Source of the DNA: Escherichia phage IME08
Length of the DNA stretch: 64,000 bases
Sequence record: NC_014260.1
Strand: one strand, 5' to 3'
In this document: positions 1 through 64,000 of the stretch, piece after piece
Layout of the letters: the number at the start of each line of letters is the position of its first letter
Position numbering within the stretch: position 1 is the stretch's first letter
Position numbers and translations under genes: made by a program
Notes under the pieces: generated by a model
Database searches by the model: none
Seen by the model: only the letters and a program-made list of their open reading frames with translations
What the model was told of the DNA's origin: nothing

Positions 1-243
1 AACTTAAATTTCGGCAACGTAAGTGTTATGCAATTCCCACATATCATTGGAATTACTCTCAACGATAGGAATTATCTCATTAGAAATTTCTTCTGCATAA
101 GGGTCATTGATACAGTGAGCATCTTCAAAACGAACACCGTAATCAGACTTCTTATAAGCAAAGCCATAAATCTTTTTAAACTTGGCACGAGTAATGCGTA
201 CCGGTTCATTAGACTTATCGGACATCGGAGCGTAATACCACAT
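1..243 (-). CDS. hypothetical early protein, 3' end beyond window start
   Basis: ATG at 243 preceded by leader ...caaacatgaggagaacat; reading frame still open at position 1. Confidence 0.45.
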
Positions 244-270
244 ATGTTCTCCTCATGTTTGTGTAGGGTA

Positions 271-300
271 ATAGTAACACGTATTTTTAGAGTTGTACAT
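271..300 (-). promoter_or_regulatory. early-type promoter-like element, weak -35
   Basis: TACTATTA -10 as at 60625; leader about 90 percent identical to 60597..60660. Confidence 0.35.
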
Positions 301-616
301 CACTTCTGCAATATTCTAAAAATAATTTATCGTTGTCTACCGTATCCCAACGACGCCAAGATGGATTCCAGACCAGAGCGTTGTCACCACAATCATTGAG
401 CTTAAAATGGTCGTAGTACATAGCTATACGTCTAGTTTCGTCACCAGAGAACCCCAGTATAGGCTCGCCATGGGTGTGATACATATGATGGTGCATTGAG
501 AGGTCGCATTTGTAAAACATCTCACGTTTACCACGAACGAACAAGAAGGCTTGCCCATTCATATAGAATTCTTTATCTGTTTTCAAAAGATATTTGAATA
601 CTGAATCTTTATGCAT
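287..616 (-). CDS. hypothetical His-rich protein (HHHMYHTHGEP)
   Basis: ORF track 287..637; internal ATG at 616 has SD aggagga. Confidence 0.45.
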   Translation of the reverse strand: MHKDSVFKYLLKTDKEFYMNGQAFLFVRGKREMFYKCDLSMHHHMYHTHGEPILGFSGDETRRIAMYYDHFKLNDCGDNALVWNPSWRRWDTVDNDKLFLEYCRSDVQL

Positions 617-646
617 AAGTCCTCCTACCACATCCATGTGGTTAAA

Positions 647-874
647 TTATTTTCCTAACGAAACACGAGTAGGTTTTTTACCAAAATAGTCTTCGTAAGA
701 ACCATCTAAACGGCCTGCTTTAGACCGACAATACGAATCATACTTTTTGTAATAAGTCATCTCGGTATTATAACGTGGGTGTCTATCAGCCATAATAATA
801 CTTAGTGGCCAACCTTTGGCATAATCGCGAAGACCGTTTATTTTACGAATGTATCGTTTTTTCAATTTTAGCAT
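647..874 (-). CDS. hypothetical basic protein
   Basis: ORF track; ATG overlaps the Ser-Cys-stop codons of the upstream gene. Confidence 0.45.
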   Translation of the reverse strand: MLKLKKRYIRKINGLRDYAKGWPLSIIMADRHPRYNTEMTYYKKYDSYCRSKAGRLDGSYEDYFGKKPTRVSLGK

Positions 875-1092
875 GAGCTTGGGTACCAGATTTTACCATC
901 GGATCGAGCAACGAAGGTGCGACCAGCTTCTTCACCATAACAAGAGCTATTCAGCCAATCTTCGAGACGAACTTCACCGTCATAATCATCGAGCTCAACA
1001 CCAAAATCCTGAGCAGAAGCCATATCTTTTACTTTCTTATACAGTGCAGCCAGTTCAAGTGCCGCTTTTTCTAATTCATTAATATCAGTCAT
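868..1092 (-). CDS. small acidic protein, C-terminal WYPSSC; paralog family member
   Basis: ORF track 868..1221; start moved to internal ATG at 1092; shares C-terminal tail with 4 neighbours. Confidence 0.5.
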   Translation of the reverse strand: MTDINELEKAALELAALYKKVKDMASAQDFGVELDDYDGEVRLEDWLNSSCYGEEAGRTFVARSDGKIWYPSSC

Positions 1093-1102
1093 TTTTATCA
1101 CC

Positions 1103-1312
1103 TTAGCAAGACATAGAGGAGCTAAACCAGAAACCTTCACCTTCAGGAATACCGTAGTCATCACGGACCCATTCGTAATCATCATATTCCGGACTAGAAG
1201 CTGGAATATATTCTTCGCCACCAGCGTGGAAGTGCTGACCTGTTTCGTCAGCCACAGACTGGCCTTTACGTACTAATTCACGGATTTGTTTTTCAATTTC
1301 ATCAATAGTCAT
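1103..1312 (-). CDS. small acidic protein, C-terminal WFSSSMSC; paralog family member
   Basis: ORF track; conserved C-terminal tail; stop codon sits in SD of next gene. Confidence 0.55.
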   Translation of the reverse strand: MTIDEIEKQIRELVRKGQSVADETGQHFHAGGEEYIPASSPEYDDYEWVRDDYGIPEGEGFWFSSSMSC

Positions 1313-1321
1313 TTTATTTCC

Positions 1322-1519
1322 TTAGCATTCGTAAGAGGAGGACACCCAAGAGGTACCACTAATAGTAATACAACCGTTATAAAGCGTGATATGTCGTTCT
1401 AGGTCACGAACACCATCGATATAGATATCGGCTTCTTCGCGTTCTTCTTTACAAATCTGGATAACGTTTTCAATAGCTGCGGCTGCAGTACGGATTGCAC
1501 AATCTAATTCACGAGACAT
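1322..1519 (-). CDS. small acidic protein, C-terminal WVSSSYEC; paralog family member
   Basis: ORF track; conserved C-terminal tail. Confidence 0.55.
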   Translation of the reverse strand: MSRELDCAIRTAAAAIENVIQICKEEREEADIYIDGVRDLERHITLYNGCITISGTSWVSSSYEC

Positions 1520-1528
1520 AATAATTCC

Positions 1529-1810
1529 TTAACATTCAGAAGAAGAGGACACCCAACCACCATTTTCCAGGTCAGTTGTATAGTCATGAGTATTAACAAT
1601 AGCCCATTCAGGATGACCATCTTCTTCCCAGTGGGCCAGGTCAGCTTTCAGGGCGCCAGGAGAATAATAGTCACCGCCCATACCGCGAGCAGGGTATATA
1701 TTAAAATGAGTCTCATATTTGTCTGCAATTTCCTCAGCACGACGAATAGCTTCATGGATTTCTTTTACTGCGGCCAGAAGCTCCGGGTTGTTATGGTTAT
1801 CATTCATCAT
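1529..1810 (-). CDS. small acidic protein, C-terminal WVSSSSEC; paralog family member
   Basis: ORF track; conserved C-terminal tail; IADKY motif shared with 1820..2110. Confidence 0.55.
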   Translation of the reverse strand: MMNDNHNNPELLAAVKEIHEAIRRAEEIADKYETHFNIYPARGMGGDYYSPGALKADLAHWEEDGHPEWAIVNTHDYTTDLENGGWVSSSSEC

Positions 1811-1819
1811 AGCGTTTCC

Positions 1820-2110
1820 TTAGCACATTGCTGAAGAGGAGACCCAAGCACCAACTGTAACGACGCCGTTTTCAACTTCACCGCCGTTGTTTTCAATTTC
1901 ATCTTTAAACCACTGGGAGCATTCATAACCGACAGGATAATATGTACGGCCTGAACCATAATCACCGGTACCGAATTGGATACCATACTTATCGGCAATA
2001 GCTTCACATTCATGTTCGATGGTATTCACTTTATTCAGAAGAGCATAGATAGCCTTTTCTGCAGATTTCTCATCGTTGTGTTCTGGGATTTCGATTTCAA
2101 TTTTATTCAT
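1820..2110 (-). CDS. small acidic protein, C-terminal WVSSSAMC; paralog family member
   Basis: ORF track; C-terminal codons checked on DNA. Confidence 0.55.
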   Translation of the reverse strand: MNKIEIEIPEHNDEKSAEKAIYALLNKVNTIEHECEAIADKYGIQFGTGDYGSGRTYYPVGYECSQWFKDEIENNGGEVENGVVTVGAWVSSSAMC

Positions 2111-2460
2111 GATTTACATTCCTTAATAAAGATTTCAAGGTCATTACGTTTAGTTTGTTTTACATGCTCATTATAATTAGCCATCTCTAAAGCATATCTC
2201 TTACGGATGGGAGCATTCAAAGCGTTTGTATGGCAAATATCATACACAACAGGGATAAAATAAGCCACGACAGCCGGAGCGATTATCATATAAAAACCCA
2301 TCTCAATAGGCGTGACTCCTTCGATTGCCGCCATAACCGTGGTCATTACCAGACCAACCAAACCTCCTAGCATACCGGTGACAATTCCCATAAATAAGGA
2401 AATAGCAATATCATATTCAGCCAATTGATAAACATGTGATGAAAGACTAGGCCGTTCCAT
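2107..2460 (-). CDS. small membrane protein, 2 predicted TM helices
   Basis: ORF track 2107..2634; internal ATG at 2460 with SD aagagg; hydrophobic stretches GIVTGMLGGLVGLVMTTVMAAI and FYMIIAPAVVAYFIPVV. Confidence 0.5.
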   Translation of the reverse strand: MERPSLSSHVYQLAEYDIAISLFMGIVTGMLGGLVGLVMTTVMAAIEGVTPIEMGFYMIIAPAVVAYFIPVVYDICHTNALNAPIRKRYALEMANYNEHVKQTKRNDLEIFIKECKS

Positions 2461-2989
2461 TTTGAACCTCTTTAGCGTATTCGCGACATTCAGCAATAAA
2501 ACGATTAAGCTTCCGTTGTTGTTTTCGAATCTCTGATGTATACTCATTAGCCAAAATAATAAGCTCATCTTTATCGTAATTTTTAATATCCGAATAACTC
2601 GGGCGGCGGTCGACCATACCAAAGTGGTCACCATTTTCTAACATCAAATAGCATACTAAATGGTAATCATCGTCAGCATCAACAAGCTGTTTACAATCAC
2701 TTGGTTCATTTAAAGCGTATACTGAATAGCATAATCCAGCGAATTCCACTCGTTGAATACCCAGATTTACGTCAATAATTTCTAAAGCTTCTGCAAAAGA
2801 AAGGTCTTCAGCTAAAGCGAAGATAAAGGGCAATTTGGTAGTGTGTCCATGGCTACTTGTTCGACTTAAGAAATCATTGGAATAACCTAGGTCTTGGCGA
2901 ATTCTATAAAGAACTGCATTAGTTTCATGGGAAAGACCGCTATGTTTAAACCAATCAATATTTGATATCAGGTCATCATATAAACTCAT
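2447..2989 (-). CDS. hypothetical early protein
   Basis: ORF track; ATG at 2989 preceded by SD ggaggagag. Confidence 0.5.
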   Translation of the reverse strand: MSLYDDLISNIDWFKHSGLSHETNAVLYRIRQDLGYSNDFLSRTSSHGHTTKLPFIFALAEDLSFAEALEIIDVNLGIQRVEFAGLCYSVYALNEPSDCKQLVDADDDYHLVCYLMLENGDHFGMVDRRPSYSDIKNYDKDELIILANEYTSEIRKQQRKLNRFIAECREYAKEVQNGTA

Positions 2990-3012
2990 AATATTCTCCT
3001 CTCCTCCAAATA

Positions 3013-3030
3013 GGGAGACCGAAGTCTCCC
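3013..3030 (-). terminator. stem-loop GGGAGAC-UUCG-GUCUCCC
   Basis: Perfect 7-bp stem after 3038..3631; same hairpin at 40558. Confidence 0.5.
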
Positions 3031-3037
3031 GGTAACA

Positions 3038-3631
3038 TTACTTAAGTGAATTAATGTAGTCGTCGATATCAGCAGAAGTCGTATCCATTCCAACCTGTGG
3101 GCCTTTAAACGTTTCTACACGCAGCAGGGTATCTTCAATATCAATCTTAGTCAGTGCAGCGATTTCAACAACATCATCGGCAGTAGCAATACCAAGGGCA
3201 GCCATATTACGAGTTTCACGGATGTACTCGAGCTTAACAGCCAGTTCCTGACGAGAGTCATCAAGTTCCTTGACCTTCAGTTTAATTTCATTACGCATTT
3301 CGATATAATCATCGGCTTTCTTACGAAGCTGAGTAGCCGTACGACGATAAAGGAGGCCGAGTTTAGCATGTACCTGGACATCAGCGCCTTCGGCAATCAG
3401 TTTACGAATTTCACGTTCTTTAGAAGCAGCAAGCTGGTCTTTTTCATTAGCCAACGCACGAATACGTTTTTCTTCATTCACAGACTTAACATGAGCAGTC
3501 TGGAGTTCAGTGATTTTATCAATCAGGGTAGAAGCAGCTTTAGTATACTGGTCTTCGATTGACAGGTTCTGAGCCATTGCAGTACCCAGTTTAGAACGGA
3601 TGAATTCAACGATTTTCTTTAAAGTGTTCAT
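3038..3631 (-). CDS. coiled-coil protein
   Basis: ORF track; heptad-rich K/E/R sequence; GTTTAC-N18-TATAAT promoter upstream. Confidence 0.5.
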
Positions 3632-3673
3632 AGTATTTCCTTCAGTTGGTTAAGATTTATAATCCATGAGGAC

Positions 3674-3703
3674 ATTATACCCTGTCCTCTGAGGGATGTA
3701 AAC
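3674..3703 (-). promoter_or_regulatory. early-type promoter GTTTAC-N18-TATAAT
   Basis: Read on minus strand upstream of 3038..3631. Confidence 0.6.
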
Positions 3704-3706
3704 ATT

Positions 3707-4105
3707 TTATTTCATTTTTGCGAGGCAGATTTCATTGGCTTCCCATTGAGCTTGCTTAATAATAGCTTTGGATACAGGAGCCCTTTGGCCATAAGTTTTT
3801 GACGTTGAGAGAACAATATATTTGTTTGTCTCATTATGCCAGCCCCATGATTTTTCGCCATGGGTACCTTTAACTACAGCTGACACCTCAACAGAGCAAC
3901 CACCATCAGAAATCTTGGTTTCGACAATCCATTCATTTCTTTCGGCGGCTTCAAGTTCTAATCTAGTTTTTTCTTCATACATGGCAGCCCAATCAGTTTT
4001 TGCCAAGTTGAAAGTGAGAGCTTTCTCTAATTCTTTGGCAGCTTTTTGTTGTTCAGGCGTTAATGAATTGTACAACTCTTGCATTTCTTTATCTTCGATA
4101 TTCAT
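3707..4105 (-). CDS. hypothetical early protein
   Basis: ORF track; early-type promoter upstream. Confidence 0.5.
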   Translation of the reverse strand: MNIEDKEMQELYNSLTPEQQKAAKELEKALTFNLAKTDWAAMYEEKTRLELEAAERNEWIVETKISDGGCSVEVSAVVKGTHGEKSWGWHNETNKYIVLSTSKTYGQRAPVSKAIIKQAQWEANEICLAKMK

Positions 4106-4130
4106 TATGTTCTCCTCAAATTATGGGCTC

Positions 4131-4160
4131 ATAATATCTTAATCATGAGCCCATGTAAAC
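4131..4160 (-). promoter_or_regulatory. early-type promoter GTTTAC-N18-TATTAT within palindrome atgggctcat/atgagcccat
   Basis: Upstream of 3707..4105. Confidence 0.5.
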
Positions 4161-4162
4161 AA

Positions 4163-4426
4163 TTATTTCATATTATTGAAATACTCTTCCGCATCAAAAT
4201 CGTTATCATGATAAACTTTGGTAGACAATTTAACATAACCTTCGGCGGCAAACATATTAACCACAACCTTTACAGTATACCACTGTCCGTCATCATTACC
4301 CATTACTGCGTAAGTTTCAAATATAGGATGGTCATCACCTATAACCTTAATATCGTTAACAGTAGCACCAAATTCTTCAGGAACGCATTTCATAAAGAAA
4401 TTAAACAATTCACCATAATTATCCAT
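4163..4426 (-). CDS. hypothetical early protein
   Basis: ORF track start 4441 is GTG; ATG at 4426 has SD aaggagag. Confidence 0.5.
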   Translation of the reverse strand: MDNYGELFNFFMKCVPEEFGATVNDIKVIGDDHPIFETYAVMGNDDGQWYTVKVVVNMFAAEGYVKLSTKVYHDNDFDAEEYFNNMK

Positions 4427-4461
4427 TTTACTCTCCTTCACTCTGTTGTTTTGATAGGTCT

Positions 4462-4490
4462 ATAGTATCATGTTTAAAGGAGGTGTAAAC
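4462..4490 (-). promoter_or_regulatory. early-type promoter GTTTAC-N17-TACTAT
   Basis: Upstream of 4163..4426. Confidence 0.5.
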
Positions 4491-4524
4491 AACTTTGTGA
4501 AATTATTTTTAGTCTAAACCCCCA

Positions 4525-4546
4525 AAAGGAGACCGAAGTCTCCTTT
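4525..4546 (-). terminator. rho-independent terminator (GGAGAC-UUCG-GUCUCC + U run)
   Basis: Directly after IPIII-like stop. Confidence 0.65.
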
Positions 4547-4548
4547 CA

Positions 4549-5166
4549 TTATTTACGGGTCTTTTCGAACTGGGCCGCGTCACCAGCCAGACGACGAGCT
4601 TGACGAAGTTTGTTGTCGATTTCTTCGCGCATAGGCTGGGTATACTTAAGGCCTTCAACCGTCAGATAGAGGCGATAAAGGTCTGGGGTGTCTAGGTTGT
4701 TAATGTGCTGTCCGTTACGAAGAGTATTGAATTCACGAACAAGGTGTTTAGTTTCGGATTCGATTTCAGAAACCAAAGAAGCCAGTTGATTATATTTTTT
4801 AACTATAGTGCTGGTGTCAAACTTGATTTTAGGTTTAGGAGCTTCTTTTACCGGTTCGGCTTTAGGCGTCGGTTTCGGCGCTGCAACTTTGGCCTGGGCT
4901 GCAGGTTTAGCAACAGGAGCTTTAGCTGGTTTAGCAGGCTTAGTAGCGCCGCCAGCTACGATATCTTTAAAAGCTTTAGAAGCTTTGTAATATTCTTTCT
5001 GGTTACTAGTATCAAAACCATACATATCATAAACGTTTTTAAAGAATTCGGTGGTGGTTTTAGTCCCAGAAATTTTATCATAAGCCGCTTGCCACATATC
5101 TTTAGTCATGCGGACGCCGGCTTCGGTCAGAACGCTTTCGTTCAAAAATTCATTGTAAGTTTTCAT
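4549..5166 (-). CDS. internal head protein, IPIII-like, with capsid targeting sequence [10 protein letters not shown]
   Basis: N-terminus matches T4 CTS MKTYQEFIAE; basic Ala/Lys/Pro-rich core; minus-strand TATAAATA upstream. Confidence 0.7.
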   Translation of the reverse strand: MKTYNEFLNESVLTEAGVRMTKDMWQAAYDKISGTKTTTEFFKNVYDMYGFDTSNQKEYYKASKAFKDIVAGGATKPAKPAKAPVAKPAAQAKVAAPKPTPKAEPVKEAPKPKIKFDTSTIVKKYNQLASLVSEIESETKHLVREFNTLRNGQHINNLDTPDLYRLYLTVEGLKYTQPMREEIDNKLRQARRLAGDAAQFEKTRK

Positions 5167-5194
5167 TATTGTTTCCTGTGTTAATTAACTTATC

Positions 5195-5202
5195 TATTTA
5201 TA
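5195..5202 (-). promoter_or_regulatory. late promoter TATAAATA
   Basis: Exact octamer about 29 nt upstream of IPIII-like start. Confidence 0.6.
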
Positions 5203-5203
5203 C

Positions 5204-5234
5204 AAAAAAGGCCCAACCTTTCGGAAGGGCCTTT
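5204..5234 (-). terminator. rho-independent terminator after tRNA cluster
   Basis: ggccc...gggcc stem flanked by A6 and T3; same 25-nt sequence at 51611. Confidence 0.7.
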
Positions 5235-5400
5235 AACCTAGGGTAACCTTGTCGGGGTTCCACCTGCTAGGCAAGTGTTCGGTGCGCCGTTTCGGCTGTG
5301 AGATAAGGGACTTTAAGAGGAACTCATGTACGCCTTAAAGTCGGGTCTTATTCAGGGAACTTCAGTCCGACGACTTACCGGTAGCGACCCGGTTTCTTGT
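5232..5400 (-). ncRNA. candidate structured stable RNA next to tRNA cluster
   Basis: No ORF; nested stems (cgggtc...gacccg; ccgg...ccgg); sits between tRNAs and the strong terminator, where T4 has small stable RNAs. Confidence 0.3.
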
Positions 5401-5401
5401 T

Positions 5402-5477
5402 TGGCCGAGACAGTAGGGATCGAACCTACGACCCAGGACTTAGAAGGTCCTTGCTCTTCCTTCTGAGCTATGCCTCG
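5402..5477 (-). tRNA. tRNA-Arg (anticodon UCU)
   Basis: Hand-folded cloverleaf: 7-bp acceptor, 4-bp D stem, 5-bp anticodon stem, loop CTTCTAA, T loop TTCGATC, encoded CCA. Confidence 0.8.
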
Positions 5478-5481
5478 TATT

Positions 5482-5556
5482 TGGCGGACATGCATGGATT
5501 CGAACCATGGACCAATTGATTAACAGTCAACTGCTCTACCACTGAGCTACACATCC
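5482..5556 (-). tRNA. tRNA-Asn (anticodon GUU)
   Basis: Hand-folded cloverleaf: acceptor GGATGTG/CATGTCC, loop CTGTTAA, T loop TTCGAAT, encoded CCA. Confidence 0.8.
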
Positions 5557-5560
5557 AAAT

Positions 5561-5634
5561 TGGTGGCCCTGGGTGGAATCGAACCACCATCCAGCGATTA
5601 TGAGTCGCTCGCTTGACCGTCCAGCTACAGGGCC
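5561..5634 (-). tRNA. tRNA-Met (anticodon CAU; could be Ile2 if lysidinylated)
   Basis: Hand-folded cloverleaf: acceptor GGCCCTG/CAGGGCC, anticodon loop CTCATAA, T loop TTCGATT, encoded CCA. Confidence 0.75.
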
Positions 5635-5719
5635 TTAATTCTATTATGAAAGGCTCTTTGAGGGAAGAACCTTTGGTAATAGAGGGTATTAATGATAGAG
5701 TAATAATATCACATAATTC

Positions 5720-6004
5720 TTAAAGCATATTAATGTAATCAAGTTTAATAGAAGCAATCTTCAAAGGATTTTTAAAGATGTCGTATTCGACCAATCCATT
5801 TTCAGTTGCGGTATAAAAAGTAAAGTTAACAGAATTATAACGATGGCTGTTAACTTTGAGCTTAACATCGCTTGAACTACGTCCTATATTAACCTGTTGA
5901 ACATCAAGAACAGCATCTTTGCCATAATTGCGAATCAACAACTCAGCTGCAACCTGATCGGATTTATAGCCATTCTCTGGATTAGTAACCTTAACGTATA
6001 GCAT
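5720..6004 (-). CDS. hypothetical early protein
   Basis: ORF track. Confidence 0.5.
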   Translation of the reverse strand: MLYVKVTNPENGYKSDQVAAELLIRNYGKDAVLDVQQVNIGRSSSDVKLKVNSHRYNSVNFTFYTATENGLVEYDIFKNPLKIASIKLDYINML

Positions 6005-6406
6005 TTAACCCTCGTCTACAATTGTGTGGGTATTGGCATTAACAATCTGCCACCAGTCAAAACGATTAGAACCGTAACAAGGCTTATTCTCGTTATCTTT
6101 AATGATATTACGTAGTTCATCTTCAGTAGCAGCTTTTGCGATTAAGTCAGTGTATCCACCACGTGGATAATAGTTGTCACCGGCGAACAAAAGGAAATTT
6201 ACCTTTCCAGAAGGAATATATGCTTCCTTAGGATACTTGTTTCCTGCATGGTCTACCACTTCAATATAACGATAAGGGATATCAGTACTTTCAACCCATT
6301 GCCAAGCTGCAGCAGGAGAGTCAAAAGCATCAACACCTAAACGGTTATCTTCATCTTTAGACGGGTTATTTTCATAATCCGCATATACATAATATTCAAC
6401 GTTCAT
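6005..6406 (-). CDS. hypothetical early protein
   Basis: ORF track; directly follows upstream gene. Confidence 0.5.
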   Translation of the reverse strand: MNVEYYVYADYENNPSKDEDNRLGVDAFDSPAAAWQWVESTDIPYRYIEVVDHAGNKYPKEAYIPSGKVNFLLFAGDNYYPRGGYTDLIAKAATEDELRNIIKDNENKPCYGSNRFDWWQIVNANTHTIVDEG

Positions 6407-6591
6407 TATTCACCTTTAGAGATTTTATCCATTACGAAAGAGATTGAACCAATTAAAAATGCCACTACTAAAGAGATTATATTCTCGGAAGTTGAAAGCA
6501 TATCGAGCATGAATCCTGCAAACATACTAAAGCCAAAAGCAGTAACGGCTGCCAGTGCAGTAACATTTCTAATTAATTCACAACGTTTCAT
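6406..6591 (-). CDS. small membrane protein, 2 predicted TM helices
   Basis: ORF track start 6603 is TTG; ATG at 6591 with SD ggag; hydrophobic segments. Confidence 0.5.
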   Translation of the reverse strand: MKRCELIRNVTALAAVTAFGFSMFAGFMLDMLSTSENIISLVVAFLIGSISFVMDKISKGE

Positions 6592-6627
6592 TTTATTCTC
6601 CAATCACTCATTTGTTTTGATAGGGCT

Positions 6628-6657
6628 ATAGTACCATCACTAGAGCCCGTTGTAAAC
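6628..6657 (-). promoter_or_regulatory. early-type promoter GTTTAC-N18-TACTAT with palindrome
   Basis: Upstream of 6406..6591. Confidence 0.5.
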
Positions 6658-6659
6658 AA

Positions 6660-6932
6660 TTATTTTAAATAAATTGCATACTTTTTATAACCAGCCGTTT
6701 CGTGACGCAGCCCTTTTTCATTAGCAAAACGTTCAATATTGTTAATTTGATTCTGGTCGAGTTCTGAAGTATCAAATACAAAAAAGTTTCGCTTATTGCC
6801 TAAAGTTACATGATTAGTCAAATCGATGTTATAGAGATGATTTATATTATCAATCATAGTCTTAACAGATTTGTTAATTTTTACTTCTTCATTAAGAATA
6901 GATTCAGCGATAAATTCTTGATATGTTTTCAT
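6660..6932 (-). CDS. internal protein candidate with CTS MKTYQEFIAE
   Basis: N-terminal 10 aa identical to T4 internal-protein CTS; position matches T4 ipI locus next to 57B. Confidence 0.65.
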   Translation of the reverse strand: MKTYQEFIAESILNEEVKINKSVKTMIDNINHLYNIDLTNHVTLGNKRNFFVFDTSELDQNQINNIERFANEKGLRHETAGYKKYAIYLK

Positions 6933-6934
6933 TT

Positions 6935-7159
6935 TTATTCAGCGCCAGCGGCTTTCAAAAGTTTTTTAAGATTAGCGGTGCCTTGAGCAGAAAATGTGAC
7001 CTTGCCGTCTTTTTCGCCGATGCTCCCGGTCAATTTAGCGAGCTTATCACTAGGGACTTTTTTAAAATCAGCCAATGAACCGTCAAAGGTTTTTGTAACA
7101 ACCGGCAGTTGGTCTTCGTGTTTTTTAGCTTCGGTAATAAATTCTTGATAAGTTTTCAT
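6935..7159 (-). CDS. internal protein candidate with CTS MKTYQEFITE
   Basis: CTS-like N-terminus; early-type promoter upstream. Confidence 0.65.
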   Translation of the reverse strand: MKTYQEFITEAKKHEDQLPVVTKTFDGSLADFKKVPSDKLAKLTGSIGEKDGKVTFSAQGTANLKKLLKAAGAE

Positions 7160-7196
7160 TTTGATTTCCGTTTGGTTAGTTTGTTTTGATAGGTCT

Positions 7197-7225
7197 ATAG
7201 TATCATGCCTATAGACCTTGTAAAC
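7197..7225 (-). promoter_or_regulatory. early-type promoter GTTTAC-N17-TACTAT with 9-bp palindrome ggtctatag/ctatagacc
   Basis: Upstream of 6935..7159. Confidence 0.5.
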
Positions 7226-7237
7226 ACCTTTTTTAAA

Positions 7238-8121
<884 letters not shown>

Positions 8122-8129
<8 letters not shown>

Positions 8130-8883
8130 TTTTATTTCCTAATAATTTATCAATAGTAGTGTATAGTTCAGAAAGAGTGCCGTTATTTTCAACAACAACG
8201 TCACCAGGTAAAATTGGCAGACCCGCTTCAGTGATGTGCGAGTCTTGTACTTGACCGGTTTCAGAGCGAACTACATGAATAATCGTAGCACCCATCGCTC
8301 TGAGCGAATCAATTTCATGTGTTTGACGAACATCAGGTACGACATAGTATTTCGCATCAGAGTATATTTTATCAAAATAGTCTAAAGCGAACAACTTAAC
8401 CCAATACATCTTATCAAATTGGTTAACAATAATATCAGTCCCAAGGGTCTGCATGAGACGACGTACTGACCAATTGTTATTTTTATTTATTACTTCAAAC
8501 AGTTGGTCTTTTGTTTCTTCAGACAGATACTGGACTGGGGTAAGACCATAATGATATGCGGTACGAACATCAATTCCTGGAATAGGAAGGATATTATTCA
8601 GTTTGACAATAGCATTTTCAAAGATATCAATAACATCATATGGTTTTAAAGGAATGATTTCTTCACGGTCGTAACCGATACCTTCAAAACAGTTAAAATC
8701 GAGTTTAGGCATATAACTACGGTCGAATACAGGGTCATCAGAGATGTATTCATAGGCTTCAGCCAGATACTTTTTAATAGGACCCGCGAGCTGAAATTTT
8801 ACCGAATCCATATTTTCGATTACATAGTTAGCAACGGTATCCTTACCGCTACGTTTGATTCCTACAATTGATATTAGTTTCAT
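8122..8883 (-). CDS. 1: gp1 deoxynucleoside monophosphate kinase
   Basis: P-loop KRSGKDT; VRRLMQ.LGTD, MYWVKLFALDY and ATIIHVVR motifs match T4 gp1. Confidence 0.9.
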
Positions 8884-9473
8884 TATTTTCTCATAGATGG
8901 ATGCATAGACATACGAGCCACACGTTGTTCAGCGTACGAATCAATTTGTGGACGACCTGTAACTATTGTACCATCTATTTCTACAGCAAACGATTTGAAG
9001 TTGAATGTTGCGGTAGCGATTATCGCAGGGTCAGAATCTTCTTTATATGAATACTGGATTTCCGAGAGGTCGGATGGCCAACCACCGTAGTAATGAATGC
9101 TCATTACGATTTTCTGTTTGTTATTATCAAGAATATGGAGCGTAATTGCTTCAGGTAAGCCTTTAGGATGCCAAGCTTCGGATTCATGGGTTACGTAGTT
9201 GTTTAATGACAACATCCACTTATAAACGTCAAGCCATGATTTCAATTCACGGTCTACAAGAAAGTTCACGATCAATGGGTCGAATTCTACAGTAGAACCT
9301 GGCAGCTTAGCACGATGTATGCCCTGGGTCGATCCTGGGACGTCTGAGATCGGAATATGGATACCAGGTAGTGTTACATCTTGTACGTTCAATTTGAATG
9401 ACTGTGTCATTCCTGAGTCACTAACCTCTAAGATAAAGTTGGTGGTGTTAGTTTGGTTAAATAAACCGTTCAT
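8883..9473 (-). CDS. 3: gp3 tail completion / sheath stabiliser (start uncertain, 9473 or 9410)
   Basis: Position between 1 and 2; ORF track 8883..9635 overlaps gp2; ATG at 9473 has SD agga; ATG at 9410 gives T4-like 175 aa. Confidence 0.6.
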   Translation of the reverse strand: MNGLFNQTNTTNFILEVSDSGMTQSFKLNVQDVTLPGIHIPISDVPGSTQGIHRAKLPGSTVEFDPLIVNFLVDRELKSWLDVYKWMLSLNNYVTHESEAWHPKGLPEAITLHILDNNKQKIVMSIHYYGGWPSDLSEIQYSYKEDSDPAIIATATFNFKSFAVEIDGTIVTGRPQIDSYAEQRVARMSMHPSMRK

Positions 9474-9555
9474 AAGGTTCCTATATTGCTTAAGTCCCAG
9501 ACAGTGTATAATGGTCCTAGGTCTGTTCCATTCAATAACTGGCTGGGATAATAGA

Positions 9556-10383
9556 TTATGAATTCTTCCATACTTTCTGAGCTGAGTAACGCTTGCCTTT
9601 AGACATGAATTGCTGAAGTGGAAGCATGACCACATTAGCCCAATCAGATGGTTTTATCTCTACTAAAGGTCCCTTGATATTTCCAGGGATATAAGCCTTA
9701 ATCATCACGTCGGCTCCGGCGAATCCTTTTACCTTGCTCCAATCGATTTTTAATTTAGTCGAGTTCGTAATGGTAGGCGTACTCGCGTATTGCTTCAGCA
9801 ATTCTTCCAGAAATTGTTGTCGTGCTTTAGGCGGGATATAGTGTAAGTTCAGCCCGTACATTAAATTATGCTTACCTAACCCAAGATAAATGATTAAAGG
9901 ATATTTGTCCCAATACGGTAGGGTATCCTTGTGCTTGGCGTCATAGATATAAGCATAAAGCTTACCGGGAGATGGTTTAGATACCTGGTGTCCACGAATT
10001 CCTTTCTTTAATGTTTCTGTAAACCATTTAGCTGATTTATTGTTTACAGCAGCGCCTTCGTTAGCAATCTTATCACGAATACTCTTTCTAAAACTATTCA
10101 CCAAAATTAATTGACGTTCGGCTTTGGTTAATTTATTGCCAGGTTTATTCTGAAGTTTTTCAACCTGTACAGCAGTTTTAATTCGACTCGAGTATCGAGA
10201 CATCGCAGATGTAAAGCTAGAATACTTAATGCCTTTATCTTCAGCAAATTTCTTAGCCGAGACACCTTTAGCCTTAGCTTTAGCGTATTCAACACCTAAT
10301 GCTATCCATTGTTGTTCTGAACGGGTAGGCTTGGAACCCTTTGTGGTTTCAGTAGCCTCATTGATGTAGGAAAATATACTCAT
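9556..10383 (-). CDS. 2: gp2 DNA end protector
   Basis: Position; start placed at the ATGA overlap with gp4 stop, giving 275 aa vs T4 274 aa. Confidence 0.7.
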
Positions 10384-10829
10384 CCTTTCCATCCTAATTT
10401 TTTCAGTGAATGTTCGGTAATCAATCTAAAGGTGATACCCATTTTATCTGCTGTAGCTTTAGCTGCTTTCCACTTATCGGTATTAACAGACCAAGTATAG
10501 TGTTCGTTGATATATCTCTTTTTAGCAGCCGTAGTCATTTTAACAGGCGCCGCAGGAGCATGGGTTTCTTTAAAAGGTTTGACTTCAAAAAAGAATTGTT
10601 GACCTGTATCAAATTTAACCCAGAAGTCCATAAAATATCGTCTTTTCTTTCCTTCGGCATTGCAAAAGTATGGAATCACCACCTCTTCTGAATTCCACTG
10701 GACTACATTAGGATGGTTGTCAAGCCAACGCATAAACCATGCTTCCCAAGAGGAACGATATTGGATTTTCTTCCAGTCACCTTTATATTTTTGTAAGTTT
10801 GTAGGTTTAAATTTCCCTGAGTAAGCCAT
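10380..10829 (-). CDS. 4: gp4 head completion protein
   Basis: 149 aa vs T4 150 aa; position; minus-strand TATAAATA upstream. Confidence 0.75.
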
Positions 10830-10840
10830 AGTCGCCTCCT

Positions 10841-10863
10841 TATAAATATTAATATTATTTATA
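10841..10863. promoter_or_regulatory. divergent late promoters (TATAAATA on + for 53, on - for 4)
   Basis: Exact octamers on both strands in the 4/53 intergenic region. Confidence 0.65.
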
Positions 10864-10875
10864 CTCGGAGGCCCT

Positions 10876-11478
10876 ATGCTCTTCTCATTTTTCGATCCTA
10901 TCGATTACGAATCAAAAACAGTCAAGCCAGATTCCGGCTCATTAACAAATGCCGATGTATTGAGCGTGCCGATGACTGATATATTTAGAAATTATAAAGA
11001 ATATTTTGATAAAGTGGCTAAAAATTATACACTAAAGACTTATTATATCAATGGGGCCCCTCGTCCAGAAGAATTGGCTAATCAACTTTATGGCAACGTC
11101 CAATTATATTGGGTTTTATTGATGTGCAATAATATATACGACCCCTATTACGGCTGGATTACAGGTCAAGAAGCGGCCTACCAAGCGGCAATCCAAAGAT
11201 ATTCTACTGCAGGTGGTAATCAGGTTCTTTATCATGTTAATGAAAAGGGTGAGAAATTCTGGAATCTTGTTAATACTCCAGAAAACCCATATACTTGGTA
11301 TGATAAAGGCGATACAGAAAAACGTTATCCTCAATATGAGGGCCCTTTGGCCGCAGTAGATATTTACGAGGATGCTATTCGTAAAAATGAATATAAGCGC
11401 GAAATAAAGATTATAGACCCTAATGATATTGAGTCCTTTATTTCAGCCCTTATTCGTGAAATGGAGAAAGCCCTCTAA
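10876..11478 (+). CDS. 53: gp53 baseplate wedge protein
   Basis: MLFSFFDPIDYE..YYGWITGQEAAYQA matches T4 gp53; TATAAATA upstream. Confidence 0.9.
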   Translation: MLFSFFDPIDYESKTVKPDSGSLTNADVLSVPMTDIFRNYKEYFDKVAKNYTLKTYYINGAPRPEELANQLYGNVQLYWVLLMCNNIYDPYYGWITGQEAAYQAAIQRYSTAGGNQVLYHVNEKGEKFWNLVNTPENPYTWYDKGDTEKRYPQYEGPLAAVDIYEDAIRKNEYKREIKIIDPNDIESFISALIREMEKAL

Positions 11479-13220
11479 TGATTAACATGTCTGATAATGT
11501 AAGTTGGTTCGTCGGTGTAGTTGAAGACCGAATGGACCCACTCAAACAGGGTCGCGTGCGCGTACGTGTATGGGGTATGCATCCCTATGAAAAAGTACAG
11601 GGCCCTGTAAAAGGCCTTCGTACAGAAGATTTACCATGGATGTCGGTATTAATGCCTACATCTTCTGCCTCTGTTTCTGGTATACAAACCGCTATGACTG
11701 GTATGGTTCCAGGTACACAAGTTTATGGTCACTTTCTTGATAAGTGGAAACTAAACGGGCTTGTCCTCGGTACATACGGTTCTGCTTCAAAACAAAAAGC
11801 GAATCCTAATGAAGGTTTTAGTGACCCAACAGGCCAATATCCACTTTATTTAGGTAACGATGCCGCTGCACTAAACCGAGGTGGTGAAGTTGGATATGAT
11901 GCAACTTCTAACGTAATACAAGATGCAAACACTGATGTAGGTATTAATCCTGATGGTTTAGATTTAAGTCAAGTCAAGCCTGATGATAATCCCAATTTCA
12001 CAATAGAAAACATGCTTCATCGTGATGAGGGTCTTCGTCTTAAAGTATATTGGGACACCGAAGGATATCCAACTATAGGTATAGGCCACCTTATTACACC
12101 GCAACCTATTAGAGATATGAATCAGATAAACAAAATATTATCTAATCAGGTAGGACGGGAAGTTAAAGGTAACCCTGGTGCAATATCAATGGACGAGGCT
12201 TCTAAATTATTCCAAGAAGACCTTAAAAAAGTCCAAAACGATATAGGCAGGCATAGTGTTGTAGGTCCTGTTTACAATAAAGAAAACCGTTCAAGACAAA
12301 TGGCTCTTGAAAACATGGCTTTCCAAATGGGATTAGGTGGGCTTGCTAAATTCCGTGGAATGCTTAGTGCAATGTTAATAGGCGATTATAAAAAGGCATT
12401 TGAGGAAGCTCGTAATTCAGTATGGTTTAACCAAACTAAAGGCCGCGCATCAAGGGTGTCAATGATTATCCTTACAGGTAATATGGAATCGTACGGCATA
12501 ATGGCCCCTAAAGAAAGAGAATTTAAAGGGCGCTCATATAGAATGATTCAAACCTTTGCCGCTCCTACAAATTCAGACCCTGCCGACCCATGGACTCCAG
12601 AAGACACAAGGATTCTTTTTAAAGAACCCGATTCTAGTTATAAAGGCGAATATCCATATGTCCAAACCATGCAAACTGAAGGTGGACATGTCCAAGAATT
12701 TGATAACACCCCAGGTCAAGAACGTTATCGTTTAATCCATCCTACAGGTAGTTATGAAGAGGTTGCTCCTGACGGACGTAAAACTTCTAAGACGGTAGCC
12801 GATGGATATTATATGACCCAAGGCGATTCTAATACTTATGTTGGTGGTAATAATAAAGTCAACATAGGTGGTGATGAAACCTATTATAATATGGCAAACG
12901 TGCGCCGCCAAACTGACGGGTCCGAAAGCATCCATATTCGCGGTAATGAAACTAAAACTGTAGAAGGTGATGGAACCCTTATTGTTAAAGGAAACGTTAC
13001 GGTTATTGTCGAGGGTAATGCAGATATAACTGTTAAAGGTGATGCAAAAACATTAGTTGAAGGCAACCATGACTATACAGTAAATGGAAACGTTAAATGG
13101 TCGGTAAATGGAAACGTTGATATGACTGTTGCAGGCAATTGGTCCGAAACTATGTCAACCATGAGTTCTATCGCATCAGGTCAATATACTATTGATGGTT
13201 CGAGGATTGACATTGGCTAA
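11478..13220 (+). CDS. 5: gp5 baseplate hub / tail lysozyme
   Basis: VGVVEDRMDPLKQGRVRVRVWGMHP and lysozyme motif YWDTEGYPTIGIGHLI match T4 gp5. Confidence 0.95.
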   Translation: MINMSDNVSWFVGVVEDRMDPLKQGRVRVRVWGMHPYEKVQGPVKGLRTEDLPWMSVLMPTSSASVSGIQTAMTGMVPGTQVYGHFLDKWKLNGLVLGTYGSASKQKANPNEGFSDPTGQYPLYLGNDAAALNRGGEVGYDATSNVIQDANTDVGINPDGLDLSQVKPDDNPNFTIENMLHRDEGLRLKVYWDTEGYPTIGIGHLITPQPIRDMNQINKILSNQVGREVKGNPGAISMDEASKLFQEDLKKVQNDIGRHSVVGPVYNKENRSRQMALENMAFQMGLGGLAKFRGMLSAMLIGDYKKAFEEARNSVWFNQTKGRASRVSMIILTGNMESYGIMAPKEREFKGRSYRMIQTFAAPTNSDPADPWTPEDTRILFKEPDSSYKGEYPYVQTMQTEGGHVQEFDNTPGQERYRLIHPTGSYEEVAPDGRKTSKTVADGYYMTQGDSNTYVGGNNKVNIGGDETYYNMANVRRQTDGSESIHIRGNETKTVEGDGTLIVKGNVTVIVEGNADITVKGDAKTLVEGNHDYTVNGNVKWSVNGNVDMTVAGNWSETMSTMSSIASGQYTIDGSRIDIG

Positions 13221-13254
13221 TATTTTACCTATGAGCACAGATTTAGGAGACTCC

Positions 13255-13752
13255 ATGGAAGGAGCCTCAATCGATGTTACGTTTACTGCTCAATTAGAAA
13301 CAAACGAAACATTAGTTGAAATAAATATAACAGAATATGAGCCTACAGAAGGCATTATTGTCGATGGAGCCCATTTATATGGAACCTACGAATCGGTATT
13401 TGGATTCTCTGAGGATGCATTAAAATACCGATTAGGAGATGAATTTAAAACTGCAGGCTCATGGAAAGATTTACCAGAGGACGAGAGCACTCAATTATAC
13501 CTCTGGAAAGCCCCTAGCAATCTCCAGAAGACGTTTTCTTACACAGTCACATTAACCTATGACTTTCAAGAAGAGTCATCAGGAGGTGATACAGGGAACT
13601 CAGGCGGTAGTAACTCTAGAGCTGGCGCAGAAACCGATCCACCTCCGGCTCCTGTAAGAAAAACCCTTACTAAGGTTTATACCAAGGTTATAGTGGGTAA
13701 TTGGAGCAAATGGGCTTCACAATTAAGAGAATACGTATATGCGAGGCCATAA
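13255..13752 (+). CDS. 5.1: gp5.1-like protein
   Basis: Position after gene 5; ATG at 13255 has SD aggaga. Confidence 0.6.
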
Positions 13753-14045
13753 TGTCAGGCTTAAGTTACAACCAATGCGTAACGGCAGGTCATGAAGCAT
13801 GGCCTCCTACAGTAATAAATGCCACCCAAGGTAAAGTATTTACAGGTGGTATTCCTGTATTAGTTGCAGGAGACCCTATTACAGAACATACAGAAATTAA
13901 AAAACCATATGAAACCCACGGTGGGGTAACCCAACCTAGAACATCAAAGGTATATGTTACAGGCAAAAAGGCTGTCCAGATGGCAGACCCTATTTCATGC
14001 GGAGATACAGTCGCACAAGCCTCATCCAAAGTATTCATAAAATAG
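13752..14045 (+). CDS. 5.4: gp5.4 PAAR-type spike tip protein
   Basis: 97 aa; [18 protein letters not shown]...[19 protein letters not shown] matches T4 gp5.4. Confidence 0.9.
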
Positions 14046-14053
14046 GAATTAAA

Positions 14054-16012
14054 ATGGCTACTCCTACGAATTACCAATTAACAAGAACCGTTAACGCTAT
14101 CCCAAAAGTATTTGTGGGAGCTACGTTTGAAGAAATTAAAAAGAATATTATAGACTGGCTTTCTAGCCAGGACGAATTTAAGGATTATGATTTCGTTGGT
14201 TCTCGAATGAATATCCTTATTGATATGCTTGCTTATAATACCCTTTATATGCAACAATTTGCTAACACAGCTTTATACGAATCTTTTATAGGAACAGCAA
14301 ACCTTCGTTCTTCGGTTGTCCAGGCGGCACAAGATAATGGTTATCTTCCTAGTTCTAAATCAGCAGCAAAAACTACCGTAATGCTTACGTGTACTCAGGC
14401 CCTTAATGAAAAGAATATTCGTATTCCAAGAGGCACTAAATTCCTGGCTTATGCCCGTGATACATCCGCCGACCCGTATTCTTTTGTGACCACTGATAAC
14501 GTTATTGCAGTGCGTGATGTTAATAACCAATATTGGCCTATTGTTTCTCTGGCTCAAGGACGTATTATTCGTACCGAACTTAAATACGATCCTAAAACTC
14601 CTATTCTTATTCGTGACCAGGATATTGATAGACAAGAAGTTAAACTTTATGTTGATGGCGCGGAATGGATTAACTGGACCAATAAATCAATGGTTCACGC
14701 TGGTAGCACCTCGACAATTTATTATATGCGTGAAACCGTAGATGGTAATACTGAATTCTTCTTTGGTGAGGGTGAAGCCGAGAAATCTGTTGCGGGTGGA
14801 GTATTAGAAGCTAATTATATCGGCGGTCTAAAACCTGTTAAAGATTCTACCATTGTTATAGAATACCTTCGTACAGACGGTGAAGTTGCAAACGGTGCGG
14901 TTGACTTCAGTTATGCCGACTCCTTGGCTTATATTACTGTAGAAAAAATTACTGAAAACTATAACGATGACCCTGATTATGTTGGTGCCGATGGTGGTGG
15001 TGACCCTGAAGATATTGAACGTATTCGCGAATTGGCTGTAGTTAAGCGCGAAGCCCAGATGCGTGCTGTAACAGGAACCGACTACGATACATTCGTGTCC
15101 GAACGTTTTGGTTCTATTGTACAAGCAGTACAAACCTTTACAGACCCAAATAAGCCGGGTTATGCTTTTGTCACCATTAAACCTAAATCAGGGCTATATT
15201 TGACAGCAGTCCAACGTGAAGATATCCAAGACTACCTAAAAGAATTTAACTTGGCCCCTATTACCGCTTCTGTTATTTCTCCTGATTATTTGTTCTTAAA
15301 GCATAAAATTAAGGTGTCGTATGCCTTGAATAAATTACAGGAATCTGAACAGTGGTTATCGGCTCAAATTCTTTCTCAGATAGACCGTTATTATATTAAC
15401 GAAGTGGAAATTTTTAACCATGGGTTCGCTAAGTCAAAAATGCTGACTTATATTGATAATGCCGACCATAGTATTTTAGGCTCCTCTGCTACTATAACAA
15501 TGGTTCGTGAGGTATTGAACTTTTTCAAAACCCCTGAATCAGGTATTAAATACTATAATCAATACACTAACCGTTCTGTGGTTTCTAGTGAATTTGAGTT
15601 TGTCCCTACTATCGTTTCTGAAGACAGTCCGGCATATAATGTCAGAATTGCCGCTACAGATAAAGACGAACGTGGTGATGGTAAAATTGTTATTGGGCCA
15701 TTCCGTCCAGGAGATGTAATTGAAAACCAATATATTAAACCATATACAGGAAATGACTTTGATAAAATGCCTGCTCCTGCAGACCAATCCGTTTATTACG
15801 TTATAGGTGAAATTGATTATTATTCAGATTTCATTTTCTGGGACATTGCGGCTATCGGTTTAACGTCCGATCGTTTTGAAGTTCAATCTATAGAACTTTA
15901 TGCGGGACCCGACCAAGACAACATCTTTACAAAAGACGGTTCGTTAATCGTATTTGAAGATGACCTCCGCCCTCAATACACGACCATTGAATTAGAACCT
16001 ATTACAATATAA
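14054..16012 (+). CDS. 6: gp6 baseplate wedge protein
   Basis: Long collinear match to T4 gp6 (NYQLTRT.NAIP, GADGGGDPEDIERIREL). Confidence 0.95.
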   Translation: MATPTNYQLTRTVNAIPKVFVGATFEEIKKNIIDWLSSQDEFKDYDFVGSRMNILIDMLAYNTLYMQQFANTALYESFIGTANLRSSVVQAAQDNGYLPSSKSAAKTTVMLTCTQALNEKNIRIPRGTKFLAYARDTSADPYSFVTTDNVIAVRDVNNQYWPIVSLAQGRIIRTELKYDPKTPILIRDQDIDRQEVKLYVDGAEWINWTNKSMVHAGSTSTIYYMRETVDGNTEFFFGEGEAEKSVAGGVLEANYIGGLKPVKDSTIVIEYLRTDGEVANGAVDFSYADSLAYITVEKITENYNDDPDYVGADGGGDPEDIERIRELAVVKREAQMRAVTGTDYDTFVSERFGSIVQAVQTFTDPNKPGYAFVTIKPKSGLYLTAVQREDIQDYLKEFNLAPITASVISPDYLFLKHKIKVSYALNKLQESEQWLSAQILSQIDRYYINEVEIFNHGFAKSKMLTYIDNADHSILGSSATITMVREVLNFFKTPESGIKYYNQYTNRSVVSSEFEFVPTIVSEDSPAYNVRIAATDKDERGDGKIVIGPFRPGDVIENQYIKPYTGNDFDKMPAPADQSVYYVIGEIDYYSDFIFWDIAAIGLTSDRFEVQSIELYAGPDQDNIFTKDGSLIVFEDDLRPQYTTIELEPITI

Positions 16013-16040
16013 GCCTCTTAGGAGGCTTTGAGGAGATTTA

Positions 16041-19000
16041 ATGTCTGTGCAAGCGCCTTCCGTTACTAGTTTGAGAATCGATAAACTCTCGGCTAACCAT
16101 GTAAGTATTCTTTGGGATGACGTAGGCGCCAATTTCTATTATTTCGTAGAACTGGCCCAAACCAAGGATGCGGGTGAATCTATACCCGATGATAAGTTAT
16201 TTTGGAGAAATTTAGGTTACACCCCGAACAATAACTGGTTCGAAGAAAGATTTATTTCTCCTAATTCGTTTTATAAAATGCGTGTCGCTGTAGCTGCTCA
16301 AGGATTTGAACAATCTGACTGGGTTTATACAGAAGAATTCGAGACATTTTCTACTAACGCATATACCTTCGAGCATATGCGTGAATTCACTTTATCCAAT
16401 AAATTCATTGAAGAAAAATTTACCAAAAATAACCAGAGTTACGTGGATTTTAATAGTGATGCCATTATGGCTTCTATGATGACCGAAGATTTTACTTGGA
16501 CTCCGGCATATTCACACCTTTCTTCAATTTCCAATTATGTATTAAAGGCCGACCGCTTCCACGAGATTCAAGGAAGTATCCAAGCCGTTTGTAAAGACCC
16601 TAATCGTTCTATTTTAATGGAGCTTGGTGGCGTACTTTACCTTTTAGAAAGATTCCAGAACACCGCTAAGGTATCTAACGATAAGGCCCAGAACTGGCAT
16701 TATATCCGTTTGTTTAATGATAGAGTAGGTAATCCGGTTTCACGTACGGCTCATTATCAAACAGATACAACAACTTATGTTCTAGGTTATGACCGTATAT
16801 TTTACGGACGTAAATCGAGTGATATTCGTTGGTCGGCTGATGATGTACGTTTTAGCTCACAAGACGTGACATTTGCCAAAATTGGTAGTGATATCGACCT
16901 GGACTTCGAAATTGAAATTTTTGGTTCTTATGCGCGTTTACCATTAGCTATTTCTACTATCGCAGAAGCTATGTGTGCTTCGGATGATTTTATTTACGTT
17001 GCGGCTCGTGACAGAGTTTATAAAGCAAAAACTACTGATGCCCCTATTGATACCGACCCGGGTTCTCCTACTTATGGTGAAAAAATATTTGAAAGCGGAT
17101 ATTCGACTATAACCGGTAACCCTAAAGCAGTTTGTTATAAATTGGATTCTATCCAAGGAAATACCTTTGCCTTAATTACGGGTGAAGTTAAAGAAGAAAG
17201 AATGGACCCTACTAAAGAAGAAAACGTGGTTGATTCTGAATCTAAAGGTGTTTATTGGTTGGATGTCGAAACTGATACATGGACCCGAGTATTTGGTAAT
17301 ACTGAAGAAGAGAGACGTCGTATTGAGCATGGCTATACTAGCATGTCTACCGATGGCGAAGAAATATTCTTTAGCTCAAGTAACTTCAAATATGAAGTAG
17401 AAGTTGATAACGAATTACCTTTGGAATACCCTATTGTGGCCTCAGCGGTAAAATACGTTAAGGACGAACAGTGGATTCACGATAAACATTATCTGATGAT
17501 GAGCTTTAGAGCTAACAGTAAATCAGATTTTAAAGAATTCAAACCAGGTCGAATGGCCTATTATGCTGAACCATTCTTTAGTTGGTCTAGACGAGATGGG
17601 ACCCGTTCTTGGATTACCACAAGTAATCATGCAATGGTTGTTTATAACGACGCATTGTATCAGAAAATTATTGATTTAAACAGCGGTTCTTCTCCTGAAC
17701 GTATTATTCGCGAAATTTGGGATAAAGGCTTTTGTACCGTAACATGTCCTAACATCGAATTCAATGGATTTAAAAAATACTCTTCAGGTATAATGATTCA
17801 CAAATCATCAGGTGAATTGGTTGGATATTTCGAGTTCGACTACCGAGTTCGAGATGAAGTTAGAATAATTTGGAAGCCTAAAGAAATAATGTTTACGGCT
17901 GAACTTCAAAACCAAGAGCATGAAATTCCATGGACCCCTAAAGAGGAAACCGGTGAACAAGACCCAGATTTGCGTCCTTTATTGGTTAAAATGGTTCCTG
18001 ATAGTTATTTGCTTCAAGATTCTAACTTTGAAAAATTCTGCGAATATTATCTCCAGTTTATTAGTGATGGCTCCGGCACTCATTATAATAATCTATTAAA
18101 TCTTATTCGTAACCAATACCCTAGAGAAGAAGATGCGTGGGAATACTTATGGTCTGAAATCTATAAACGCAATATCTATTTGTCTAAAGAAAAACGCGAC
18201 GAAGTAGTTCGTTTCTTCCAAGCAAGACAATCGGATTTCTGGTCTACAAAAGGTACTGAAGCTTCATATAAATTCCTGTTTAAATTGCTTTATAACGAAG
18301 ACGTTGAAATTGACATCGAGTCCAAGAACTCGATTGAATATGATATCATCGTAGAATCCGACAATATCAGTGAAGATATCGTAGGTCAAACGATTTATAC
18401 CCCTACAGGAAGAAGTAATGTTACTTATATAGAACGAAATTACAAAGATGGTAAATTGCAATGGCGTTTAACCATCCACAATCTTTTAGGCCGTTTTATA
18501 GTCGGACAAGAGATTAAATCTGAACGCACCTCATTTAAAGGTATGATAGTGCAGGGTGTACGCGGTAAAGAATTGTTAAGTAACAATATCGATTATATTA
18601 ACCGTAACCGTTCTTATTATGTTATGACTATTAAATCCAACCTCCCTACTTCTCGATATCGTAATGACGTGTTGAGATTTGTTCACCCTGTAGGATTTGG
18701 TTTTATAGGGATTACGTTGCTTTCTATGTTTGTTAATGTTGGTTTGACATTAAAGCACACGGAAACCATTATTAATATACTTAAGAACTATAAGTGGGAC
18801 TCAGGTCTTCCGTCCGAGTGGTACGATAGAGTTGCTGTAATCGGATTTGATGGTAATATAGAAAGAGACCCTAGAACAGGACTTCCGGTTTATAACGTTG
18901 GACCTAAAGCAGGCGAACCGTTCCCTATTCCTGATGGTTATGATGCAGAAAATGATTTCTCTGTATTCCAAGGTCAATTACCTCATGAACGTATTAAAAA

Positions 19001-19133
19001 GCATAGTCCTTTATTTGACCAAAGTGCAGTAACATTTTCAAAATGGCGTGCTTTAGTTGATGACAGACTTAAAGCTGATATTGGAAACCCTAGAGACCCG
19101 CAAGACCCAACTCAGGTAAAAATTGATGATTAA
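16041..19133 (+). CDS. 7: gp7 baseplate wedge initiator
   Basis: 1030 aa vs T4 1032 aa; position. Confidence 0.9.
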   Translation: MSVQAPSVTSLRIDKLSANHVSILWDDVGANFYYFVELAQTKDAGESIPDDKLFWRNLGYTPNNNWFEERFISPNSFYKMRVAVAAQGFEQSDWVYTEEFETFSTNAYTFEHMREFTLSNKFIEEKFTKNNQSYVDFNSDAIMASMMTEDFTWTPAYSHLSSISNYVLKADRFHEIQGSIQAVCKDPNRSILMELGGVLYLLERFQNTAKVSNDKAQNWHYIRLFNDRVGNPVSRTAHYQTDTTTYVLGYDRIFYGRKSSDIRWSADDVRFSSQDVTFAKIGSDIDLDFEIEIFGSYARLPLAISTIAEAMCASDDFIYVAARDRVYKAKTTDAPIDTDPGSPTYGEKIFESGYSTITGNPKAVCYKLDSIQGNTFALITGEVKEERMDPTKEENVVDSESKGVYWLDVETDTWTRVFGNTEEERRRIEHGYTSMSTDGEEIFFSSSNFKYEVEVDNELPLEYPIVASAVKYVKDEQWIHDKHYLMMSFRANSKSDFKEFKPGRMAYYAEPFFSWSRRDGTRSWITTSNHAMVVYNDALYQKIIDLNSGSSPERIIREIWDKGFCTVTCPNIEFNGFKKYSSGIMIHKSSGELVGYFEFDYRVRDEVRIIWKPKEIMFTAELQNQEHEIPWTPKEETGEQDPDLRPLLVKMVPDSYLLQDSNFEKFCEYYLQFISDGSGTHYNNLLNLIRNQYPREEDAWEYLWSEIYKRNIYLSKEKRDEVVRFFQARQSDFWSTKGTEASYKFLFKLLYNEDVEIDIESKNSIEYDIIVESDNISEDIVGQTIYTPTGRSNVTYIERNYKDGKLQWRLTIHNLLGRFIVGQEIKSERTSFKGMIVQGVRGKELLSNNIDYINRNRSYYVMTIKSNLPTSRYRNDVLRFVHPVGFGFIGITLLSMFVNVGLTLKHTETIINILKNYKWDSGLPSEWYDRVAVIGFDGNIERDPRTGLPVYNVGPKAGEPFPIPDGYDAENDFSVFQGQLPHERIKKHSPLFDQSAVTFSKWRALVDDRLKADIGNPRDPQDPTQVKIDD

Positions 19134-20130
19134 TTCAACAGTAATATACCGTTCTATTGTTACTTCTAAATTTAGAACGGAAAAGATGTATAACTTTTAC
19201 AGAACAATCGGTGATGGTGAAGACCAGAACACAATGTATGTATCTTTCGGGAGAGCCCAACCATGGGCTCCTAACGAAAACGACCCAGGCTTTGCTCCAC
19301 CTTATCCTGTAGATGATTCTGAGGGCGTAGAAGACGTCTGGACAAACATGATGGGTTGTGTTAAGGTTTATAAGAGTATGTTGGATTGTGTTGTTCCTCG
19401 CAAAGACTGGGGCGATACCTCTTATCCTAACCCTTTCACTTTCCAAATCGGTGAAATTGTAGTGGCTAACAGCCAACCTCAAAACCGTACTGATGTTGGT
19501 GCAGGTTGGATGGTTTATCGTTGTGTAGACGTGCCTGAATCAGGAGCATGTTCTATTTTGTCCCTTGATAATAAAACCGAGTGTATTAAACTTGGTGGTA
19601 AATGGACTGCTAACGTTCCTTCAGTTAAAGCCCCGGCCGGACAAGGCGATACGGAAGGTATGGTAGACACCGGTGACGGTTACCTTTGGGAATATCTTTA
19701 TGAGATTCCACCTGATGTAAGTATCAACCGTTGCACTAACGAATATATTGTAGTACCATGGCCAGAAGAAATTGCCGAAGACCCTGAACGTTGGGGATAC
19801 GAGAATAACCTTACTTGGCAGCAAGACGATTATGGATTAATTTATCGTATTAAAGGCAATACTATTCGTTTTAAAGCATTCTTGGATTCGGTTTATTTCC
19901 CTGAATTTAGTCTGCCTGGTAACAAAGGGTTTAGACAGCTTTCGATAATTTCTAACCCGTTAGAAGCTAAAGCTCACCCATCCGATCCGATCATTAAAGC
20001 TGAAAAAGAGTACTATGATGTTATAGACCTCTCCCGCCATTCAGGTGAAATGATTTATATGGAAAACCGTCCTCCGGTTATTCGTTCCATGGACCAAACA
20101 GAAGAAATTAACATTATCTTCGAATTCTAA
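19126..20130 (+). CDS. 8: gp8 baseplate wedge protein
   Basis: 334 aa from ATG at 19126 (track start 19123 is TTG); VIYR.IVTSKFRTEKM matches T4 gp8. Confidence 0.95.
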   Translation: MINSTVIYRSIVTSKFRTEKMYNFYRTIGDGEDQNTMYVSFGRAQPWAPNENDPGFAPPYPVDDSEGVEDVWTNMMGCVKVYKSMLDCVVPRKDWGDTSYPNPFTFQIGEIVVANSQPQNRTDVGAGWMVYRCVDVPESGACSILSLDNKTECIKLGGKWTANVPSVKAPAGQGDTEGMVDTGDGYLWEYLYEIPPDVSINRCTNEYIVVPWPEEIAEDPERWGYENNLTWQQDDYGLIYRIKGNTIRFKAFLDSVYFPEFSLPGNKGFRQLSIISNPLEAKAHPSDPIIKAEKEYYDVIDLSRHSGEMIYMENRPPVIRSMDQTEEINIIFEF

Positions 20131-20131
20131 T

Positions 20132-20150
20132 AAGGGCCGCAAGGCCCTTT
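20132..20150 (+). terminator. stem-loop AAGGGCC-GCAA-GGCCCUU after gene 8
   Basis: Perfect stem with GNRA loop; same hairpin at 45609. Confidence 0.6.
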
Positions 20151-20156
20151 CGGGGG

Positions 20157-20164
20157 TATAAATA
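20157..20164 (+). promoter_or_regulatory. late promoter TATAAATA (gene 9)
   Basis: Exact octamer. Confidence 0.6.
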
Positions 20165-20190
20165 CATTATATCAATAATGAGGCATACCT

Positions 20191-21051
20191 ATGATTAAGC
20201 AAACTGGTAAGTTACTAATTGACGTCGGTGAGATTGGTAATGCCAGCACCGGCGACATCTTATATGACGGCGGTGTTAAACTGAACACCGACTTAAACAA
20301 CATCTATAATACTTTTGGTGACCAACGTAAAGCAGCCCTTACAGGTGAAACTACCGGTCAGAAATTACATGCCACTGGATACTATCAAAAATTCGGCGAT
20401 ACTGACCAAGCGGGTTCTGTTGACCTTGGCTCTTTGGTTGATATTGATGCCTCTACAGGTTCTATAGTTTTGACAACTGTAAAAGGAGCTGTGGGTGAAG
20501 GTATTGAAATAATTAACTCTAACGGAAGCATTTCAGCTACTAACTATCTTGAAATCCGTATATTGGATTCATTTTTAAATCACCCTACATCAACCCTAAG
20601 AATAGTAACTCCTTATACTCGAGTTCTGTTGTGGTGTGTAAGTGATATAAACGGTATAGCTGTATGGGATTATTCTATTGAGAGTATGTTTGGTGATAAG
20701 CGAGTACCATTAAATAGAACATATAATATTTCTAACGTACCTAGAGATATCCCAGTGGTTTTTTCAGGCCAATATTCTTTGGTTAAGCTTTTAGTTACGG
20801 CAGTAAATGCCAATGAAACCATTTATAAAGCTTCTGAATATCTTTTGTTTATGGATAACCAAGCTAAAAAAATATATTCTACAGAATACGCTGTTATCCG
20901 TCGTGGTCAGGCCACTGATGAAGACGAAATTTACAAACTCGATTTTAAATTTGATGCAACTAACTATATAGTGGCTACGGCATCATCTGAAATCCCTATG
21001 AGATTGGCAATTAAAGTCGTAGATACCCAAACTATTGGAGTCCCAGTATAA
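20191..21051 (+). CDS. 9: gp9 baseplate wedge / tail-fiber socket
   Basis: 286 aa vs T4 288 aa; position; TATAAATA upstream. Confidence 0.85.
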   Translation: MIKQTGKLLIDVGEIGNASTGDILYDGGVKLNTDLNNIYNTFGDQRKAALTGETTGQKLHATGYYQKFGDTDQAGSVDLGSLVDIDASTGSIVLTTVKGAVGEGIEIINSNGSISATNYLEIRILDSFLNHPTSTLRIVTPYTRVLLWCVSDINGIAVWDYSIESMFGDKRVPLNRTYNISNVPRDIPVVFSGQYSLVKLLVTAVNANETIYKASEYLLFMDNQAKKIYSTEYAVIRRGQATDEDEIYKLDFKFDATNYIVATASSEIPMRLAIKVVDTQTIGVPV

Positions 21052-22862
21052 TGAAACAAGAATTAAAAATCGGCCAGGCCGTTGACGATGGCTCCGGAGA
21101 TTACCTGCGCGCAGGTGGTCTAAAAATCAATAATAACTTTAATGAGTTATATTATCAATTAGGTGATGGAGATAATCCACATGCGGCCGGTGCCTGGAAA
21201 CAATATTCTACTGCAGACGGTCCTTTACTTAATGCCGTTATGGGTCATAGCTACACATTGAATACCCAAGGTGGAAGGATTAACGTTCAACTTCCTAAAG
21301 GCACCCCATCAGAATACAACTTTGTAATTCGTTTACGTGACGTTTATTCTTCTTGGCAAGCTAACCCTGTAACGATTATACCTGCTCCAGGTGATACAAT
21401 TAAAGGTTCTGCTGTACAGGTTGAAATAGCACGTAACTTTGCTGACCTTGAACTTGTTTACTGTGCTCCAGGACGTTGGGAATATGTTGAGAACAAACAA
21501 GTTAACCGTATCCCAAATAACGACCTCGCTACTGTAGCAACTAAACAGTTTATTGCCACTGAAGGTCAAACTGATTTCTTGGATATTTTCCCAGGTCTAA
21601 CCTATAATATTTCAAGTCTTAGCGTTATCCAACGTGGTAACACCTTGTTTTATGGTGTAGACGATATATTTGATGAAGCTACTTCCGAGTTTGGTAGCCC
21701 AGGTGCAAACCCAGGCGAATTGGTTGAATTGAACGGTAAAGATATCCGTTTGAAATATCCTTGTGAAGCTGGTGATACGGTAATTATTAAATCGTATAAC
21801 GATGGATTGGCCCAATGGCGTAGTTCTTATAACCGTCGTGATATTACCATTTTAGATAAAACCTTGACCCATGAAACCACAGTTAATGGTTCTAAAGTAG
21901 TATTAGACCTTTCTACCGTACAGACTATTACATCAGCAGAATTAAACGTTTCTCCTACAAGCCCTATTAACCCTAATGCTTGTCAGGTAATGCTTAACAG
22001 TACTTTATTGCACCAAGCTGGTACTGCCGGATTCCCTGCTTTCTATTGTGAAGGTGTTGATACGGATGATGCAGGCCTTTGTGCAGATTCAGGTGGTGTA
22101 TGGACCCAATCCAAATCTGATTATATTTTGAATATAGCAGATGATGACAAAATCGAGTCATTTGAATTTGGACGTAAACTGGAACATGGCGATATCCTTA
22201 CTGTAATTTGGTATAATAACGATATCGGTACCACTATGACTATTGATGAGATTTTAGATACAACAAACGATATCTATATTTCTCAAGGTCCTTCGGTATC
22301 TTTGACTGGCCAGGTTCGTATTACTGATGTGGATAATCCATTTTCTCCTAACTTTGAACCTGTAGCAGAATCTGAAGTTTCTATTAATACGGCCGCAGTG
22401 ATGTTTGATTTGTTCCACCCTATTGGAACCATTTATGAGAACACAGTGAACCCTAATAACCCTGCAACTTATATGGGTATGGGTAGTTGGAAACGATTGT
22501 CAGATAGTTTCCTTGTAGGTTGGTCTCCGGATGCCGATTCATTGTTCAATGCAAACAATAATGATTTAGATTCTTCTGGTATTCCTAAATCCACTGCCGG
22601 CGGAACAGGTGGTTCTCATAATATTTCCATTAAATATGAAAACGTTCCTGAACTTAATACAGATGACAAGGTATTAGTTGCTGATGATAACGGTCCTATT
22701 GTTATTGGTGGATGTTTGGTAGACCCGGATGCCCAAGGCCCTGCTTATACAAAATATCGTGAAGATAAAGCTACGATAAACAAGCAGCAATCTACAACGC
22801 CTATTCCTATTGATACTTTGCCTCCATATACAACCGTTTATCGCTGGGTGAGGATTGCGTAA
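21051..22862 (+). CDS. 10: gp10 baseplate wedge protein
   Basis: 603 aa vs T4 602 aa; position. Confidence 0.85.
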   Translation: MKQELKIGQAVDDGSGDYLRAGGLKINNNFNELYYQLGDGDNPHAAGAWKQYSTADGPLLNAVMGHSYTLNTQGGRINVQLPKGTPSEYNFVIRLRDVYSSWQANPVTIIPAPGDTIKGSAVQVEIARNFADLELVYCAPGRWEYVENKQVNRIPNNDLATVATKQFIATEGQTDFLDIFPGLTYNISSLSVIQRGNTLFYGVDDIFDEATSEFGSPGANPGELVELNGKDIRLKYPCEAGDTVIIKSYNDGLAQWRSSYNRRDITILDKTLTHETTVNGSKVVLDLSTVQTITSAELNVSPTSPINPNACQVMLNSTLLHQAGTAGFPAFYCEGVDTDDAGLCADSGGVWTQSKSDYILNIADDDKIESFEFGRKLEHGDILTVIWYNNDIGTTMTIDEILDTTNDIYISQGPSVSLTGQVRITDVDNPFSPNFEPVAESEVSINTAAVMFDLFHPIGTIYENTVNPNNPATYMGMGSWKRLSDSFLVGWSPDADSLFNANNNDLDSSGIPKSTAGGTGGSHNISIKYENVPELNTDDKVLVADDNGPIVIGGCLVDPDAQGPAYTKYREDKATINKQQSTTPIPIDTLPPYTTVYRWVRIA

Positions 22863-23527
22863 TGACTTTAACAGAAATGAAAAGCGGGTTAAAATCCCGC
22901 CTTGCTGACTTTTTAGAATTTTCTTTTACAACTAATCAACCTGCCGCAGTGGCAGGTCAACGTCCTATTGGCGGTCCATCGGCAAACCAAACCCAAAAAG
23001 GTGTTTATTACCCTACAGTCCAAAGTGCTATTGATGATATTGCTTTCCGTGCAGAACTTCCTGTTAATGCGGTGGTAACTACTACTGAAAACAGGGCACC
23101 TGGTTTTATTCAACAATCGGATAAATTAACTTTCTCTGGCTCCATTTCTTCTGGTGGCGAATTAGGCGATACGGTTATTATTAAGGTGTTCGGTTTGCCT
23201 GTTGAAGTTATTGTAGGCGATTCTTCGGTCCTGGTTGCTTCTAAAGTTAATGATGTTTTTATAAGCGCTATTGCCGATAGTTATATTTTGGCAGAAACGT
23301 CTATTGACCCTCTAGACCAATCTACTTTAAACATTAAATATAACGACTACCAAAACCATATTTTTGAGCCATTTAAACAAGCAGGATGCACCATTTCTCA
23401 GACTATAGTTCAAGAGCCTCGTGCAGGTTATGGATACTGGGAATATTTGGGTTCTACTACAGAATCTATGACAGGTGGAACCGTAAATGGAACAACAACC
23501 TTATATCACTATAAGCGAGTAAGTTAA
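22862..23527 (+). CDS. 11: gp11 baseplate wedge / short tail fiber connector
   Basis: 221 aa vs T4 219 aa; position. Confidence 0.85.
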   Translation: MTLTEMKSGLKSRLADFLEFSFTTNQPAAVAGQRPIGGPSANQTQKGVYYPTVQSAIDDIAFRAELPVNAVVTTTENRAPGFIQQSDKLTFSGSISSGGELGDTVIIKVFGLPVEVIVGDSSVLVASKVNDVFISAIADSYILAETSIDPLDQSTLNIKYNDYQNHIFEPFKQAGCTISQTIVQEPRAGYGYWEYLGSTTESMTGGTVNGTTTLYHYKRVS

Positions 23528-25059
23528 TGTCTACAAATACACTAAAACACATAAGTGATAAATCAGAATTTAAAACATTCGACCCTACCGGGTCGAATTT
23601 TGACCCCTCTATTACTAATGTCCAAGACGCATTGGCGTCTATTTCCGCTATAGGTGTTACAGGTAATATACCTTCGGCTTCTGAAACAGAACAGGGTATT
23701 ATTAGATTAGCGACCCAACAAGAAGTTATTGATGGTACTGATACTTTCTCTGCGGTAACTCCGGCCACTTTAAAAGGTCGTTTAGATATTCCTACTCAAG
23801 CAACAGAAACTTATGTAGGCATCACCCGTTATGCCACTAATGATGAAGCCATTGCTGGAACAGAAACCCAGGCTGCAATCGTAGCATCGTCTTTGAAAGC
23901 TACTATAGATTATACATTCACCAATCGTTTAGCCACAGAGAACACTACAGGCGTACTCAAGATTTCAACCCTGCCGGCTGCTCTAGCAGGTACAGATGAT
24001 ACAACAGCAATGACGCCTCTGAAAACTGCTCAGGCAATTGGTGCGGCTACATCGGCATTACCGACTTATGCCAGCGCTACCCAAACTGTTGAAGGTATTG
24101 TTAGAATCGCAACAAATGCCGAAGTGGCAAATGGTACATTGACCAATGGTGTGGCAATTTCTCCTTCCGGGTTAAAATCTTTAACTTCTACCCAAGGGCG
24201 AGCAGGTATTATTAGATTAGCCACCCCGCAAGAAGCTTCTGCCGGCAGCGATTCTAATATAGCTTTATCTCCTTCAACTCTTCTTTCTCGTACTGGTACT
24301 ACTGGAAGGTTGGGTGTTGTTAAATTATCGACTACGGTTGGTTCTGGTGATGGGAATACGGCATTGGCATATAATGCTAACGTTATTTCTACCACAGGCG
24401 GCACCATTAACGGTACTTTAAACGTTAATGGTAATTTGCGTCGCAATGGGCGTGATGTTGTTACTATCGACCAATTAAAAGATTCTGTCCCTATCGGTAC
24501 TATTGTTATGTGGGGAGGCCAGATTAATAATATCCCTGCAGGTTGGGCTGTTTGTGATGGTGGTAACTCTGGTGAACAAGGATTCCGAAATGTAGTTGGT
24601 AGTAAATGGGGTTCAACTGGTGCTCGTCCCGACTTCCGTGGATTATATCCGCGTGGAGCAAACCAGACTAATGACGGCGGATTAAGAGAATGGGATGCCA
24701 ACGTTAGAATTAGAGATGCCAAAGGTAATGATGCCAAAGGTAAACCAAGATTAGGCGTAGGCTGTGGTTCATATGGCCATGGTACAGTACAAGCCCAGCA
24801 ACTTCGTTTCCATAAACACGCTGGCGGCTTTGGTGAACACGACAATGCGGGTGCATTTGGTAATACCGTTCGTTCTAACTTTGCTGGTACTCGTAAAGGA
24901 CTGGACTGGGATAACCGTTCTTACTTTACAAACGAAGGATACGAAATTGATGGTTCAGGTTCACGAGATTCAAGAACTACCCTAAACAGTGAAGGGTTAA
25001 TTGGTAACGAAAACCGTCCTTGGACTATGTCCATCCTATTCATTATTAAAGTTGCTTAA
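23527..25059 (+). CDS. 12: gp12 short tail fiber
   Basis: 510 aa; position. Confidence 0.8.
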   Translation: MSTNTLKHISDKSEFKTFDPTGSNFDPSITNVQDALASISAIGVTGNIPSASETEQGIIRLATQQEVIDGTDTFSAVTPATLKGRLDIPTQATETYVGITRYATNDEAIAGTETQAAIVASSLKATIDYTFTNRLATENTTGVLKISTLPAALAGTDDTTAMTPLKTAQAIGAATSALPTYASATQTVEGIVRIATNAEVANGTLTNGVAISPSGLKSLTSTQGRAGIIRLATPQEASAGSDSNIALSPSTLLSRTGTTGRLGVVKLSTTVGSGDGNTALAYNANVISTTGGTINGTLNVNGNLRRNGRDVVTIDQLKDSVPIGTIVMWGGQINNIPAGWAVCDGGNSGEQGFRNVVGSKWGSTGARPDFRGLYPRGANQTNDGGLREWDANVRIRDAKGNDAKGKPRLGVGCGSYGHGTVQAQQLRFHKHAGGFGEHDNAGAFGNTVRSNFAGTRKGLDWDNRSYFTNEGYEIDGSGSRDSRTTLNSEGLIGNENRPWTMSILFIIKVA

Positions 25060-25069
25060 GGAAATAAAA

Positions 25070-27469
25070 ATGATTGACAAACTGAGTATTAAAGAACTTC
25101 CGTTTGTCGATGGTGTACCTGATGCATCCCAAGAGCGTATCCGTTGGATACGCAATGGAGAATGTATTGAAGGAGCCACGACTAAATACGGTCACGACGG
25201 TAATTTGAACGCCCCTGCTTTAGGAGTACAAACCAACGTAGTTAGATTAGAAGAAAACAGTATAGCTTCTAAAGACAAAATTAACGAGCTTGTGGATAAC
25301 GTTAATTTGATTAATGAAGCCCTAGATATTTCTACTGATACGGCGGTTATTCAGCAAATTGAAAAGAACCGTGTCGATATACTGGCTGTGGATGAAAAGG
25401 CTTCCGAAACTAAACAAGAATTAGGTGACTTAACCGTTAATTTTAATTTTTTAGAAGAAGATGTAGGTTATTATGGCCCGTCTTTAGATGGCCCATATCT
25501 CACCGTCAGAGAAAATATAAATCTTCTTAAATCTGAAATTGGTCACTATGCAAACCAGGACATAAACAGCCAGCCGCTTCCTCCAGGTGAAACCTCTGAA
25601 GCCACCGGCATGAAACGTCGCATTATGGATAATACCAGTGCTATTGTCGACCATTCACAACGTATAGATACCCTTGAAAAGAATTACGAAGATTCTGATG
25701 TAGGGCAACTTGGGCTTAAGATTAACGAAATTCGTGAAGAACTCGGTCCACATATTGATACAGTAGGTAAACAACCAGCATATACCAGGATTTCTGCTCT
25801 TGAAACTGCTGCTGAAAGCTTTAATGAATCAATAGATTCCATCAAGACCAGTATAGGTTTTGATAAAGGCTCTATTGATACAAGAGTAAGCACGCTGGAA
25901 ACTAAAACTTCCACTTTAGAAAACACGGTTAATAACGGTTTGGTTCCTAGAGTTACTGCGGTAGAGACCGCTATCGGTACTGCGGATACCCCTACTTCTA
26001 TTAACGGTAGATTAGGTGGCTTACGTACTGATGTTAATGAGCTAAAAAATATAGTTGGTGATAGTTCGTCTGAAGGGCTTCGTTTCCAGGTTTCTGATAT
26101 TGACCGTAAAATTGGTGCTGATGTAAGTCCGGCGGCAGGAACAATTAATAAACGTTTGAATGACCTTACAACTCAAGGTAATACTTCAGCCTCTACTATT
26201 CAGGACCTGCAGGCAGAGATTGGTAATAACCAAACAGGTATTAAGGGTTCTATTCTTAAAATTACCAACCAGATTGAAGGAACCAACCCTAACGGTAGTA
26301 CTGTAGAAGAACGAGGGTTAATAAACTCTGTTAAAGGCCTTGAAGCCCAAATGCCTACTAAATTGGGTGAAGCTCCTGCTGATGGTAAATTGTATGGGCG
26401 TAAGGATTCAGCTTGGTCTGAAATTATTGACGGCACCACAGAAATTGATGCAGTCAAAGCTTCTTTATTGGTTACAGACGGTAAAGTATCAGCTTTAACG
26501 GCAAGAGTCGATTCCAATGACACTTCAATTTCTTCTCTTGATACACGTACCGGAGCTTTAAACACTTCAGTAGGAGAAATTAAAGCCGATATCGTTTTGT
26601 TAAAATCTAAAGACACCGAGCAAGATAGTCGTATCACAGCTTTAGAAGAAAGTGATGTTACCGTTAATGGAAAAATAACGGCACTTGAATCTAAAACCGA
26701 TACCACTGATTCTGATGTTACTGCTTTGGCCTTAGATGTGAGTTCTATAGAATCGCAATTAACTCCTATTAAAGCTGATATAACTAAGAACAAAGGCGAT
26801 ATCGTTACTTTAACCGGACGAGTAGCTGCTAATGAAGGTGAAATTACCGATATTAAATTGGACACCGCTAAAATAGCTCCTTTAACCACCAGAGTCACTA
26901 CTGCTGAAGGTAAAATTGCCACCTTAGAAACCGGTTTAGCTGCTGTTAAAGTTGAATCTGATAAAGTTGCAGGAATTAATACCCGTTTAGGTACAGCTGA
27001 AGGTAAAATTACCACCTTAGAAACCGGTTTGGACGATGTTAAAGTTGAATCCGATAAAGTTGCAGGGATCGATACCCGTTTAGGTGTTGTTGAAGTTGAA
27101 TCTGGTAAAGTGGCTGGAATCAATACCCGCTTAGGCGTTGTTGAAGGTGAAGTTAGTACTCTTGAAACCGGGTTGGCAGCAGTTAAAGTTGAATCCGATA
27201 AAGTTGCAGGAATCAATACCCGTTTAGGTACGGTAGAAGGTAAAGTTGGTACTCTTGAAACAGGTTTAGCGGCGGTTAAAGTTGAATCTGATAAAGTTGC
27301 TGATTTAGGAACCCGTTTAACTGCGGCTGAAGGTAAAATCACTGCACTAGAAACTGAGTTGGCTAAACGCCCTCCTGTTGCTCCTGCAGCTGATGGACTT
27401 CCGTATGTTCTGGTTGATAATGCATGGGTTCTATTGTCAGATTTTGTGACTTTAAACTCAGCACCATAA
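25070..27469 (+). CDS. wac: fibritin (whiskers), expanded coiled coil
   Basis: N-terminus LPFVDG.P...RI.WI.NGE and C-terminal foldon-like tail match T4 wac; start moved to ATG 25070. Confidence 0.9.
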   Translation: MIDKLSIKELPFVDGVPDASQERIRWIRNGECIEGATTKYGHDGNLNAPALGVQTNVVRLEENSIASKDKINELVDNVNLINEALDISTDTAVIQQIEKNRVDILAVDEKASETKQELGDLTVNFNFLEEDVGYYGPSLDGPYLTVRENINLLKSEIGHYANQDINSQPLPPGETSEATGMKRRIMDNTSAIVDHSQRIDTLEKNYEDSDVGQLGLKINEIREELGPHIDTVGKQPAYTRISALETAAESFNESIDSIKTSIGFDKGSIDTRVSTLETKTSTLENTVNNGLVPRVTAVETAIGTADTPTSINGRLGGLRTDVNELKNIVGDSSSEGLRFQVSDIDRKIGADVSPAAGTINKRLNDLTTQGNTSASTIQDLQAEIGNNQTGIKGSILKITNQIEGTNPNGSTVEERGLINSVKGLEAQMPTKLGEAPADGKLYGRKDSAWSEIIDGTTEIDAVKASLLVTDGKVSALTARVDSNDTSISSLDTRTGALNTSVGEIKADIVLLKSKDTEQDSRITALEESDVTVNGKITALESKTDTTDSDVTALALDVSSIESQLTPIKADITKNKGDIVTLTGRVAANEGEITDIKLDTAKIAPLTTRVTTAEGKIATLETGLAAVKVESDKVAGINTRLGTAEGKITTLETGLDDVKVESDKVAGIDTRLGVVEVESGKVAGINTRLGVVEGEVSTLETGLAAVKVESDKVAGINTRLGTVEGKVGTLETGLAAVKVESDKVADLGTRLTAAEGKITALETELAKRPPVAPAADGLPYVLVDNAWVLLSDFVTLNSAP
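26903..27360 (+). repeat. intragenic tandem repeat in wac, period about 93 bp (31 aa), about 5 copies
   Basis: Repeated unit AEGKI.TLETGLAAVKVESDKVAGINTRLGT read on DNA and protein. Confidence 0.8.
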
Positions 27470-27470
27470 T

Positions 27471-27493
27471 AAAAGGGCTTCGGCCCTTTTTTG
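27471..27493 (+). terminator. rho-independent terminator after wac (GGGC-UUCG-GCCC + U6)
   Basis: Read on DNA. Confidence 0.8.
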
Positions 27494-27494
27494 C

Positions 27495-27502
27495 TATAAA
27501 TA
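27495..27502 (+). promoter_or_regulatory. late promoter TATAAATA (gene 13)
   Basis: Exact octamer just after wac terminator. Confidence 0.6.
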
Positions 27503-27523
27503 CGGTTATTAGAGGAATAAAAT

Positions 27524-28456
27524 ATGGCAAGTGAATCATTTAACCCTAAGCAACTCAAGGACGCTATTCTGCGCCGCCTGGGTGCGCCAATTACAAATAT
27601 TGAAGTAACTACAGACCAAGTATACGATTGCATCCAGCGGGCCCTAGAGCTCTACGGTGAGTATCATTATAACGGGTATAACAAAGGTTATCAGGCTTTT
27701 TATATCGGTCATGGCGATGAAGAAAAATTCCGTAATGGAGTATTTGACCTTAAAGGCCGTAATATATTTGCAGTGACACAAATTTTGAGAACCAATGTAG
27801 GTTCTTTAACATCTATGGATGGGCAAGCAACTTATCCGTGGTTTACTGATTTTGTATTAGGCTTAGCAGGTATTAATGGCGGGTTAGGGTCTTCGTGTAA
27901 CAGTTTTGGACCTAATGCCTTCGGTGCTGACCTTGGTTATTTTACCCAGTTAATGCAATATCGTTCTATGATGCAGGACCTTTTGGTTCCACTACCTGAT
28001 TATTGGTATAACGACGCCACCGAACAGTTGAAGGTAATGGGTAACTTTGTTAAAGGCGATTTTATTGTAATTGAAGTTTATACTCACTCTTTTAATGGGG
28101 TCGATTCTATGGTAGGAAATACTGTAGGATATGGTTATGCTTCAGCTTGCGGTGAAGATGCATGGAGCCCGGGTGCTGTTTGGGATAACCCATCACGTCG
28201 TATTTCTGGTATGCGTGTAGGTGAGGACCTAGGTCTTCAAGATGGTGCATATAATAACCGTTGGGTTAAAGATTATGCCACTGCATTGGTTAAAGAAGTC
28301 AATGGTAATATTTTAGCCAAACACCAAGGCATGCAACTTGCAGGTGGAACCACCGTAGATGGTATTCGATTGATTGAAGAGGCTCGTTTAGAAAAAGAAC
28401 GTCTTCGTGAAGAATTAGATTTACTCGACCCACCAACACCTATTTTAATTGGATAA
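27524..28456 (+). CDS. 13: gp13 neck protein
   Basis: 310 aa vs T4 309 aa; position; TATAAATA upstream. Confidence 0.85.
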
Positions 28457-28458
28457 TT

Positions 28459-29232
28459 ATGGCTACTTTCGATTCGAGTTTATTCGCTAAGCTGGAAGAT
28501 AATACTGGCTATGCTAATACGAACGAAACTGAAATAATGAACCCTTTCGTCAACTTTTACAAGCATGAGAATACCCAAACATTGGCTGATGCTTTAGTTG
28601 CTGAGTCTATTCAAATGCGTGGTATTGAGCTTTATTATATACCACGCGAATACGTTAAACCTGACCAGCTATTTGGCGAAGACCTTCAGAACAAATTTAC
28701 TAAAGCCTGGAAATTCGCAGGTTATTTGGATTCCTTTGAAGGTTATTCCGGTGACAATACTTATTTCAGTAAGTTCGGTATGATGGTTAATGATGAAGTA
28801 ACAATCACAATTAACCCTAACCTTTTTAAACACCAATGCAATGGCACTGAACCTGTTTCAGGTGACTTGATTTATTTCCCAATGGACAATAGCCTATTCG
28901 AAATTAACTGGGTACAACCTTACGACCCGTTCTATCAAGTAGGTGCTAACGTCCAGCGTCGAATCACTGCTACCAAGTTCATTTACAACGGTGAAGAACT
29001 TCGTCCTGAATTACAGAGAAATGAAGGTATTAATATTCCTGAATTCAGTGAGCTTGATTTAATGCCTGTTAAGAATATCGACGGGTTGGCTGATATCTCT
29101 GACATTCAATACGAAGAGGTCAATGAGATTAATGCCGAAGCTGCAGAATTCGTACACCCTTATGTTGTAATTAATGGACGAGGAGAAGATGCTCCTCCTA
29201 CAGCATTTGATGATGCTTTTTTAGATGATTAA
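28459..29232 (+). CDS. 14: gp14 neck protein
   Basis: 257 aa vs T4 256 aa; position. Confidence 0.85.
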
Positions 29233-29239
29233 ATAATAC

Positions 29240-29258
29240 ATGGCGCATGGTGCGCCAT
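29240..29258 (+). terminator. stem-loop between genes 14 and 15
   Basis: 8-bp stem atggcgca/tgcgccat just upstream of gp15 SD. Confidence 0.4.
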
Positions 29259-29270
29259 TTAGGAGGTTTG

Positions 29271-30133
29271 ATGTTTGGACATTGGTATAATAGTTCGCTA
29301 CGTCGCTATATTGTTTTGATGGGTGATTTATTTTCCCATGTTCAAGTAGCACGTCAAAGAGAAGATACAGGGCTTAAATTTATTAAAGTTCCTATTACGT
29401 ATGCTTCTAAAGAAAGATTTATGGCAAATTTGGGTAAATGGACTGCTGTTCAAAATATTCCAAACCCTAATATGTCTCCTAAAGAACGAGCTGAACAAAA
29501 GGCTAAAGTGGAAACAGTTCTTCCACGTATGAACCTTCAAATGGTTGATATGCTTTATAACTCACAATACAAAACAGCTCTTCAGAACAGAACACAAATT
29601 CAATTTGAGAATGGTGACCCTAGAAAACGAGTTAGCCAATATTCTCCTACTCCGGTTAAAATGATTTTCGAACTGGGTATTTACACTAGAACCCAAGATG
29701 ATATGTTCCAAATTGTGGAACAGATTATGCCTTATTTCCAACCTCACTTTAATACAACAATCACTGAACTCTATACAAACGAGATTAAATTCGACCGAGA
29801 TATTCGTATTGTGTTTCAGTCTATTGCTATGGATGAACAACTTGAAGGCGATACCGCTTCACGTCGTCGTTTAGAATGGTCTATGATGTTTGAGGTTAAC
29901 GGATGGTTATATCCTCCGGTGAAAGAAATGGAAGGCGAAATTAAAACCATTTATCTTGATTTCTTTGCTAACTCAAAGGAACTCGCTCCTGAAGGTAATT
30001 TCGAATCGGTTGATAGCGAAGTGGTTCCGAGAGGTGTAGAACAAACAGAATGGGATGGAAGTTCCGTTCAAACATATTCACAAGATATTCCAGTGCCTGT
30101 CGAGCCAGCGCCTCCAGCACCAAGGAGAAACCC

Positions 30134-30137
<4 letters not shown>
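29271..30137 (+). CDS. 15: gp15 tail sheath stabiliser / tail terminator
   Basis: MFG..YNSS.RRY..LMGDLFS matches T4 gp15; ATG 29271 with SD aggagg. Confidence 0.9.
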
Positions 30138-32447
<2,310 letters not shown>

Positions 32448-32476
32448 ACAATAAAGCATAACCAAGAGGATTCAAA

Positions 32477-34459
32477 ATGGCTTTATTATCACCGGGCATT
32501 GAGCTCAAAGAAACGTCCGTACAGAGTACTGTCGTTCGTAACGCAACGGGTCGTGCAGCGCTGGTTGGTAAATTCCAGTGGGGCCCTGCTTTCCAGGTAA
32601 CTCAAATTACTAACGAAGTTGAACTGGTGGATTTGTTTGGAGGTCCTAATAACGAAGTAGCAGATTATTTTATGTCTGGTATGAACTTCCTCCAGTATGG
32701 TAACGACCTTCGTACAGTTCGTGTTGTTAGTCGTGAGTTTGCTAAAAACGCATCTCCTGTTGCAGGTAATATCGAAACCACTATTACTACGGCTGGTTCT
32801 AACTATGCGGTAGGCGATAAAATCAATATTAAATATAACCAAACTGTAATCGAATCTGAAGGCCGTGTGACTTCTGTAGATACGGATGGTAAAATTCTTT
32901 CCGTGTTTATTCCATCGGCAAAAATTATTGCTTATGCACGTTCTTTAAACCAGTATCCTACCCTGGGTCCGGCTTGGACTGCTGAAGTTACTTCCGCTTC
33001 TTCTGGTGTTTCTGGTACTATTACTGTAGGCAAAATTGTTACCGATTCCGGTATTCTTTTGACCGAAGCCGAGAATAGTGAAGAAGCTATTACTTCTCTG
33101 GAATTCCAGGCCTCCCTTAAACAATTCGCTATGCCTGGCGTAGTCGCTCTTTATCCTGGCGAAATTGGTAGTACTCTAGAAGTTGAAATTGTTTCTAAAG
33201 CCGCTTATGATGCTGGTTCTACTAAAATGTTGGATATTTATCCAAATGGTGGTACGCGTGCTTCTGTTGCTAAAGCGGTATTCAACTACGGCCCACAATC
33301 AGAAGACCAATACGCTATTATTGTTCGTCGTGATGGCGCTATCGTAGAATCTGTAGTACTTTCTACCAAAGAAGGCGAAAAAGACGTTTACGGTAATAAC
33401 ATTTATCTCGATGACTATTTCGCTAAAGGCACTTCTAATTATATTTTTGCTACCTCTTTGAACTGGCCTAAAGGCTTCAGCGGTATCATTAATCTGATGG
33501 GCGGTGTTTCTGCCAACGATAAAGTTACCGCAGGTGATTTGATGCAGGGTTGGGATTTGTTTGCCGACCGCGAAGCATTACATATCAACCTTTTGATTGC
33601 CGGTGCTGTTGCTGGTGAAGGTGACGAAGTTGCTTCTACCGTTCAGAAACACGTGGTGAGCATTGCCGATGAACGTCAGGATTGCTTGGCATTTATTTCT
33701 CCTCCTAAAGGCCTGTTGGTTAACGTTCCATTGACTCGTGCAGTAGATAACCTTATCGACTGGCGTACAGGTTCTGGTAATTTTGATACCAACAACATGA
33801 ACATTAGCACCACTTATGCTGCTATTGATGGTAACTATAAATATCAGTATGACAAATATAATGACGTAAACCGTTGGGTGCCTCTGGCCGCCGATATGGC
33901 TGGTTTGTGTGCACGTACTGATGATGTTTCTCAGCCTTGGATGTCTCCAGCTGGTTATAACCGTGGCCAGATTCTTAACGTTCTGAAATTGGCAATTGAA
34001 CCTCGTCAAGCTCAACGTGACCGCATGTACCAAGAAGCTATTAACCCAGTTGTAGGTTTTGCCGGCGGTGATGGCTTCGTATTGTTTGGTGATAAGACTG
34101 CAACTAAAGTTCCATCTCCGATGGACCACATTAACGTTCGCCGTCTGTTCAACATGCTTAAGAAAAATATCGGCGATGCCTCTAAATATAAACTGTTTGA
34201 ATTGAACGACAACTTCACTCGTTCAAGCTTCCGTATGGAAGTTTCTCAGTACTTAGATGGTATTAAGGCACTTGGTGGGATTTATGAAGGACGTGTGGTT
34301 TGTGATACTACAGTGAACACCCCTGCGGTTATCGACCGTAATGAGTTTATTGCTAATATATACATCAAACCGGCGAGATCGATAAATTATATCACTCTTA
34401 ATTTCGTGGCTACTTCTACCGGTGCAGATTTTGACGAGTTGATTGGACCTTTAGTATAA
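32477..34459 (+). CDS. 18: gp18 tail sheath protein
   Basis: 660 aa vs T4 659 aa; position; TATAAATA upstream. Confidence 0.9.
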   Translation: MALLSPGIELKETSVQSTVVRNATGRAALVGKFQWGPAFQVTQITNEVELVDLFGGPNNEVADYFMSGMNFLQYGNDLRTVRVVSREFAKNASPVAGNIETTITTAGSNYAVGDKINIKYNQTVIESEGRVTSVDTDGKILSVFIPSAKIIAYARSLNQYPTLGPAWTAEVTSASSGVSGTITVGKIVTDSGILLTEAENSEEAITSLEFQASLKQFAMPGVVALYPGEIGSTLEVEIVSKAAYDAGSTKMLDIYPNGGTRASVAKAVFNYGPQSEDQYAIIVRRDGAIVESVVLSTKEGEKDVYGNNIYLDDYFAKGTSNYIFATSLNWPKGFSGIINLMGGVSANDKVTAGDLMQGWDLFADREALHINLLIAGAVAGEGDEVASTVQKHVVSIADERQDCLAFISPPKGLLVNVPLTRAVDNLIDWRTGSGNFDTNNMNISTTYAAIDGNYKYQYDKYNDVNRWVPLAADMAGLCARTDDVSQPWMSPAGYNRGQILNVLKLAIEPRQAQRDRMYQEAINPVVGFAGGDGFVLFGDKTATKVPSPMDHINVRRLFNMLKKNIGDASKYKLFELNDNFTRSSFRMEVSQYLDGIKALGGIYEGRVVCDTTVNTPAVIDRNEFIANIYIKPARSINYITLNFVATSTGADFDELIGPLV

Positions 34460-34584
34460 TCTATTATCCCAGGCTGTAATATAAAGAACCTAAAACCATT
34501 ATACCATGAGTTTGGTTACAGCGTACATCACGCAGAATTGCGCCTGGGATTGATTATTCTCTCAGAATATGATTTATCAACTGT

Positions 34585-34592
34585 TATAAATA
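34585..34592 (+). promoter_or_regulatory. late promoter TATAAATA (gene 19)
   Basis: Exact octamer. Confidence 0.55.
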
Positions 34593-34644
34593 AATTAATC
34601 AGAACGTTCCTGGTGTGTCCAGGAACTGACTTATGAGGCATCCC

Positions 34645-35136
34645 ATGGAGTTGACAGATATCACTCGTGCATTTGAGTCAGGTGACTTTGCACGCCCTAA
34701 CCTTTTCGAAGTGGAAATTCCATTTCTTGGTAAAAACTTTAGCTTTAAATGTAAAGCAGCACCTATGCCAGCAGGCATTGTAGAAAAAGTACCGGTTGGC
34801 TACATGAACCGTAAAATTAACGTAGCTGGTGACCGTACGTTTGATGATTGGACCATTACCATTTATAACGATGATGCACATGACACTCGTCAAGCAATTG
34901 TTGATTGGCAGAATCTCTGCCATGGTATGACCAATGAAATTACGGGCGCAGCACCTGCAGAATATAAGAAACAAGCAGTAGTTCGCCAGTTCCATCGTGA
35001 CGGCAAGACTGTGACCAAAGAAGTTACAATTTACGGCTTATGGCCTACTAACGTTGGTGAAGTCCAGATGGATTGGGATTCGAACAACGAAGTTGAAACG
35101 TTTGAAAGTACGTTCGCTATCGATTGGTGGGAATGA
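34645..35136 (+). CDS. 19: gp19 tail tube protein
   Basis: TRAFESGDFARPNLF and C-terminal motifs match T4 gp19; ATG 34645 with SD. Confidence 0.95.
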   Translation: MELTDITRAFESGDFARPNLFEVEIPFLGKNFSFKCKAAPMPAGIVEKVPVGYMNRKINVAGDRTFDDWTITIYNDDAHDTRQAIVDWQNLCHGMTNEITGAAPAEYKKQAVVRQFHRDGKTVTKEVTIYGLWPTNVGEVQMDWDSNNEVETFESTFAIDWWE

Positions 35137-35137
35137 G

Positions 35138-35145
35138 TATAAATA
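35138..35145 (+). promoter_or_regulatory. late promoter TATAAATA (gene 20)
   Basis: Exact octamer. Confidence 0.55.
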
Positions 35146-35153
35146 GAATTATC

Positions 35154-35171
35154 AAGGAGCTTCGGCTCCTT
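35154..35171 (+). terminator. stem-loop AGGAGC-UUCG-GCUCCU between genes 19 and 20
   Basis: Lies downstream of the gene 20 late promoter, so may be a 5' UTR structure. Confidence 0.4.
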
Positions 35172-35193
35172 ATCCCATTCATCGGAGACTCTA

Positions 35194-36768
35194 ATGGCAA
35201 ACTTTAATACAATATTAAGTTTTCTTAAGCCATGGGCTAATGAAGACGAAAAAGAATATAAACAACAAATTAATAACAATTTAGAGTCTGTCACCGCACC
35301 TAAGCTTGATGATGGCGCTCGCGAAATTGAGACACAAGAGCAAAATATTCCTTATAATGCTCTTATGCAACAGATGTTTGGTAGTAATGAGCCTGAAGTT
35401 AAAAATACCAGGGAACTTATTGATACCTACCGTAATTTAATGAACAACTATGAAGTCGACAACGCCGTACAGGAAATTGTGTCTGACGCTATTGTCTATG
35501 AGGATGATAAAGAAGTAGTTGCATTGAATTTAGACGGGACAGAATTTAGCCAAGCAATTAAAGATAAAATCTTGGCCGAATTCAGTGAAGTTTTAAACCT
35601 TTTAAATTTCCAACGTAAAGGCACTGACCATTTCCAACGCTGGTATGTAGACTCAAGAATTTTCTTTCATAAAATTATAAACCCTAAAAAAATGAAAGAT
35701 GGCGTACAAGAGCTTCGTCGCTTAGACCCGCGCCAAGTCCAATATATTCGTGAAATCGTTACACGTATGGAAGATGGTGTTAAAATTGTAGACGGATATC
35801 GTGAGTTTTTCGTTTACGACACAGGTCATGAAAGCTATTGCGCAGATGGACGCATTTATTCAGCCGGGACTAAAGTTAAAATTCCTCGTGCTGCTGTGGT
35901 TTATGCCCATTCAGGATTATTAGATTGTTGTGGTAAAAACATCATTGGCTATTTGCAACGTGCTATTAAGCCTGCAAACCAGCTTAAATTGATGGAAGAC
36001 GCAATGGTCATCTACCGTATTACCCGTGCTCCTGACCGTCGTGTATTTTATATCGATACAGGTAATATGCCTTCACGTAAGGCTGCAGCACAAATGCAAC
36101 ATATAATGAACACGATGAAAAACCGTGTAGTGTATGATGCTTCGACAGGTAAAATTAAAAACCAACAACACAATATGTCCATGACTGAAGACTATTGGTT
36201 GCAACGTCGTGACGGTAAAGCGGTTACAGAAGTTGATACAATGCCAGGTGCTACTGGTATGAGTGATATGGATGACGTTCTTTATTTCCGCACAGCACTT
36301 TACCGTGCACTGCGTATTCCAGAATCACGTATCCCTAGTGAATCTAATTCAGGTGTTATGTTTGATGCCGGTACAGCTATAACTCGTGACGAGTTGAAAT
36401 TTGCTAAATGGATTCGCCAGCTCCAAAATAAATTTGAAGAAATTTTCTTAGACCCATTAAAAACAAACCTCATTCTTAAAAAGATTATTACAGAAGATGA
36501 GTGGGAAAGAGAAATAAATAATATTAAAGTTACGTTCAATCGTGATAGCTATTTCAGTGAAATGAAAGATGCGGAAATCATGGAACGCAGAATCAATATG
36601 CTAACGATGGCTGAACCATTTATTGGTAAGTACATTTCACATCAAACGGCTATGAAAGATTTCCTTCAGATGACTGACGAAGAAATTAATCAAGAAGCTA
36701 AGCAAATTGAAGAAGAGTCTAAAGAGGCTCGTTTCCAAAACCCAGATGAAGAAGAAGAGGATTTCTAA
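35194..36768 (+). CDS. 20: gp20 portal protein
   Basis: 524 aa as in T4; position. Confidence 0.9.
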
Positions 36769-37037
36769 TGGAAGATTTAATCGAAGCTATTAAATCAAAC
36801 GACCTCGTAGCAGTTCGTAAAGCAGCAGCCCCGCTTATCGAATCTCGAGTAGCCGCTTTGATTGAAGCCCGTAAAGCAGAAATTGCTCGCTCCGTTATGA
36901 TTGAAGGCGAAGAAGCTGACGAAGATGACGAAGACGAAGATGACAAAAAATCCGATAAAGCAGATAAGAAAGACAAAAAAGAATCTGACGACGCGGATGA
37001 AGGTGATGATGGCGATGACGACGAGGACGATGAATAA
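36768..37037 (+). CDS. 67: gp67 prohead core protein
   Basis: Small protein with acidic D/E-rich tail; position after gene 20. Confidence 0.75.
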
Positions 37038-37465
37038 TGTTCCTTATCCCTGATGATTACGAATTAACTCTTGAAAGCGTAGAGGCCAAAATTCTAGAAG
37101 CACAGGGACGTTTTGCTATTCTTTCTGAAGCACTCGAGAAAAGCGATATAAATAATCTTGTAGAGAACATGATTGCTGATGGTGATATCGATACAGCTAT
37201 TGCCATTGCTTCTTTGAATGAAAATATGGCTCTTAACGAATTTATCGTTAAGCATGTCTCCTCTAAAGGTGAGCTTACTCGTACTAAAGATATTAAAACC
37301 CGTCAACGCAATGCTTATCAAACGACTGGGTTATCTAAAGCAAAACGCCGTCAGATTGCTCGCAAAGCATCTAAAACCAAACGTGCTAATCCGTCTACTC
37401 AAGTACGTGCTGAACGTAAGCGTAAAAAAGCTCGTTCTAAACGTAAAGCCTTTGGACTTAACTAA
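37037..37465 (+). CDS. 68: gp68 prohead core protein
   Basis: 142 aa vs T4 141 aa; basic C-terminus; position. Confidence 0.75.
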
Positions 37466-38100
37466 TGAAACCTGAATTGCTCATCGAACATTGGGGACAA
37501 CCAGGTGAAATTATCGATGGGGTTCCTATGTTGGAATCTCATGATGGGAAAGATTCTGGACTTGCCCCAGGCCTTTATATAGAAGGCATTTTCATGCAAG
37601 CCGAAGTAGTTAACCGTAATAAACGTCTTTACCCAAAACCTATTTTGGAAAAAGCCGTTGCCGATTATATGGCAGAACAAGTTGCTACTAAACAAGCTTT
37701 AGGAGAATTAAATCATCCGCCTCGTGCTAACGTCGACCCTATGCAAGCCGCTATTATTATAGAAGATATGTGGTGGAAAGGTAATGACGTTTATGGACGT
37801 GCACGTATCATCGAAGGTGACCATGGTCCAGGTGATAAACTAGCTGCAAATATTCGAGCAGGTTGGGTTCCTGGTGTTAGTTCTCGTGGTCTTGGTTCTT
37901 TAACCGAAACCAACAAAGGATATAAGCGTGTAAACGAAGGTTATAAATTAACCGTCGGTGTTGATGCAGTATGGGGACCATCTGCTCCTGATGCTTATGT
38001 AACTCCAAAGCAAATTACAGAATCACAAACGGTAGAAACCGATACCAGTGCCGATGACGCCTTTATGGCTCTCGCAGAGGCCATGAAAAAAGCGTTATAA
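37465..38100 (+). CDS. 21: gp21 prohead core protease
   Basis: 211 aa vs T4 212 aa; position. Confidence 0.85.
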   Translation: MKPELLIEHWGQPGEIIDGVPMLESHDGKDSGLAPGLYIEGIFMQAEVVNRNKRLYPKPILEKAVADYMAEQVATKQALGELNHPPRANVDPMQAAIIIEDMWWKGNDVYGRARIIEGDHGPGDKLAANIRAGWVPGVSSRGLGSLTETNKGYKRVNEGYKLTVGVDAVWGPSAPDAYVTPKQITESQTVETDTSADDAFMALAEAMKKAL

Positions 38101-38103
38101 ATA
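38096..38103 (+). promoter_or_regulatory. late promoter TATAAATA (gene 22)
   Basis: Exact octamer. Confidence 0.55.
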
Positions 38104-38130
38104 TTATTATCTAAACAACAGGACTACAAA

Positions 38131-38946
38131 ATGCTTAAAGAACAACTGATTGCCGAAGCACAGAATATTGATGCTTCCGTTGCTCTTGATAGTATTTTCG
38201 AATCAGTTAATATTTCTCCGGAAGCAAAAGAAACTTTCGGCACTGTATTCGAAGCTACCGTCAAGCAACACGCCGTGAAACTGGCTGAATCTCACATCGC
38301 TAAAATCGCTGAAAAAGCGGAAGAAGAAGTTGAGAAAAATAAAGAAGAAGCTGAAGAAAAAGCCGATAAGAAAATCCAAGAAGCTGCCGGTCGTTTCCTT
38401 GACCACGTTGCTAAAGAATGGATGGCTGAAAACCAGCTGGCTGTTGATAAAGGTATTAAAGCCGAACTGTTCGAATCCATGTTGATGGGTATGAAAGAAC
38501 TGTTTGTTGAACACAATGTGGTTGTTCCAGAAGAAGCAGTAGATGTTGTTGCTGAAATGGAAGAAGAATTGGCTGAACAGAAAGCCGAAACCGCTCGCCT
38601 GTTCGAAGAAGTTGGTAAGCGTGATTCTTATATCAATTACGTACAGCGTGAAGTTGCTGTTACGGAAGCAACCAAAGACCTGACCGAATCTCAGAAAGAA
38701 AAAGTTAGTTCTCTGGTAGAAGGCATGGATTATTCCGATGCATTTGGTAAAAAAATTAGCGCTATCGTTGAAATGGTTAAAGGTCAGTCTGACGTTGAAA
38801 AACCAATCACCGAAGCCGCTATAAATAAAACTGAAGACGATGCTGCAGCACTGAATTACATTTCGGAAGCAGTTGAAGAAAAAGGCGCTAAGCCTACCCT
38901 GTCCTTCGCGGACCTGTCTGCAATCGCAGCATCACGAATTTCTTAA
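38131..38946 (+). CDS. 22: gp22 prohead core scaffold
   Basis: 271 aa, E/K-rich helical; position; TATAAATA upstream. Confidence 0.85.
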   Translation: MLKEQLIAEAQNIDASVALDSIFESVNISPEAKETFGTVFEATVKQHAVKLAESHIAKIAEKAEEEVEKNKEEAEEKADKKIQEAAGRFLDHVAKEWMAENQLAVDKGIKAELFESMLMGMKELFVEHNVVVPEEAVDVVAEMEEELAEQKAETARLFEEVGKRDSYINYVQREVAVTEATKDLTESQKEKVSSLVEGMDYSDAFGKKISAIVEMVKGQSDVEKPITEAAINKTEDDAAALNYISEAVEEKGAKPTLSFADLSAIAASRIS

Positions 38947-38967
38947 TTTAATAAGGTTATACAACAC

Positions 38968-40527
38968 ATGAAAAAGAATGCATTAGTTCAAAAATGGTCC
39001 GCTCTGCTGGAAAACGAAGCTCTTCCTGAAATCGTTGGTGCTTCTAAACAAGCTATCATCGCTAAAATTTTCGAAAACCAGGAACAAGACATCCTGACTG
39101 CTCCAGAATATCGTGACGAAAAAATCTCCGAAGCATTTGGTTCTTTCCTGACTGAAGCTGAAATCGGTGGTGACCACGGTTATGATGCTACCAATATCGC
39201 AGCTGGCCAGACCTCTGGTGCTGTAACTCAGATTGGGCCGGCAGTAATGGGTATGGTTCGTCGTGCTATTCCTCATCTGATTGCTTTTGATATTTGTGGT
39301 GTTCAGCCTCTGAATAACCCTACTGGTCAGGTATTTGCACTGCGTGCAGTATACGGTAAAGACCCTATCGCTGCAGGCGCTAAAGAAGCTTTCCATCCGA
39401 TGTATGCTCCGAACGCTATGTTCTCTGGTCAGGGTGCTGCTGAAACTTTCGAAGCACTGGCTGCAAGCAAAGTTCTGGAAGTTGGTAAAATTTATTCTCA
39501 CTTCTTCGAAGCTACCGGTGCTGCACACTTCCAGGCTGTTGAAGCTGTGACCGTTGATGCAGGCGCTACTGATGCCGCTAAACTGGATGCTGCTGTTACC
39601 GCTCTGGTTGAAGCTGGTCAACTGGCTGAAATCGCTGAAGGTATGGCTACTTCTATCGCTGAACTTCAGGAAGGTTTCAACGGTTCTACCGATAACCCGT
39701 GGAACGAAATGGGCTTCCGCATCGACAAACAAGTTATCGAAGCTAAATCCCGTCAGCTGAAAGCAAGCTACTCTATCGAACTGGCACAGGACCTTCGTGC
39801 AGTACACGGTATGGATGCAGATGCTGAACTGTCCGGTATCCTTGCTACCGAAATTATGCTCGAAATCAACCGTGAAGTTATCGATTGGATTAACTACTCT
39901 GCACAGGTTGGTAAATCTGGTATGACCAACACCGTTGGCGCTAAAGCTGGTGTGTTTGACTTCCAGGACCCGATTGATATCCGTGGTGCTCGTTGGGCCG
40001 GTGAGAGCTTTAAAGCCCTTCTGTTCCAGATTGATAAAGAAGCAGCCGAAATCGCTCGTCAGACCGGTCGTGGTGCTGGTAACTTCATCATCGCTTCCCG
40101 TAACGTAGTTAACGTACTGGCTGCAGTTGATACTTCTGTAAGTTATGCAGCTCAAGGTTTGGGTCAGGGTTTCAACGTTGACACAACCAAAGCAGTATTT
40201 GCCGGTGTTCTTGGTGGTAAATATCGTGTTTACATCGACCAGTATGCTCGTTCCGATTACTTCACCATCGGTTATAAAGGTTCTAACGAAATGGACGCAG
40301 GTATCTACTATGCTCCGTACGTTGCACTGACTCCGCTGCGTGGTTCCGATCCGAAGAACTTCCAACCGGTAATGGGCTTCAAAACTCGTTACGGTATCGG
40401 TATTAACCCGTTCGCTGACCCAGCTGCTCAGGCGCCTACCAAACGTATTCAGAATGGTATGCCTGACATCGTTAACAGCCTCGGTCTGAATGGTTACTTC
40501 CGTCGCGTTTACGTTAAGGGAATTTGA
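38968..40527 (+). CDS. 23: gp23 major capsid protein
   Basis: 519 aa vs T4 521 aa; position. Confidence 0.95.
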   Translation: MKKNALVQKWSALLENEALPEIVGASKQAIIAKIFENQEQDILTAPEYRDEKISEAFGSFLTEAEIGGDHGYDATNIAAGQTSGAVTQIGPAVMGMVRRAIPHLIAFDICGVQPLNNPTGQVFALRAVYGKDPIAAGAKEAFHPMYAPNAMFSGQGAAETFEALAASKVLEVGKIYSHFFEATGAAHFQAVEAVTVDAGATDAAKLDAAVTALVEAGQLAEIAEGMATSIAELQEGFNGSTDNPWNEMGFRIDKQVIEAKSRQLKASYSIELAQDLRAVHGMDADAELSGILATEIMLEINREVIDWINYSAQVGKSGMTNTVGAKAGVFDFQDPIDIRGARWAGESFKALLFQIDKEAAEIARQTGRGAGNFIIASRNVVNVLAAVDTSVSYAAQGLGQGFNVDTTKAVFAGVLGGKYRVYIDQYARSDYFTIGYKGSNEMDAGIYYAPYVALTPLRGSDPKNFQPVMGFKTRYGIGINPFADPAAQAPTKRIQNGMPDIVNSLGLNGYFRRVYVKGI

Positions 40528-40557
40528 TAACATAAGTTATTAATTCTTAAATTATTT

Positions 40558-40575
40558 GGGAGACTTCGGTCTCCC
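40558..40575. terminator. bidirectional stem-loop between gene 23 and segD-like gene
   Basis: GGGAGAC-UUCG-GUCUCCC between convergent genes. Confidence 0.65.
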
Positions 40576-40585
40576 ATTCTTGTTT

Positions 40586-41257
40586 CTATAACTTATAGCA
40601 ATCGTCAAATTGAGGCCTTGTTTCTTTAATCCAATTACGAATGGTAGCTCCGGTAACATTAAAAAATTCGGCGGCGGTTTCGTATCTGTCAAATCTATAT
40701 CCTTTAATCATTATATCAACAAATACAAATTTCTTACCTTTATTAGAGTTCTCTCTAATTTTGGCTTTATGTTCTTCCGATAGTTTCCTACCTTTAAGAT
40801 GAGAATCCCTATTCTCATAAAACTTTTTATTAGCTATAGATTTGTTTTCTCGGTGCTCTTTGGATTCTTTAGAACCTGTTTTCGATTTAGACATTTTGGC
40901 CCTTACTTCCTTGGTCATACCTGCCTTGGTCTTTTCGGATAACATCTCACGATACCCAGGTTCCTGTAAAGCTACTATAACAGGATTACCCTTACCACCT
41001 AAAGCTGCATTATAAGTATCTGTTCTCATAACAAAAGCCTCGTCAACTAGTTCGGCTTCCTTAGCATACATCTCTTCAGATGTTTCGAAATTGAAAAGGA
41101 TTTCCTTTTTAAAATTCTCTAAGCCGTATTTCTTTATGGATTTTACTATGTTAACCCCGGAGCCCATATAAGAATCATTAACATCTGTAGTGGCATGGGC
41201 TCCAACATAAATCTTGTTATTAATGAGATTGGTTATTTTGTAAATTAAATAATTCAT
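40586..41257 (-). CDS. GIY-YIG homing endonuclease, SegD-like
   Basis: N-terminal IYKITNLINNKIYVGAH; 223 aa; sits between genes 23 and 24 as T4 segD does. Confidence 0.8.
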   Translation of the reverse strand: MNYLIYKITNLINNKIYVGAHATTDVNDSYMGSGVNIVKSIKKYGLENFKKEILFNFETSEEMYAKEAELVDEAFVMRTDTYNAALGGKGNPVIVALQEPGYREMLSEKTKAGMTKEVRAKMSKSKTGSKESKEHRENKSIANKKFYENRDSHLKGRKLSEEHKAKIRENSNKGKKFVFVDIMIKGYRFDRYETAAEFFNVTGATIRNWIKETRPQFDDCYKL

Positions 41258-41260
41258 ATT

Positions 41261-41527
41261 TTACGCTGCTTTGACACGACGGTTGATGATATCACGGAAG
41301 TCAATACGATTTTCTTGGATTTTCAGCCAGTTACCAGATTTGTCTTTGGTATGGGTAGAGTATTCACCGTTCCACCAGAAGTCGGTAGCATAAGCCATGG
41401 CTTCGTATTTCTTAACTAGTGCATTCACTGCATTACCGTTAGGATTGGAACCATATTTTTCTACCAGGGCTTTGATGTCTTTATCAAGAGCGGAAAGAGT
41501 AGTACGAATAAAGTTTAACTTGTTCAT
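41261..41527 (-). CDS. hypothetical protein with its own early-type promoter
   Basis: ORF track 41261..41542; first ATG lies inside the SD, so start moved to 41527. Confidence 0.5.
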   Translation of the reverse strand: MNKLNFIRTTLSALDKDIKALVEKYGSNPNGNAVNALVKKYEAMAYATDFWWNGEYSTHTKDKSGNWLKIQENRIDFRDIINRRVKAA

Positions 41528-41556
41528 TTTTAATCTCCTCATGTTTTGATAGGTCT

Positions 41557-41586
41557 ATAGTAACATGTGATAACCTTGCTGTAAAC
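41557..41586 (-). promoter_or_regulatory. early-type promoter GTTTAC-N18-TACTAT
   Basis: Upstream of 41261..41527. Confidence 0.5.
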
Positions 41587-41592
41587 AACTTT

Positions 41593-41600
41593 TATAAATA
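41593..41600 (+). promoter_or_regulatory. late promoter TATAAATA (gene 24)
   Basis: Exact octamer. Confidence 0.6.
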
Positions 41601-41628
41601 AACATATACCCTCAATAAGGAAAGCGCA

Positions 41629-42909
41629 ATGGCAAAGATTAACGAATTACTGCGCGAGTCAACAACTACTTCTAGCAACTCATTGGGTCGCCCTAATCTT
41701 GTTGCTTTGACCCGTGCTACAACCAAATTGATTTACCGTGATATTATTGCTGAACAACGTACTAGCCAGCCTATTGCTGCATTGTATGGTGTCAAATATC
41801 TTACCCCTGATAATGAATTCAGTTTCCAAACTGGTGCTGTTTATGGCGGTGAAGTTGGTTCTAAAGACCGTGAAACTATCCCAGAACTCACAGATAAGGC
41901 CCAGGCGATTGCCAAGGGTGAATATTTCAAGTATCAGAATATTGTTTATAAGGCTCTTCAAGCAAGCCCACTCGCATCCACTAGCGCTACAGAATTGGCT
42001 GATGCCCTTCAAGAAGGTTTGGTGTCATTAACATGTCGTCTGGTTCCTGATGCGGCTCACACAGAGAAATTCGAAGCAGGTGATGTTGAAATTAGCAATG
42101 CAGTATTCCAGGTTAATAAATGGAACGCACCTGTTAAGTCTCGTAAACTTAAAACCGCTTTGACTGTAGAACTAGCCCAAGACATGGAATCCAATGGCTT
42201 CGACGCCCCTGCATTCTTAGAAGACCTCCTGGCTACAGTAATGGCAGATGAAATTAATAAAGACGTTCTGCAGTCTCTAATAACTGTATCTAAACGCTAT
42301 AAAGTTACCGGTGTATCTGATAACGGTATTGTCGATTTGTCTTATGACAGTGCTCCGGAATCTGCACGTAAACTTTATGAAATGGTTTGTGAGATGAATT
42401 CTGAAATTCAGAAAACCACTTCTTATTCAGGTACGTTTGTTGTCGCATCTAGTCGTGTAGCTGCAATGCTTGCTGGTTCAGGTTGGTTGAAACATAAACC
42501 AGAAGATGAAGCTTGGCTCCCAGAAACCGCTTATGGTTATTTGATTAACGGATTGCCTGTATTCTGTGATGTTAATAGTCCTTTAGATTATGTTATCGTG
42601 GGCGTTAAAGAAGATTACGGCGGTAATGAAGTGGTTGGTTCTATTTTCTATGCTCCGTATACCGAAGGTCTGGATTTAGACGACCAAGAACATGTTGGTG
42701 CCTATAAAGTTATTGTAGACCCTGATAGTTTGCAACCGGCTATTTCTCTGATGGTTCGTTATGCACTTTCAGCAAACCCATATACCGTTGCTAAAGATGA
42801 TAAAGAAGCTCGTGTTATAGACGCAACTAATATGGATTTAATGGCAGGGCAGAGTAACATGTCTTATCTGCTTGGTGTTAAACTTCCTCCAATTATTTAC
42901 GAGGCATAA
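41629..42909 (+). CDS. 24: gp24 capsid vertex protein
   Basis: Collinear match to T4 gp24 (MAKINELLRESTTT, KSRKLKT..TVELAQD, NPYTVAKD.KEAR); TATAAATA upstream. Confidence 0.95.
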   Translation: MAKINELLRESTTTSSNSLGRPNLVALTRATTKLIYRDIIAEQRTSQPIAALYGVKYLTPDNEFSFQTGAVYGGEVGSKDRETIPELTDKAQAIAKGEYFKYQNIVYKALQASPLASTSATELADALQEGLVSLTCRLVPDAAHTEKFEAGDVEISNAVFQVNKWNAPVKSRKLKTALTVELAQDMESNGFDAPAFLEDLLATVMADEINKDVLQSLITVSKRYKVTGVSDNGIVDLSYDSAPESARKLYEMVCEMNSEIQKTTSYSGTFVVASSRVAAMLAGSGWLKHKPEDEAWLPETAYGYLINGLPVFCDVNSPLDYVIVGVKEDYGGNEVVGSIFYAPYTEGLDLDDQEHVGAYKVIVDPDSLQPAISLMVRYALSANPYTVAKDDKEARVIDATNMDLMAGQSNMSYLLGVKLPPIIYEA

Positions 42910-44193
42910 ATGAAAAAGATTAATGCATTAATACAAGAATCAACTTTGACGGCGGCCAACCAGGTCGCCCGTCCTAATCTTCTTTCATATACCCAGGCAA
43001 CTAATAAAAGAATTTTTAAAGCCCTTGTTGCTGAACAAAAAACTACTCAACCTGTTGCAGCATTATATGGTGTCCGTGTTTTAAACCCAGACGATAAAAT
43101 GACTTATCTCGGCGGAGCCACTTTTGCAGGCGAAATTGGTATGTTCGAACGTAAAAACATTCCTGAATTCACCGATAAAGACGAAGCATATGCTGTTGGT
43201 GATATGTTCCAATTCGAAAGTGTGGTTTTCAAGGTATTAGAAGCTTCTCCGTTTGCAGGAACAACTGAAACCGATTTGGGCGAAGTTATTTCAGAAGCTA
43301 TTGCCGCAGGCCATATTCGTATGATGTCTGATGCAGCCTTTACCAATAAATTTGAAAAAGGCCATCCTGAGATTGCTGAAGCAGGATTCCGTATTGATAA
43401 GTGGCAGACTGAAGTTAAATCGCGTAAACTTAAAACTTCTTTGACTGTAGAACTGGCCCAGGATTTAGAATCCAACGGGTTTAATGCACCAGACTTTATA
43501 GACAATATTTTGGCTATTCAAATGGCCGAAGAAATTAATAAAGACGTATTACAGTCCTTAATTACGGTAAGTTCTCGTTTTAAAGTCCAAGGAGTTTCCG
43601 AGAAAGGCGTCTTGAACTTAACAGACCCACAATATGATAACGCCCAAGACCGAGCGCGTACCTTGTATTACTATATGTGTGAAATGAATTCTGCTGTTCA
43701 ACGCCAGACTTCGTTTGCAGGTACTTATGCAGTAGCTTCTTCTCGTTGCGCCGCTATTTTAGCTGCATCCGGTTGGGTTGAGAAAAAAGAAGACCAAGAC
43801 GAATTAGCTTATGGCATATTAAAGAACGGTCTACCACTTTATGCTGATATGAATAGTCCGTGTGATTATGTTATTGTCGGTGTAAATGCTCAGATGGGTG
43901 AAGGGCAGACGGTCGCATCTTTGTATTATGCGCCTTATACGGAAGGGCTCGAAGAAGTTGATGATGAAGGTGATACTTCAGTAGGTGAATTCAAGGTTAT
44001 TGTAGACCCAGATTCATTGCAACCTACCATATCTTTATTGGCTCGGTATGCATTGACTGCGAATCCTTATACCGTCGCTAAAGACGACAAAGAAGCTCGT
44101 ATTATTGACGGTGCGGATATGGACAAAATGGCTAATCAAAGTCAATTGAGTTCTTATCTTGGTGTTAAACTTCCTCCACTTGAAAAAAGCTAA
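42910..44193 (+). CDS. gp24 paralog (second vertex-protein copy)
   Basis: 427 aa; same conserved blocks as gp24 but diverged; starts 1 nt after gp24 stop. Confidence 0.85.
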   Translation: MKKINALIQESTLTAANQVARPNLLSYTQATNKRIFKALVAEQKTTQPVAALYGVRVLNPDDKMTYLGGATFAGEIGMFERKNIPEFTDKDEAYAVGDMFQFESVVFKVLEASPFAGTTETDLGEVISEAIAAGHIRMMSDAAFTNKFEKGHPEIAEAGFRIDKWQTEVKSRKLKTSLTVELAQDLESNGFNAPDFIDNILAIQMAEEINKDVLQSLITVSSRFKVQGVSEKGVLNLTDPQYDNAQDRARTLYYYMCEMNSAVQRQTSFAGTYAVASSRCAAILAASGWVEKKEDQDELAYGILKNGLPLYADMNSPCDYVIVGVNAQMGEGQTVASLYYAPYTEGLEEVDDEGDTSVGEFKVIVDPDSLQPTISLLARYALTANPYTVAKDDKEARIIDGADMDKMANQSQLSSYLGVKLPPLEKS

Positions 44194-44205
44194 TAGGAGA
44201 AATAT

Positions 44206-44412
44206 ATGGTAGATGAAACCCTGTTTGGTCATGACGGAAGAGGCAACTTTAGTGGCAAATCCTTAATTCAGCCAGAAGAGTCTATTATAATTCCGTTTTC
44301 GAACATCAGAATTTCTACAGAAAAGATAAAGTTAAATGAAGTTGAAGTTAACAATTTAGCAAAAAGTATTTTAGAATCAACAACCCAAGAAGAGGTTCAT
44401 AGTGTGTTTTAG
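44206..44412 (+). CDS. 68-aa ORF, likely N-terminal segment of the collagen-like protein
   Basis: ATG with SD aggaga; ends HSVF-TAG in a T4 run; LFGHDGRG motif shared with mini-ORF at 47032. Confidence 0.5.
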
Positions 44413-45602
44413 GAATAAACAATTCCCAGATAGAGCCAATAGAGGGTCCGCCGGGCCCTCAAGGAGACCCGGGCCCACAAGGTATTCAAGGCCCGCCCGG
44501 CCCTCAAGGAGACCAAGGTCCACAAGGTATTCAAGGCCTTAAAGGAGATAAAGGAGATACAGGTCCACAAGGTATTCAGGGCCTACAAGGACCCAAAGGA
44601 CCTAAAGGAGACCAGGGTCCACAAGGCATTCAAGGGCCTATAGGTCCTATAGGTCCCGCAGGGCTAATATGGAAAGGAGAATGGGATGTAGATACACTTT
44701 ACTCTGTCGATGATGCTGTTGGATATGCAGGTGCATCATATTTTTGTATAGCCGAAAATACCGGTAATATACCCACAGAATCGCCGGAAAACTGGGCCTT
44801 ATTAGCATCGCAAGGAGCTAGAGGAGAATCAGGGGCCCAGGGCCTACAAGGACCCAAAGGGGATAAAGGAGATACGGGTCTTCAAGGTATTCAAGGACCC
44901 AAAGGGGATAAAGGAGATACAGGTCTTCAAGGACCTATAGGGCCTATAGGACCTAAAGGAGACCAGGGTCCTCAAGGTTCTAGAGGTATTCAAGGTATTC
45001 AAGGTCCCCAAGGAGACCAGGGCCCACAAGGTTCTAGAGGTATTCAAGGTATTCAAGGACCTCAAGGAGACCAAGGTCCGCAAGGCCTTCAAGGACCCCA
45101 AGGAGATAAAGGAGAGGATGGATTCGGAATTGATTCTAAAATAAGTGGGGTATATAAAATTCCTGCATCCGGAACCAAAGGACAATTTTATATAAACTTA
45201 CCTGGGGCAGGTGGTCTTAGATTGATTGTATCAACGGCTGGGACAGGTAATGCTGTTAAAATAGGATACGGAGGTAACTCTAGCACTGTTCAAAGAACAT
45301 TTACTATAGGATATAATTTAACAGCTAATTATACCGATTTGGCAAAAATAAAAACCGGTAGGATAAATTATACAGGGTATACTTCGGTTTCATATAGTAG
45401 CGATACAACGGCTCTAGTCGGATATGGGGATATGTATACAGCAATAGCCTCTAATAAAGATACTTTAGATTCATGGCATATAGTAATATCAGGCGTAGTG
45501 GCAAAATCATCTGCTTCGGCCACTGATGGAAGATTACTTATATCTGTAACTAAAGTTTTTGATTCCGAAACTCAACAGATTCAAACAGGTGAAATATATT
45601 AA
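44403..45602 (+). CDS. collagen-like fiber protein with embedded carbohydrate-binding-like motif; no in-frame start, -1 frame relative to 44206 ORF
   Basis: About 400 open codons with two G-X-Y blocks, a W...Y..D.V.Y.G..Y.C...TG..P....P..W motif and a globular C-terminus; first usable start is TTG at 45222. Confidence 0.55.
44445..45122 (+). repeat. collagen-like G-X-Y triplet repeat region, two blocks
   Basis: Read directly: [16 protein letters not shown]... and [19 protein letters not shown]... Confidence 0.85.
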
Positions 45603-45608
45603 AACATA

Positions 45609-45626
45609 AAGGGCCGCAAGGCCCTT
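45609..45626. terminator. bidirectional stem-loop between collagen-like gene and rnlB
   Basis: AAGGGCC-GCAA-GGCCCUU between convergent genes. Confidence 0.65.
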
Positions 45627-45631
45627 ATCAT

Positions 45632-46639
45632 TTATTTGGATACTAGTTCAATCCAAACATGTCTTAATGTTTCTTTTACACACTCAATGAGCTGCTTTTT
45701 AACTTCAACAGGATTTTCAGCGTCAGTTAATTCTAATTCTTCACGGGCAGCTTCTTCAAGGATATCTTGGACCGTCAAGCCCATTACCTTTCCAAAATCC
45801 TTTTTGGAAACTTCGCCAATCTTACTGATAACATTGTTAATACGGTTAACAGTCACATAATCAGTGAATTGCCACATCAAATCCATATCGTCTTGGGATA
45901 AAACTACCGCAGCCTTAATAGGCTTATCAGACTTTTTCTTCTCGCTGAATTTAGAGTTCTTACATTTAATCGCTACACGATTTCCGTTTGGAAGCCAGGT
46001 AGGAATATCAGGTTTAAGTACAAAGCCTTCAGCCGTGAATACTTTACCTTCTACCTTAGGAATAAAGTCTGTAGAGTTTGCAATAGTTAGGCCGGCGTTA
46101 TCCACCGCAAAATTATAATCAGGAATAACTGAATCAAAGTCATTAGGTAATTTAATAAGGTCTTCAAAGCTACCTGTAGCCAGACATGGGGCTACCTTAA
46201 ACTTATGGATAATACAGAAGGCTTCCATCAATGTATCGGTTAGAACAGATTCTGAACCGTCTTCCTTAGTAACTCGGATATCGAACACATAAAAGTCTTT
46301 ATCACCGTAGTCCACATTCTTCTGGATACCTGGTCCAGCGAATTCGCCATAAATCTGGTACGACTGATAATTAATCGATTCAATTAGATGTTGAACAGAT
46401 TTAATAGAATCAGCATAGTTCTTAAGTACAATTTCATAACCATAGAAATCTTCAGCAGGGAGGATAGGGCCAGTGCGCTTGGCGCATGTGACTGCGTCAC
46501 GTTCTATGATTAAACTAAAGTTGGTCCCGTGAATCTTCTCACGTGCAACCCATTCACCACCAGTCAAACCGTTGATACGGAGTTTTTCGATAAACTTACT
46601 GTTGTAGTGGTTTTCGAGACTGCTATATTTCTTGAACAT
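45632..46639 (-). CDS. rnlB: RNA ligase 2
   Basis: N-terminus [21 protein letters not shown] matches T4 Rnl2; 335 aa. Confidence 0.95.
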
Positions 46640-46753
46640 AAATCACCATAATAAATATAATTAAATAGAAGAGCTAGTATTCTTCTGTCACCAAGCCAAA
46701 TGGTTTAACGGAAGGACCTAGACCCATTATAACACATCTAAATTTAAAGCATA

Positions 46754-46963
46754 TTACTTTGAACTAGAACGCGCTTTGCGCCGAACCTTGTTGTTCAATC
46801 TTTTACGATAGACAATCTTTTCTTTCGCTTTAAATTTGGCCTTAGCATTCTCAACTTCGGTCCAAGCTTTAGCCATATCTCTGGCGGTTCCGCCAATCTT
46901 TTTAGCAATATCAATAAAATTCATACCCGATTCATGTAAAAAATGTACTTTAATCTTATCCAT
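46754..46963 (-). CDS. small basic protein with HTH-like segment
   Basis: ORF track; segment MNFIDIAKKIGGTARDMAKAW; K/R-rich tail. Confidence 0.45.
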   Translation of the reverse strand: MDKIKVHFLHESGMNFIDIAKKIGGTARDMAKAWTEVENAKAKFKAKEKIVYRKRLNNKVRRKARSSSK

Positions 46964-47031
46964 AACAATTCTCTTGTGATTTGACTATTCAATAATAACA
47001 TGAGAATTTTAACTTGTAAACAGGAGATTTT

Positions 47032-47106
47032 ATGCCAGACAATCCATTATACGGGCATGACGGTAGAGGTGTATCATTAGAACTCACTAGTGAAAGCACC
47101 TTTTAA
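47032..47106 (+). CDS. 24-aa upstream mini-ORF (MPDNPLYGHDGRG...)
   Basis: ATG with SD aggag; stop lies in SD of next gene; N-terminus resembles 44206 ORF. Confidence 0.4.
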   Translation: MPDNPLYGHDGRGVSLELTSESTF

Positions 47107-47115
47107 GGAGGTTAA

Positions 47116-47982
47116 ATGATTGCACTTAAAATAAATGGTCCTAGATATGAATTGGTTGGTAAGACTGTAACGTTGTATACCGCATTTGTATTACCAGCAG
47201 GTTTGACTCTAGATGATATAGAAATTAATTGGTATAAAAATAATGTCCATGTCCCACAACTTCCTATTGAAGACCCTTTTGAATTGAATTTATGGGATGT
47301 TGGATATCCGGCGGCAGGAACATTTTATGCAACTATAACAAACAAGAAAAGTGGTGAAATAACAAAGAGTAATGAAATAGAACTTGAAATAGGTGTCATT
47401 CCAAGAAGAGTAATCCTGGATATAAGCTCTAGGGAATTAATATATGCCGATATAGGAGAAACCGTTTCACTTCGCCCGTCGTGTAGAGTAGAACCTACTT
47501 ATGCCGTACGTGATTGTAGATGGTATAGAAATGGAGTAGAATTATCTAACGATGAAGATATTGATATAACAATAGATAGTTCTGATAAATTCGGTACATA
47601 CATGTTGAAATCTATAGCGACCTGCGAAGGAGCGTATATCCCTGCTTCTGAAGAACTTTTAGTTGAAATAAAACCTAGAGGGGGTGTATTGCAGTGCCCG
47701 TTCATATATGATAACGACCTTAATGCCTATTTACCATATGGCGGCGGAAGAAATGAATCTTATATGTGGATAGGTTGGTGGGTGTGGGACGAAATAAGAG
47801 AAGCCGTTAGATTAGGAGAAGATTGGACGTTGGATATAAACAACAGCCGTTACAAGTATAAATGTGAGTTACAAAAAGTAGCCGACCTTTTGTCTAAGTA
47901 TCATGAAGTAGAGATACAAGAATCTAGAAACGGATATATTCTGGGGCGTAAAGACTTGCTTTATGTTCCGCCTGTACCATAA
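47116..47982 (+). CDS. Hoc-like capsid decoration protein paralog (2 Ig-like domains + Hoc C-terminal domain)
   Basis: C-terminus YMWIGWWVWDEIR...EVEIQESRNGYI parallels Hoc capsid-binding domain; two N-terminal repeats of about 90 aa. Confidence 0.75.
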   Translation: MIALKINGPRYELVGKTVTLYTAFVLPAGLTLDDIEINWYKNNVHVPQLPIEDPFELNLWDVGYPAAGTFYATITNKKSGEITKSNEIELEIGVIPRRVILDISSRELIYADIGETVSLRPSCRVEPTYAVRDCRWYRNGVELSNDEDIDITIDSSDKFGTYMLKSIATCEGAYIPASEELLVEIKPRGGVLQCPFIYDNDLNAYLPYGGGRNESYMWIGWWVWDEIREAVRLGEDWTLDINNSRYKYKCELQKVADLLSKYHEVEIQESRNGYILGRKDLLYVPPVP

Positions 47983-47987
47983 AAAAA

Positions 47988-48013
47988 TAAAGGGACCCGA
48001 AGGTCCCTTTTTA
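47988..48013. terminator. bidirectional rho-independent terminator between Hoc-like gene and hoc
   Basis: A-run, AGGGACC-CGAA-GGUCCCU, T-run. Confidence 0.8.
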
Positions 48014-48014
48014 A

Positions 48015-49148
48015 TTAATAAACGTAATCGTAAATAATTCCAGCATCCAAAGCGGTTCTGTGAATAATTCTACCATTACGAGATTCCTGTACATCAACCT
48101 CCGGATAGTCAGTAATCATTTTTTGAAGAGTATAACGATGGAGATAGAAATCACTATCAGGGTCATCGGTTTTCCAGTCTTTGCCTTCAAGAGTCATTTT
48201 CTGGATTTCGTCCATAACCCACCAACCACACCAGATATAAGCTGAATTGCGAACTGGTAGCGGATGAACGTAAGGTAGTTCGCCCTCTGGAACTGGTGCG
48301 ACTTTAGCCGTGACTGTTACATTACCAGTTTTGGTAACAGTCGTAGGGTTATAATCGGCGGCCGAAACAACAGCAGAAACTTCAATAACCTGTGAACCTT
48401 CAGCGCTTGTGTCAATTACTAATGTATCTGTAGCACCCACAACAGGTGAACCGTCTTTCTTCCAAGAATAAGCAAAAGTGGCACCACTAGGCGCACCTGC
48501 TACGGTAGCTTTAAAAGAAGCCGGAGTTCCTTCAGGTACATTAATAGAGGCTGGCGTTAAATTAACAGAAACCCCAGACATTGTTTTCTTAACAAAAGAA
48601 ACCGTTACGCCTTTAGCAGCAGTTGCTGAACCGTATTCCGGAGAGGTAACAGTAACTTCACAATTCAAGGTATAATTTGCTTCGGCTGCTTCAGTTAGTG
48701 TAATAGTTTTAGAGGTTTGGCCTGAAATTACGGTGGTATTTCGTTTCCAAACATAATTAATTGTTGCACCAGCAGGAGCACCGGTTACATTAGCCGTAAC
48801 AACTTGGGATTGGCCGACTTCTTTAGAAACGGAAGTAGGGTCCAAAGCCAAAGAGATATCCATAGTTTTATTAGATACAGTAACTTCAAAGGTGTCTTCG
48901 GCTGTCTCAAGAGGACCCGCATCGCCAGGGTCAGAAGTTACTACTACTTTTATAACTTTCTTACCCGCAGGAGCAGCACCCGTATATCTCAAAACATTAG
49001 TGGTTTCTGGGTTAGCAGCTCCATCAACGGTCCATACATATGCAATGGTTCCACCTGTTACAACTGCGTCGGTTGCGGTAGCAGTGTAGTTAGCGCTTTC
49101 GCCTATTTTCATAGACGCTGCGCCGGCTATACTTACAGTAAAGGCCAT
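48015..49148 (-). CDS. hoc: Hoc highly immunogenic outer capsid protein
   Basis: 377 aa; C-terminal half near-identical to T4 Hoc (TGNVTVTAKVAP.PEGELPYVHPLP...WCGWWVMDEIQKMT). Confidence 0.95.
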   Translation of the reverse strand: MAFTVSIAGAASMKIGESANYTATATDAVVTGGTIAYVWTVDGAANPETTNVLRYTGAAPAGKKVIKVVVTSDPGDAGPLETAEDTFEVTVSNKTMDISLALDPTSVSKEVGQSQVVTANVTGAPAGATINYVWKRNTTVISGQTSKTITLTEAAEANYTLNCEVTVTSPEYGSATAAKGVTVSFVKKTMSGVSVNLTPASINVPEGTPASFKATVAGAPSGATFAYSWKKDGSPVVGATDTLVIDTSAEGSQVIEVSAVVSAADYNPTTVTKTGNVTVTAKVAPVPEGELPYVHPLPVRNSAYIWCGWWVMDEIQKMTLEGKDWKTDDPDSDFYLHRYTLQKMITDYPEVDVQESRNGRIIHRTALDAGIIYDYVY

Positions 49149-49157
49149 AGTTTACCC

Positions 49158-49835
49158 TTATTTTAAAGTGACAAAAGATGAATTACGCGTTTCACGTACT
49201 AATACTGAGCCATTACGATTGATGTAATAAATCAGACTGAATAATGTTTGGTGGGCTGAAGGATGTTGGAAATCTTTAGGACGTTCTTTCCAATCAGGGG
49301 TTTCAGAAATCCATTGATAAATCCACCAAGGAACAGTACAGTAACCTGGGTTTTTACCAATAAGCAAAAGATTGGGACTAAAGTTTTCAGGGAGTTCAAA
49401 TTTAGGTTTTTCTGATTCTTTAACCAAGGTTATAGCTTGATTGAATTTCTCTTCGACAAACGGAACAACTTCTTCAATAATCTCGACCTTAGGAAGTTCG
49501 ACTACCTCAACGACTTCAACTACAGCCTCAGGGGCATCGAACAACAGGGTTGCTTCTTCTTTAGCAGGTTCGGCTCCATCAATAAATTCATTAGAACCTG
49601 TAAGTTCGTCAGCAGCATCAATCAAATCAGAAATGGACAAACCTTCGGTTTCTGGAAGTGGTTCGTCGGCCAGGGCTTTAAGACCTTCAGTGATATCGAT
49701 AATCAAATTATCAAACGAACGGGTTTTCTTAAGTTTTAAACCGAACTGTTCGCCGTATTCGATTAACTTAGCTTTAGCTTCTTTTTTATCTTCGAGTGCA
49801 CGAAGCTCTTCAATATATTGGCGGTCCATAATCAT
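49158..49835 (-). CDS. inh: Inh, inhibitor of prohead protease
   Basis: 225 aa vs T4 226 aa; position upstream of hoc; minus-strand TATAAATA. Confidence 0.7.
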   Translation of the reverse strand: MIMDRQYIEELRALEDKKEAKAKLIEYGEQFGLKLKKTRSFDNLIIDITEGLKALADEPLPETEGLSISDLIDAADELTGSNEFIDGAEPAKEEATLLFDAPEAVVEVVEVVELPKVEIIEEVVPFVEEKFNQAITLVKESEKPKFELPENFSPNLLLIGKNPGYCTVPWWIYQWISETPDWKERPKDFQHPSAHQTLFSLIYYINRNGSVLVRETRNSSFVTLK

Positions 49836-49849
49836 TCTCTTTTCTAGTG

Positions 49850-49871
49850 TATAAATATAACTATATTTATA
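49850..49871. promoter_or_regulatory. divergent late promoters (TATAAATA on + for uvsW, on - for inh)
   Basis: Exact octamers on both strands. Confidence 0.6.
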
Positions 49872-49885
49872 ACTGAGAATTACTT

Positions 49886-51382
49886 ATGCAAATTCAAGTA
49901 CATTTCGATAATTTTAGTCATGTTCGTATTGAGTGTGATGAATCCACATTCTACGAACTCAGAGACTATTTTAGCTTTGAAGCTGATGGATATAAATTCA
50001 ACCCTAAATTTCGTTATGGTCAATGGGACGGACGTATTCGCCTTCTGGATTATAATCGTAAACTTCCTTATGGATTGGTTCCGCAGATTAAAAAATTCGC
50101 TGAACAATTTGAATACTCTCTGTGGATTGACCCACGTATTCTTGAACAGGAAGATATTTCTCGTGAAGATTTTGACTCATGGGTGGCATCTCAAGAAATT
50201 TATTCAGGGTCTACCAAGATTGAGCCCCATTGGTATCAGAATGAAGCCGTATACAACGGTCTAACAAAACGTCGCGCAATTCTGAATTTACCTACATCTG
50301 CAGGTAAATCATTAATCCAGGCGCTCCTGAGTCGATACTACGTTGAGAACTATGAAGGTAAAATTCTTATCTTAGTTCCTACTACTGCACTCGTTGACCA
50401 GATGATTAATGACTTCATCGATTATCGGTTGTTCCCTAAAGCCGCAATGCTTGGAATTCGTTCAGGTACTGCTCGTGATTCTGATGCAATGATTTACGTT
50501 TCGACTTATCAAACTGCTATTAAGCAACCTAAAGAATGGTTTGCTCAGTTTGGTATGTTTATGAACGATGAATGTCATTTGGCTACAGGTAAATCTATTT
50601 CTACCATCATCGAAGGCCTAACCAACTGTATGTTTAAATTCGGTTTGTCTGGTTCTTTAAAAGATGGTAAAGCTAATTTAATGCAATATATGGGTTTGTT
50701 TGGTGATGTGTTTAAACCTGTTTCCACCTCCCAATTGATGGAAGAAGGACAGGTTACAGACCTTAAAATCAACAGTATTTTCCTTCGATACCCAGACGAA
50801 TTCACTGTTAAGATGAAAGGTAAAGATTACCAATCAGAAATTAAAGTCATTACTAAGGCTACTCGTCGTAATAAATGGGTTGCTAATTTAGCTGTTAAAC
50901 TCGCTAAGAAAGAAGAGAACGTATTCCTGATGTTTAAAAACATCGAACACGGTAAAACTCTTTTTGAAATGGTTAAAGAGCAACATAAAGAAGTTTATTA
51001 CGTATCAGGTGAAGTTAATACCGAAACGCGTAATGCTCTGAAAGTAATGGCGGAAAATGGTAAGGGTATTATTGTTGTGGCAAGTTATGGTGTGTTCTCT
51101 ACTGGTATTTCTGTTAAGAACCTTCATCACGTTGTATTTGCTCACCCAGTAAAATCCAAAATCATTGTACTCCAGACAATTGGTCGTGTACTCCGTAAAC
51201 ATGCTTCCAAATCAACAGCGCAAGTATGGGATATCATCGACGACATGGGTGTTAAGCCTAAATCAGCTACGGCTAAAAAGAAATATGTTCATTTGAACTA
51301 CGCCCTCAAACACGCTTTAGAACGTATTCAACGTTATGCTGATGAGAAATTTAATTACGTAATGAAACAGGTGGATTTATGA
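49886..51382 (+). CDS. uvsW: UvsW helicase
   Basis: Walker A PTSAGKS, DECH box; 498 aa; TATAAATA upstream. Confidence 0.9.
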   Translation: MQIQVHFDNFSHVRIECDESTFYELRDYFSFEADGYKFNPKFRYGQWDGRIRLLDYNRKLPYGLVPQIKKFAEQFEYSLWIDPRILEQEDISREDFDSWVASQEIYSGSTKIEPHWYQNEAVYNGLTKRRAILNLPTSAGKSLIQALLSRYYVENYEGKILILVPTTALVDQMINDFIDYRLFPKAAMLGIRSGTARDSDAMIYVSTYQTAIKQPKEWFAQFGMFMNDECHLATGKSISTIIEGLTNCMFKFGLSGSLKDGKANLMQYMGLFGDVFKPVSTSQLMEEGQVTDLKINSIFLRYPDEFTVKMKGKDYQSEIKVITKATRRNKWVANLAVKLAKKEENVFLMFKNIEHGKTLFEMVKEQHKEVYYVSGEVNTETRNALKVMAENGKGIIVVASYGVFSTGISVKNLHHVVFAHPVKSKIIVLQTIGRVLRKHASKSTAQVWDIIDDMGVKPKSATAKKKYVHLNYALKHALERIQRYADEKFNYVMKQVDL

Positions 51383-51606
51383 AAACCTTTAAAGAAGTTA
51401 TTCAGGAAGCATCTATTGAAAGCTTCATGTCTAAAATTAGTTCGTGTCAGACCATGGAAGGTCTGGAGGAATTAGAGAAGTATTACAAAACTCGTAGTAA
51501 GGAAGCCGAACTTCGTGATTCGGATGATATCAGCGTACGCGATGCATTGGCTGGTAAGAGAGCTGAATTGGAGTCGATGGACGACGAGGAAGAGGAAGAT
51601 TTCTAA
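51379..51606 (+). CDS. uvsW.1: UvsW.1-like small protein
   Basis: 75 aa; ATGA overlap with uvsW; acidic C-terminus. Confidence 0.7.
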   Translation: MKTFKEVIQEASIESFMSKISSCQTMEGLEELEKYYKTRSKEAELRDSDDISVRDALAGKRAELESMDDEEEEDF

Positions 51607-51608
51607 AC

Positions 51609-51637
51609 AAAAAAGGCCCAACCTTTCGGAAGGGCCA
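51609..51637. terminator. bidirectional terminator between uvsW.1 and the 55-aa ORF
   Basis: Same sequence as 5204..5231. Confidence 0.65.
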
Positions 51638-51666
51638 ATAACCATAAAATGGCTATACACACTAGA

Positions 51667-51834
51667 CTAAATTAATAATTGGGTTTCGTTCAGCTGTTCT
51701 TCAGTGTTTTCCGTAACCGGCAAGCTTTGAACGTAATTATAGCATGGACCCGGGTGAACCGGACCTTTTTCTGTTTCAACAACCAATGCAGCATCGATTG
51801 GAGTTTTACAGACAACGCAAATCTTATCTGACAT
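51667..51834 (-). CDS. 55-aa conserved small protein (uvsY.-2 position)
   Basis: Hand-translated, below track cutoff: MSDKICVVCKTPIDAALVVETEKGPVHPGPCYNYVQSLPVTENTEEQLNETQLLI. Confidence 0.45.
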   Translation of the reverse strand: MSDKICVVCKTPIDAALVVETEKGPVHPGPCYNYVQSLPVTENTEEQLNETQLLI

Positions 51835-51862
51835 GATTGTCTCCTTAGTTTAACTTACATAT

Positions 51863-52531
51863 CTATTTATTAGCCAAATTCTTTTCAAATGTTTTAACCA
51901 TATAACCTACATCTAAATCAGGAAATCCATTCTCAACTATTATGCGTTGAAATTTCCTTCTTTTAGGCATTCCTTCCTTTATCCAAAGTTCACGGATTTC
52001 CTTTTCAAATTCCCATAATTTACTTCTCATAGAAAGCTTAGGCTGTGAATGTTTACCTATATGGGCCTCATTAGCCTCTTTGGTACGTTTCTTACCTAAT
52101 TTGGCTAATGACATAGCTTTTTTAGCTTCTTCTGTATGAGAATATGGATTTCTTTTATGACCCGCACTTATGGCTTGTTTGGTGGATTCAGACCTTGGAA
52201 TACCTCGTATTTTCGACGCACTCTTTTCAATAGATTCAGGAGAACGAGTAGTACAACTACCTCCTTCACCACCAGGTTTCATATTCATACAGCGAATACC
52301 TTTACCAAACTTATCCCAAGCCTCTTCTATCAAAAGCTCTTCGAATTCATAAGCAAGTTGTTCGGTATCGAAAAAAGTCCTATCGACTATTTCAATTCGG
52401 TATTTTAATCTTTTTGCATAATAGATGTAATTACCAGACCCTACATACTTGTCAGATATTTTATCAGAAGAATGCTTACCAAAATATCGCCTAGTTCCGT
52501 TAGGCGAGTATACTAAAGTTTGGTAGCACAT
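51863..52531 (-). CDS. GIY-YIG homing endonuclease (Seg-like)
   Basis: N-terminal VYSPNGTRRYFGKH...YVGSG; basic C-terminus; start may be 52561. Confidence 0.75.
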   Translation of the reverse strand: MCYQTLVYSPNGTRRYFGKHSSDKISDKYVGSGNYIYYAKRLKYRIEIVDRTFFDTEQLAYEFEELLIEEAWDKFGKGIRCMNMKPGGEGGSCTTRSPESIEKSASKIRGIPRSESTKQAISAGHKRNPYSHTEEAKKAMSLAKLGKKRTKEANEAHIGKHSQPKLSMRSKLWEFEKEIRELWIKEGMPKRRKFQRIIVENGFPDLDVGYMVKTFEKNLANK

Positions 52532-52541
52532 ATGGTACTTT

Positions 52542-52979
52542 TTATTTTTCACCTGCTTCAAATTTCCTGAGCTCCAACATATTCTTTAATGAGAAACCTC
52601 TGGCTTTGACTGCGTCTAAAGCCGAACTACAGAAGTCCTGTAATAAAGCCCAATACTGGATTGACGTATCGATTTTAATTACACTAGAATCTGCAGCCAT
52701 TACGGTCTTTAATTCAGACTTCTCATATTGGTCCATACAAACCTCATCACCAGGCTCTCCACGTCCCGTGTAGAAATCTAATCGCTTCTTAAGTGAGGTC
52801 TTTTTCTGGATTTCTAATCTCATTATTTCTTTCTTACAATTCGTATACAGTCTTAGCCATTTGCTGTGCAGCAAAACGTTGTTCTGTACTTCATACTGTA
52901 AACGAGTCCCATCAATCTTCAAATCTTCATCCAAAGCATCTTGAAACGACTCTAATTTATATTCAATCTCTTTACTCAT
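52542..52979 (-). CDS. uvsY: UvsY recombination mediator
   Basis: LQYEV.NNV, RLDFYTGRG, YEKSELKTV, QYWALLQDFCS.ALDA motifs match T4 UvsY; start moved to ATG 52979. Confidence 0.9.
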   Translation of the reverse strand: MSKEIEYKLESFQDALDEDLKIDGTRLQYEVQNNVLLHSKWLRLYTNCKKEIMRLEIQKKTSLKKRLDFYTGRGEPGDEVCMDQYEKSELKTVMAADSSVIKIDTSIQYWALLQDFCSSALDAVKARGFSLKNMLELRKFEAGEK

Positions 52980-53037
52980 CGCATGTTTCCTGTGTAATAA
53001 CCATAGGACCATTATACACTATTCATTTGAACAGCAA

Positions 53038-53427
53038 TTAACCACTCTGGGAGAGCTGAATTCTAATTTGCTCTAATGTATCCGGGTCATCAACGATACT
53101 AAACTGAACAGTCACGATAATCGAGTTATCATCGTACACAGGTGTCACACCTACAGCCAGGGCAGAAATTCTGGGTTCGAAGTTCCGCACAGCGGAAACT
53201 ATATTACGCTTAATGGTGTCTGTGATTAATGGAGTAATATTCTCAAACAATTGGTTGCTGATGTCACAACCGAATTCAGGCATAAAAGGGCGTGAACCTT
53301 TGCGAGTAGTAATAATACCTAACAAGCTATTTTTTACTGCACGAGCGCCTATAGCTTTAGCAACGTCTCTATTCCAAGACGTCCTCATTTCAGGGTCTAA
53401 ATCCGAATACATTTTATTGATATTCAT
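53038..53427 (-). CDS. 25: gp25 baseplate wedge protein
   Basis: NINK.YSD.DPEM...LLGIITTRKGSRPF.PEFGCD matches T4 gp25. Confidence 0.95.
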   Translation of the reverse strand: MNINKMYSDLDPEMRTSWNRDVAKAIGARAVKNSLLGIITTRKGSRPFMPEFGCDISNQLFENITPLITDTIKRNIVSAVRNFEPRISALAVGVTPVYDDNSIIVTVQFSIVDDPDTLEQIRIQLSQSG

Positions 53428-54050
53428 TACATCACCTTAAAGAACTCTTTAAGTCCCTCAATAACGTGGACAGTATGTTCACCACATTCACAAGAAATAG
53501 GTATGGCCAAAATAGGCTTAGGGGCAACTAGTGCATCATAAACTTCTTTTATATCTTTTTCTGTTATCACAGAATAAAGGTCATCAAGTTCCACATCGCT
53601 TAAATCTGAAAGAAAAAGCTTTTCGCCTGTAGAAGTTAAAATATAATCGATACACCCTGCGACCATCATAGCCCTATTTTTATCTTCAAAGAGTTTAGGG
53701 TATCTGAAAACAATTTTAAAGTTGCCAAAGTCTTTAATAACATCAGGCTCTTTACCCAATGTTGCGCGAGTTAGTGTCATAGGGACAACCTGTGAGCGAC
53801 CACAACTACAAACCCACTCACGTTCTATATTCACTTCAGCTAATGAATGGGCCCACAGGTTTATCACTAGGAGCTCAGATTCTTGCTTGTTTAAATCACG
53901 AGCATCTGTGCAATTCGAAATGAGTTCATTGATAAAGGACTCTATTCTGCCTTCTAATTTAGCTTGGAGCAAGTCCTTATACTCTCTGAGGGTAAATGCT
54001 CTGCATTTTATGGTTTTGTTTTTAATTTTTACGTCAAAAGTATAATTCAT
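53427..54050 (-). CDS. 26: gp26 baseplate hub protein
   Basis: 207 aa vs T4 208 aa; position; minus-strand TATAAATA. Confidence 0.8.
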   Translation of the reverse strand: MNYTFDVKIKNKTIKCRAFTLREYKDLLQAKLEGRIESFINELISNCTDARDLNKQESELLVINLWAHSLAEVNIEREWVCSCGRSQVVPMTLTRATLGKEPDVIKDFGNFKIVFRYPKLFEDKNRAMMVAGCIDYILTSTGEKLFLSDLSDVELDDLYSVITEKDIKEVYDALVAPKPILAIPISCECGEHTVHVIEGLKEFFKVM

Positions 54051-54068
54051 TGTCTTCTCCTTTAAGCT

Positions 54069-54080
54069 TATTTATAAATA
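54069..54080. promoter_or_regulatory. overlapping divergent late promoters (gene 26 on -, gene 51 on +)
   Basis: ttaTTTATAAATAc holds the octamer on both strands. Confidence 0.65.
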
Positions 54081-54100
54081 CATCAATAAGAGGACACCCT

Positions 54101-54853
54101 ATGGCTAATATCGTACGTTGTGAAATGCCTGATGGAGTCCACCGATTTAAACCTTTTACAGTAGCTGATTATCGTGATTTTATTTTGATTCGAAATGACA
54201 TGAATAATAAATCGCCTGAAGAGCAAAAACAAATTTTAGATGAGTTACTGGAAGAATACTTCGGTGAATATCCTATGTCATGGCGCCCGTATATGTTCAT
54301 TGAACTTTACACGTCATCACTCGGCAAGACCAAAATTCCTATCCGATACACTTGCAGTAAGTGTGAAAAGGATAGACAAGTTTTATTCAATTTGAAACAG
54401 GCCAAGTTAGATAATCCCACAATTGAAGTGGCAGGCTTGAAGCTAACATTCAAATTTCCGGAAATAGAATATCAAGACAAATCTGAATTGATTTTGAACA
54501 CCCTCCAAACCGTAGAAGATGAAAACGGAAAATATAATTGGACTGACCTTTCTGAAGAAGACCAATTAGCCGTAATAGATGCTATAGACTTATCCACTTT
54601 AGAGGATATAGTCAAACAAACCGGCCCTATCCACTTTGAGCTTAAATATGGGTGCTGTAATCGTAGAACAATTATGTATACCGATATTTTAGAGGTGTTT
54701 AAGCTTATAGTCAATCCGGATGAGATATTTTTATTTTACCAAATAAACCATTTATTGGTAAAGAACAATTATTCATTAGAAAGCATTATGCAGATGATTC
54801 CAATCGAACGCGGTATTGCTTTGTCTTTGGTTGAAAAGGACCTTAAGAAATGA
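54101..54853 (+). CDS. 51: gp51 baseplate hub assembly protein
   Basis: Track start 54050 is TTG; ATG 54101 with SD aagagga gives 250 aa vs T4 249; TATAAATA at 54073. Confidence 0.8.
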
Positions 54854-56019
54854 GTTCAAAAACTATGCAACGTGAAGGCTTTCCTAATATTAGTATACGC
54901 CTTTACGAAGATTATGACGCCTGGTTAGAGCATCGTTTTGTTGAACTAGGCGCAACATTTACTACCCTAACAATGAGGGATGGACTTTACGGTAGTAATG
55001 AAGGATTACTCCAGTTTTATGATGCAAAAAACCTTCATACTAAAATGGATGGCGAGCAGATTATCCAAGTTTCCGTTAAGAACGCTAACTCAGAACGTAC
55101 CCAATCAAGAATTTATGGAAGCAAACACTTTGCTGTAGGAGTGGATTCGAAGGGCGACAATATCATAACAATACAACTCGCCCCAATCCACTTTTTAGAA
55201 AATCTTAAATTCGGACGTATGTTCTTCCCTAGTGTTCAAGAAACATTAACAGAAATGATTGGTGTTATTTACCAAGACCGACCACTTCTTGCACCTCCGT
55301 TGAACGGAATAAACGTTTACGTTCCTAATGTTCCTTGGTGTGATTCAATGGACCGTTATATGGAATTTGTACGAGAAGTAGGTATGGCAGTTGAATCTGA
55401 TAAATTTGTATTTGTCTGGGAAGATATAGATGGTATTTCTATCATGGACTACGAATTTATGGTTAATCAAGAGCCAATTAATTTTGTGGTAGGTGAGCCT
55501 CGTTTAATAGGCCAATACGTCCAAGATATGGACACCCCTATCGCATTTGATTTTGAATGGCTAACTAAAGCTAACCAGCATACCAGAAAGCCGTACGAAA
55601 ATGCTACAGTATATGCCCATTCCTTCTTGGATAAAAACGCCACACGAATTACTTTTGGTGATGGACAAAACAGTATATTAGTTTCTCGTTCAGGTGGATA
55701 TTCTGATTATACCTACCGAAACGGATTTGAAGAAGCTGATAGATTGGTTACTATGGCTCAGTATGATGGTTATGCTCATTGCAAAGTATATGGGAACTTT
55801 GAATTAACCCCAGGTGATAAGATTAATTTCTATGACCCTAAAAACCAGTTCCAATACGATTTTTATGTAGACGAAGTTATTCACGAAGTGAGTAACAATA
55901 CATCAATTACAAACCTTTATATGTTTACTAATGGTAAGCCTATTAAGATTGAAGAACCACCGAAGGTTAAAAATGAACTTAAAACTGATACTCCCGATCA
56001 AGAAAATAACGCTGGGTGA
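54850..56019 (+). CDS. 27: gp27 baseplate hub protein
   Basis: 389 aa vs T4 391 aa; position. Confidence 0.85.
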
Positions 56020-56500
56020 TAAAGAGATTTCTATTCCTAAATTGGGCCTTAAACACCAGAAACTGGTTAAAGATGAAAAAGACCCTTATAAGGCTCTTCA
56101 CATATTAATGAATTCCATTTATAAAGGTTTATCCGCGGCAGAGACCGATTTTGCCGCTCTTCATCTTTTAGAATTCAATGGAAGATTAAAAAGTAAAGTA
56201 ACCAAAGACGGGTTTACTTATAATTTAAACGACCTTTATATTTGTCAACGACTTGAATTCCAGTTCCAAGGTAAAACGTTTAAATTTAAATCACACGAAC
56301 CATTTCAAACATTTGGCCCTGTTGATAGTGTATTACAATCTCTTTACCTTGGTGATGATGTACCAGATTTTCTGGATATGCCTGCCTTTGTTGCTACATG
56401 GGCCGACGATATAACTTCTACTGTAGCTATCCCTGGTCCTAATGGTCCTATCAAAGGATTGCTTAAAATCATGGATATCTTAAATGAAGAACGAATCTAA
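55973..56500 (+). CDS. 28: gp28 baseplate hub distal protein
   Basis: 175 aa from internal ATG; overlaps gp27 end. Confidence 0.75.
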
Positions 56501-58220
56501 TCAGAATAGTTTTCGTCGCAATAAACTGATTGAAGAAATGGCTCCTCAGCGTCGTGCTGAGGCGCTAGCCCAAACTCAGAACGACGAATTAGGAAATATA
56601 TCAGATGTTTTATCCGATTCCCAGGCGGCGTCTGAATTGCTCTCTGAAGTGGTTGAGACAAAGTCTAATCAGATTATTAGTTCTGTAGACCGAGTAGATA
56701 AAAGCGTCCAAGATGTTGTCGCTGGAACAGAATTAACAGCTGAAGCTATATCAGAACAAACCCAACAATCTAAAGCTCTTTCGGACGCATTAAACGAAAA
56801 GATTAATAAGCTTTCTAATATGTTGGAGGCTAAATTTTCTGGTATTTCTATTCCACCTGAAGGGAGCTCATTAAAGGTTATTGAAGACTCTATTCCGGAA
56901 GAACCTAAGGCCGAAACTCCTAAAGTTCCTGCTGTTGTTGAAGATATTCTTCCACCGGAAGACAATAAACCTGACGCTGAATTTGTTCCCGAGCCTCCTA
57001 AAAATTCAGATGAAGGTAAAGAAGGCGCTAAGTCTCCTCTTTCCGAGAAAATTGAAGCCCTTACTAAAATAACTGAAAAGGGATTTAAAGCTTCTGTAGG
57101 CGTTGCTGATAGAATTTCAGGTATGCTTTTTAAGTATACCATTACTGCCGCCGCTGAAGCTGCTAAACTCGCTGCAGGTTTAGTTCTTTTAATATTTGGT
57201 ATAGATGCTATTCGTGTTTACTTCCAATATTTCATGGACCAATTTGAGGCAGGGTGGAAAGAATTTAACGATAAGTTTAAAGAGTGGGGCCCGTTACTTG
57301 AAGGGCTAATGACATGGGCCAAGAATGCCGAGGCTATGTTTAGTGAAGGGAACTGGTTAGGCCTGGCCGAAGCTATTATTCGCGGTATGGTTAATCTTAC
57401 TAAAAATATGGCTCAGCTTTTAATGGTCGGTATTTCTAAGTTGATTTCTGCTATTTTAAGCAAAATACCTGGTATGGGTGAGTTGGCTGAAAACGTAGAG
57501 GCTTCCGCTTTAATGTCATATCAGCAAAATACTGGAGCCACTTTAGATGACGAAGACCAAACTAAAGTAGCCAAGTACCATGATAGACGTTCTGCTGAGG
57601 CTTTAGAAACAGCCGAGAAAATGAATAAGAAGTATAAGAATAAACCTGAGCTTATAAACCAGGCAGAGAAATACGGTAATCTTACTAAAGAACAAGCTGA
57701 CCAATTACGCGCAGGTGGAATTGACACAAGCTTCCGTGACCTCCCTGAAGAAGAACGTTTGGAGTATTTCAAGAAACGTGATAAAGCCCAGGCCGATATT
57801 ATTCGTTTGACTCAAACTGCTGATAATATAATGAAGCCTGATTCTAAAGATATCGAAAATGCTAAAGCATATAAAGCTGATATCGAGAAACAATTGGCTG
57901 ACCCTATTATGGCTAAAGGTGGAGCACCGAAGGACCTTAATATCCAGCAATTACTTGATAAGATGAATAAATCTTTAGAGAAATTTAACGAAGCCGAAAA
58001 GCCTAAACCTGCCTCTGTAGCGGAATCCCCTGAAAATACTCAGGTTAAAAAGGTTGACGAACAAATGAGAGCAAAGGAAAATGCTAAATATAGTCAGCAA
58101 GCTCCAACTCAAATAAATCAGCAAACGAATATCAAGAAAACGAGTAAGACCAGTTATAATTTACCTCCACAGTCTTCTACTCCTGCTCCTGGTATGCGTC
58201 AAGCTACTAAAGTTAATTAG
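56484..58220 (+). CDS. 29: gp29 tail length tape measure / hub protein
   Basis: 578 aa vs T4 590 aa; position. Confidence 0.8.
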   Translation: MKNESNQNSFRRNKLIEEMAPQRRAEALAQTQNDELGNISDVLSDSQAASELLSEVVETKSNQIISSVDRVDKSVQDVVAGTELTAEAISEQTQQSKALSDALNEKINKLSNMLEAKFSGISIPPEGSSLKVIEDSIPEEPKAETPKVPAVVEDILPPEDNKPDAEFVPEPPKNSDEGKEGAKSPLSEKIEALTKITEKGFKASVGVADRISGMLFKYTITAAAEAAKLAAGLVLLIFGIDAIRVYFQYFMDQFEAGWKEFNDKFKEWGPLLEGLMTWAKNAEAMFSEGNWLGLAEAIIRGMVNLTKNMAQLLMVGISKLISAILSKIPGMGELAENVEASALMSYQQNTGATLDDEDQTKVAKYHDRRSAEALETAEKMNKKYKNKPELINQAEKYGNLTKEQADQLRAGGIDTSFRDLPEEERLEYFKKRDKAQADIIRLTQTADNIMKPDSKDIENAKAYKADIEKQLADPIMAKGGAPKDLNIQQLLDKMNKSLEKFNEAEKPKPASVAESPENTQVKKVDEQMRAKENAKYSQQAPTQINQQTNIKKTSKTSYNLPPQSSTPAPGMRQATKVN

Positions 58221-58228
58221 GATTAATA

Positions 58229-59317
58229 ATGAAAGTAAAAGAACTTGACTTTGATGTAGCCTCCTTGTTTAAAGGAGGTTCAAAGACCTCCGCCGGCCAG
58301 TCTAAAGCTAAACCGATACAAACTACAGTAACGGCCCAATACCCGGCAGAAAGGGCCTCCGGTAATGACACCTCTACAGATATGGTGTTAAGCGATTTAT
58401 ATAAAAATGGCTTACTTTTTACGGCATATAATTTTAGCTCTCGTGTATCACCTGATTTGCGTAACGACCGTTCAAGTCAAATGACTAAAAAGTTTTCAAA
58501 GGCTACTGGTAAACTTACCGGTAATACCGGAGGATTCAGTGCGGTTAAAAACTTGTTTAGTAATAACTCCAAGGGAGTTAAATTTGACAACCAAGCTTTG
58601 GCAAATATTTTACTCCCACGTTCTAAATCTGACGTAGATTCGGTCACCCATAAATTTAATGATGTCGGTGAATCATTAATTACTAAAGGTGGTGGTACTG
58701 CTACGGGTATTTTAAGTAACGTTGCCAGTACTGCTGTATTTGGTGCGTTGGAATCCGTGACTAATGGCGTAATGGCCGATTCAGGTGAGCAGATATACAC
58801 TACCGCCCGTAGTATGTACGCAGGTCCGGATAACCGTACTAAGGTATTCACTTGGGAAATGACCCCGCGAAACGCCCAAGACCTTATTCAGATTATTAAA
58901 ATATATGAAATCTTTAACTACTATTCTTACGGCGAAACAGGCAACTCGGCCTTCGCTGGCGAATTAAAAGAGAAGATTGATACTTGGTATCGTTCTACGT
59001 TTAAAAAAGAAGCTATTGACAAGTTTGACGGTAAGCTATTAGGGGAAAGTATTACAAGCTTCCTTTCTAATGTTATTGTGGTAAGTAACCCGACCATTTG
59101 GTATATCAGAAACTTTGGCGATAGCAGTTCATATGATGGTCGTGAAGATATTTTTGGTCCATGCCAAATCCAGAGTATCCGTTTTGATAAAACTCCGGAT
59201 GGCCATTTTAACGGATTGGCTATTGCTCCTAACTTACCATCTACATTTAGTTTAGAAGTTACTTTCCGTGAAATCATTACTCTGAACCGTGGCTCACTTT
59301 ATACGGAAGGATTCTAA
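58229..59317 (+). CDS. 48: gp48 baseplate tail-tube junction protein
   Basis: 362 aa vs T4 364 aa; position. Confidence 0.85.
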   Translation: MKVKELDFDVASLFKGGSKTSAGQSKAKPIQTTVTAQYPAERASGNDTSTDMVLSDLYKNGLLFTAYNFSSRVSPDLRNDRSSQMTKKFSKATGKLTGNTGGFSAVKNLFSNNSKGVKFDNQALANILLPRSKSDVDSVTHKFNDVGESLITKGGGTATGILSNVASTAVFGALESVTNGVMADSGEQIYTTARSMYAGPDNRTKVFTWEMTPRNAQDLIQIIKIYEIFNYYSYGETGNSAFAGELKEKIDTWYRSTFKKEAIDKFDGKLLGESITSFLSNVIVVSNPTIWYIRNFGDSSSYDGREDIFGPCQIQSIRFDKTPDGHFNGLAIAPNLPSTFSLEVTFREIITLNRGSLYTEGF

Positions 59318-60270
59318 TGTATACTTTACAAGAATTTCAGAACCAGGCAATTAATATTGACCTACAGAGGAATAATCTGTTTAGTGTAGTATTTGCTACA
59401 GTTCCTTCTTCTAAATCCCAAGCGCTCCTCGACCAGTTCGGTGGAGCTTTATTTAACAATATCCCATTGAATAGCGATTTGTTTGGTATTACACAAGGAG
59501 AGTTGACCCAAGGTGTTACGACATTAGTGACAGCGGGCACTCAGAAGCTCATTCGTAAGTCAGGCATAAGTAAATATCTGATTGGAGCTATGTCATCCAG
59601 GGTTGTGCAGAGCTTACTAGGAGAGTTTGAAGTAGGTACATATCTGATGGATTTTTTCAATATGGCTTATCCTACAGCAGGTCTTTTAGTCCATGCCGTT
59701 AAAATCCCGGATAATACTTTGAACTATGAAATGGATTTGAACCACAACTCGCCTAATATCAAAATTACCGGAAGAGAATATTCTCCTCTGGTATTAAGCT
59801 TCCGTATGGATTCTGAAGCTGCCAACTACCGTGCTTTTAATGATTGGGTCAATAGTGTCCAAGACCCTATTACACAATTAAGAGCATTACCCGAGGATGT
59901 TGAAGCTGATATTCAAGTCAACCTTCATTCTCGTAATGGGCTACCTCATACAGTAGTAATGCTTAACGGTTGTGTTCCTGTGGGTGTTTCATCGCCTGAA
60001 TTATCTTATGACGGTGATAACCAAATTGCTTCGTTTGATGTTACATTTGCTTATAGAAGTGTGCAGACGGGTGCAGTTGGTAAACAGGCTGCTTACGAAT
60101 GGCTGGAAGATAAAGTCCTTAAAGGAGTGGCGGGCATAAGTGAGAGTAATTCACTGAGTTCTTCAGTAGCTAAATTAAGCCGACTTTCAGGAGCTTCTAG
60201 TGGATTGACCGGATTGGTTAACACATTTGGCGGGCGTACTATTAATAATGGAATATCGAGGTTGTTATAA
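59317..60270 (+). CDS. 54: gp54 baseplate tail-tube initiator
   Basis: 317 aa vs T4 320 aa; position. Confidence 0.85.
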   Translation: MYTLQEFQNQAINIDLQRNNLFSVVFATVPSSKSQALLDQFGGALFNNIPLNSDLFGITQGELTQGVTTLVTAGTQKLIRKSGISKYLIGAMSSRVVQSLLGEFEVGTYLMDFFNMAYPTAGLLVHAVKIPDNTLNYEMDLNHNSPNIKITGREYSPLVLSFRMDSEAANYRAFNDWVNSVQDPITQLRALPEDVEADIQVNLHSRNGLPHTVVMLNGCVPVGVSSPELSYDGDNQIASFDVTFAYRSVQTGAVGKQAAYEWLEDKVLKGVAGISESNSLSSSVAKLSRLSGASSGLTGLVNTFGGRTINNGISRLL

Positions 60271-60275
60271 CAAAA

Positions 60276-60299
60276 AAGGAGAGCGTATGCTCTCCTTTA
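60276..60299. terminator. bidirectional terminator between gene 54 and 60306..60596
   Basis: A-run, GGAGAGC-GUAU-GCUCUCC, T-run. Confidence 0.75.
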
Positions 60300-60305
60300 G
60301 GGGGT

Positions 60306-60596
60306 TTACTTACGGAACGAAATGAAACCTGCCGCCGTCATTAGCGGTTGCTTTTTAACAAATACCGTAACTGAAATAGGAGCTTCGGATTCAAGCTGAC
60401 CAGTCACTACACCATTAAAGATATTTTCAGTTTGTTCCGGCTGAGAAAAGTTCTCAACAGGGCGGATATCAAATTGCTTATCTTCACCGAAAACTCGACG
60501 CAATTCATTACCAATGGCACTGTCAAACTCTTCGGAAGCAGGGATAACGTTTTCAACTACCAGTTCTTGACCATTAAAACGGAATGCAGATTTCAT
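60306..60596 (-). CDS. hypothetical early protein
   Basis: ORF track; leader/promoter nearly identical to that of the gene at 1..243. Confidence 0.5.
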   Translation of the reverse strand: MKSAFRFNGQELVVENVIPASEEFDSAIGNELRRVFGEDKQFDIRPVENFSQPEQTENIFNGVVTGQLESEAPISVTVFVKKQPLMTAAGFISFRK

Positions 60597-60624
60597 AATG
60601 TTCTCCTCATGTTTGTGTAAGGTA

Positions 60625-60654
60625 ATAGTACCACATCCATGTGGTGTTGTAAAC
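60625..60654 (-). promoter_or_regulatory. early-type promoter GTTTAC-N18-TACTAT
   Basis: Upstream of 60306..60596. Confidence 0.5.
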
Positions 60655-62777
60655 TACATTTTGAATTTATTTGGCAGAGCAGAGATATCCAAAGATGCAG
60701 CAAGGATTTCCATAGCCTCGTTGCTTTCAGAAACAGATTCACTAACCAAGAACTGTTTAAAGCCATCCATCGGACGAACTTCACCGGTTTCCATCAGATG
60801 GTCGCCGTCATAAACAGATTCACTGAGCTCTGAAGGAGACATCACAGTAGCTTCCATAAGATATTTGTGAGATACCCTATCATTCATAGCAAAAGCCGCT
60901 ACTTTATCAACCTTCATCAATAATCCGCGCGGAAGGATAATTTCTGCTTCTTCAGCGTATTCTGTAAGGTCACCAGGAGCGATAACTTTAACTGCTTCAG
61001 CACCTCGAATAACCATACCAATTTCAGCAATTCTATCCGCAGGGCCTTCAGGTGCAATTGGATTACCAAACTCGTCTTCTTCCCATTCTACCTCTTCATC
61101 GTCGACTTCACCTACATCAGATGAACTACCGCTAGCCAATTTAAACAACTCATCAGCGGAGGATAAAGAACCTTCACCACCAACAAAAACGGCTTGGTTG
61201 TCGAGGGCCATATAATTTTTACCGAATTCACCAAAGATGTTAGGCTTTAGTGAGGCGGACACAAAGTTCTTAAAGTAAAATGTTTTGTTATCGATATTAT
61301 GACGCAGAATTTTGTATGGCAAATCCTGACCACGATACAAAATAGTACCCTTAGGAAGTTTAATACCCTTAGTAAATGCCGAGTCTAAATCCTTAATCAA
61401 TCTAATAGCCGTTGTATTGTTTTCGGATTCAGGTTTACCTAAAAGGAATAAGTTCATAGGAGCATATTCAGCTGCGCAATATTCAATAATAGCATTGCTT
61501 TCGTCTTTGGTTAGGTCCTTAGGTTTAATGAGCTCGCCTGAATAAGCATATGCATCACCAATAGAATCGTTAATCAGTTTATAAACGGCTTCCATAGCGA
61601 AAGCAATTCGAGATGCCTTTTCTGAAGGGGAGCCATTAAAACGGGCACTCAGGTTATTAACAATTCTCTTAATAATATCCAGACTATTGGTAGTATTGAT
61701 TTGCGAAAGGCCGCTTAAAAGTCTATCGACTTCTGTATTAAAAAATGCCATATTTTTAGAGTAAATTTCAAACCCTTGTTTATCTCTATTAGCATAATTT
61801 AGTTTAAATTTACTATCAGTCATTAAAGCATGTGTGAGAGCAATAGTGTATCTAAAGTTAGCAAGGTCCTCGCTCTTAGATTTAAACTGAGAAGCCTGGC
61901 GCATTTTGGTAATAGCACCTTTTTTAAAGTTCTGACTAATCTGTTCAATACCTTCGTTCTCAGGGCCTTCGGCAGTGTGAACCGGTACAGAAGCTTCAAA
62001 CTCGTTATAAACCTGCAATTCTTTAGGGGACAAAGTTTCAGGCTCAGCAGTAGAATACTGCGCGGCAGCCGCCATACGACGGGAAATCTTAGTACGAGTA
62101 ATGACAGCCTTATCGGTACGTTTCTCTTCAACCTGTGCAATAGATGCCGCTACGGCTTCGACCTTACTTACGGCCTGGCCGGTTTTCTTAGAAACATACA
62201 CTTCGCCGACTTTAGAATCGACTTTGGTATAAAGGTCGGCATCAATTTCAGGCATGCCTTTGATATCTTCGATATTGGAACCACGACGTACTAAAAGAAC
62301 GTAGGTATGTTTTCCACTGAACTGGAACATGCTATCAACAACTTTAAACTTACCGCCAGTACGAGCCATCGCTAAACGTGCCAATACGCGCTGAACAGTA
62401 GGACCCTTACCTTTCATTTTCTTGGTAGGGAAACGGAATAAAACTGCATCCATTTTAAGTTTGTTTACTTGTTCGTATACAGTATCGAAAATGGTATTCA
62501 GTGTACCAAGTGGGTCAGAACCAAGGCCACCCTTAAGTTCAGCCGGAGCACCCTTGCTTGACAAACTCATTAGAATAACATGAATGTATTTGTCGCCTGG
62601 CTTAACCATTTTAATAGCGTCTCCTTGAGACGCATAAGATACCATACGAGCAACCAGGTTATCATTACCTGGTGCATGGATAGAGAAAATCTGTGGAATA
62701 CCGGAACCCGGTTTAAGATTTGTTACTGGATAGTTTTTAGCGGAATCACTATCAAAAACCTCGTTTAAATTTTCCAT
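60654..62777 (-). CDS. Alt-family ADP-ribosyltransferase paralog
   Basis: 707 aa; N-terminus resembles T4 Alt; C-terminal half has LYRGQ, FYFKNFVSASL, EIILPRGL, DGDHLMETGE blocks. Confidence 0.8.
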   Translation of the reverse strand: MENLNEVFDSDSAKNYPVTNLKPGSGIPQIFSIHAPGNDNLVARMVSYASQGDAIKMVKPGDKYIHVILMSLSSKGAPAELKGGLGSDPLGTLNTIFDTVYEQVNKLKMDAVLFRFPTKKMKGKGPTVQRVLARLAMARTGGKFKVVDSMFQFSGKHTYVLLVRRGSNIEDIKGMPEIDADLYTKVDSKVGEVYVSKKTGQAVSKVEAVAASIAQVEEKRTDKAVITRTKISRRMAAAAQYSTAEPETLSPKELQVYNEFEASVPVHTAEGPENEGIEQISQNFKKGAITKMRQASQFKSKSEDLANFRYTIALTHALMTDSKFKLNYANRDKQGFEIYSKNMAFFNTEVDRLLSGLSQINTTNSLDIIKRIVNNLSARFNGSPSEKASRIAFAMEAVYKLINDSIGDAYAYSGELIKPKDLTKDESNAIIEYCAAEYAPMNLFLLGKPESENNTTAIRLIKDLDSAFTKGIKLPKGTILYRGQDLPYKILRHNIDNKTFYFKNFVSASLKPNIFGEFGKNYMALDNQAVFVGGEGSLSSADELFKLASGSSSDVGEVDDEEVEWEEDEFGNPIAPEGPADRIAEIGMVIRGAEAVKVIAPGDLTEYAEEAEIILPRGLLMKVDKVAAFAMNDRVSHKYLMEATVMSPSELSESVYDGDHLMETGEVRPMDGFKQFLVSESVSESNEAMEILAASLDISALPNKFKM

Positions 62778-62780
62778 TAT

Positions 62781-63998
62781 TTACCCTTGGATGAATTTTT
62801 CTGGGATGTCATAGAGGTCTATGCATGAAGCCAAAAGAGGCAGTACATCAAACCGTGTAGATTTGACAAATGAATCAAAAGATACAGGGCTTTCGGAAGT
62901 ATCGAAGTCATCTTGATATACGACCAACTCGCCGGTTTCCATTAGTACGTCACCATCATACACCACAGATTCTTGAAGCTCATCTGTCGTCATAACTTCA
63001 GCTTGGATGAGTTTTGTATTATTAGATGTTGTTCCGTCATTATTAGAAGCATCTGTTATTTTATTAACTTTGACCATCAATCCGCGCGGTAGAATAACTT
63101 CAGCTTCTGTTGCTATTCCGAGACTTCCTGGATATACAACATTGACTTTATGAGCCCCATCAATCGCCCATCCTATTTGAACTTTAACGTAATCAGGATT
63201 TTCTTTATACGCTCTTATTTCATTAGGATTAATAGTTATTCCTTCTTCATTTTTATCGACTGTCAATTCATCGCGAACTTCCGGTTCTAAAAGACCAATA
63301 CCAGCGTGTGTAACACCAAATCGTCCAAAAATGATAGGGGTTAAAGAAGTAGATACAAAATTTCTGAAATAGAACACTTTATTTTTAACTAGTGCTTCGT
63401 ATATAGGAGCAGTCATACTCTGTGCACGATAAACTGTGATGCCTTCTGGTATACGGTCACCGTTTTCAAAAGCAGAATCCAAATTATTGACTGCAGATTC
63501 AATAGATTTTTCGTTCATTACATCATAGTTATGAGGATTATAGCGTCCTAAAAGAAGATTATTGATGTCTGTATATCCAGAACCACAATATTCTCTGATG
63601 CCGCGCTTTTGTGATGGGGTATATTTAGAGCCCTCACGAGCAATAGTAATATCGACCATAATACCGCCGCCCACACCAGCAAAACTATATACGCGTTTTT
63701 TAATGAATTTGGTCTTGGCTGCTTTCCACTTGGACTCGGTCAATTCATTCCAGAGGTCGTCGGGTTGGCCTTTACGAGTTTTGTTATGCTGGGCCAACCA
63801 TTCGCCTTTGTATTCTTCGAAAACGGTATTAATAACAGAGGCATATTTTTCTAGAGCTTTAACAGATGTCAAAGGTTCGTTTTTGATGGCTGTAAGAATT
63901 TTCTCTTTAATTTTCTCTTGGATTTCACCTATACCATGAAGAGGAAACATTTTATAATCGTAATGCAACTCTTCAGCAGTGCCTTCGGCTACTATATT
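62781..63998 (-). CDS. alt: Alt ADP-ribosyltransferase, 5' end beyond window
   Basis: Near-collinear with T4 Alt C-terminal half (YTP.QKRGIREY.GSGY.DINN, FYFRNFVSTSL, VKVNKITDAS.NDGT, ASCIDI); frame open to window edge. Confidence 0.85.
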   Translation of the reverse strand, partial: NIVAEGTAEELHYDYKMFPLHGIGEIQEKIKEKILTAIKNEPLTSVKALEKYASVINTVFEEYKGEWLAQHNKTRKGQPDDLWNELTESKWKAAKTKFIKKRVYSFAGVGGGIMVDITIAREGSKYTPSQKRGIREYCGSGYTDINNLLLGRYNPHNYDVMNEKSIESAVNNLDSAFENGDRIPEGITVYRAQSMTAPIYEALVKNKVFYFRNFVSTSLTPIIFGRFGVTHAGIGLLEPEVRDELTVDKNEEGITINPNEIRAYKENPDYVKVQIGWAIDGAHKVNVVYPGSLGIATEAEVILPRGLMVKVNKITDASNNDGTTSNNTKLIQAEVMTTDELQESVVYDGDVLMETGELVVYQDDFDTSESPVSFDSFVKSTRFDVLPLLASCIDLYDIPEKFIQG

Positions 63999-64000
63999 AG

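What the first reader, a model, noticed from the sequence alone, without database searches (positions are those of the whole stretch)
244..300. Repeated early-promoter/leader modules, with one near-identical pair 60 kb apart
At least seven minus-strand intergenic regions carry GTTTAC, a 17-18 nt spacer, then TACTAT or TATAAT, often inside a short palindrome (e.g. ggtctatag/ctatagacc at 7190..7215). The leaders at 244..300 and 60597..60660 are about 90 percent identical across roughly 55 nt (...tactattaccctacacaaacatgaggagaacatATG), implying a shared regulatory cassette or recombination-mediated gene shuffling.
Basis: seen in the sequence. Interest (0 to 1): 0.4.

Follow-up and report, generated by a model that had tools for sequence, protein, structure and literature searches.

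The report
T4-type early promoter cassettes (PeSL-like)
The repeated motifs are the strong host-polymerase "early" promoters, with attached leaders and ribosome-binding sites, of a JS98-like (T4-related) coliphage; this is a known kind of regulatory cassette, so the finding is correct but ordinary.

Summary
GTTTAC-N17/18-TAYWAT occurs 8 times in the window, all on the minus strand, against 0.14 expected. A ninth, degenerate copy is leader A at 244-300. Leaders A and B share 32 of 33 nt from the -10 box to the start codon, and 46 of 57 nt from the -35 box.

The window is a Dhakavirus (JS98-like, T4-related) genome segment. The motif equals the published T4/PST early-promoter consensus TTTACW-N17-TAYWAT. 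It comes with an A/T-rich upstream tract, a TGn extended -10, a conserved A/C-rich leader and a GAGGAG ribosome-binding site.

In the closest complete genome (IME341), all 31 strict matches lie on the early-gene strand. Each promoter's spacer is specifically complementary to its own -10/discriminator or Shine-Dalgarno region (permutation p<5e-5, with compensatory changes). Four of 18 synteny breakpoints against relatives fall within 30 nt upstream of a -35 box.

This matches the "promoter-early stem-loop" (PeSL) cassettes of Arbiol 2010 and Comeau 2014.

The A/B pair is not unique: P4490 and P7225 share a longer exact run. It is also not recent, since both copies sit at orthologous sites in every Dhakavirus genome where the exact leader pattern was found.

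Verdict: a new member of a known kind, of low to moderate interest. Transcription starts remain unmapped.

The parts
244..300 (-). Leader A cassette. It has a degenerate -35 box ATGTAC (300-295), an 18-nt spacer that contains the stop codon of the upstream ORF (289-287), a TGt-extended -10 TACTAT (276-271), the leader TACCCTACACAAACATGAGGAGAACAT (270-244), and then the ATG at 243 of a 79-aa ORF (4-243, phrog_3723).
60597..60654 (-). Leader B cassette. The -35 box GTTTAC (60654-60649) overlaps the TAG stop codon of the alt-like gene. The spacer holds a weak hairpin, ACCACAtggaTGTGGT. It is followed by a TGg-extended -10 TACTAT (60630-60625), the leader TACCTTACACAAACATGAGGAGAACATT, and the ATG at 60596 of a 96-aa ORF (60306-60596, phrog_1739; annotated Alt.-3 in IME341).
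7160..7250 (-). Cassette P7225. It has an A/T-rich tract, a -35 box at 7225-7220, a -10 TACTAT at 7202-7197, and the inverted repeat GGTCTATAG/CTATAGACC at 7217-7192. The leader is AGACCTATCAAAACAA.... The ATG at 7159 starts an internal-virion-protein gene.
   Evidence: z=-6.1; AnYang synteny breakpoint at 7246
6592..6685 (-). Cassette P6657. The -35 box is at 6657-6652 and the -10 TACTAT at 6633-6628. The inverted repeat is GGGCTcTAG/CTAtAGCCC. The SD region GGAGAATAAAA matches the RegB/S1 consensus at 11 of 11 positions. The ATG is at 6591.
   Evidence: z=-3.2; JS98 synteny breakpoint at 6666
4427..4546 (-). Cassette P4490. A terminator-like hairpin lies upstream at 4525-4546. The -35 box is at 4490-4485 and the -10 TACTAT at 4467-4462. 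The spacer sequence CTCCTT is complementary to the cassette's own SD, AAGGAG. The ATG is at 4426.
   Evidence: SD unpaired 0.32 in read-through RNA vs 0.86 in own transcript; IME341 synteny breakpoint at 4502
4106..4188 (-). Cassette P4160. The -35 box is at 4160-4155 and the -10 TATTAT at 4136-4131. The inverted repeat is ATGGGCTCAT/ATGAGCCCAT. The ATG is at 4105.
   Evidence: -20.1 kcal/mol, z=-6.6
3632..3733 (-). Cassette P3703. The -35 box is at 3703-3698 and the -10 TATAAT at 3679-3674. The inverted repeat is GAGGACA/TGTCCTC. The ATG is at 3631 (e.6-like gene).
   Evidence: z=-1.8
41528..41616 (-). Cassette P41586, lying between the genes annotated gp23 and gp24 in the relative IME341. 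The -35 box is at 41586-41581 and the -10 TACTAT at 41562-41557. The leader is AGACCTATCAAAACATGAGGAGA. The ATG at 41527 starts an 88-aa ORF, which is followed by a homing-endonuclease gene.
46964..47051 (-). Cassette P47021. The -35 box is at 47021-47016 and the -10 TATTAT at 46997-46992. The spacer sequence AATTCTCaTG is complementary to CAaGAGAATT in the SD region. The ATG is at 46963.
   Evidence: SD unpaired 0.24 in read-through RNA vs 0.53 in own transcript; IME341 synteny breakpoint at 47029
627..642 (-). An isolated copy of leader B's spacer hairpin (ACCACATGGATGTGGT). It lies between a stop codon (649-647) and the SD/ATG (616) of the next ORF, preceded by AAAATAATTTAA, and has no -35 or -10 box. 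It may be a degraded ('half') cassette.

Best explanation
These are the sigma-70-dependent early promoters of a JS98-like (Dhakavirus) T4-related phage, packaged as compact promoter-leader cassettes.

Anatomy (shown). Each cassette has:
- an A/T-rich UP-like tract;
- a -35 box GTTTACA;
- a 16-17-bp spacer, counted from TTTACA;
- a TGn-extended -10 box TAYTAT;
- a conserved A/C-rich initial transcribed leader, either AGACCTATCAAAACA or TACCYTACACAAACA;
- a strong Shine-Dalgarno (GAGGAG) 6-8 nt before the ATG of a small accessory gene.

Function (inferred from T4). Host RNA polymerase fires these promoters immediately after infection.

Spacer inverted repeat. The spacer usually carries the 5' arm of an inverted repeat. 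Its 3' arm is the cassette's own -10/discriminator, or in a subset its own Shine-Dalgarno. Complementarity and covariation are shown.

Consequence (inferred). Because the 5' arm lies upstream of the transcription start, the hairpin can form only in read-through RNA from upstream genes. There it would attenuate or insulate. In P4490 and P47021 it would mask the ribosome-binding site, so the gene is translated mainly from its own promoter's transcript.

Recombination. The 20-45-nt near-identical stretches shared between cassettes are portable homology for the phage recombination system. The association of gene gain, loss and replacement between relatives with cassette edges is shown; the mechanism is inferred from the PeSL work on RB49/phi1.

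Leaders A and B. They are two old members of one leader subtype, kept nearly identical by selection on promoter, 5'UTR and ribosome-binding-site function. They are not the product of a recent duplication.
For: Identity of the window:
- It is 93-99.7% identical to Dhakavirus genomes JS98, IME341, IME281 and AnYang.

Motif and promoter features:
- 8 motif matches, all on the minus strand, against 0.14 expected; a ninth member is found by profile search.
- The consensus equals the published T4/PST PeSL promoter TTTACW-N17-TAYWAT (PMC4122927).
- TGn is present in 7/9 window cassettes and 38/44 IME341 promoters; upstream A+T is 0.76 against 0.60 for the window. This matches the 'UP/-35/TGn/-10' description of T4 early promoters (PMC2988021).
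- In IME341, 31/31 strict matches and 30/30 profile hits are on the early-gene strand.

Spacer complementarity:
- Own spacer against own downstream region gives a longest complement of 6.07 nt against 4.52 nt for cross pairs, and a duplex energy of -11.1 against -7.4 kcal/mol. Zero of 20,000 permutations reach either value.
- Covariation: GGGYT occurs in the spacer of 13/14 promoters with AGCCC and 0/20 with AGACC.
- Paralogous cassettes show compensatory differences, GGAGC/GCTCC against GGACC/GGTCC.
- Local hairpin z-scores are -6.6, -6.1 and -3.2.
- The SD is masked only in read-through RNA for P4490 and P47021.

Breakpoints:
- Breakpoints at 4502, 6666, 7246 and 47029 lie 8-21 nt upstream of -35 boxes. 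That is 4 of 18; binomial P=8e-5 for early-strand regions.

Leaders A and B:
- Both copies were seen at the two orthologous sites in six complete Dhakavirus genomes; five IMG/VR genomes hold exactly two exact matches.
- The same leader sits upstream of alc in another Dhakavirus, and upstream of other genes in other phage contigs.

Precedent:
- PeSL precedents include stem-loops between or overlapping the -35 and -10 boxes, and crossovers mapped between the -10 box and the ATG (PMC2839356).
Against: - No transcription-start or expression data exist for this phage, so promoter activity rests on consensus and context only.
- Leader A has a degenerate -35 box (ATGTAC), and its spacer overlaps the end of the upstream ORF. 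It may be weak, or depend on the extended -10 alone.
- The class I hairpins are not followed by a U-tract, and the terminator scan did not call them. Classical intrinsic termination is therefore unlikely.
- SD masking is not a general property: across 44 promoters, own spacers do not lower SD accessibility relative to foreign spacers (Wilcoxon p=0.10, trend in the opposite direction).
- Leaders A and B themselves lack significant hairpins.
- Breakpoints could cluster at cassettes simply because intergenic junctions are the only places where indels are tolerated.
- The covariation counts include orthologous, non-independent sequences.
Confidence: 0.85

Rival explanations
1. The cassettes are early promoters, but their similarity (including A and B) reflects only convergent or purifying selection for a strong promoter, an unstructured leader and a strong ribosome-binding site. 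They would have no special role in recombination, and breakpoints fall there because only intergenic junctions tolerate indels.
For: - Leaders A and B are conserved at fixed orthologous sites, with a fixed C/T difference across genomes. There is no clear concerted evolution.
- The invariant segments coincide with functional elements: TGn, the -10 box, the SD, and a RegB-like GGAGAAYA.
- The same 17-mer leader also occurs behind TTGACA-type promoters in unrelated metagenomic phage contigs, which could be convergence.
Against: - Four independent breakpoints fall 8-21 nt upstream of -35 boxes. This is the AT-rich zone where PeSL crossovers were proposed or mapped in RB49/phi1, not gene ends in general (PMC2839356).
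- One Dhakavirus carries the A/B-type leader on its alc gene, while IME341 has a different leader there. This suggests leader exchange.
- The A copy in locus L039 has two B-like states (gtggtac, aacattATG), which hints at conversion.
Confidence: 0.3
2. The inverted repeats act at the DNA level. They would be cruciform or hairpin structures that modulate promoter melting, or targets for structure-specific nucleases (for example endonuclease VII) that initiate recombination. They would not act in read-through RNA.
For: - The arms are perfect palindromes centred on or next to the -10 box.
- The sequences vary but complementarity is kept, which fits any nucleic-acid structure, DNA or RNA.
- Arbiol et al. 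speculated that the PeSL stem-loop could be a target for a recombination protein.
Against: - In the class II repeats the arms are 25-30 nt apart and the 3' arm is the Shine-Dalgarno. This makes functional sense for RNA, not for a cruciform.
- Stems of 6-10 bp with 6-30-nt loops extrude poorly as cruciforms (general knowledge).
- No direct evidence is available either way.
Confidence: 0.1
3. The palindromes are operators for a dimeric phage or host regulator that shuts off early promoters.
For: Palindromes that overlap the -10 box are the classic position for repressor operators (general knowledge).
Against: - Arm sequence, length and register differ between cassettes while complementarity is preserved. 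Examples are GGTCTATAG, GGGCTCAT, GAGGAC, GGTACAGG, TAGGGTA and ATCTCCATTAG.
- The covariation between GGGCT and AGCCC is the signature of base pairing, not of a shared protein-binding sequence.
Confidence: 0.03
4. The motif matches are chance or compositional artefacts of an A/T-rich genome, or they belong to another promoter class (MotA-dependent middle or gp55 late).
For: A generic sigma-70 scan of 1-12000 finds no more sites than shuffles do (38 against 34), so loose promoter matching is uninformative in this genome.
Against: - 8 matches against 0.14 expected, all on one strand, and 31 against 0 by strand genome-wide.
- Profile E-values are 1e-9 to 1e-15.
- None of the nine spacers contains a TGCTT MotA box, and no -10 box is TATAAATA (sequences).
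Confidence: 0.01

Closest known systems
PeSLs (promoter-early stem-loop cassettes) of T4-like phages: RB49/phi1 (Arbiol et al. 2010, PMC2839356); PST/T4 and nt-1/KVP40 (Comeau et al. 2014, PMC4122927)
   Same: - The architecture is the same: an AT-rich tract, a sigma-70-type -35 and -10, a stem-loop, an SD and an ATG.
- The promoter consensus is identical to the PST/T4 type (TTTACW-N17-TAYWAT).
[quoted passage not shown]
- The cassettes concentrate in hyperplastic regions and lie next to indels and replacements between close relatives.
   Different: - The stems are not polyG/polyC as in RB49. They are built from the conserved -10/discriminator (CTATAGMCC), and in a subset from the cassette's own Shine-Dalgarno 25-30 nt downstream. 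I did not find this arrangement among the five PeSL subclasses described in the passages I read.
- In PST the stem-loops are described as lying just upstream of the promoter.
- No U-tract follows the stems here.
- Terminator activity and mini-circles are untested here.
- For JS98-type phages, the 2010 paper mentions only 'PeSL-like sequences' at the g43 locus.
Bacteriophage T4 early promoters ('UP/-35/TGn/-10' promoters; Hinton 2010, PMC2988021)
   Same: - The -35 GTTTAC-type box, the TGn extended -10, the TAnnnT -10 and the A/T-rich UP region are all present.
- The promoters sit upstream of prereplicative genes on the early strand.
- An alt-like gene is present in the window (60654-62777).
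   Different: - This is a different genus (Dhakavirus, about 40% G+C).
- The initial transcribed region is strongly conserved (AGACCTATCAAMWAA).
- The spacers are systematically complementary to downstream elements.
- No mapped starts or Alt-stimulation data exist for this phage.
Conserved promoter/leader elements flanking the T-even internal-protein (IP) loci (Repoila et al. 1994, as discussed in PMC2839356 and PMC4122927)
   Same: - P6657 and P7225 flank internal-protein genes.
- JS98 differs from the window exactly between 6666 (the upstream edge of P6657) and 7137, which is 22 nt into the conserved N-terminal MKTYQEFI targeting sequence after P7225.
   Different: Here the same cassette family is genome-wide (about 44 copies in IME341). 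It is not confined to IP loci.
T4 translational hairpins with an internal promoter (genes e, soc, 49, I-TevI; Uzan & Miller 2010, PMC3014915)
   Same: In P4490 and P47021, and in about 6 of 44 IME341 cassettes, the strand that pairs with the SD lies upstream of the internal promoter's start. Only read-through transcripts are predicted to sequester the ribosome-binding site.
   Different: - In T4 the internal promoters are late promoters and the control delays translation until late. Here the internal promoter is an early one, so the effect would be insulation from upstream early transcription.
- This rests on prediction only, and it is not a general property of the cassettes.
RegB/S1 cleavage sites in T4 early mRNAs (GGAGRAYARAA; Durand et al. 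2006, PMC1702504)
   Same: - The SD regions of the leaders resemble the 11-nt target. P6657 (GGAGAATAAAA) matches at 11/11; P4160, P4490 and P41586 at 10/11; A and B at 9/11.
- They are intergenic and predicted to be mostly unpaired.
- The relative IME341 encodes an 'endoribonuclease' next to vs.1, the regB position.
   Different: The matches were counted by eye from the sequences. Cleavage is untested, and regB lies outside the window.

Membership tests
T4-type early (sigma-70) promoters | -35 GTTTAC(A)/TTTACW box, about 17 bp from a -10 TAYWAT box | tested here: met
   8 exact matches against 0.14 expected. Leader A has ATGTAC, a 4/6 match. The published consensus is in PMC4122927.
T4-type early (sigma-70) promoters | [quoted passage not shown] | tested here: met
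   TGn in 7/9 window cassettes and 38/44 IME341 promoters. A+T in the 30 nt upstream is 0.76 against 0.60 for the window. The feature is described in PMC2988021.
T4-type early (sigma-70) promoters | Located upstream of, and co-oriented with, prereplicative genes; absent from late-gene blocks | tested here: met
   All 9 are on the minus strand, 25-42 nt upstream of an ATG, and none lies in 10.8-40.5 kb. In IME341, 31/31 are on the early strand.
T4-type early (sigma-70) promoters | Primary transcripts initiated immediately after infection by unmodified host RNA polymerase | not testable with these tools
   No transcriptome or 5'-end data were available for this phage.
PeSL cassettes | Stem-loop adjacent to or overlapping the early promoter | tested here: met
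   Local hairpins are significant in 3 of 9 (z=-6.6, -6.1, -3.2) and marginal in 1. Genome-wide complementarity of own spacer to own downstream region gives p<5e-5. Covariation is shown. Not met for leader A, and weak for leader B.
PeSL cassettes | Preferential location in hyperplastic regions and next to indels or replacements between close relatives | tested here: met
   Six of 9 cassettes lie in the e-tRNA-ip region; the others sit next to a homing-endonuclease insert, the rnlB/hoc region and alt. Four of 18 breakpoints lie within 30 nt upstream of a -35 box, P=8e-5.
PeSL cassettes | Stem-loop acts as a transcription terminator or attenuator | tested here: inconclusive
   No U-tract follows the class I stems, and the terminator scan does not call them. 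The only terminator-like hairpin at a cassette is the one upstream of P4490, at 4525-4546. Activity needs reporter assays.
PeSL cassettes | Recombination between cassettes produces mini-circles or deletions | not testable with these tools
   This needs inverse PCR on infected cells or virions (PMC2839356).
T4 MotA-dependent middle promoters | MotA box (a/t)(a/t)(a/t)TGCTTtA centred at -30 in place of a -35 box | tested here: not met
   None of the nine spacers contains TGCTT, and a GTTTAC -35 box is present instead (sequences; consensus from PMC2988021).
T4 late promoters | TATAAATA at -10, with no -35 box | tested here: not met
   The -10 boxes are TACTAT, TATTAT or TATAAT, followed by g, t or a. 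None reads TATAAATA.
Promoter-within-hairpin translational control (T4 e/soc/49/I-TevI type) | SD/AUG paired with a strand that lies upstream of the internal promoter's start site | tested here: inconclusive
   Predicted for P4490 (SD unpaired 0.32 in read-through RNA vs 0.86 in own transcript) and P47021 (0.24 vs 0.53), and for about 6 of 44 IME341 cassettes. It is not general and is absent in A and B.
Rfam RNA families | Match to a curated covariance model | tested here: not met
   Only three tRNAs (5405-5634) reach the gathering score in the window.

The most novel reading that the evidence does not exclude
In Dhakavirus early promoters the 17-bp spacer, which RNA polymerase reads only for length, has been recruited as an 'anti-sequence' to the cassette's own downstream element. 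RNA made from the cassette's own promoter and RNA reading through from upstream would then be structurally different molecules. In one class the hairpin closes over the -10/discriminator. In another the spacer is an anti-Shine-Dalgarno, so the gene is translated only from its own early transcript. This would be an early-promoter version of the T4 e/soc/I-TevI logic, and a built-in insulator that would make each promoter-gene cassette portable.
Probability: 0.3. Interest if true: 0.5.

Novelty: new member of a known kind. Interest (0 to 1): 0.27.

Why it matters
The finding gives a clean, genome-wide picture of early promoter cassettes in the JS98/Dhakavirus group. There are about 44 copies per genome, and the cassettes had been mentioned only in passing for this group.

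It adds independent comparative support for the PeSL idea that conserved regulatory cassettes are the joints at which T4-like phages swap accessory genes.

In practical terms, the consensus (A/T tract, GTTTACA, N16-17, TGnTAYTAT, AGACCTATCAA...GAGGAG) can be used to annotate early transcription units and strong portable promoters in therapeutic coliphages.

The specific complementarity of each spacer to its own downstream element is a testable hint that each cassette insulates itself from upstream transcription.

None of this overturns current understanding.

Tried and rejected
- Generic sigma-70 and terminator scan of 1-12000. Promoter-like sites (38 against 34.1 expected) and terminator-like sites (11 against 8.6) are not above shuffles, so the scan is uninformative. 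It also does not call the class I hairpins as terminators.
- SD masking as a general function of the spacer repeats. Rejected. Across 44 IME341 promoters, SD accessibility in read-through RNA is no lower with the own spacer (0.52) than with foreign spacers (0.49; Wilcoxon p=0.10). Only a subset shows the effect.
- Leader B's spacer hairpin, and any hairpin in leader A. Neither is significant against shuffles (z=-0.7 and -1.3).
- A recent duplication or ongoing homogenisation of A and B. Rejected. Both copies sit at orthologous sites, with a fixed C/T difference across genomes.
- Homology between the genes downstream of A and B. None: they fall in different PHROG families of unknown function, and the alignment loses identity at the ATG.
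- Rfam. No family matches other than three tRNAs.
- MotA-box and late-promoter readings. Rejected by inspection of the sequences. The TGCTTTA seen in some relatives' spacers lies only 7 nt from the -10 box, which is the wrong spacing for a MotA box.
- The exact source genome was not found. The best match is IME341, at 97.8-99.7% with several indels.
- The original JS98 genome paper (Zuber et al. 2007) did not come up in the searchable library. I could not check whether it lists these promoters.
Full report
**What the window is**

The first 8 kb, the 40-62 kb stretch and the last 4 kb are 93-99.7% identical to coliphages of the genus Dhakavirus (Straboviridae, Tevenvirinae). These include JS98, IME341, IME281 and AnYang.

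In the JS98 and IME341 annotation, 1-8000 is the e.x/tRNA/internal-protein hyperplastic region. The region at 60.3-64 kb is the alt region just past gp54. The minus strand of the window is the prereplicative (early) strand. The 10.8-40.5 kb block holds late structural genes on the plus strand.

**Checking the observation**

- GTTTAC-N17/18-TAYWAT matches 8 times, all on the minus strand. Shuffles give 0.14 +/- 0.35.
- The -35 boxes start at 3703, 4160, 4490, 6657, 7225, 41586, 47021 and 60654. Each lies 25-42 nt upstream of the ATG of a minus-strand ORF.
- A profile HMM built from these eight finds only one further significant match in 64 kb: leader A at 250-297 (E=4e-5). The next hit has E=0.13.
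- The 33-mer TACTATTACCYTACACAAACATGAGGAGAACAT occurs only at 244-276 and 60598-60630, with 0 expected.
- A/B identity is 32/33 from the -10 box to the ATG, 36/39 including the TGn, and 46/57 (81%) from the -35 box.
- Identity ends at the ATG. The downstream proteins belong to different PHROG families of unknown function.
- The repeat finder independently recovers family D5 (A, P41586, B) and family D4 (P4490, P6657, P7225, P41586).

Two corrections are needed. Leader A has ATGTAC rather than GTTTAC, and its spacer contains the stop codon of the upstream ORF. The A/B pair is not unique: P4490 and P7225 share a 27-nt exact run, longer than the 22-nt run shared by A and B.

**What it is**

The motif is the same as the published consensus of T4/PST early promoters inside PeSL cassettes, TTTACW-N17-TAYWAT (PMC4122927). 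The cassettes also carry the other hallmarks of T4 early promoters, described as 'UP/-35/TGn/-10' promoters (PMC2988021):

- TGn is present in 7 of 9 cassettes.
- A+T is 76% in the 30 nt upstream of the -35 box, against 60% for the window.

I assembled the complete genome of the closest relative, IME341. All 31 strict motif matches and all 30 profile hits lie on the early-gene strand, and none on the other. A curated set of 44 promoters gives this consensus:

`...AaAaAa.tGTTTACAt-(spacer)-acATGaTAcTATagaCCTATcAAataAa`

TGn is present in 38 of the 44. None of the nine window spacers has a MotA box, and none of the -10 boxes is the late TATAAATA (sequences). Rfam finds only three tRNAs in the window.

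**The inverted repeats**

In most cassettes the 5' arm of an inverted repeat lies in the promoter spacer. The 3' arm falls into one of three positions:

- Class I: the last bases of the -10 box plus the discriminator. Examples are GGTCTATAG/CTATAGACC, ATGGGCTCAT/ATGAGCCCAT and GAGGACA/TGTCCTC.
- Class II: the Shine-Dalgarno region 25-30 nt downstream. In IME341, ATCTCCATTAG pairs with CTAATGGAGAT, and TTCTCCTCATG with CATGAGGAGAA. In the window, CTCCTT pairs with AAGGAG in P4490, and AATTCTCaTG with CAaGAGAATT in P47021.
- Class III: inside the spacer itself, as in leader B (ACCACAtggaTGTGGT).

A permutation test on the 44 IME341 promoters shows that each spacer is specifically complementary to its own downstream region. 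The longest perfect complement averages 6.07 nt against 4.52 nt for cross pairs. The duplex energy averages -11.1 against -7.4 kcal/mol. None of 20,000 permutations reaches either value.

I also collected 34 distinct promoters from IMG/VR contigs with a pattern that leaves one discriminator base free. The spacer contains GGGYT in 13 of 14 promoters with AGCCC, and in 0 of 20 with AGACC (Fisher p=1.5e-8; the sequences are partly orthologous). Paralogous cassettes differ by compensatory pairs, GGAGC/GCTCC against GGACC/GGTCC.

This is the signature of a nucleic-acid structure rather than of a protein operator. Within the window, the local hairpins are significant for P4160, P7225 and P6657 and marginal for P3703. 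They are not significant for A, B, P4490, P41586 or P47021.

**How it most likely works**

Shown here:

- the anatomy of the cassettes;
- the strand and position bias;
- the complementarity and covariation of the spacers.

Inferred:

- By analogy with T4, E. coli sigma-70 RNA polymerase fires these promoters immediately after infection, and transcription starts about 7 nt after the -10 box.
- On that assumption the 5' arm is never part of the cassette's own transcript. The hairpins can form only in RNA that reads through from upstream.
- For P4490 and P47021, the predicted unpaired probability of the SD-to-AUG region drops from 0.86 to 0.32 and from 0.53 to 0.24 when the upstream sequence is included. 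This is the logic known for T4 genes e, soc, 49 and I-TevI, where a late promoter sits inside the inhibitory hairpin (PMC3014915).

SD masking is not general. Across the 44 promoters, own spacers do not lower SD accessibility relative to foreign spacers.

The class I stems lack a U-tract and are not called as terminators. Arbiol et al. showed terminator-like activity for an RB49/phi1-type PeSL stem-loop (PeSL211/210). Here I can only say 'attenuator/insulator, mechanism open'.

The SD parts of several leaders also resemble the RegB/S1 target GGAGRAYARAA (PMC1702504). P6657 matches 11/11, three others 10/11, and A and B 9/11 (counted by eye). IME341 encodes an endoribonuclease at the regB position. 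The leaders may therefore also programme early mRNA shut-off. This too is inferred.

**Recombination**

Comparing the window with JS98, IME341, IME281 and AnYang gives 18 synteny breakpoints. Four of them lie 8-21 nt upstream of a -35 box, in the A/T-rich tract: 4502, 6666, 7246 and 47029. The binomial P is 8e-5, taking only early-strand regions as the target.

JS98 replaces the internal-protein genes exactly between 6666 and 7137. The second point is 22 nt into the conserved MKTYQEFI N-terminus that follows P7225. This echoes the IP-locus shuffling of Repoila et al. 1994 as discussed in PMC2839356.

This supports the PeSL model. It cannot exclude that intergenic junctions are simply the only places where indels are tolerated.

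**The A/B pair**

- A scan of IMG/VR finds the exact leader twice in each of five complete Dhakavirus genomes and once in JS98.
- The copies are always at the same two orthologous sites. The A copy carries C (A in one genome) and the B copy carries T at the variable position.
- In locus L046 the sequence upstream of the B cassette has diverged strongly, while the cassette from GTTTAC to the ATG is unchanged.
- The pair is therefore old and under purifying selection, not a recent duplication.
- The A copy in L039 has two B-like states, which may hint at conversion.
- The same 17-mer leader is attached to alc in one Dhakavirus, to another gene in two other ~145-170-kb viral contigs, and to TTGACA-type promoters in four metagenomic phage contigs. 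Leader modules are thus either exchanged or convergent.

**Comparison with what is known, and verdict**

The finding is a correct sequence-only rediscovery of T4-type early promoters organised as PeSL-like cassettes. The class is described for RB49/phi1, PST/T4 and nt-1/KVP40. For JS98, only 'PeSL-like sequences' at the g43 locus were mentioned.

What differs here:

- the stems are built from the -10/discriminator, or from the cassette's own SD, rather than from polyG/polyC tracts;
- the initial transcribed region is strongly conserved;
- the complementarity between each spacer and its own downstream element has statistical support.

I rate it a new member of a known kind, with low to moderate interest. 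The main unknowns are the mapped transcription starts and the actual function of the hairpins.

Noticed in passing
window 627-642: A 16-nt hairpin, ACCACATGGATGTGGT (minus-strand reading), is identical to the spacer hairpin of leader B. It sits between a stop codon and the SD/ATG (616) of the next ORF and has no -35 or -10 box. It may be a degraded half-cassette. The mechanical ORF list starts this ORF at an ATG inside the hairpin (637), but the SD-backed start is at 616.
   Followed up: partly
window 5199-5238 and 51604-51643: A second long-range near-identical pair: a 40-nt G+C-rich hairpin, AAAAAAGGCCCAACCTTTCGGAAGGGCC, at 93% identity and 46 kb apart (family D15). It looks like a shared terminator module.
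   Followed up: no
window 5137-5176, 6903-6942, 7130-7169, 7418-7457: Four minus-strand genes share a conserved SD plus the N-terminal MKTYQEF... sequence, the internal-protein capsid-targeting sequence (families D7 and D10). The 69-aa gene at 7238-7447 is absent from phage AnYang.
   Followed up: partly
window 1302-1349, 1509-1556, 1800-1847: Three copies of a 48-nt module (67-100% identity) lie at successive gene junctions of small minus-strand ORFs at 1.1-2.1 kb (family D9). This suggests a tandem array of paralogous small genes.
   Followed up: no
window 44194-45621 (repeats at 44460-45121): A 1.4-kb segment absent from IME341 contains a long array with 9-nt periodicity (family D1, 16 copies in register). 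It may encode a repetitive, three-residue-period protein.
   Followed up: no
L056 (IMG/VR contig 2706795356), L057/L060, L058/L059/L061/L062: The A/B-type leader TACACAAACATGAGGAG(AACATTATG) is also found upstream of alc in another Dhakavirus, upstream of a different gene in two other ~145-170-kb viral contigs, and behind TTGACA-N17-TAATAT promoters in four metagenomic phage contigs.
   Followed up: partly
IME341 (NC_055742) 42218 and 42661; 36269 and 135449; 103207 and 112493: Outside the window, the relative has other near-identical cassette pairs. One is a tandem pair with an identical 41-nt leader, 443 bp apart. One pair 99 kb apart differs by a compensatory GGAGC/GCTCC to GGACC/GGTCC change. 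One pair, 9.3 kb apart, is identical from the -35 box into the leader (about 45 nt).
   Followed up: partly
window leaders, e.g. 6592-6602 (P6657), 4106-4116 (P4160): The Shine-Dalgarno regions match the T4 RegB/S1 cleavage consensus GGAGRAYARAA at 9-11 of 11 positions. The leaders may therefore also be RegB targets (consensus from PMC1702504; counted by eye).
   Followed up: partly
window 5405-5634: Three tRNA genes lie on the minus strand (Rfam); they are annotated as Arg, Asn and Met in JS98. The region around them (4503-5634) is replaced in IME341 by about 2.2 kb that includes an endonuclease gene.
   Followed up: no

Follow-up and report, generated by a model that had tools for sequence, protein, structure and literature searches.

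Introduction

Enzymes of the Pol-beta fold that nucleotidylylate a small partner protein at a hydroxyl include GlnD, which acts on PII and bears a C-terminal metal-dependent (HD) domain, and MntA, which acts on HepT. A different kind of small protein is represented by Ocr, ArdA and Arn, acidic products of early-type operons, and we know of no invariant terminal motif or conserved enzyme partner in such DNA mimics. A third arrangement, in which a small protein is paired with a nucleotidyltransferase of Pol-beta type whose C-terminal lobe is helical, is found in MenA1-MenT1 and AbiEi-AbiEii, and to our knowledge MenA and AbiEi proteins have no invariant C-terminal Cys motif. MenT1 is under the control of the short protein MenA1 (PMC10435456), which neutralises it and acts at its active-site region (PMC10435456; PMC11375011).

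The phage locus described here, a series of small genes upstream of a nucleotidyltransferase-like gene, appears to resemble MenA1-MenT1 and AbiEi-AbiEii in this overall plan and differs from them in several respects: its enzyme falls outside DUF1814 by sequence, its small proteins come as one to six paralogs with an invariant C-terminal Cys motif, and the module is phage-borne and essentially missing from bacterial genomes. The HD domain of GlnD recalls the His/Asp-rich second domain (DUF7275) of the phage enzyme. No homology was detected, however, between the phage pair and GlnD-PII or MntA-HepT, whose acceptors are Tyr residues in loops, unlike the Ser-Ser-x-x-Cys C-terminus to be considered here, whose modification is hypothetical. 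Ocr, ArdA and Arn are likewise small and acidic and come from early-type operons, whereas the phage small protein has no fold likeness to any solved structure.

A tandem array of five small acidic genes

The window, a 64-kb stretch from the genome of a JS98-like Dhakavirus, holds at 868-2110, on the minus strand, five head-to-tail genes for proteins of 65-96 aa:

1820-2110, minus strand: paralog 1, 96 aa, ending in ...AWVSSSAMC (phrog_899, E 1.4e-23; family HMM, E 1.6e-24)
1529-1810, minus strand: paralog 2, 93 aa, ending in ...GWVSSSSEC (phrog_899, E 3.4e-19; family HMM, E 4.4e-26)
1322-1519, minus strand: paralog 3, 65 aa, ending in ...SWVSSSYEC (phrog_4882, E 2.4e-36; family HMM, E 8.9e-6)
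1103-1312, minus strand: paralog 4, 69 aa, ending in ...FWFSSSMSC (phrog_899, E 2.2e-13; family HMM, E 8.9e-18)
868-1092, minus strand: paralog 5, 74 aa, ending in ...IWYPSSC (phrog_899, E 4.9e-10; annotated CDS at L002 6269-6493)

Acidity is common to the five products, which have a pI of 4.20-4.59 and 12-18 Asp+Glu to 5-8 Lys+Arg, and all carry the tail consensus defined here, G-x-W-x-[SAP]-S-S-x-x-C-COOH, paralog 5 in a short-spacer form with 0 residues between Ser-Ser and Cys. The start of paralog 5, the ATG at 1092, is also that of the GenBank record, and its orthologues P0024, P0027, P0032, P0035 and P0042 were found with a paralog profile. The window has 389 ORFs of 35 aa or more, of which these five and no others fit the tail pattern, and hundreds of homologues end in the same tail; its recurrence in the array is therefore not due to chance. 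The Ser codons vary from copy to copy (TCC TCT TCA, TCC TCT TCT, TCC TCC TCT, AGC TCC TCT and AGC TCA), so that conservation is at the level of the protein. Each internal stop is followed by a short spacer and the next ATG (TGC-TAA-GGAAACGCT-ATG, TGT-TAA-GGAATTATT-ATG, TGC-TAA-GGAAATAAA-ATG and TGC-TAA-GGTGATAAAA-ATG), and the genes are tightly packed into one operon. The original prediction, which had described five head-to-tail minus-strand acidic genes with a common C-terminus, differing Ser codons and stops in or beside the SD or ATG of the following gene, is confirmed. That the tail is kept for its overlap with the Shine-Dalgarno sequence of the next gene was rejected, since the Ser codons differ (TCN versus AGC) and unrelated phages retain the tail where what follows it is different.

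At its two ends the array is joined to its neighbours by overlaps: the start of paralog 1 overlaps the stop of an upstream e.4-like membrane-protein gene (ATGA), and the ORF past the array begins within the final Ser-Cys codons of paralog 5 (TC-ATG-C-TAA). In relatives the array lies in the e-to-tRNA region, between e.4-like and e.2-like genes, and all of its members are annotated as hypothetical. Further features around it are:

2170-2196, minus strand: MotA-type middle-promoter-like site (MotA box ATATGCTTTA, 12-nt spacer, TATAAT), about 60 bp upstream of paralog 1
647-874, minus strand: small ORF unrelated to the array
287-637, minus strand: second such ORF
4-243, minus strand: third such ORF, the three lying between the array and the nucleotidyltransferase-like gene
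L002 4426-5385 (MH051917 111521-112480), minus strand: nucleotidyltransferase-like gene, its start codon about 16 bp past the left edge of the window

The site at 2170-2196, which resembles a T4 middle promoter, is a consensus match from a pattern search, and a similar search for the late promoter TATAAATA found none on the minus strand at positions 1-4600. Early expression of the array, hinted at where the original prediction spoke of small acidic early proteins, is plausible only on the strength of promoter-like motifs of this kind. Since no terminator-like site was found on the minus strand in 1-6000, the array and the enzyme gene probably form a single transcription unit.

A phage-restricted family defined by its C-terminus

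Paralogs 1, 2, 4 and 5 match PHROG 899, while paralog 3, whose body is the most divergent of the five and lacks the YG-G-Y segment, goes to phrog_4882 and yet matches the family HMM. With 390 clusters at 50% identity, the family is a widespread, phage-restricted one of small acidic alpha/beta proteins (median pI 4.46), and sets of paralogs persist as orthologous groups across Dhakavirus and Gaprivervirus. Searches of Pfam, NCBIfam and PADLOC with the small proteins gave noise only and no family; PHROG 899 and 4882, like PHROG 2141 and Pfam DUF7277 and DUF7275 of the enzyme (see below), are catalogued under unknown function, and the longer members (116-153 aa) have no recognisable additional domain.

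Tail statistics were drawn from the best 150 of the family representatives, mutually no more than 50% identical, collected with a profile that contained the tail and hence gives the counts some bias, even if it also brought in tail-less matches at E 1e-12 and 1e-7. The terminal residue is exactly Cys in 140 of the 150, and Cys is penultimate in six more. Trp stands at -7 in 136 of the 140 with a terminal Cys, and these 136 have Ser-4 without exception and Ser-3 in all but one (135/136); the spacing S-x-x-C-COOH likewise holds in 136/140. Subfamilies differ in the distance from Ser-Ser to the terminal Cys (0 to 3 residues). No other feature of the family is as constrained as its C-terminus. The five genes had been taken for a true paralogous family assignable to no T4 gene, and both points stand, the family being conserved at the protein level and having no named counterpart in T4; homologues lacking the tail, named at the outset as what would tell against its importance, number only 4 of the 150 and look truncated. 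The terminal Cys is the sole Cys in 89/150 representatives, on which ground a Zn-ribbon or disulfide role was rejected, as was a ubiquitin-like or sulfur-carrier protein for want of a Gly-Gly end and of a fold match in the PDB.

An AlphaFold2 model of the 96-aa paralog 1 (pLDDT 92.5) has a helix at residues 14-42, in line with the helical N-terminal part first read from the sequence, followed by a small beta-sheet. Each small protein would consist of an N-terminal helix, a small sheet with the YG-G-Y motif and the W-x-S-S-S-x-x-Cys-COOH end. Foldseek comparison of this model with the PDB gave a best E of 0.77, with no relative and no DNA mimic among the matches, and in BFVD the matches were all uncharacterised proteins of the family, RB69ORF139c and PHG31ORF064c among them.

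Linkage to a nucleotidyltransferase-like gene

When 10 kb were searched on both sides of the enzyme gene, at least one member of the small family was found upstream on the same strand at 78 of 92 enzyme loci, and downstream at only one, which corresponds to an upstream member in 44 of 55 lineage groups (80% enzyme identity); tail-bearing ORFs that the first count had missed were seen by eye at L044, L058, L062, L092 and L094. One to six paralogs accompany each enzyme at a median gap of 342 bp, often with other ORFs between, and in the window, where three unrelated ORFs intervene, the array is linked to the enzyme gene and not adjacent to it. On clustering of all neighbours across the 55 lineage groups, the enzyme itself occurs in 55/55 and the small family in 45/55, against 11/55 for the next best, which makes these two the only families that are widely shared. 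The reverse test, built on tblastn phage records as the small-family alignment is too variable to back-translate, found the enzyme downstream on the same strand in 10/10 loci obtained without an enzyme query (six through a small-protein match, four through window DNA or the first tblastn), among them those of phAPEC8, Acinetobacter AbTZA1 and AB-Navy97, PN09, Mx1 and SP18 and of the jumbo phages Hallingskeid, XbC2 and fENko-Kae01.

The linkage spans T4-like, rV5-like and jumbo phages, Otagovirus and Myxococcus Mx1. Enzyme homologues without a Cys-tailed neighbour occur in CC31 and in Streptomyces, Gordonia and Vibrio phages, so the enzyme can exist without this putative partner. The enzyme is present in 724 of 50,697 deposited phage genomes and has more than 2,000 database relatives. 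A pattern scan of 185,579 bacterial species genomes, which reaches close relatives only, gave no sign of a cellular origin of the module and only five MAG contigs, probably phage sequence in the bins. Other neighbours concern RNA: RNA ligase and Pnk genes lie just upstream in three jumbo phages, an RNA ligase gene lies upstream in Streptomyces phage Annadreamy, and tRNA clusters are found within 10 kb at all Tevenvirinae loci and about seven unrelated ones.

The enzyme, of about 319 aa (PHROG 2141), consists of Pfam DUF7277 and DUF7275 and is 43-50% identical when E. coli, Pseudomonas and Myxococcus phages are compared. Across 39 sequences, the most distant at 43% identity, G5, S6, D24, D26 and E68 do not vary, and neither do K124, H127, H173, D192-H193-D194, H197, C242 and C271. 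The Pol-beta nucleotidyltransferase motif, G-[SG]...D-x-[DE] plus a third carboxylate, is present as G-S...D-x-D...E, and DUF7277 looks like a nucleotidyltransferase head of this type, DUF7275 being a helical domain in which certain His, Asp and Cys residues are invariant. For the AlphaFold2 model (pLDDT 91.8) the only PDB match by Foldseek below E 0.05 is MenT1 (8an4_A; E 8.8e-3, probability 1.00, 185 columns), a modest match with a TM score of 0.32 on the query and 0.48 on the target. Sequence searches of the PDB, with the single sequence and with a profile, found nothing relevant; of Pfam families, only DUF7277 and DUF7275 and not DUF1814/AbiEii were matched, and PADLOC gave nothing at E up to 1. 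The likeness in fold, together with the RNA ligase, Pnk and tRNA genes nearby, is suggestive of a module that acts on RNA or tRNA ends; among candidate targets of the enzyme, the 3′ ends of RNA or tRNA come first.

A proposed role for the tail

The explanation towards which we lean, and to which we give somewhat better than even chances, is that the small proteins are cognate partners of the DUF7277/DUF7275 enzyme and that the tail is their shared handle, all that concerns physical contact, what the tail does, and what the enzyme catalyses and on which target being inferred. In its favour are the constancy of the tail, the same-strand linkage seen from either gene, the absence of any other widely shared neighbour, the catalytic signature and fold match of the enzyme, the RNA-related neighbours and the persistence of the paralog sets; against it count the modest MenT1 match, the lack of a DUF1814/AbiEii sequence match, the ORFs between array and enzyme gene in the window, the enzyme homologues with no Cys-tailed neighbour and the number of paralogs per enzyme. 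The five genes are tandem paralogs and the enzyme is encoded downstream, in what is probably the same operon; the invariant tail would enter the catalytic cleft of the enzyme as a common handle. There the terminal Cys, with its thiol and free carboxylate, might anchor the tail, probably at a metal; the hydroxyls of the two invariant Ser residues would occupy the position of an acceptor hydroxyl or phosphate, and the divergent paralog bodies would confer different specificities. Three consequences appear about equally probable: the tail could be an acceptor substrate that the enzyme nucleotidylylates, it could block or tune the enzyme in the manner of an antitoxin-like regulator, or it could serve as an adaptor that recruits the enzyme to different targets. 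The shared modification, tethering or recognition site of the original prediction, which as a whole is partly supported, finds support here: the constraint on the tail (Cys in 140/150, with Ser-4 and Ser-3 invariant) fits recognition or modification, and its likely reader is the conserved nucleotidyltransferase-like protein downstream.

Full-text searches found no paper for phrog_899, DUF7275 or DUF7277, and a literature search on phage nucleotidyltransferases with tRNA or a C-terminal cysteine gave nothing relevant. As far as we could find, tail motif and gene linkage have no published record and the function of the pair is apparently undescribed, neither the enzyme nor the small family having an assigned function, a solved structure or a paper. 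A conserved two-gene module in such different phages points to a general phage activity, and an invariant terminal Cys after two invariant Ser residues is an unusual and easily mutated handle, which makes the proposal directly testable.

A bolder version, tentative and on the whole rather unlikely, has the enzyme put a nucleotide or a short nucleotide chain covalently on the Ser-Ser-x-x-Cys tail, the small proteins being multi-acceptor phage ‘carrier’ proteins. If true, these might serve as decoys or sinks for host immunity based on nucleotides, or have their use at RNA 3′ ends. In a more exotic variant Ser-O-NMP would be eliminated and the terminal Cys would close a thioether ring; the Ser-Ser to Cys spacing of 0-3 argues against chemistry that requires a fixed ring size.

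Alternative explanations

That the small proteins work alone in host takeover or anti-defence, for instance by mimicking DNA or RNA or by inhibiting a host enzyme, and share with the enzyme only an accessory region seems to us unlikely. Their size and acidity (pI 4.2-4.6 here, around the family median), their pre-replicative-looking operon within a variable accessory region of T4-like genomes and the fast divergence of the paralog bodies, as in arms-race genes, would suit such a role. Yet phages of unrelated groups, with wholly different surrounding genes, preserve their position and strand with respect to the enzyme, for which a shared ‘island’ is no explanation. Nor is there any likeness to a solved structure, known mimics included, or any match in PADLOC, Pfam or NCBIfam, and the anti-defence or DNA-mimic idea of the original prediction, for which acidity was the sole ground, gains nothing from these searches.

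A strict toxin-antitoxin system, with a toxin of MenT/AbiEii type that lengthens tRNA 3′ ends and small proteins that do no more than inhibit it, so as to time or limit its activity, is similarly doubtful. MenT1 is the sole structural match of the enzyme, the small genes precede the enzyme gene on its strand, and MenA1, itself a short protein, offers a precedent; an antitoxin would not, however, be expected as one to six paralogs per enzyme in separate orthologous groups, an unusual number that counts against a simple antitoxin, or with intervening ORFs as frequent as those seen here. The enzyme is, besides, far more conserved than typical phage toxins and has no DUF1814 sequence match, and the small protein matches no solved structure.

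AviCys-forming peptides have the spacing S-x-x-C-COOH. It is very improbable that the small proteins are RiPP-like precursors whose C-terminal octapeptide, as core peptide, is modified (by Ser activation and a thioether or AviCys-type ring) and released, for although several short tandem genes precede one enzyme, the motif is at the extreme C-terminus and the AviCys spacing recurs in 136/140, the protein is predicted to be folded (paralog 1, pLDDT 92.5), its conserved and variable parts are reversed relative to most RiPPs, the neighbours conserved across the 55 lineage groups include no protease, transporter, dehydratase or LanD-type (HFCD) flavoprotein, and the Ser-to-Cys distance varies between subfamilies, paralog 5 included. 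Paralog 5 also carries an internal second copy of the motif, DWLNSSC.

The Cys-tailed paralogs and their family

The window has 100% identity to Enterobacteria phage vB_EcoM_IME341 (MH051917), a JS98-like Dhakavirus within the Tevenvirinae. The original prediction of five small acidic genes, arranged head to tail on the minus strand and sharing a C-terminus, holds in every detail, including the acidity of the products (pI 4.20-4.59), Ser codons that vary among copies (AGC vs TCN included), and, at each junction, a stop codon lying inside the next gene's ribosome-binding region (TGY-TAA-GGA, 7-9 nt, ATG). The genes are:

1820-2110, minus strand: paralog 1, 96 aa, C-terminus AWVSSSAMC
1529-1810, minus strand: paralog 2, 93 aa, C-terminus GWVSSSSEC
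1322-1519, minus strand: paralog 3, 65 aa, C-terminus SWVSSSYEC
1103-1312, minus strand: paralog 4, 69 aa, C-terminus FWFSSSMSC
868-1092, minus strand: paralog 5, 74 aa, C-terminus IWYPSSC

All are CDSs in the GenBank record, each labelled hypothetical, and they alone carry the tail pattern among the window's ORFs (5/389). Four match PHROG 899 and one PHROG 4882, both catalogued as "unknown function", and none matches Pfam, NCBIfam or PADLOC. When 1.84 billion representative proteins were searched (E up to 0.001) with a profile built from the paralogs and close homologues, a small-protein family of 390 clusters emerged, nearly all of 70-140 aa, whose alignments reach the final residue. The 150 best of the 390 representatives have a median pI of 4.46; 140 of them end exactly in Cys and six have a penultimate Cys, with the terminal Cys being the only one in 89/150. 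Trp lies exactly seven residues ahead of the Cys in 136 of the 140 Cys-ending representatives, and within these 136 the Ser at -4 is invariant, that at -3 is found in 135, and position -5 holds Ser, Ala or Pro. Conservation extends further to an N-terminal helix that closes with I-A-D, to a Phe and to a Y-G-(M)-G-G-x-Y segment.

The AlphaFold2 model of the 96-aa paralog is confident (pLDDT 92.5) and predicts a helix (14-42), a small sheet and a second helix (66-74), with the Trp on the last strand and the tail as a short helix of lower confidence (pLDDT about 79). Foldseek found no solved relative (best E 0.77), and a BFVD Foldseek search with the small protein returned uncharacterised family members only, e.g., RB69ORF139c. 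Paralog 5 (868-1092, minus strand) has an extra internal copy of the motif (DWLNSSC...IWYPSSC). Many other family members likewise have a second copy inside the protein (P0171, P0170, P0174, P0152; e.g., NWWSSSS...EWISSSHSC), so the C-terminal half may represent a W-x-S-S unit that was duplicated and has degenerated.

A two-gene phage module

In three unrelated phages, IME341, Pseudomonas Otagovirus PN09 and Myxococcus Mx1, a small-family gene is followed by an ORF of ~310-320 aa, whose products share 39-49% pairwise identity and belong to Pfam DUF7277+DUF7275 and PHROG 2141, all catalogued without function. In IME341 this large-protein gene starts ~16 bp past the window's left edge, after the array and three unrelated small ORFs. 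Scanning 10 kb on either side of the 79 viral loci retrieved by a large-protein query with the small-family HMM revealed 1-6 members per locus, nearly all of them on its upstream side and the same strand. A member lies upstream in 78/92 large-protein loci and downstream in one of the 92; by lineage, it is upstream in 44 of 55 groups, at a median gap of 342 bp. These co-occurrence counts are underestimates, since the HMM misses a divergent subfamily, exemplified by five ORFs in tandem, each with the ending FW[VI]PSSM[ES]C, immediately ahead of the large-protein gene in a jumbo-phage contig (L062, 8099-9645); tail-bearing ORFs unscored in the first count were found by eye here and at loci L044, L058, L092 and L094. 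In the reverse test, the large protein was downstream on the same strand in 10/10 loci not retrieved by the large-protein query. Clustering of neighbours across the 55 lineage groups placed the large protein in 55 and the small family in 45, the next family reaching 11; only these two are widely common. Large protein and small family constitute a two-gene module. It occurs in 724 of 50,697 phage records and in five MAG contigs among 185,579 species genomes, and is thus essentially confined to phages.

In Karamvirus CC31 (L098 3517-5915; also L023), the large-protein gene follows an eight-tRNA cluster, separated from it by a single unrelated ORF of 113 aa; the locus yielded no Cys-tailed gene, so the small partner has apparently been lost in this lineage. 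Streptomyces phage Annadreamy, Gordonia phage ClubL and Vibrio phage Va3 encode DUF7275/DUF7277 homologues that are short (~250 aa) and have no Cys-tailed neighbour. Each is flanked by an ORF of ~100 aa (L095 5666-6001, L096 4630-4917, L097 4327-4620); these ORFs are 29-34% identical, have a common C-terminal segment (...GY-DS...VEV-P-x-x-(V/I)T-x-Y), and may represent a second small-partner family.

Expression of the array

Three genes lie upstream of the array in the same transcription direction, with no function catalogued for their PHROGs:

2107-2460, minus strand: e.4-like predicted membrane protein, PHROG 2330
2447-2989, minus strand: 180-aa protein, PHROG 8788
3038-3631, minus strand: e.6-like 197-aa coiled-coil protein, PHROG 1203

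A T4 middle-promoter-like site (2196-2170, minus strand; MotA box ATATGCTTTA, 12-nt spacer, TATAAT) is located ~60 bp upstream of paralog 1, within the 3' end of the e.4-like gene, and strong sigma-70-like sites lie farther upstream (3702-3674, 4159-4131). On the minus strand, no late-promoter motif TATAAATA was seen in window 1-4600 and no terminator-like site in 1-6000. Judged from these sequence signals, pre-replicative expression of the array as one unit with the large-protein gene is plausible.

The large protein as a predicted nucleotidyltransferase

Across 39 large-protein sequences, down to 43% identity, G5, S6, D24, D26 and E68 are invariant and read as the signature of a Pol-beta nucleotidyltransferase; the helical domain likewise has invariant K124, H127, H173, D192-H193-D194, H197, C242 and C271. 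For the confident AlphaFold2 model (pLDDT 91.8), the sole PDB match with E < 0.05 was MenT1 (8an4_A; E 8.8e-3, prob 1.00, 185 columns, TM 0.32 and 0.48), a tRNA nucleotidyltransferase toxin of M. tuberculosis; it extends the acceptor ends of tRNAs, and a short protein that acts at its active-site region, MenA1, neutralises it (PMC10435456; PMC11375011). DUF1814/AbiEii models do not match the phage protein, and hence we call it MenT-like in fold and organisation rather than a member of that family.

Possible roles of the tail

Because the tail is invariant and strictly C-terminal, the bodies diverge, sets of paralogs are kept as orthologous groups, and one highly conserved enzyme is linked to all of them, the simplest reading is that the tail would be a common handle recognised by the large protein, with the bodies conferring differing specificities. 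The original suggestion of anti-defence or DNA-mimic factors, here taken as stand-alone proteins, has the acidity of the small proteins as its sole basis and leaves their synteny with the large protein unaccounted for. A strict toxin-antitoxin pair is at odds with the presence of up to six paralogs per large protein and with the high conservation of the latter. Two points contradict a RiPP-like nature: the small protein is predicted to be folded, and no gene for processing or export is among the conserved neighbours.

Under the common-handle reading, and given that hydroxyl groups are where enzymes of the Pol-beta fold place nucleotides, the invariant Ser-Ser pair could be a natural acceptor or an acceptor mimic, while the terminal Cys might serve as a thiol-plus-carboxylate chelator, for an active-site metal or for the DUF7275 His/Cys cluster. 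Contact between tail and enzyme could result, in no order of preference, in covalent nucleotidylylation, inhibition or targeting. Against so simple a picture, the Ser-to-Cys spacing differs among subfamilies, the partner is absent beside some large-protein homologues, and array and large-protein gene are non-adjacent in this genome. The general arrangement, in which a nucleotidyltransferase is paired with a small cognate protein, is already known. Chemistry at the Cys-tail stands a real chance of being new. Both families are on record solely as "unknown function"; full-text literature on phrog_899, DUF7275 and DUF7277 yielded no paper, and related literature searches gave nothing relevant.

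Other gene neighbours

An RNA ligase and a polynucleotide kinase are encoded just upstream in three jumbo phages (L086, L087, L088), an RNA ligase also lies upstream of the large protein in a Streptomyces phage, the CC31 gene follows its tRNA cluster as described above, and tRNA clusters are no farther than 10 kb away in every Tevenvirinae locus and in about seven unrelated loci. The RNA-end theme that recurs in these surroundings is no more than suggestive. DNA ligase (11/55 lineage groups), a Ser/Thr metallophosphatase (10/55) and a macro-domain protein (10/55) also recur near the module (further loci with recurring neighbours are L084 and L004), and an RNA-repair or ADP-ribose theme may run through these genes together with the RNA ligase and polynucleotide kinase. 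Just downstream of the large-protein gene in a contig binned as Thermosynechococcus, though probably phage, ARAGORN calls a tmRNA-like gene of permuted layout beside a 12-tRNA cluster (L093 10547-10862).

What the first reader, a model, noticed from the sequence alone, without database searches (positions are those of the whole stretch)
5204..5640. Three-tRNA cluster plus a structured non-coding region
Hand-folded tRNAs Arg(UCU), Asn(GUU) and Met(CAU) all have encoded CCA and canonical stems. The 170 nt between them and the terminator (5232..5400) have no ORF and form nested stems, where T4 carries small stable RNAs. The tRNA set differs from the T4 eight-tRNA set as I recall it.
Basis: partly seen in the sequence, partly recalled or inferred. 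Interest (0 to 1): 0.4.

Follow-up and report, generated by a model that had tools for sequence, protein, structure and literature searches.

The report
Phage tRNA operon with rnaD RNA
This is the end of a T4-type phage tRNA operon: three real tRNA genes followed by a homologue of T4's "species 2" small stable RNA (rnaD), an RNA known for 50 years whose function is still unknown, so the locus is largely ordinary.

Summary
All features lie on the minus strand of a Dhakavirus (JS98-like T4-type) genome, 99.7% identical to Escherichia phage dhaeg.

- **tRNAs.** ARAGORN and Rfam confirm three tRNAs with encoded CCA: CAU (5634-5561), Asn-GUU (5556-5482) and Arg-UCU (5477-5402).
- **The "Met".** The CAU tRNA is almost certainly tRNA-Ile2, the AUA decoder. 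Its best match in the E. coli records listed from top to bottom of the ranking is annotated tRNA-Ile.
- **The structured stretch.** It is a homologue of T4 rnaD (species 2 RNA), about 5400-5281. The core is 92-95% identical to T4, while the neighbouring tRNA-Arg is only 62% identical.
- **What follows.** T4's second small RNA, rnaC, is absent. A near-invariant 3' spacer with hairpins follows, then the operon terminator.
- **Structure.** Comparison of 29-36 homologues supports four helices (P1-P4): 15 of 25 pairs show compensatory changes. P2 and two junctions are invariant, and P4 is hypervariable.
- **Distribution.** Shorter relatives sit inside tRNA clusters of Karamvirus, Moonvirus, Certrevirus and other Vequintavirinae phages.
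- **Databases and literature.** No Rfam family matches, and the literature I could read calls the function unknown.

Best guess, inferred only: a stable RNA released by tRNA processing that binds a conserved protein. Interest is modest.

The parts
5703..5727 (-). Putative MotA-type middle promoter of the tRNA operon: TGCTTTA at 5727-5721, a 12-nt spacer, then -10 TATTAT at 5708-5703.
   Evidence: Read from the sequence and compared with the T4 middle-promoter consensus, which I know from memory. PMC2330249 says the T4 tRNA cluster is driven by a middle promoter just upstream. This is inference; it was not tested.
5561..5634 (-). tRNA with anticodon CAU and encoded CCA. Most likely tRNA-Ile2 (C34 converted to lysidine, decodes AUA) rather than tRNA-Met.
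   Evidence: ARAGORN; Rfam 62.6 bits. In the rows listed from the top to the bottom of 5,460 matching E. coli records, the best match is always annotated tRNA-Ile, at 76-80.5% identity where it spans the full length. The acceptor stem is GGCCCUG with C4-G69 and C5-G68. There is no initiator-type anticodon stem (alignment). It aligns closely (89% mean column identity in a three-sequence alignment) with the RB33 CAU tRNA, which sits at the T4 tRNA-Ile position.
5482..5556 (-). tRNA-Asn (GUU), encoded CCA.
   Evidence: ARAGORN; Rfam 72.6 bits. It is annotated in dhaeg. T4 lacks it. [quoted passage not shown]
5402..5477 (-). tRNA-Arg (UCU), encoded CCA; decodes AGA.
   Evidence: ARAGORN; Rfam 62.4 bits. 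It is only 62% identical to T4 tRNA-Arg.
5281..5400 (-). Homologue of T4 rnaD (species 2 small stable RNA), about 120 nt. The ends are set by homology to the annotated T4 and RB33 RNAs.
   Evidence: Alignments to RB33 and T4. The 5' core is 92% and the 3' core 95% identical to T4, while P4 is 54%. The covariance model built here scores 126.7 bits at 5398-5278 and finds a single copy in the window. No Rfam family matches, even at E<=10.
5377..5393 (-). rnaD helix P1: ACCGG / CCGGU closing the 7-nt loop GUCGCUA.
   Evidence: Four of its 5 pairs show compensatory changes in the 36-sequence alignment: AU/GC/GU, CG/UA, CG/AU/GC/UG and GC/AU/GU. The loop is invariant in T-even-type phages but differs in Karamvirus and Moonvirus.
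5368..5374 (-). rnaD helix P2, 5' strand GUCGUCG. It pairs with 5289-5282 (CGGCG.AC, with C5284 bulged).
   Evidence: RNAalifold. 98.8% of cells are paired. The sequence is invariant across all genera apart from a few single-side and unpaired departures and one compensatory GC->CG change in Cronobacter phage CR9.
5282..5297 (-). 3' strands of P3 (5297-5294, AGCC), the GAAA segment (5293-5290) and P2 (5289-5282).
   Evidence: P3 pair 38-108 is UA 23, AU 7, GC 1; pair 40-107 is GC 31, AU 4. In the window itself 5361.5294 is an A.C mismatch, where dhaeg has A-U. The T-even-type tandem G.A/A.G (5363.5292 and 5362.5293) is replaced by two U-A pairs in Karamvirus, so the helix probably runs on through the 'loop'.
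5299..5354 (-). rnaD helix P4: a long, irregular, hypervariable hairpin. The window carries 'type A', which contains GAGUUCCUC. The invariant junction UCCCUG / CACA lies at its base.
   Evidence: At least four unrelated sequence types occur on the same conserved core. Seven of the 9 basal pairs show compensatory changes. The single-sequence fold recovers P1 and P4.
5233..5280 (-). Conserved 3' external spacer. It holds hairpin H1 (CACUUGC-CUA-GCAGGUG, 5277-5261), the invariant GAACCCCGACAAGGUU (5260-5245) and a small variable hairpin (5244-5236).
   Evidence: 92% identical to T4. It is present in 25 distinct versions, and always lies between the variable slot and the terminator. H1 shows one compensatory G-C to A-U change in L034. 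Folds are (z = -2.5).
5204..5232 (-). Intrinsic terminator of the tRNA operon: hairpin 5231-5210 and U6 tract 5209-5204.
   Evidence: Folds. It is homologous to the terminator after rnaC in T4 and RB33. It is annotated 'terminator' in some relatives (H47 and H49).

Best explanation
The interval is the distal end of a T4-type tRNA operon on the minus strand of a Dhakavirus genome. The order is: a probable MotA-type middle promoter, tRNA-Ile2(CAU), tRNA-Asn(GUU), tRNA-Arg(UCU), a ~120-nt homologue of T4 rnaD ('species 2 RNA'), a conserved ~48-nt 3' spacer with hairpins, and an intrinsic terminator.

The tRNAs supply decoders for codons that the phage uses much more than E. coli does. AGA and AUA are read by the host's scarcest tRNAs, and Asn codons are moderately enriched.

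rnaD starts 1-2 nt after the CCA of tRNA-Arg, so its 5' end is made by the host nucleases that mature that tRNA. Its 3' end is trimmed back to the base of helix P2.

The released RNA is a rod of helices P2-P3-P4, with hairpin P1 on its 5' side.

Inferred, about 0.35 on its own: rnaD acts in trans as a stable protein-binding RNA, either a decoy or an RNP component. The sequence-invariant P2 helix and the invariant junctions (GAC bulge; UCCCUG/CACA) would be the recognition surface. The exchangeable P4 hairpin would be a spacer or a specificity module. The partner is probably a factor conserved across Enterobacteriaceae, possibly linked to tRNA metabolism or translation, because the element travels together with tRNA genes between phage families.
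For: Identity of the genome: 99.7% identical to phages dhaeg and dhabil.

tRNAs. The tRNA-Ile assignment rests.

Codon usage in 54 window ORFs: AGA 8.1, AUA 12.3 and AAU+AAC 55.7 per 1000. From memory, E. coli uses about 2, 4-5 and 39.

rnaD homology and synteny. The core is far better conserved than the flanking tRNA (92-95% against 62% relative to T4).

Structure:
- On a MAFFT alignment of 29 distinct sequences, 96.4% of cells pair and 9 pairs carry double changes. None of 500 shuffles reaches this, and slid controls give 32-51%.
- On 36 sequences including distant genera, 15 of 25 pairs carry double changes and the covariation score is 0.278 against 0.116 for shuffles.
- P2 is nearly invariant while P1, P3 and P4 covary. 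This is the pattern expected for sequence-specific recognition.

Association with tRNAs: in Tequatro-, Dhaka-, Karam- and Moonvirus and in E. coli Vequintavirinae phages the element lies within a few nt of the 3' end of a tRNA (Arg, Ile2, Tyr or Asn). In Certrevirus CR9 it lies 65 nt after tRNA-Lys.

Literature: rnaC and rnaD are stable RNAs of unknown function made from the T4 tRNA transcript (PMC3014915; PMC2330249). They accumulate late (PMC9697503). A convergent SNP in the rnaD region arose in all lines of a T4-like phage evolved on a semi-permissive host (PMC12685909).
Against: No experiment here or in the accessible literature shows a partner or a phenotype. No expression data exist for this phage.

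The P1 loop and the P2/P3 junction are invariant only within T-even-type phages. They differ in Karamvirus and Moonvirus, so part of the 'recognition surface' is lineage-specific.

P2 has only one compensatory change, so its pairing rests mostly on invariance.

The window's own copy carries an A.C mismatch in P3, and its single-sequence fold is only modestly better than shuffles (z = -1.7).

The tight linkage to tRNA 3' ends fits a purely cis-acting role equally well.

The codon-supply role for tRNA-Asn is weak, because Asn codons are not rare in the host.
Confidence: 0.75

Rival explanations
1. rnaD is a cis-acting processing or stability module of the tRNA transcript. In this view it is a structured 3' cap that directs or orders cleavage by RNase E, RNase P or exonucleases and protects the upstream tRNA. 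The stable RNA would be only a by-product.
For: The element almost always lies within a few nt of a tRNA 3' end, in two phage families. It moves together with tRNA genes: A5-4 carries tRNA-Ile2+rnaD and tRNA-Tyr+rnaD modules. A conserved spacer and terminator follow it.
Against: A cap needs structure, not sequence, yet P2 and the junctions are sequence-invariant across genera. In RB69-type phages an ORF separates tRNA-Arg from rnaD, and CR9 has a 65-nt gap. In T4 the RNA accumulates as a stable late species (PMC9697503).
Confidence: 0.25
2. rnaD and/or the 3' spacer is a base-pairing riboregulator or sponge, like the tRNA-operon-derived 3'ETS-leuZ. Pairing would use the exposed C-rich motifs of rnaD (UCCCU in the P3/P4 junction; GAGUUCC(C)UC in P4) against G-rich Shine-Dalgarno-like sequences. 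Alternatively, the spacer-plus-terminator fragment, with its invariant GAACCCCGACAAGGUU between hairpins and its U-tail, would act as an Hfq-type sRNA.
For: UCCCUG is invariant in all 35 distinct sequences. The apical GAGUUCCCUCAAYGAUAAC is conserved in the short forms while their stems covary. The spacer has the hairpin / single-stranded / terminator-U-tail layout and is 92% identical to T4.
Against: Most invariant nucleotides of rnaD lie inside helices, and the CCC bulge is only 3 nt. No complementary target of 12 nt or more sits in an mRNA of the 64-kb window. The single 12-mer hit lies antisense to its gene. Host targets could not be searched at seed length; one search found nothing at 20 nt or more.
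Confidence: 0.15
3. rnaD is a molecular mimic that decoys a host defence nuclease. It would be either a tRNA anticodon-arm mimic (P1: 5-bp stem and 7-nt loop) or a CRISPR-repeat mimic (an RNA anti-CRISPR).
For: P1 has anticodon-arm dimensions, with U at the second loop position. The short forms contain GAGUUCCC, which equals the first 8 nt of the enterobacterial type I-E repeat (repeat sequence from memory; p about 0.02). A convergent host-adaptation SNP maps to the rnaD region (PMC12685909).
Against: The P1 loop is not conserved outside T-even-type phages; Karamvirus has an 8-nt loop of different sequence. Similarity of the window and T4 RNAs to the I-E and I-F repeats is at chance level (p 0.22-0.45), and the repeat hairpin is missing. 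The pairing that a type I-F-like reading needs conflicts with the covariation-supported P3.
Confidence: 0.05
4. The 170 nt are a non-functional spacer or a decaying remnant, and the apparent structure is chance.
For: The single-sequence fold of 5400-5281 is only z = -1.7. rnaC has been lost from this lineage. T4 tRNA-region deletions are viable on laboratory hosts (from memory).
Against: The core is 92-95% identical to T4, next to a tRNA at 62%. Fifteen of 25 pairs carry compensatory changes. The element is retained in about 730-810 phage records across several genera.
Confidence: 0.02

Closest known systems
Bacteriophage T4 rnaD (species 2 RNA; T4s002 in NC_000866)
   Same: Homologous sequence: 92% identity in the 5' core and 95% in the 3' core. 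Same position directly 3' of tRNA-Arg(UCU) in the tRNA operon, same length class (119-121 nt), and the same downstream spacer and terminator.
   Different: The central hairpin P4 has an unrelated sequence (54% identity; 'type A' against T4 'type B'). The window's copy has an A.C mismatch in P3. It is not followed by rnaC. The neighbouring tRNAs differ: Ile2-Asn-Arg here, against eight tRNAs plus segB in T4.
Bacteriophage T4 rnaC (species 1 RNA)
   Same: It is the second small stable RNA of the same operon in T4/RB-type phages. It occupies the slot between rnaD and the conserved 3' spacer.
   Different: It is absent here as a clean deletion. In other relatives the same slot is empty, or holds an ORF (L005, L035) or a tRNA (Providencia phage PSTCR6).
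E. coli tRNA-Ile2 (ileX/ileY, anticodon CAU modified to lysidine by TilS)
   Same: CAU anticodon, loop CUCAUAA, and C4-G69/C5-G68 in the acceptor stem. In every listed E. coli genome the best hit is annotated tRNA-Ile.
   Different: Only 77-80% identical. The modification and the charging were not tested.
tRNA-operon by-product RNAs of E. coli (3'ETS-leuZ sponge; RtT RNA of the tyrT operon)
   Same: They are small RNAs released from tRNA precursor transcripts by the tRNA-processing nucleases. The 3'ETS type includes the operon terminator, as the spacer here does.
   Different: There is no sequence or structural similarity; Rfam RtT and all other families are negative. rnaD is internal, highly structured and lacks a U-tail. 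No target is known.
GOLLD and ROOL RNAs (large structured RNAs of phages and prophages, often next to tRNA genes)
   Same: They are phage-borne structured non-coding RNAs of unknown function with a recurrent association with tRNA gene clusters (from memory).
   Different: They are five to eight times larger and unrelated in sequence and structure. No Rfam match was found.

Membership tests
tRNA (Rfam RF00005) | Cloverleaf scoring above the curated gathering score. | tested here: met
   72.6, 62.6 and 62.4 bits against a gathering score of 29. ARAGORN calls all three.
tRNA (Rfam RF00005) | 3' CCA end, encoded or added. | tested here: met
   CCA is encoded for all three, read from the sequence.
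tRNA-Ile2 (lysidine type) | CAU anticodon with a tRNA body of Ile2 rather than Met type (C4-G69, C5-G68; no initiator features). | tested here: met
   The acceptor stem is GGCCCUG/CAGGGCC (alignment). The best match in every listed row, from the top to the bottom of 5,460 E. coli records, is annotated tRNA-Ile.
tRNA-Ile2 (lysidine type) | C34 converted to lysidine by TilS, and charging with isoleucine. | not testable with these tools
   This needs mass spectrometry or nanopore tRNA sequencing, plus aminoacylation assays.
T4 rnaD / species 2 RNA | Sequence homology to the annotated T4 and RB33 rnaD. | tested here: met
   BLAST and alignments. Core identity is 92-95%.
T4 rnaD / species 2 RNA | Position in the tRNA operon directly 3' of tRNA-Arg(UCU) and upstream of the operon terminator. 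| tested here: met
   tRNA-Arg ends at 5402, rnaD starts at about 5400, and the terminator is at 5231-5204. T4 and RB33 have the same order.
T4 rnaD / species 2 RNA | A conserved secondary structure shared by family members. | tested here: met
   The four-helix model gives 96.4% and 95.6% of cells paired, with 9 and 15 pairs carrying compensatory changes. It beats all shuffles and slid controls. The window scores 126.7 bits with the family model.
T4 rnaD / species 2 RNA | Accumulates as a discrete stable RNA of about 120 nt during infection. | not testable with these tools
   This is known for T4 (PMC9697503). No data exist for this phage.
T4 rnaC / species 1 RNA | A 139-nt RNA with a tRNA-like T arm (CCGGGUUCGAAUCCCGG) between rnaD and the 3' spacer. 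| tested here: not met
   The alignment shows a clean gap. No match exists anywhere in the window.
Any curated Rfam family other than tRNA (including hammerhead and other ribozymes, RtT, YrlA, tmRNA) | A covariance-model match in 5232-5400. | tested here: not met
   Nothing reaches the gathering score. At E<=10, only tRNA-derived sub-threshold hits and two terminator-like fragments appear.
RNA anti-CRISPR (solitary CRISPR-repeat mimic) | Near-full-length similarity to a host CRISPR repeat, including its hairpin. | tested here: not met
   The local alignment to the I-E and I-F repeats is at chance level for the window and T4 (p 0.22-0.45). The repeat sequences were taken from memory.
3'ETS-type / Hfq-dependent sRNA (for the spacer 5280-5204) | Derived from the 3' end of a tRNA transcript and ending in an intrinsic terminator with a U-tail. 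| tested here: met
   Position and fold.
3'ETS-type / Hfq-dependent sRNA (for the spacer 5280-5204) | Hfq binding and a complementary RNA target. | tested here: inconclusive
   No target was found in the window. The host transcriptome could not be scanned at seed length. Hfq binding cannot be tested here.

The most novel reading that the evidence does not exclude
rnaD may be one member of a wider, uncurated family of ~100-120-nt structured RNAs. These are embedded in the tRNA clusters of enterobacterial phages from two families: Straboviridae (Tequatro-, Mosig-, Dhaka-, Karam- and Moonvirus) and Vequintavirinae including Certrevirus. In this reading the RNA acts in trans on a conserved host factor, for example to counter a defence or to retune translation or tRNA metabolism. 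Its invariant P2 and junction core would be the binding site, and its cassette-like, hypervariable P4 hairpin would be a host-specificity determinant.
Probability: 0.25. Interest if true: 0.65.

Novelty: new member of a known kind. Interest (0 to 1): 0.3.

Why it matters
The tRNA genes are routine, and near-identical phages already carry them in their annotation.

The structured stretch is the Dhakavirus version of T4 rnaD. This is one of the oldest orphan RNAs in molecular biology: it was sequenced in the 1970s and was still called "function unknown" in papers of 2010, 2022 and 2025.

The comparison made here gives three concrete handles.
- A covariation-supported four-helix model.
- A short list of nucleotides that never change.
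- The observation that the element travels with tRNA genes between phage families.

Together these make the old question directly testable by targeted mutants and pull-downs.

The finding also flags two annotation gaps. rnaD and its relatives have no Rfam family and are unannotated in most phage genomes. CAU tRNAs of this type are routinely mislabelled Met.

Tried and rejected
1. **Rfam.** Nothing but tRNAs appears in 5150-5720, at gathering score or at E<=10. The sub-threshold YrlA, Plastid-ycf2, tmRNA_permuted and similar hits all lie on the tRNAs.
2. **Hammerhead idea.** The motifs CUGAnG...GAAAC do not map onto the hammerhead core, because the would-be N7 and 11.1 positions covary as a Watson-Crick pair. 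Rfam is also negative.
3. **Kink-turn idea** for GACUGA/GAAA. The strand lengths do not fit a canonical K-turn. The tandem G.A is replaced by two U-A pairs in Karamvirus, so it lies within a continuous helix.
4. **Alternative local hairpin** GCWG-AAA-CGGC. Its third pair would be A.G in 17 of 29 sequences, whereas the long-range P3 pair holds in 26 of 29.
5. **CRISPR repeat mimicry.** Similarity is at chance level for the window and T4.
6. **tRNA-like 3' end** (ACCA). It is not conserved; several relatives have CACAG.
7. **Antisense targets in the window.** No complement of 13 nt or more exists. The single 12-mer lies antisense to its gene.
8. **Similarity to E. coli DNA.** None was found at the sensitivity available. 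Short matches I noticed to 16S (AAGUCGU) and 5S (AGGGAACU) rRNA are within chance expectation and were dropped.
9. **Plus-strand 'terminator'** at 5377-5393. This is just the antisense of P1.
10. **Collection scans.** IMG/VR and metagenome pattern scans added few new variants. Two jumbo-phage hits to the P4 loop motif (L047, L050) lie with no tRNA or rnaD nearby, probably in coding sequence, and are a chance match.
11. **My own error.** I first claimed that the CAU tRNA is a close orthologue of T4 tRNA-Ile. That was wrong: it is 60% identical to T4's, though it aligns closely with RB33's CAU tRNA.
Full report
**What the window is**

The 571 bases around the finding are 99.7% identical to Escherichia phages dhaeg and dhabil (genus Dhakavirus, JS98-like T4-type phages). 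Gene order matches T4: 57B, internal-protein genes, trna.2, tRNA cluster, e.8 and so on. The genes flanking the finding are on the minus strand, and so is everything described below.

**The tRNAs**

ARAGORN finds exactly three tRNAs in the 64 kb:
- anticodon CAU at 5634-5561;
- Asn(GUU) at 5556-5482;
- Arg(UCU) at 5477-5402.

Rfam's tRNA model scores them 62.6, 72.6 and 62.4 bits against a gathering score of 29. All three have an encoded CCA.

The label 'Met' is probably not.
- In every row listed, from the top to the bottom of 5,460 matching E. coli records, the best match of the CAU tRNA is annotated tRNA-Ile. Identity is 76-80.5% where the match spans the full length.
- The acceptor stem has C4-G69 and C5-G68. 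From memory, these are what TilS uses to tell tRNA-Ile2 from tRNA-Met.
- The anticodon stem has no initiator features.
- The tRNA aligns closely (89% mean column identity in a three-sequence alignment) with the CAU tRNA of RB33. That tRNA sits where T4 has its tRNA-Ile.
- The window's tRNA is only 60% identical to T4's own tRNA-Ile, so this is synteny rather than close orthology.

I conclude it is a lysidine-type tRNA-Ile2 that reads AUA.

Codon counts in 54 window ORFs fit a supply role. AGA is 8.1 per 1000, AUA is 12.3 and Asn codons are 55.7. From memory, E. coli uses roughly 2, 4-5 and 39.

T4 lacks tRNA-Asn. [quoted passage not shown] This explains why the set differs from T4's eight.

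**The structured stretch**

BLAST of 5200-5401 finds 743 phage records. In those that annotate the region, the features under the match are rnaC, rnaD and a terminator.

Alignment to RB33 and T4 shows three things.
- The window has a homologue of rnaD, T4's 'species 2 RNA' (119 nt in T4). It starts 1-2 nt after the CCA of tRNA-Arg and ends at about 5281.
- rnaC (species 1 RNA, 139 nt) is missing as a clean gap. It is absent from the whole window.
- The ~48 nt before the terminator are a separately conserved spacer.

Identity to T4, segment by segment:

| Segment | Identity to T4 |
|---|---|
| tRNA-Arg | 62% |
| rnaD 5' core | 92% |
| rnaD central hairpin (P4) | 54% |
| rnaD 3' core | 95% |
| 3' spacer | 92% |
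| terminator | 73% |

No Rfam family matches the stretch, even at E<=10. dhaeg leaves it unannotated.

**Structure of rnaD**

I collected 29 distinct sequences from phage records, IMG/VR and metagenomes. RNAalifold gives four helices.
- **P1:** ACCGG/CCGGU with a 7-nt loop.
- **P2:** a long-range helix, GUCGUCG with CGGCG.AC.
- **P3:** a 4-bp helix.
- **P4:** a long hairpin.

On the MAFFT alignment, 96.4% of cells pair and 9 of 25 pairs show changes on both sides. None of 500 shuffles reaches this, and sliding the partners gives 32-51% paired.

A covariance model built from this alignment finds one copy in the window, at 5398-5278 with 126.7 bits. It also finds a second, shorter copy in Escherichia phage A5-4, which belongs to the Vequintavirinae, not to the T4-like phages.

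Following that lead revealed ~101-nt relatives in several groups:
- other E. coli Vequintavirinae phages;
- Certrevirus CR9;
- Moonvirus KM16;
- many Karamvirus phages of Enterobacter, Klebsiella, Citrobacter and Cronobacter.

With these added (36 sequences, aligned to the model, which biases towards it), 15 of 25 pairs carry compensatory changes and the covariation score is 0.278 against 0.116.

Three details matter.
- P2 is sequence-invariant everywhere apart from a few single-side changes and one compensatory GC-to-CG change in CR9, while P1, P3 and P4 covary freely.
- The T-even-type 'internal loop' GACUGA/GAAA contains a tandem G.A/A.G. In Karamvirus this is replaced by two U-A pairs, so the helix continues and the true bulge is small.
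- UCCCUG/CACA at the base of P4 is invariant in all 35 distinct sequences.

P4 comes in at least four unrelated sequence types on the same core, and the types recombine with different cores. The short forms have a conserved apical loop, GAGUUCCCUCAAYGAUAAC. The window's type keeps GAGUUCCUC.

The window's own copy has an A.C mismatch in P3 (5361.5294), where dhaeg has A-U.

**Context rule**

In most of the lineages examined the element lies inside a tRNA cluster, usually 1-6 nt after a tRNA's 3' end.

| tRNA upstream | Phages |
|---|---|
| Arg | T-even-type phages and a Providencia phage |
| Ile2 and Tyr | A5-4 |
| Asn | Karamvirus |
| Lys (65-nt gap) | CR9 |

RB69-type phages are an exception: an ORF is inserted between the tRNA and rnaD.

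Downstream of rnaD there is a variable slot.
- It is empty in the window, JS98, VR5 and IME341.
- It holds rnaC in T4, RB69 and VR25.
- It holds an ORF in L005 and L035.
- It holds a tRNA in Providencia phage PSTCR6.

In the T-even-type phages the slot is followed by the near-invariant spacer ACACUUGCC..GCAGGUGGAACCCCGACAAGGU and the terminator. Hairpin H1 of the spacer shows one compensatory change.

**How it most likely works**

Shown:
- homology to rnaD;
- the helices;
- the invariant core;
- the linkage to tRNAs;
- the terminator.

Established by others for T4:
- the whole cluster is one transcript from a middle promoter, processed into tRNAs and the two stable RNAs (PMC2330249);
- the small RNAs accumulate late (PMC9697503);
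- their function is unknown (PMC3014915; PMC12685909).

The last paper also reports a convergent SNP in the rnaD region during adaptation to a semi-permissive host.

Inferred:
- the 5' end of rnaD is produced by 3' maturation of tRNA-Arg, and the 3' end by trimming to the base of P2;
- the RNA then acts in trans by binding a conserved protein through P2 and the junctions.

The reason for the second inference is the pattern of conservation. Where only structure is needed the sequence drifts and covaries, whereas P2 and the junctions do not change at all.

I put about 0.35 on that functional reading, 0.25 on a purely cis-acting processing role, and 0.15 on base-pairing regulation by rnaD's C-rich motifs or by the spacer acting as a 3'ETS-type sRNA. 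Mimicry of tRNA or of CRISPR repeats gets little weight.

**Comparison with known things**

The stretch is a member of the T4 rnaD family by sequence, synteny and structure. Expression was not testable. It is not rnaC and not any Rfam family.

Functionally, the nearest analogues are other by-products of tRNA operons (3'ETS-leuZ, RtT) and the tRNA-associated phage RNAs GOLLD and ROOL. None is related in sequence or structure.

**Verdict**

This is a correct and largely ordinary finding: a known kind of locus in a known phage lineage. The modest interest lies in the still-unsolved function of rnaD. The structure model, the invariant positions and the wider distribution assembled here would help a specialist design the decisive experiments.

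Noticed in passing
window 4549-5166, 6660-6932, 6935-7159, 7238-7447 (all minus strand): Four ORFs start with the same MKTY(N/Q)EF(L/I) peptide. From memory, this resembles the capsid-targeting sequence of T4 internal head proteins. dhaeg annotates one internal head protein in this region. The ORF inserted in the rnaD-spacer slot of L005 and L035 starts similarly (MLTYAEFLN...ESVLTEAG).
   Followed up: no
window 7444-7899 (minus strand): A 151-aa ORF with two H-x-T/S motifs (HSTICYS, HITLSY). dhaeg annotates it as the 57B gene product. From memory, T4 57B is the anti-CBASS phosphodiesterase Acb1.
   Followed up: no
L036 3311-3412 and 4205-4325 (Escherichia phage A5-4, OP744025, Vequintavirinae): This rV5-like phage carries two rnaD-family copies. 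One follows a T-even-type tRNA(CAU) and one follows tRNA-Tyr. This points to horizontal transfer of tRNA+rnaD modules between phage families.
   Followed up: partly
Slot between the rnaD 3' end and the conserved spacer (window about 5280; L005 3600-4100; L021 826-900): This one position is empty, or holds rnaC, an ORF or a tRNA, depending on the phage. It is flanked by nearly invariant sequence on both sides, which looks like a recombination cassette site.
   Followed up: partly
L043 582-720, L040 582-720 (Karamvirus): About 140 nt of unannotated sequence lie between the rnaD-like RNA and tRNA-Asp. The stretch begins with a GAAAG-flanked hairpin (CCGAAAGUUUACUUUCGG) and may hold a further non-coding RNA.
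   Followed up: no
window 5294 (minus-strand C): The only difference from phage dhaeg within the rnaD core falls on the covarying P3 pair. It turns A-U into A.C.
   Followed up: partly
window 5195-5202 (minus strand): A T4 late-promoter box, TATAAATA, follows the tRNA-operon terminator directly. It precedes the ORF that starts at 5166.
   Followed up: no
L023, L021, L024 (upstream of tRNA-Arg/rnaD): Homing-endonuclease genes are annotated immediately upstream of tRNA-Arg or rnaD in several relatives (IME341, PSTCR6, SYGD1) but not in the window. This fits the region being a homing hotspot.
   Followed up: no

What the first reader, a model, noticed from the sequence alone, without database searches (positions are those of the whole stretch)
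10841..10863. Back-to-back late promoters sharing a compact intergenic region
At the 4/53, inh/uvsW and 26/51 junctions TATAAATA is present on both strands within 12-25 bp; at 54069..54080 the two octamers overlap (TTTATAAATA). This is consistent with T4-type late promoter organisation at divergent late genes.
Basis: partly seen in the sequence, partly recalled or inferred. Interest (0 to 1): 0.25.

Follow-up and report, generated by a model that had tools for sequence, protein, structure and literature searches.

The report
Paired opposite-strand T4-type late promoters
Three short gaps between divergently transcribed late genes of this T4-like phage each carry the late-promoter box TATAAATA on both strands, a real and deeply conserved but already documented arrangement, so the finding is correct and ordinary.

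Summary
Perfect TATAAATA octamers lie on both strands at 10841-10863 (gene 4/53), 49850-49871 (inh/uvsW) and 54069-54080 (26/51). That is 3 opposed pairs against 0.04 expected from whole-window shuffles and 0.009 from intergenic-only shuffles.

All 18 octamers in the window point the same way as the local genes. Fourteen sit 13-43 nt (predicted leader) upstream of a start codon. The pairs occur only where both flanking genes are late genes.

Both boxes are invariant or nearly so across 21-36 distinct T4-like sequences per junction, while flanking bases vary. T4 has the same pairs. In phage Aeh1 both boxes carry that lineage's own consensus, CTAAATA.

The interpretation, gp55-type late promoters for divergent late operons, is supported. 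One correction is needed. At the flagged site and at inh/uvsW the promoters are face-to-face: each box lies on the far side from its gene, and the predicted start sites cross by 5-6 nt. Only 26/51 is truly back-to-back, as a 12-bp palindrome TATTTATAAATA.

In every case the two polymerase sites overlap, so firing should be mutually exclusive (inferred). Nolan et al. 2006 already predicted these pairs in RB69. Novelty: already known. Interest: low.

The parts
10841..10848 (+). Late-promoter box TATAAATA (-13..-6) for gene 53 and the rightward baseplate operon. Predicted +1 is about 10854 (A), giving a 22-nt leader.
   Evidence: The box is conserved in 21 of 21 distinct homologous junctions, 8 of which have an A at -13 on one strand.
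10856..10863 (-). Late-promoter box TATAAATA for gene 4 and the leftward 4-2-3 operon. Predicted +1 is about 10850 (A on the - strand), giving a 21-nt leader.
   Evidence: It is the only perfect minus-strand box upstream of this operon.
10849..10855 (.). 7-bp spacer TTAATAT that contains both predicted start sites. The two transcripts would overlap over 10850-10854.
   Evidence: Geometry follows from box positions plus the -13..-6 rule (PMC1524935). Spacers of 7, 10 or 11 bp occur in all relatives.
10380..10829 (-). Gene 4 (head closure / head completion).
   Evidence: phrog_218, E 1.7e-62; annotation of phage C6.
10876..11478 (+). Gene 53 (baseplate wedge subunit).
   Evidence: PF11246 Phage_gp53, E 1.4e-73; 66% identity to T4 gp53.
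49850..49857 (+). Late-promoter box for uvsW. Predicted +1 is about 49863 (A), giving a 23-nt leader.
   Evidence: TATAAATA-N6-TATTTAT(A/T) occurs in 26 of 28 distinct junctions. T4 UvsW is expressed from a late promoter (PMC3016281).
49864..49871 (-). Late-promoter box for inh-hoc. Predicted +1 is about 49858 (A on the - strand), giving a 23-nt leader.
   Evidence: A late promoter upstream of inh is described in T4 (PMC2988022).
49158..49835 (-). inh (inhibitor of prohead protease).
   Evidence: phrog_1051, E 2.8e-90; annotations of relatives.
49886..51382 (+). uvsW (RNA-DNA and DNA-DNA helicase).
   Evidence: PHROG helicase families; 73% identity to T4 UvsW.
54069..54080 (.). Perfect 12-bp palindrome TATTTATAAATA, made of the minus-strand box (54069-54076, gene 26) and the plus-strand box (54073-54080, gene 51) overlapping by 4 bp. 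Predicted +1 sites are 54063 (-) and 54086 (+), 23 bp apart, and the transcripts do not overlap.
   Evidence: The 12-mer is invariant in 34 of 36 distinct junctions, while flanking bases show a mean major-base frequency of 0.51-0.54. The TATT upstream of the + box is not a general feature of late promoters.
53427..54050 (-). Gene 26 (baseplate hub).
   Evidence: PF12322, E 5e-51; phrog_150.
54101..54853 (+). Gene 51 (baseplate hub assembly catalyst).
   Evidence: PF12322, E 6e-56; 51% identity to T4 gp51.

Best explanation
Each of the three junctions carries two functional T4-type late promoters, one on each strand. A late promoter is just the 8-bp box TATAAATA at -13..-6, with no -35 element. 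It is read by host RNA polymerase core carrying the phage sigma gp55 and co-activator gp33, and it is activated by the DNA-loaded sliding clamp gp45.

The plus-strand boxes start the rightward late units (53-5-6..., uvsW, 51-27-28...). The minus-strand boxes start the leftward late units (4-2-3, inh-hoc, 26-25).

The intergenic gaps are only 46-50 bp, so the two promoters must share the same DNA. Two solutions are used, and each is conserved at its own junction:
- Crossed or face-to-face boxes separated by 6-7 bp, at 4/53 and inh/uvsW. Each box lies at +3..+10 of the other promoter, leaders are 21-23 nt, and the 5' ends overlap by 5-6 nt.
- Back-to-back boxes fused into the palindrome TATTTATAAATA, at 26/51, with 13-15 nt leaders.

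Status of each step:
- Shown here: presence, orientation, spacing, specificity for late/late junctions and deep conservation of both boxes.
- Taken from established T4 biochemistry: recognition by gp55/gp33/gp45 and the start site about 6 nt after the box.
- Inferred: the open complexes overlap, including the melted region, so only one polymerase can occupy a pair at a time. Clamp orientation, set by which strand carries the nick or primer end, then determines which member of a pair is activated on a given DNA molecule.
For: **Enrichment and placement.**
- There are 18 boxes against about 8 expected. Fourteen of the 18 lie wholly outside coding sequence, which is 8.5% of the window.
- All 18 are co-oriented with the local genes. 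The predicted leaders of those 14 are 13-43 nt, most often about 22 nt.
- Intergenic-only shuffles give 1.07 boxes against 12 observed, and 0.009 pairs against 3 observed.

**Specificity.** Divergent junctions whose leftward gene is not a late or virion gene (41542/41629 upstream of gene 24; 46963/47116) have no minus-strand box. Each leftward late operon has only this one perfect box.

**Conservation.**
- All 21 distinct 4/53 junctions, 27 of 28 inh/uvsW junctions and all 36 26/51 junctions keep both boxes, in loci whose proteins fall to about 50-60% identity.
- Core columns score 0.91-1.00 against 0.51-0.69 for the flanks, apart from the right flank of the four closely related N10 sequences.
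- A purine sits at the predicted +1 on both strands in 73 of 84 and 81 of 84 cases.

**T4 itself.** T4 has the same pairs with the same geometry.

**Co-variation.** Aeh1, whose late consensus is CTAAATA (PMC1524935), has TATTTAGCTAAATA at its gene 4 junction.

**Machinery.** The same-genus phage JS98 encodes gp55, gp45 and gp44/62.

**Literature.**
- The box lies at -13..-6 (PMC1524935).
- Late promoters have no -35 element. [quoted passage not shown] The clamp extends the footprint 13 bp upstream (PMC2988020).
- UvsW and inh have late promoters in T4.
Against: - No transcript 5' ends have been mapped in this phage, and I could not retrieve primary mapping data for these three T4 junctions. 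Miller et al. 2003 was not held, and the Scarlato et al. 1989 paper I recall could not be found.
- The review PMC2988020 itself cautions that not all listed T4 late promoters have been shown to be active in vivo.
- The compared sequences are phylogenetically related, so the counts are not independent events.
- gp33 was not looked for, and gp55 and gp45 lie outside this window.
- Mutual exclusion and clamp-orientation choice are inferences from footprint sizes, not tested here.
Confidence: 0.9

Rival explanations
1. Only one box of each pair is a working promoter. The other is a by-product of AT-richness or of the near-palindromic nature of TATAAATA.
For: - The box is nearly self-complementary, and intergenic DNA is 61% A+T.
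- In T4 and some relatives the second box is imperfect: AATAAATA at inh in T4, and -13 variants in 8 of 21 4/53 junctions and 6 of 27 inh/uvsW junctions.
Against: - Chance pairs are expected 0.009 times in intergenic-composition shuffles against 3 observed.
- Both boxes are conserved while the spacers and flanks vary.
- The -13 T-to-A change is the commonest tolerated variant of late promoters (PMC2988020).
- The TATT that completes the minus-strand box at 26/51 is invariant, yet it is absent upstream of unpaired promoters.
- The leftward late operons have no other perfect box.
- Aeh1 changes both boxes to its own consensus.
Confidence: 0.05
2. The inverted repeat TATAAATA-N6/7-TATTTATA is primarily an operator for a dimeric DNA-binding protein, such as a DsbA-like late-promoter-binding protein, or an RNA hairpin affecting stability or termination. 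On this view it is not two promoters.
For: - T4 DsbA binds A/T-rich sites overlapping two late promoters, although with micromolar affinity (PMC2988020).
- The repeats can fold into hairpins of -3.5 to -6.4 kcal/mol, with z-scores of -2 to -3.9.
Against: - The stems contain only A-U pairs and are weak. The 26/51 element forms no hairpin (-0.6 kcal/mol).
- Each predicted late mRNA starts inside the spacer and so contains only one arm.
- Spacer length differs between junctions (6, 7, 10, 11 or 12 bp, or a 4-bp overlap), which does not fit a single dimer-binding geometry.
- The arms are exactly the promoter consensus and change with it in Aeh1.
- This reading does not exclude promoter function.
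Confidence: 0.03
3. The boxes serve as sigma-70 -10 elements (TATAAA against TATAAT) of early or middle promoters.
For: TATAAA matches 5 of the 6 bases of the sigma-70 -10 hexamer.
Against: - The sigma-70 scan finds no promoter-like -35/-10 combination at any of the three junctions.
- The flanking genes are virion or late genes.
- In T4 all early and middle transcription has one polarity (PMC2988020), whereas these boxes occur on both strands.
Confidence: 0.02

Closest known systems
Phage T4 late promoters at the 4/53, inh/segE(uvsW) and 26/51 junctions
   Same: The box and the geometry are the same at the orthologous junctions. T4 4/53 reads TATAAATA-N7-TATTTATA, its inh junction reads TATAAATA-N6-TATTTATT, and its 26/51 junction reads TATTTATAAATA. 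The literature states that uvsW and inh have late promoters.
   Different: - T4 has the homing endonuclease gene segE inserted between the pair and uvsW, with another AATAAATA/TATAAATA-class element (the search pattern allowed A or T at -13) inside segE about 100 nt upstream of uvsW.
- T4's inh box has A at -13.
- T4 has an extra GATAAATA box nearer gene 26.
Predicted late-promoter pairs in RB69 (Nolan et al. 2006, Virol J 3:30, additional file 5)
   Same: Overlapping opposite-strand predictions at 80613(+)/80684(-) and 118620(+)/118672(-). I mapped these to the RB69 4/53 and 26/51 junctions.
   Different: The pairs appear only as coordinates in a supplement. The pairing and its geometry are not discussed in the paper, and no minus-strand partner is listed at RB69 inh/uvsW.
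Aeh1 gene 4 / gp48 junction
   Same: Two opposed late boxes in a short divergent late/late junction next to gene 4.
   Different: The boxes are Aeh1's own consensus CTAAATA, arranged back-to-back and abutting (TATTTAGCTAAATA). The rightward neighbour is gp48, not gp53.
Divergent overlapping and face-to-face bacterial promoter pairs (classification of Beck and Warren 1988, recalled from memory)
   Same: Two promoters of opposite orientation share one polymerase-sized stretch of DNA, so occupancy should be mutually exclusive.
   Different: Here there is no -35 element and no site-specific regulator. The activator is a sliding clamp whose orientation on the DNA sets which polarity is activated (PMC2988020).

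Membership tests
T4-type (gp55/gp33/gp45-dependent) late promoter | 8-bp TATAAATA box (A tolerated at -13) at -13..-6 | tested here: met
   All six boxes at the three junctions are perfect. The definition comes from PMC1524935 and PMC2988020.
T4-type (gp55/gp33/gp45-dependent) late promoter | No -35 element, and not a sigma-70-type promoter | tested here: met
   The sigma-70 consensus scan finds nothing at the three junctions. Sequence upstream of the boxes is not conserved.
T4-type (gp55/gp33/gp45-dependent) late promoter | Lies just upstream of, and co-oriented with, a late gene (virion genes, uvsW) | tested here: met
   Predicted leaders are 13-23 nt to gp4, gp53, Inh, UvsW, gp26 and gp51.
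T4-type (gp55/gp33/gp45-dependent) late promoter | The phage encodes gp55, gp33 and the gp45 clamp with its loader | tested here: inconclusive
   These genes lie outside the window. JS98, of the same genus and with UvsW scored at 100% identity (best tblastn segment) to the window's, encodes gp55, gp45 and gp44/62. gp33 was not looked for.
T4-type (gp55/gp33/gp45-dependent) late promoter | Late, replication-coupled, gp55-dependent RNA 5' ends about 6 nt downstream of the box | not testable with these tools
   This needs RNA 5'-end mapping. The only indirect support is a purine at the predicted +1 on both strands in most relatives.
Back-to-back divergent promoter pair (start sites diverge, transcripts do not overlap) | The leftward promoter lies to the left of the rightward promoter | tested here: not met
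   At 10841-10863 and 49850-49871 the + box is to the left of the - box, so the predicted starts cross (10854 against 10850; 49863 against 49858). The feature is met only at 54069-54080.
Face-to-face / overlapping divergent promoter pair | Opposed promoters whose polymerase-binding regions overlap | tested here: met
   The boxes are 6-7 bp apart or overlap by 4 bp. Late open complexes span far more than this, and with the clamp they extend a further 13 bp upstream (PMC2988020). The overlap is a geometric inference, not a measured footprint.

The most novel reading that the evidence does not exclude
The paired promoters could work as a clamp-orientation-sensitive toggle. The two open complexes exclude each other. 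gp45 activates only the promoter whose non-transcribed strand carries the loading nick or primer end. On any one replicating DNA molecule, the direction of the last fork, or the strand carrying the nick, would then decide which of the two divergent late operons fires. The junction-specific geometry (crossed N6/N7 against the fused palindrome) would be conserved because it sets the ratio and the interference between the two outputs.
Probability: 0.15. Interest if true: 0.45.

Novelty: already known. Interest (0 to 1): 0.12.

Why it matters
The result matters mainly as an annotation. It places six late promoters and their probable start sites in this Dhakavirus-like genome, and it shows that the three leftward late operons depend on the minus-strand boxes.

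The only mildly interesting point is architectural. Each junction has kept its own geometry, crossed or fused-palindromic, across the sampled relatives (proteins down to about 50-60% identity); in the more distant Aeh1 the gene-4 pair persists but with a different geometry. Two identical-consensus promoters must compete for the same DNA. That makes these sites a clean natural test bed for promoter interference and for the polarity rule of sliding-clamp activation. None of this is unexpected for T4 specialists.

Tried and rejected
- **Miller et al. 2003 (PMC150520).** I tried to read it for the T4 late-promoter table, but it is not held.
- **Scarlato et al. 1989.** I recall a paper in Virology, 'overlapping promoters direct divergent transcription of the base plate gene cluster'. 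Three full-text searches found no trace of it, so it is cited as memory only.
- **Genome-wide T4 start-site mapping.** Searches for RNA-seq or Cappable-seq data found nothing relevant.
- **Promoter features in T4 records.** NC_000866 and AF158101 carry none at these sites. X14869 lists two 'put. promoter' features at the inh junction, without mapping.
- **Hairpin or terminator reading.** Rejected. The stems are weak and A-U only, there is none at 26/51, and each predicted mRNA holds only one arm.
- **Sigma-70 promoter reading.** Rejected.
- **Chance.** Rejected.
- **RB43 pairs in the Nolan supplement.** One lies upstream of gene 34 next to a co-oriented ORF, and one lies in an unannotated stretch. 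Neither was informative.

Full report
**What the window is.** The window is a T4-like myovirus of the genus Dhakavirus (JS98, Bp7 and C6 group). Positions 9800-12000 are 97.5% identical to Escherichia phage C6. Gene order follows T4 from gene 57/1/3 through the baseplate, neck, head and hub clusters to alt and gene 30.

**Observation.**
- A search for TATAAATA on both strands gives 18 perfect hits, against 7.9 +/- 2.7 in dinucleotide shuffles; no shuffle reached 18.
- Opposed pairs within 25 bp are expected 0.043 times in whole-window shuffles, with 0 of 1000 reaching 3. In shuffles of intergenic DNA alone, which is 61% A+T, they are expected 0.009 times, with 0 of 5000 reaching 3.
- The flanking genes are as claimed: gp4(-)/gp53(+), Inh(-)/UvsW(+) and gp26(-)/gp51(+). 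The evidence is PHROG and Pfam hits, annotation of relatives and 51-73% identity to the T4 proteins.

**Are they promoters?** Late promoters of T4 are defined as an 8-bp TATAAATA at -13..-6 with no -35 element (PMC1524935; PMC2988020).
- All 18 boxes in the window are co-oriented with the local genes. Fourteen lie wholly outside coding sequence, which makes up only 8.5% of the window. With +1 placed 6 nt after the box, the leaders of those 14 are 13-43 nt, most often about 22 nt.
- The six paired boxes give leaders of 21-23 nt at 4/53 and inh/uvsW and 13-15 nt at 26/51.
- There is an internal control. Two other divergent junctions, 41542(-)/41629(+) upstream of gene 24 and 46963(-)/47116(+), have a non-virion gene on the left and carry no minus-strand box, even allowing one mismatch.
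- The window holds only four perfect minus-strand boxes. Three are the ones at these junctions, and each is the only perfect box upstream of its leftward late operon.
- No sigma-70-type promoter is called at any of the three junctions.

**Geometry: a correction to the title.** At 4/53 and inh/uvsW the + box lies to the left of the - box. Each box therefore sits on the far side of the gap from the gene it serves, and the promoters fire through one another.
- The predicted starts are 10854(+) against 10850(-), and 49863(+) against 49858(-). Both starts fall in the 6-7 bp spacer, and the two mRNAs overlap by 5-6 nt at their 5' ends.
- Each box occupies +3..+10 of the opposite promoter. This is a face-to-face or crossed pair, not a back-to-back one.
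- Only 26/51 is back-to-back. There the boxes overlap by 4 bp to make the perfect palindrome TATTTATAAATA, with predicted starts at 54063(-) and 54086(+), 23 bp apart.
- The three gaps are almost the same length (46-50 bp), so geometry is not dictated by gap length alone.

**Comparative evidence.**
- T4 itself has TATAAATA-N7-TATTTATA at 4/53 and TATAAATA-N6-TATTTATT at inh, where the homing endonuclease gene segE now separates the pair from uvsW. It has TATTTATAAATA at 26/51, plus an extra GATAAATA box nearer gene 26.
- I collected the junctions from IMG/VR contigs using gp53, UvsW and gp51 as queries (protein identity down to about 50-60%).
- Among distinct 4/53 sequences, 21 of 21 are face-to-face, with spacers of 7, 10 or 11 bp.
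- Among distinct inh/uvsW sequences, 27 of 28 are face-to-face, 26 of them with exactly N6. The exception has an endonuclease insertion.
- Among distinct 26/51 sequences, 36 of 36 have both boxes perfect, and 34 carry the fused 12-mer.
- When the sequences are anchored on the element, core columns have a mean major-base frequency of 0.91-1.00 against 0.51-0.69 in the flanks, apart from the right flank of the four closely related N10 sequences.
- The base at the predicted +1 is a purine in 73 of 84 cases on the + strand and 81 of 84 on the - strand.
- The four bases TATT that complete the minus-strand box at 26/51 are not a general upstream preference of late promoters in this window. Their invariance therefore reflects selection on the gene 26 promoter itself.
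- Aeh1 gives the best single piece of evidence. Its late consensus has shifted to CTAAATA, and its gene 4 junction reads TATTTAG-CTAAATA, so both members follow the lineage's own consensus.

**How it most likely works.**
- Established for T4 (PMC2988020): gp55 confers recognition of the box. gp33 and the DNA-tracking clamp gp45 activate the promoter. The clamp sits at the upstream end of the complex and lengthens the footprint by 13 bp. [quoted passage not shown]
- The same-genus phage JS98 encodes gp55, gp45 and gp44/62. gp33 was not checked.
- Inferred: with boxes 6-7 bp apart or overlapping, the two open complexes, including their melted regions, cannot coexist. The members of a pair therefore compete, and clamps of opposite orientation would serve opposite members. 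None of this is measured here.

**Rivals.**
- A by-product second box is contradicted by conservation, specificity, chance estimates and Aeh1.
- An operator or hairpin role is unlikely. Folding gives only weak A-U stems of -3.5 to -6.4 kcal/mol, and none at 26/51. Each predicted mRNA contains only one arm, and spacer lengths differ between junctions.
- A sigma-70 role is not supported.

**What is already known.**
- Reviews state that UvsW is expressed from a late promoter (PMC3016281) and that a late promoter lies upstream of inh (PMC2988022).
- Additional file 5 of Nolan et al. 2006 lists overlapping opposite-strand late-promoter predictions in RB69. I mapped these to the 4/53 and 26/51 junctions. 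It lists similar pairs in RB49 and Aeh1.
- From memory only: Miller et al. 2003 tabulate T4 late promoters, and a 1989 Virology paper by Scarlato et al. describes overlapping divergent late promoters of the baseplate cluster. I could not retrieve either.
- The feature is therefore already known in kind and at the orthologous sites. The only additions here are the explicit geometric classification and its conservation at each junction.

**Verdict.** Novelty: already known. Interest: about 0.12.

Noticed in passing
window 53427-54853: gp26 and gp51, the two genes diverging from the palindromic 12-mer, are paralogs. Both match PF12322 T4_baseplate (E 5e-51 and 6e-56) and phrog_150. Direct BLASTP gives 21% identity, E 3e-6, and the same holds for the T4 pair. 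The locus looks like an ancient inverted duplication with a symmetric bidirectional promoter at its axis.
   Followed up: partly
window 41629-42909 and 42910-44193: Two tandem gp24-like head vertex genes, 56% identical and both matching PF07068. Only the first is preceded by a late box (41593). Phage C6 has a single copy, whereas IME341 is annotated with two.
   Followed up: partly
window 40400-49200: This stretch is the least conserved part of the window: no phage record covers more than 73% of it. It holds a leftward ORF with a sub-threshold SegE GIY-YIG match (40586-41257), rnlB, a DUF2774 ORF (46754-46963), and a rightward ORF with a sub-threshold Ig-domain (Ig_2) match (47116-47982) that converges on a 377-aa hoc.
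   Followed up: partly
window 10380-10829: gp4 (head closure) matches Pfam PF08722, the TnsA-like endonuclease N-terminal domain, at E 2e-23 and above the family's curated cut-off.
   Followed up: no
window 5183-5202, 20145-20164, 27483-27502: Three unpaired late boxes are directly preceded by sequence that looks like the end of a terminator: GGGCCTTTTTTG, CCCTTTCGGGGG and GCCCTTTTTTGC. A terminator and the next late promoter appear to abut.
   Followed up: no
window 31938, 33836, 37147, 38820: Four perfect boxes lie inside coding regions, co-oriented with the genes: the terminase large subunit, the tail sheath, a prohead core protein and the scaffold gene. The last is 135 nt upstream of the major capsid gene and is the likely gene 23 promoter.
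   Followed up: no
window 25070-27469: The fibritin (wac) ORF is 799 aa, against 514 aa in phage C6. The Fibritin_C domain sits mid-protein at residues 373-452 and is followed by about 350 more residues with only sub-threshold matches to coiled-coil-type Pfam families. This may be a fusion or a duplication.
   Followed up: no
L005 3022-3043 and 3576 (T4); L054: In T4 the inh/uvsW promoter pair now precedes the inserted segE gene. Another AATAAATA/TATAAATA-class element (the search pattern allowed A or T at -13) lies inside the 3' end of segE, about 100 nt upstream of uvsW. IMG/VR locus L054 shows a similar embedded box 78 nt upstream of uvsW. This fits the 'embedded promoter' idea in PMC2988022.
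   Followed up: partly
window 8883-9635: A 250-aa leftward ORF between gene 2 and gene 3. Part of this region is annotated in phage C6 as an intron-like site-specific endonuclease. It has no Pfam hit.
   Followed up: no
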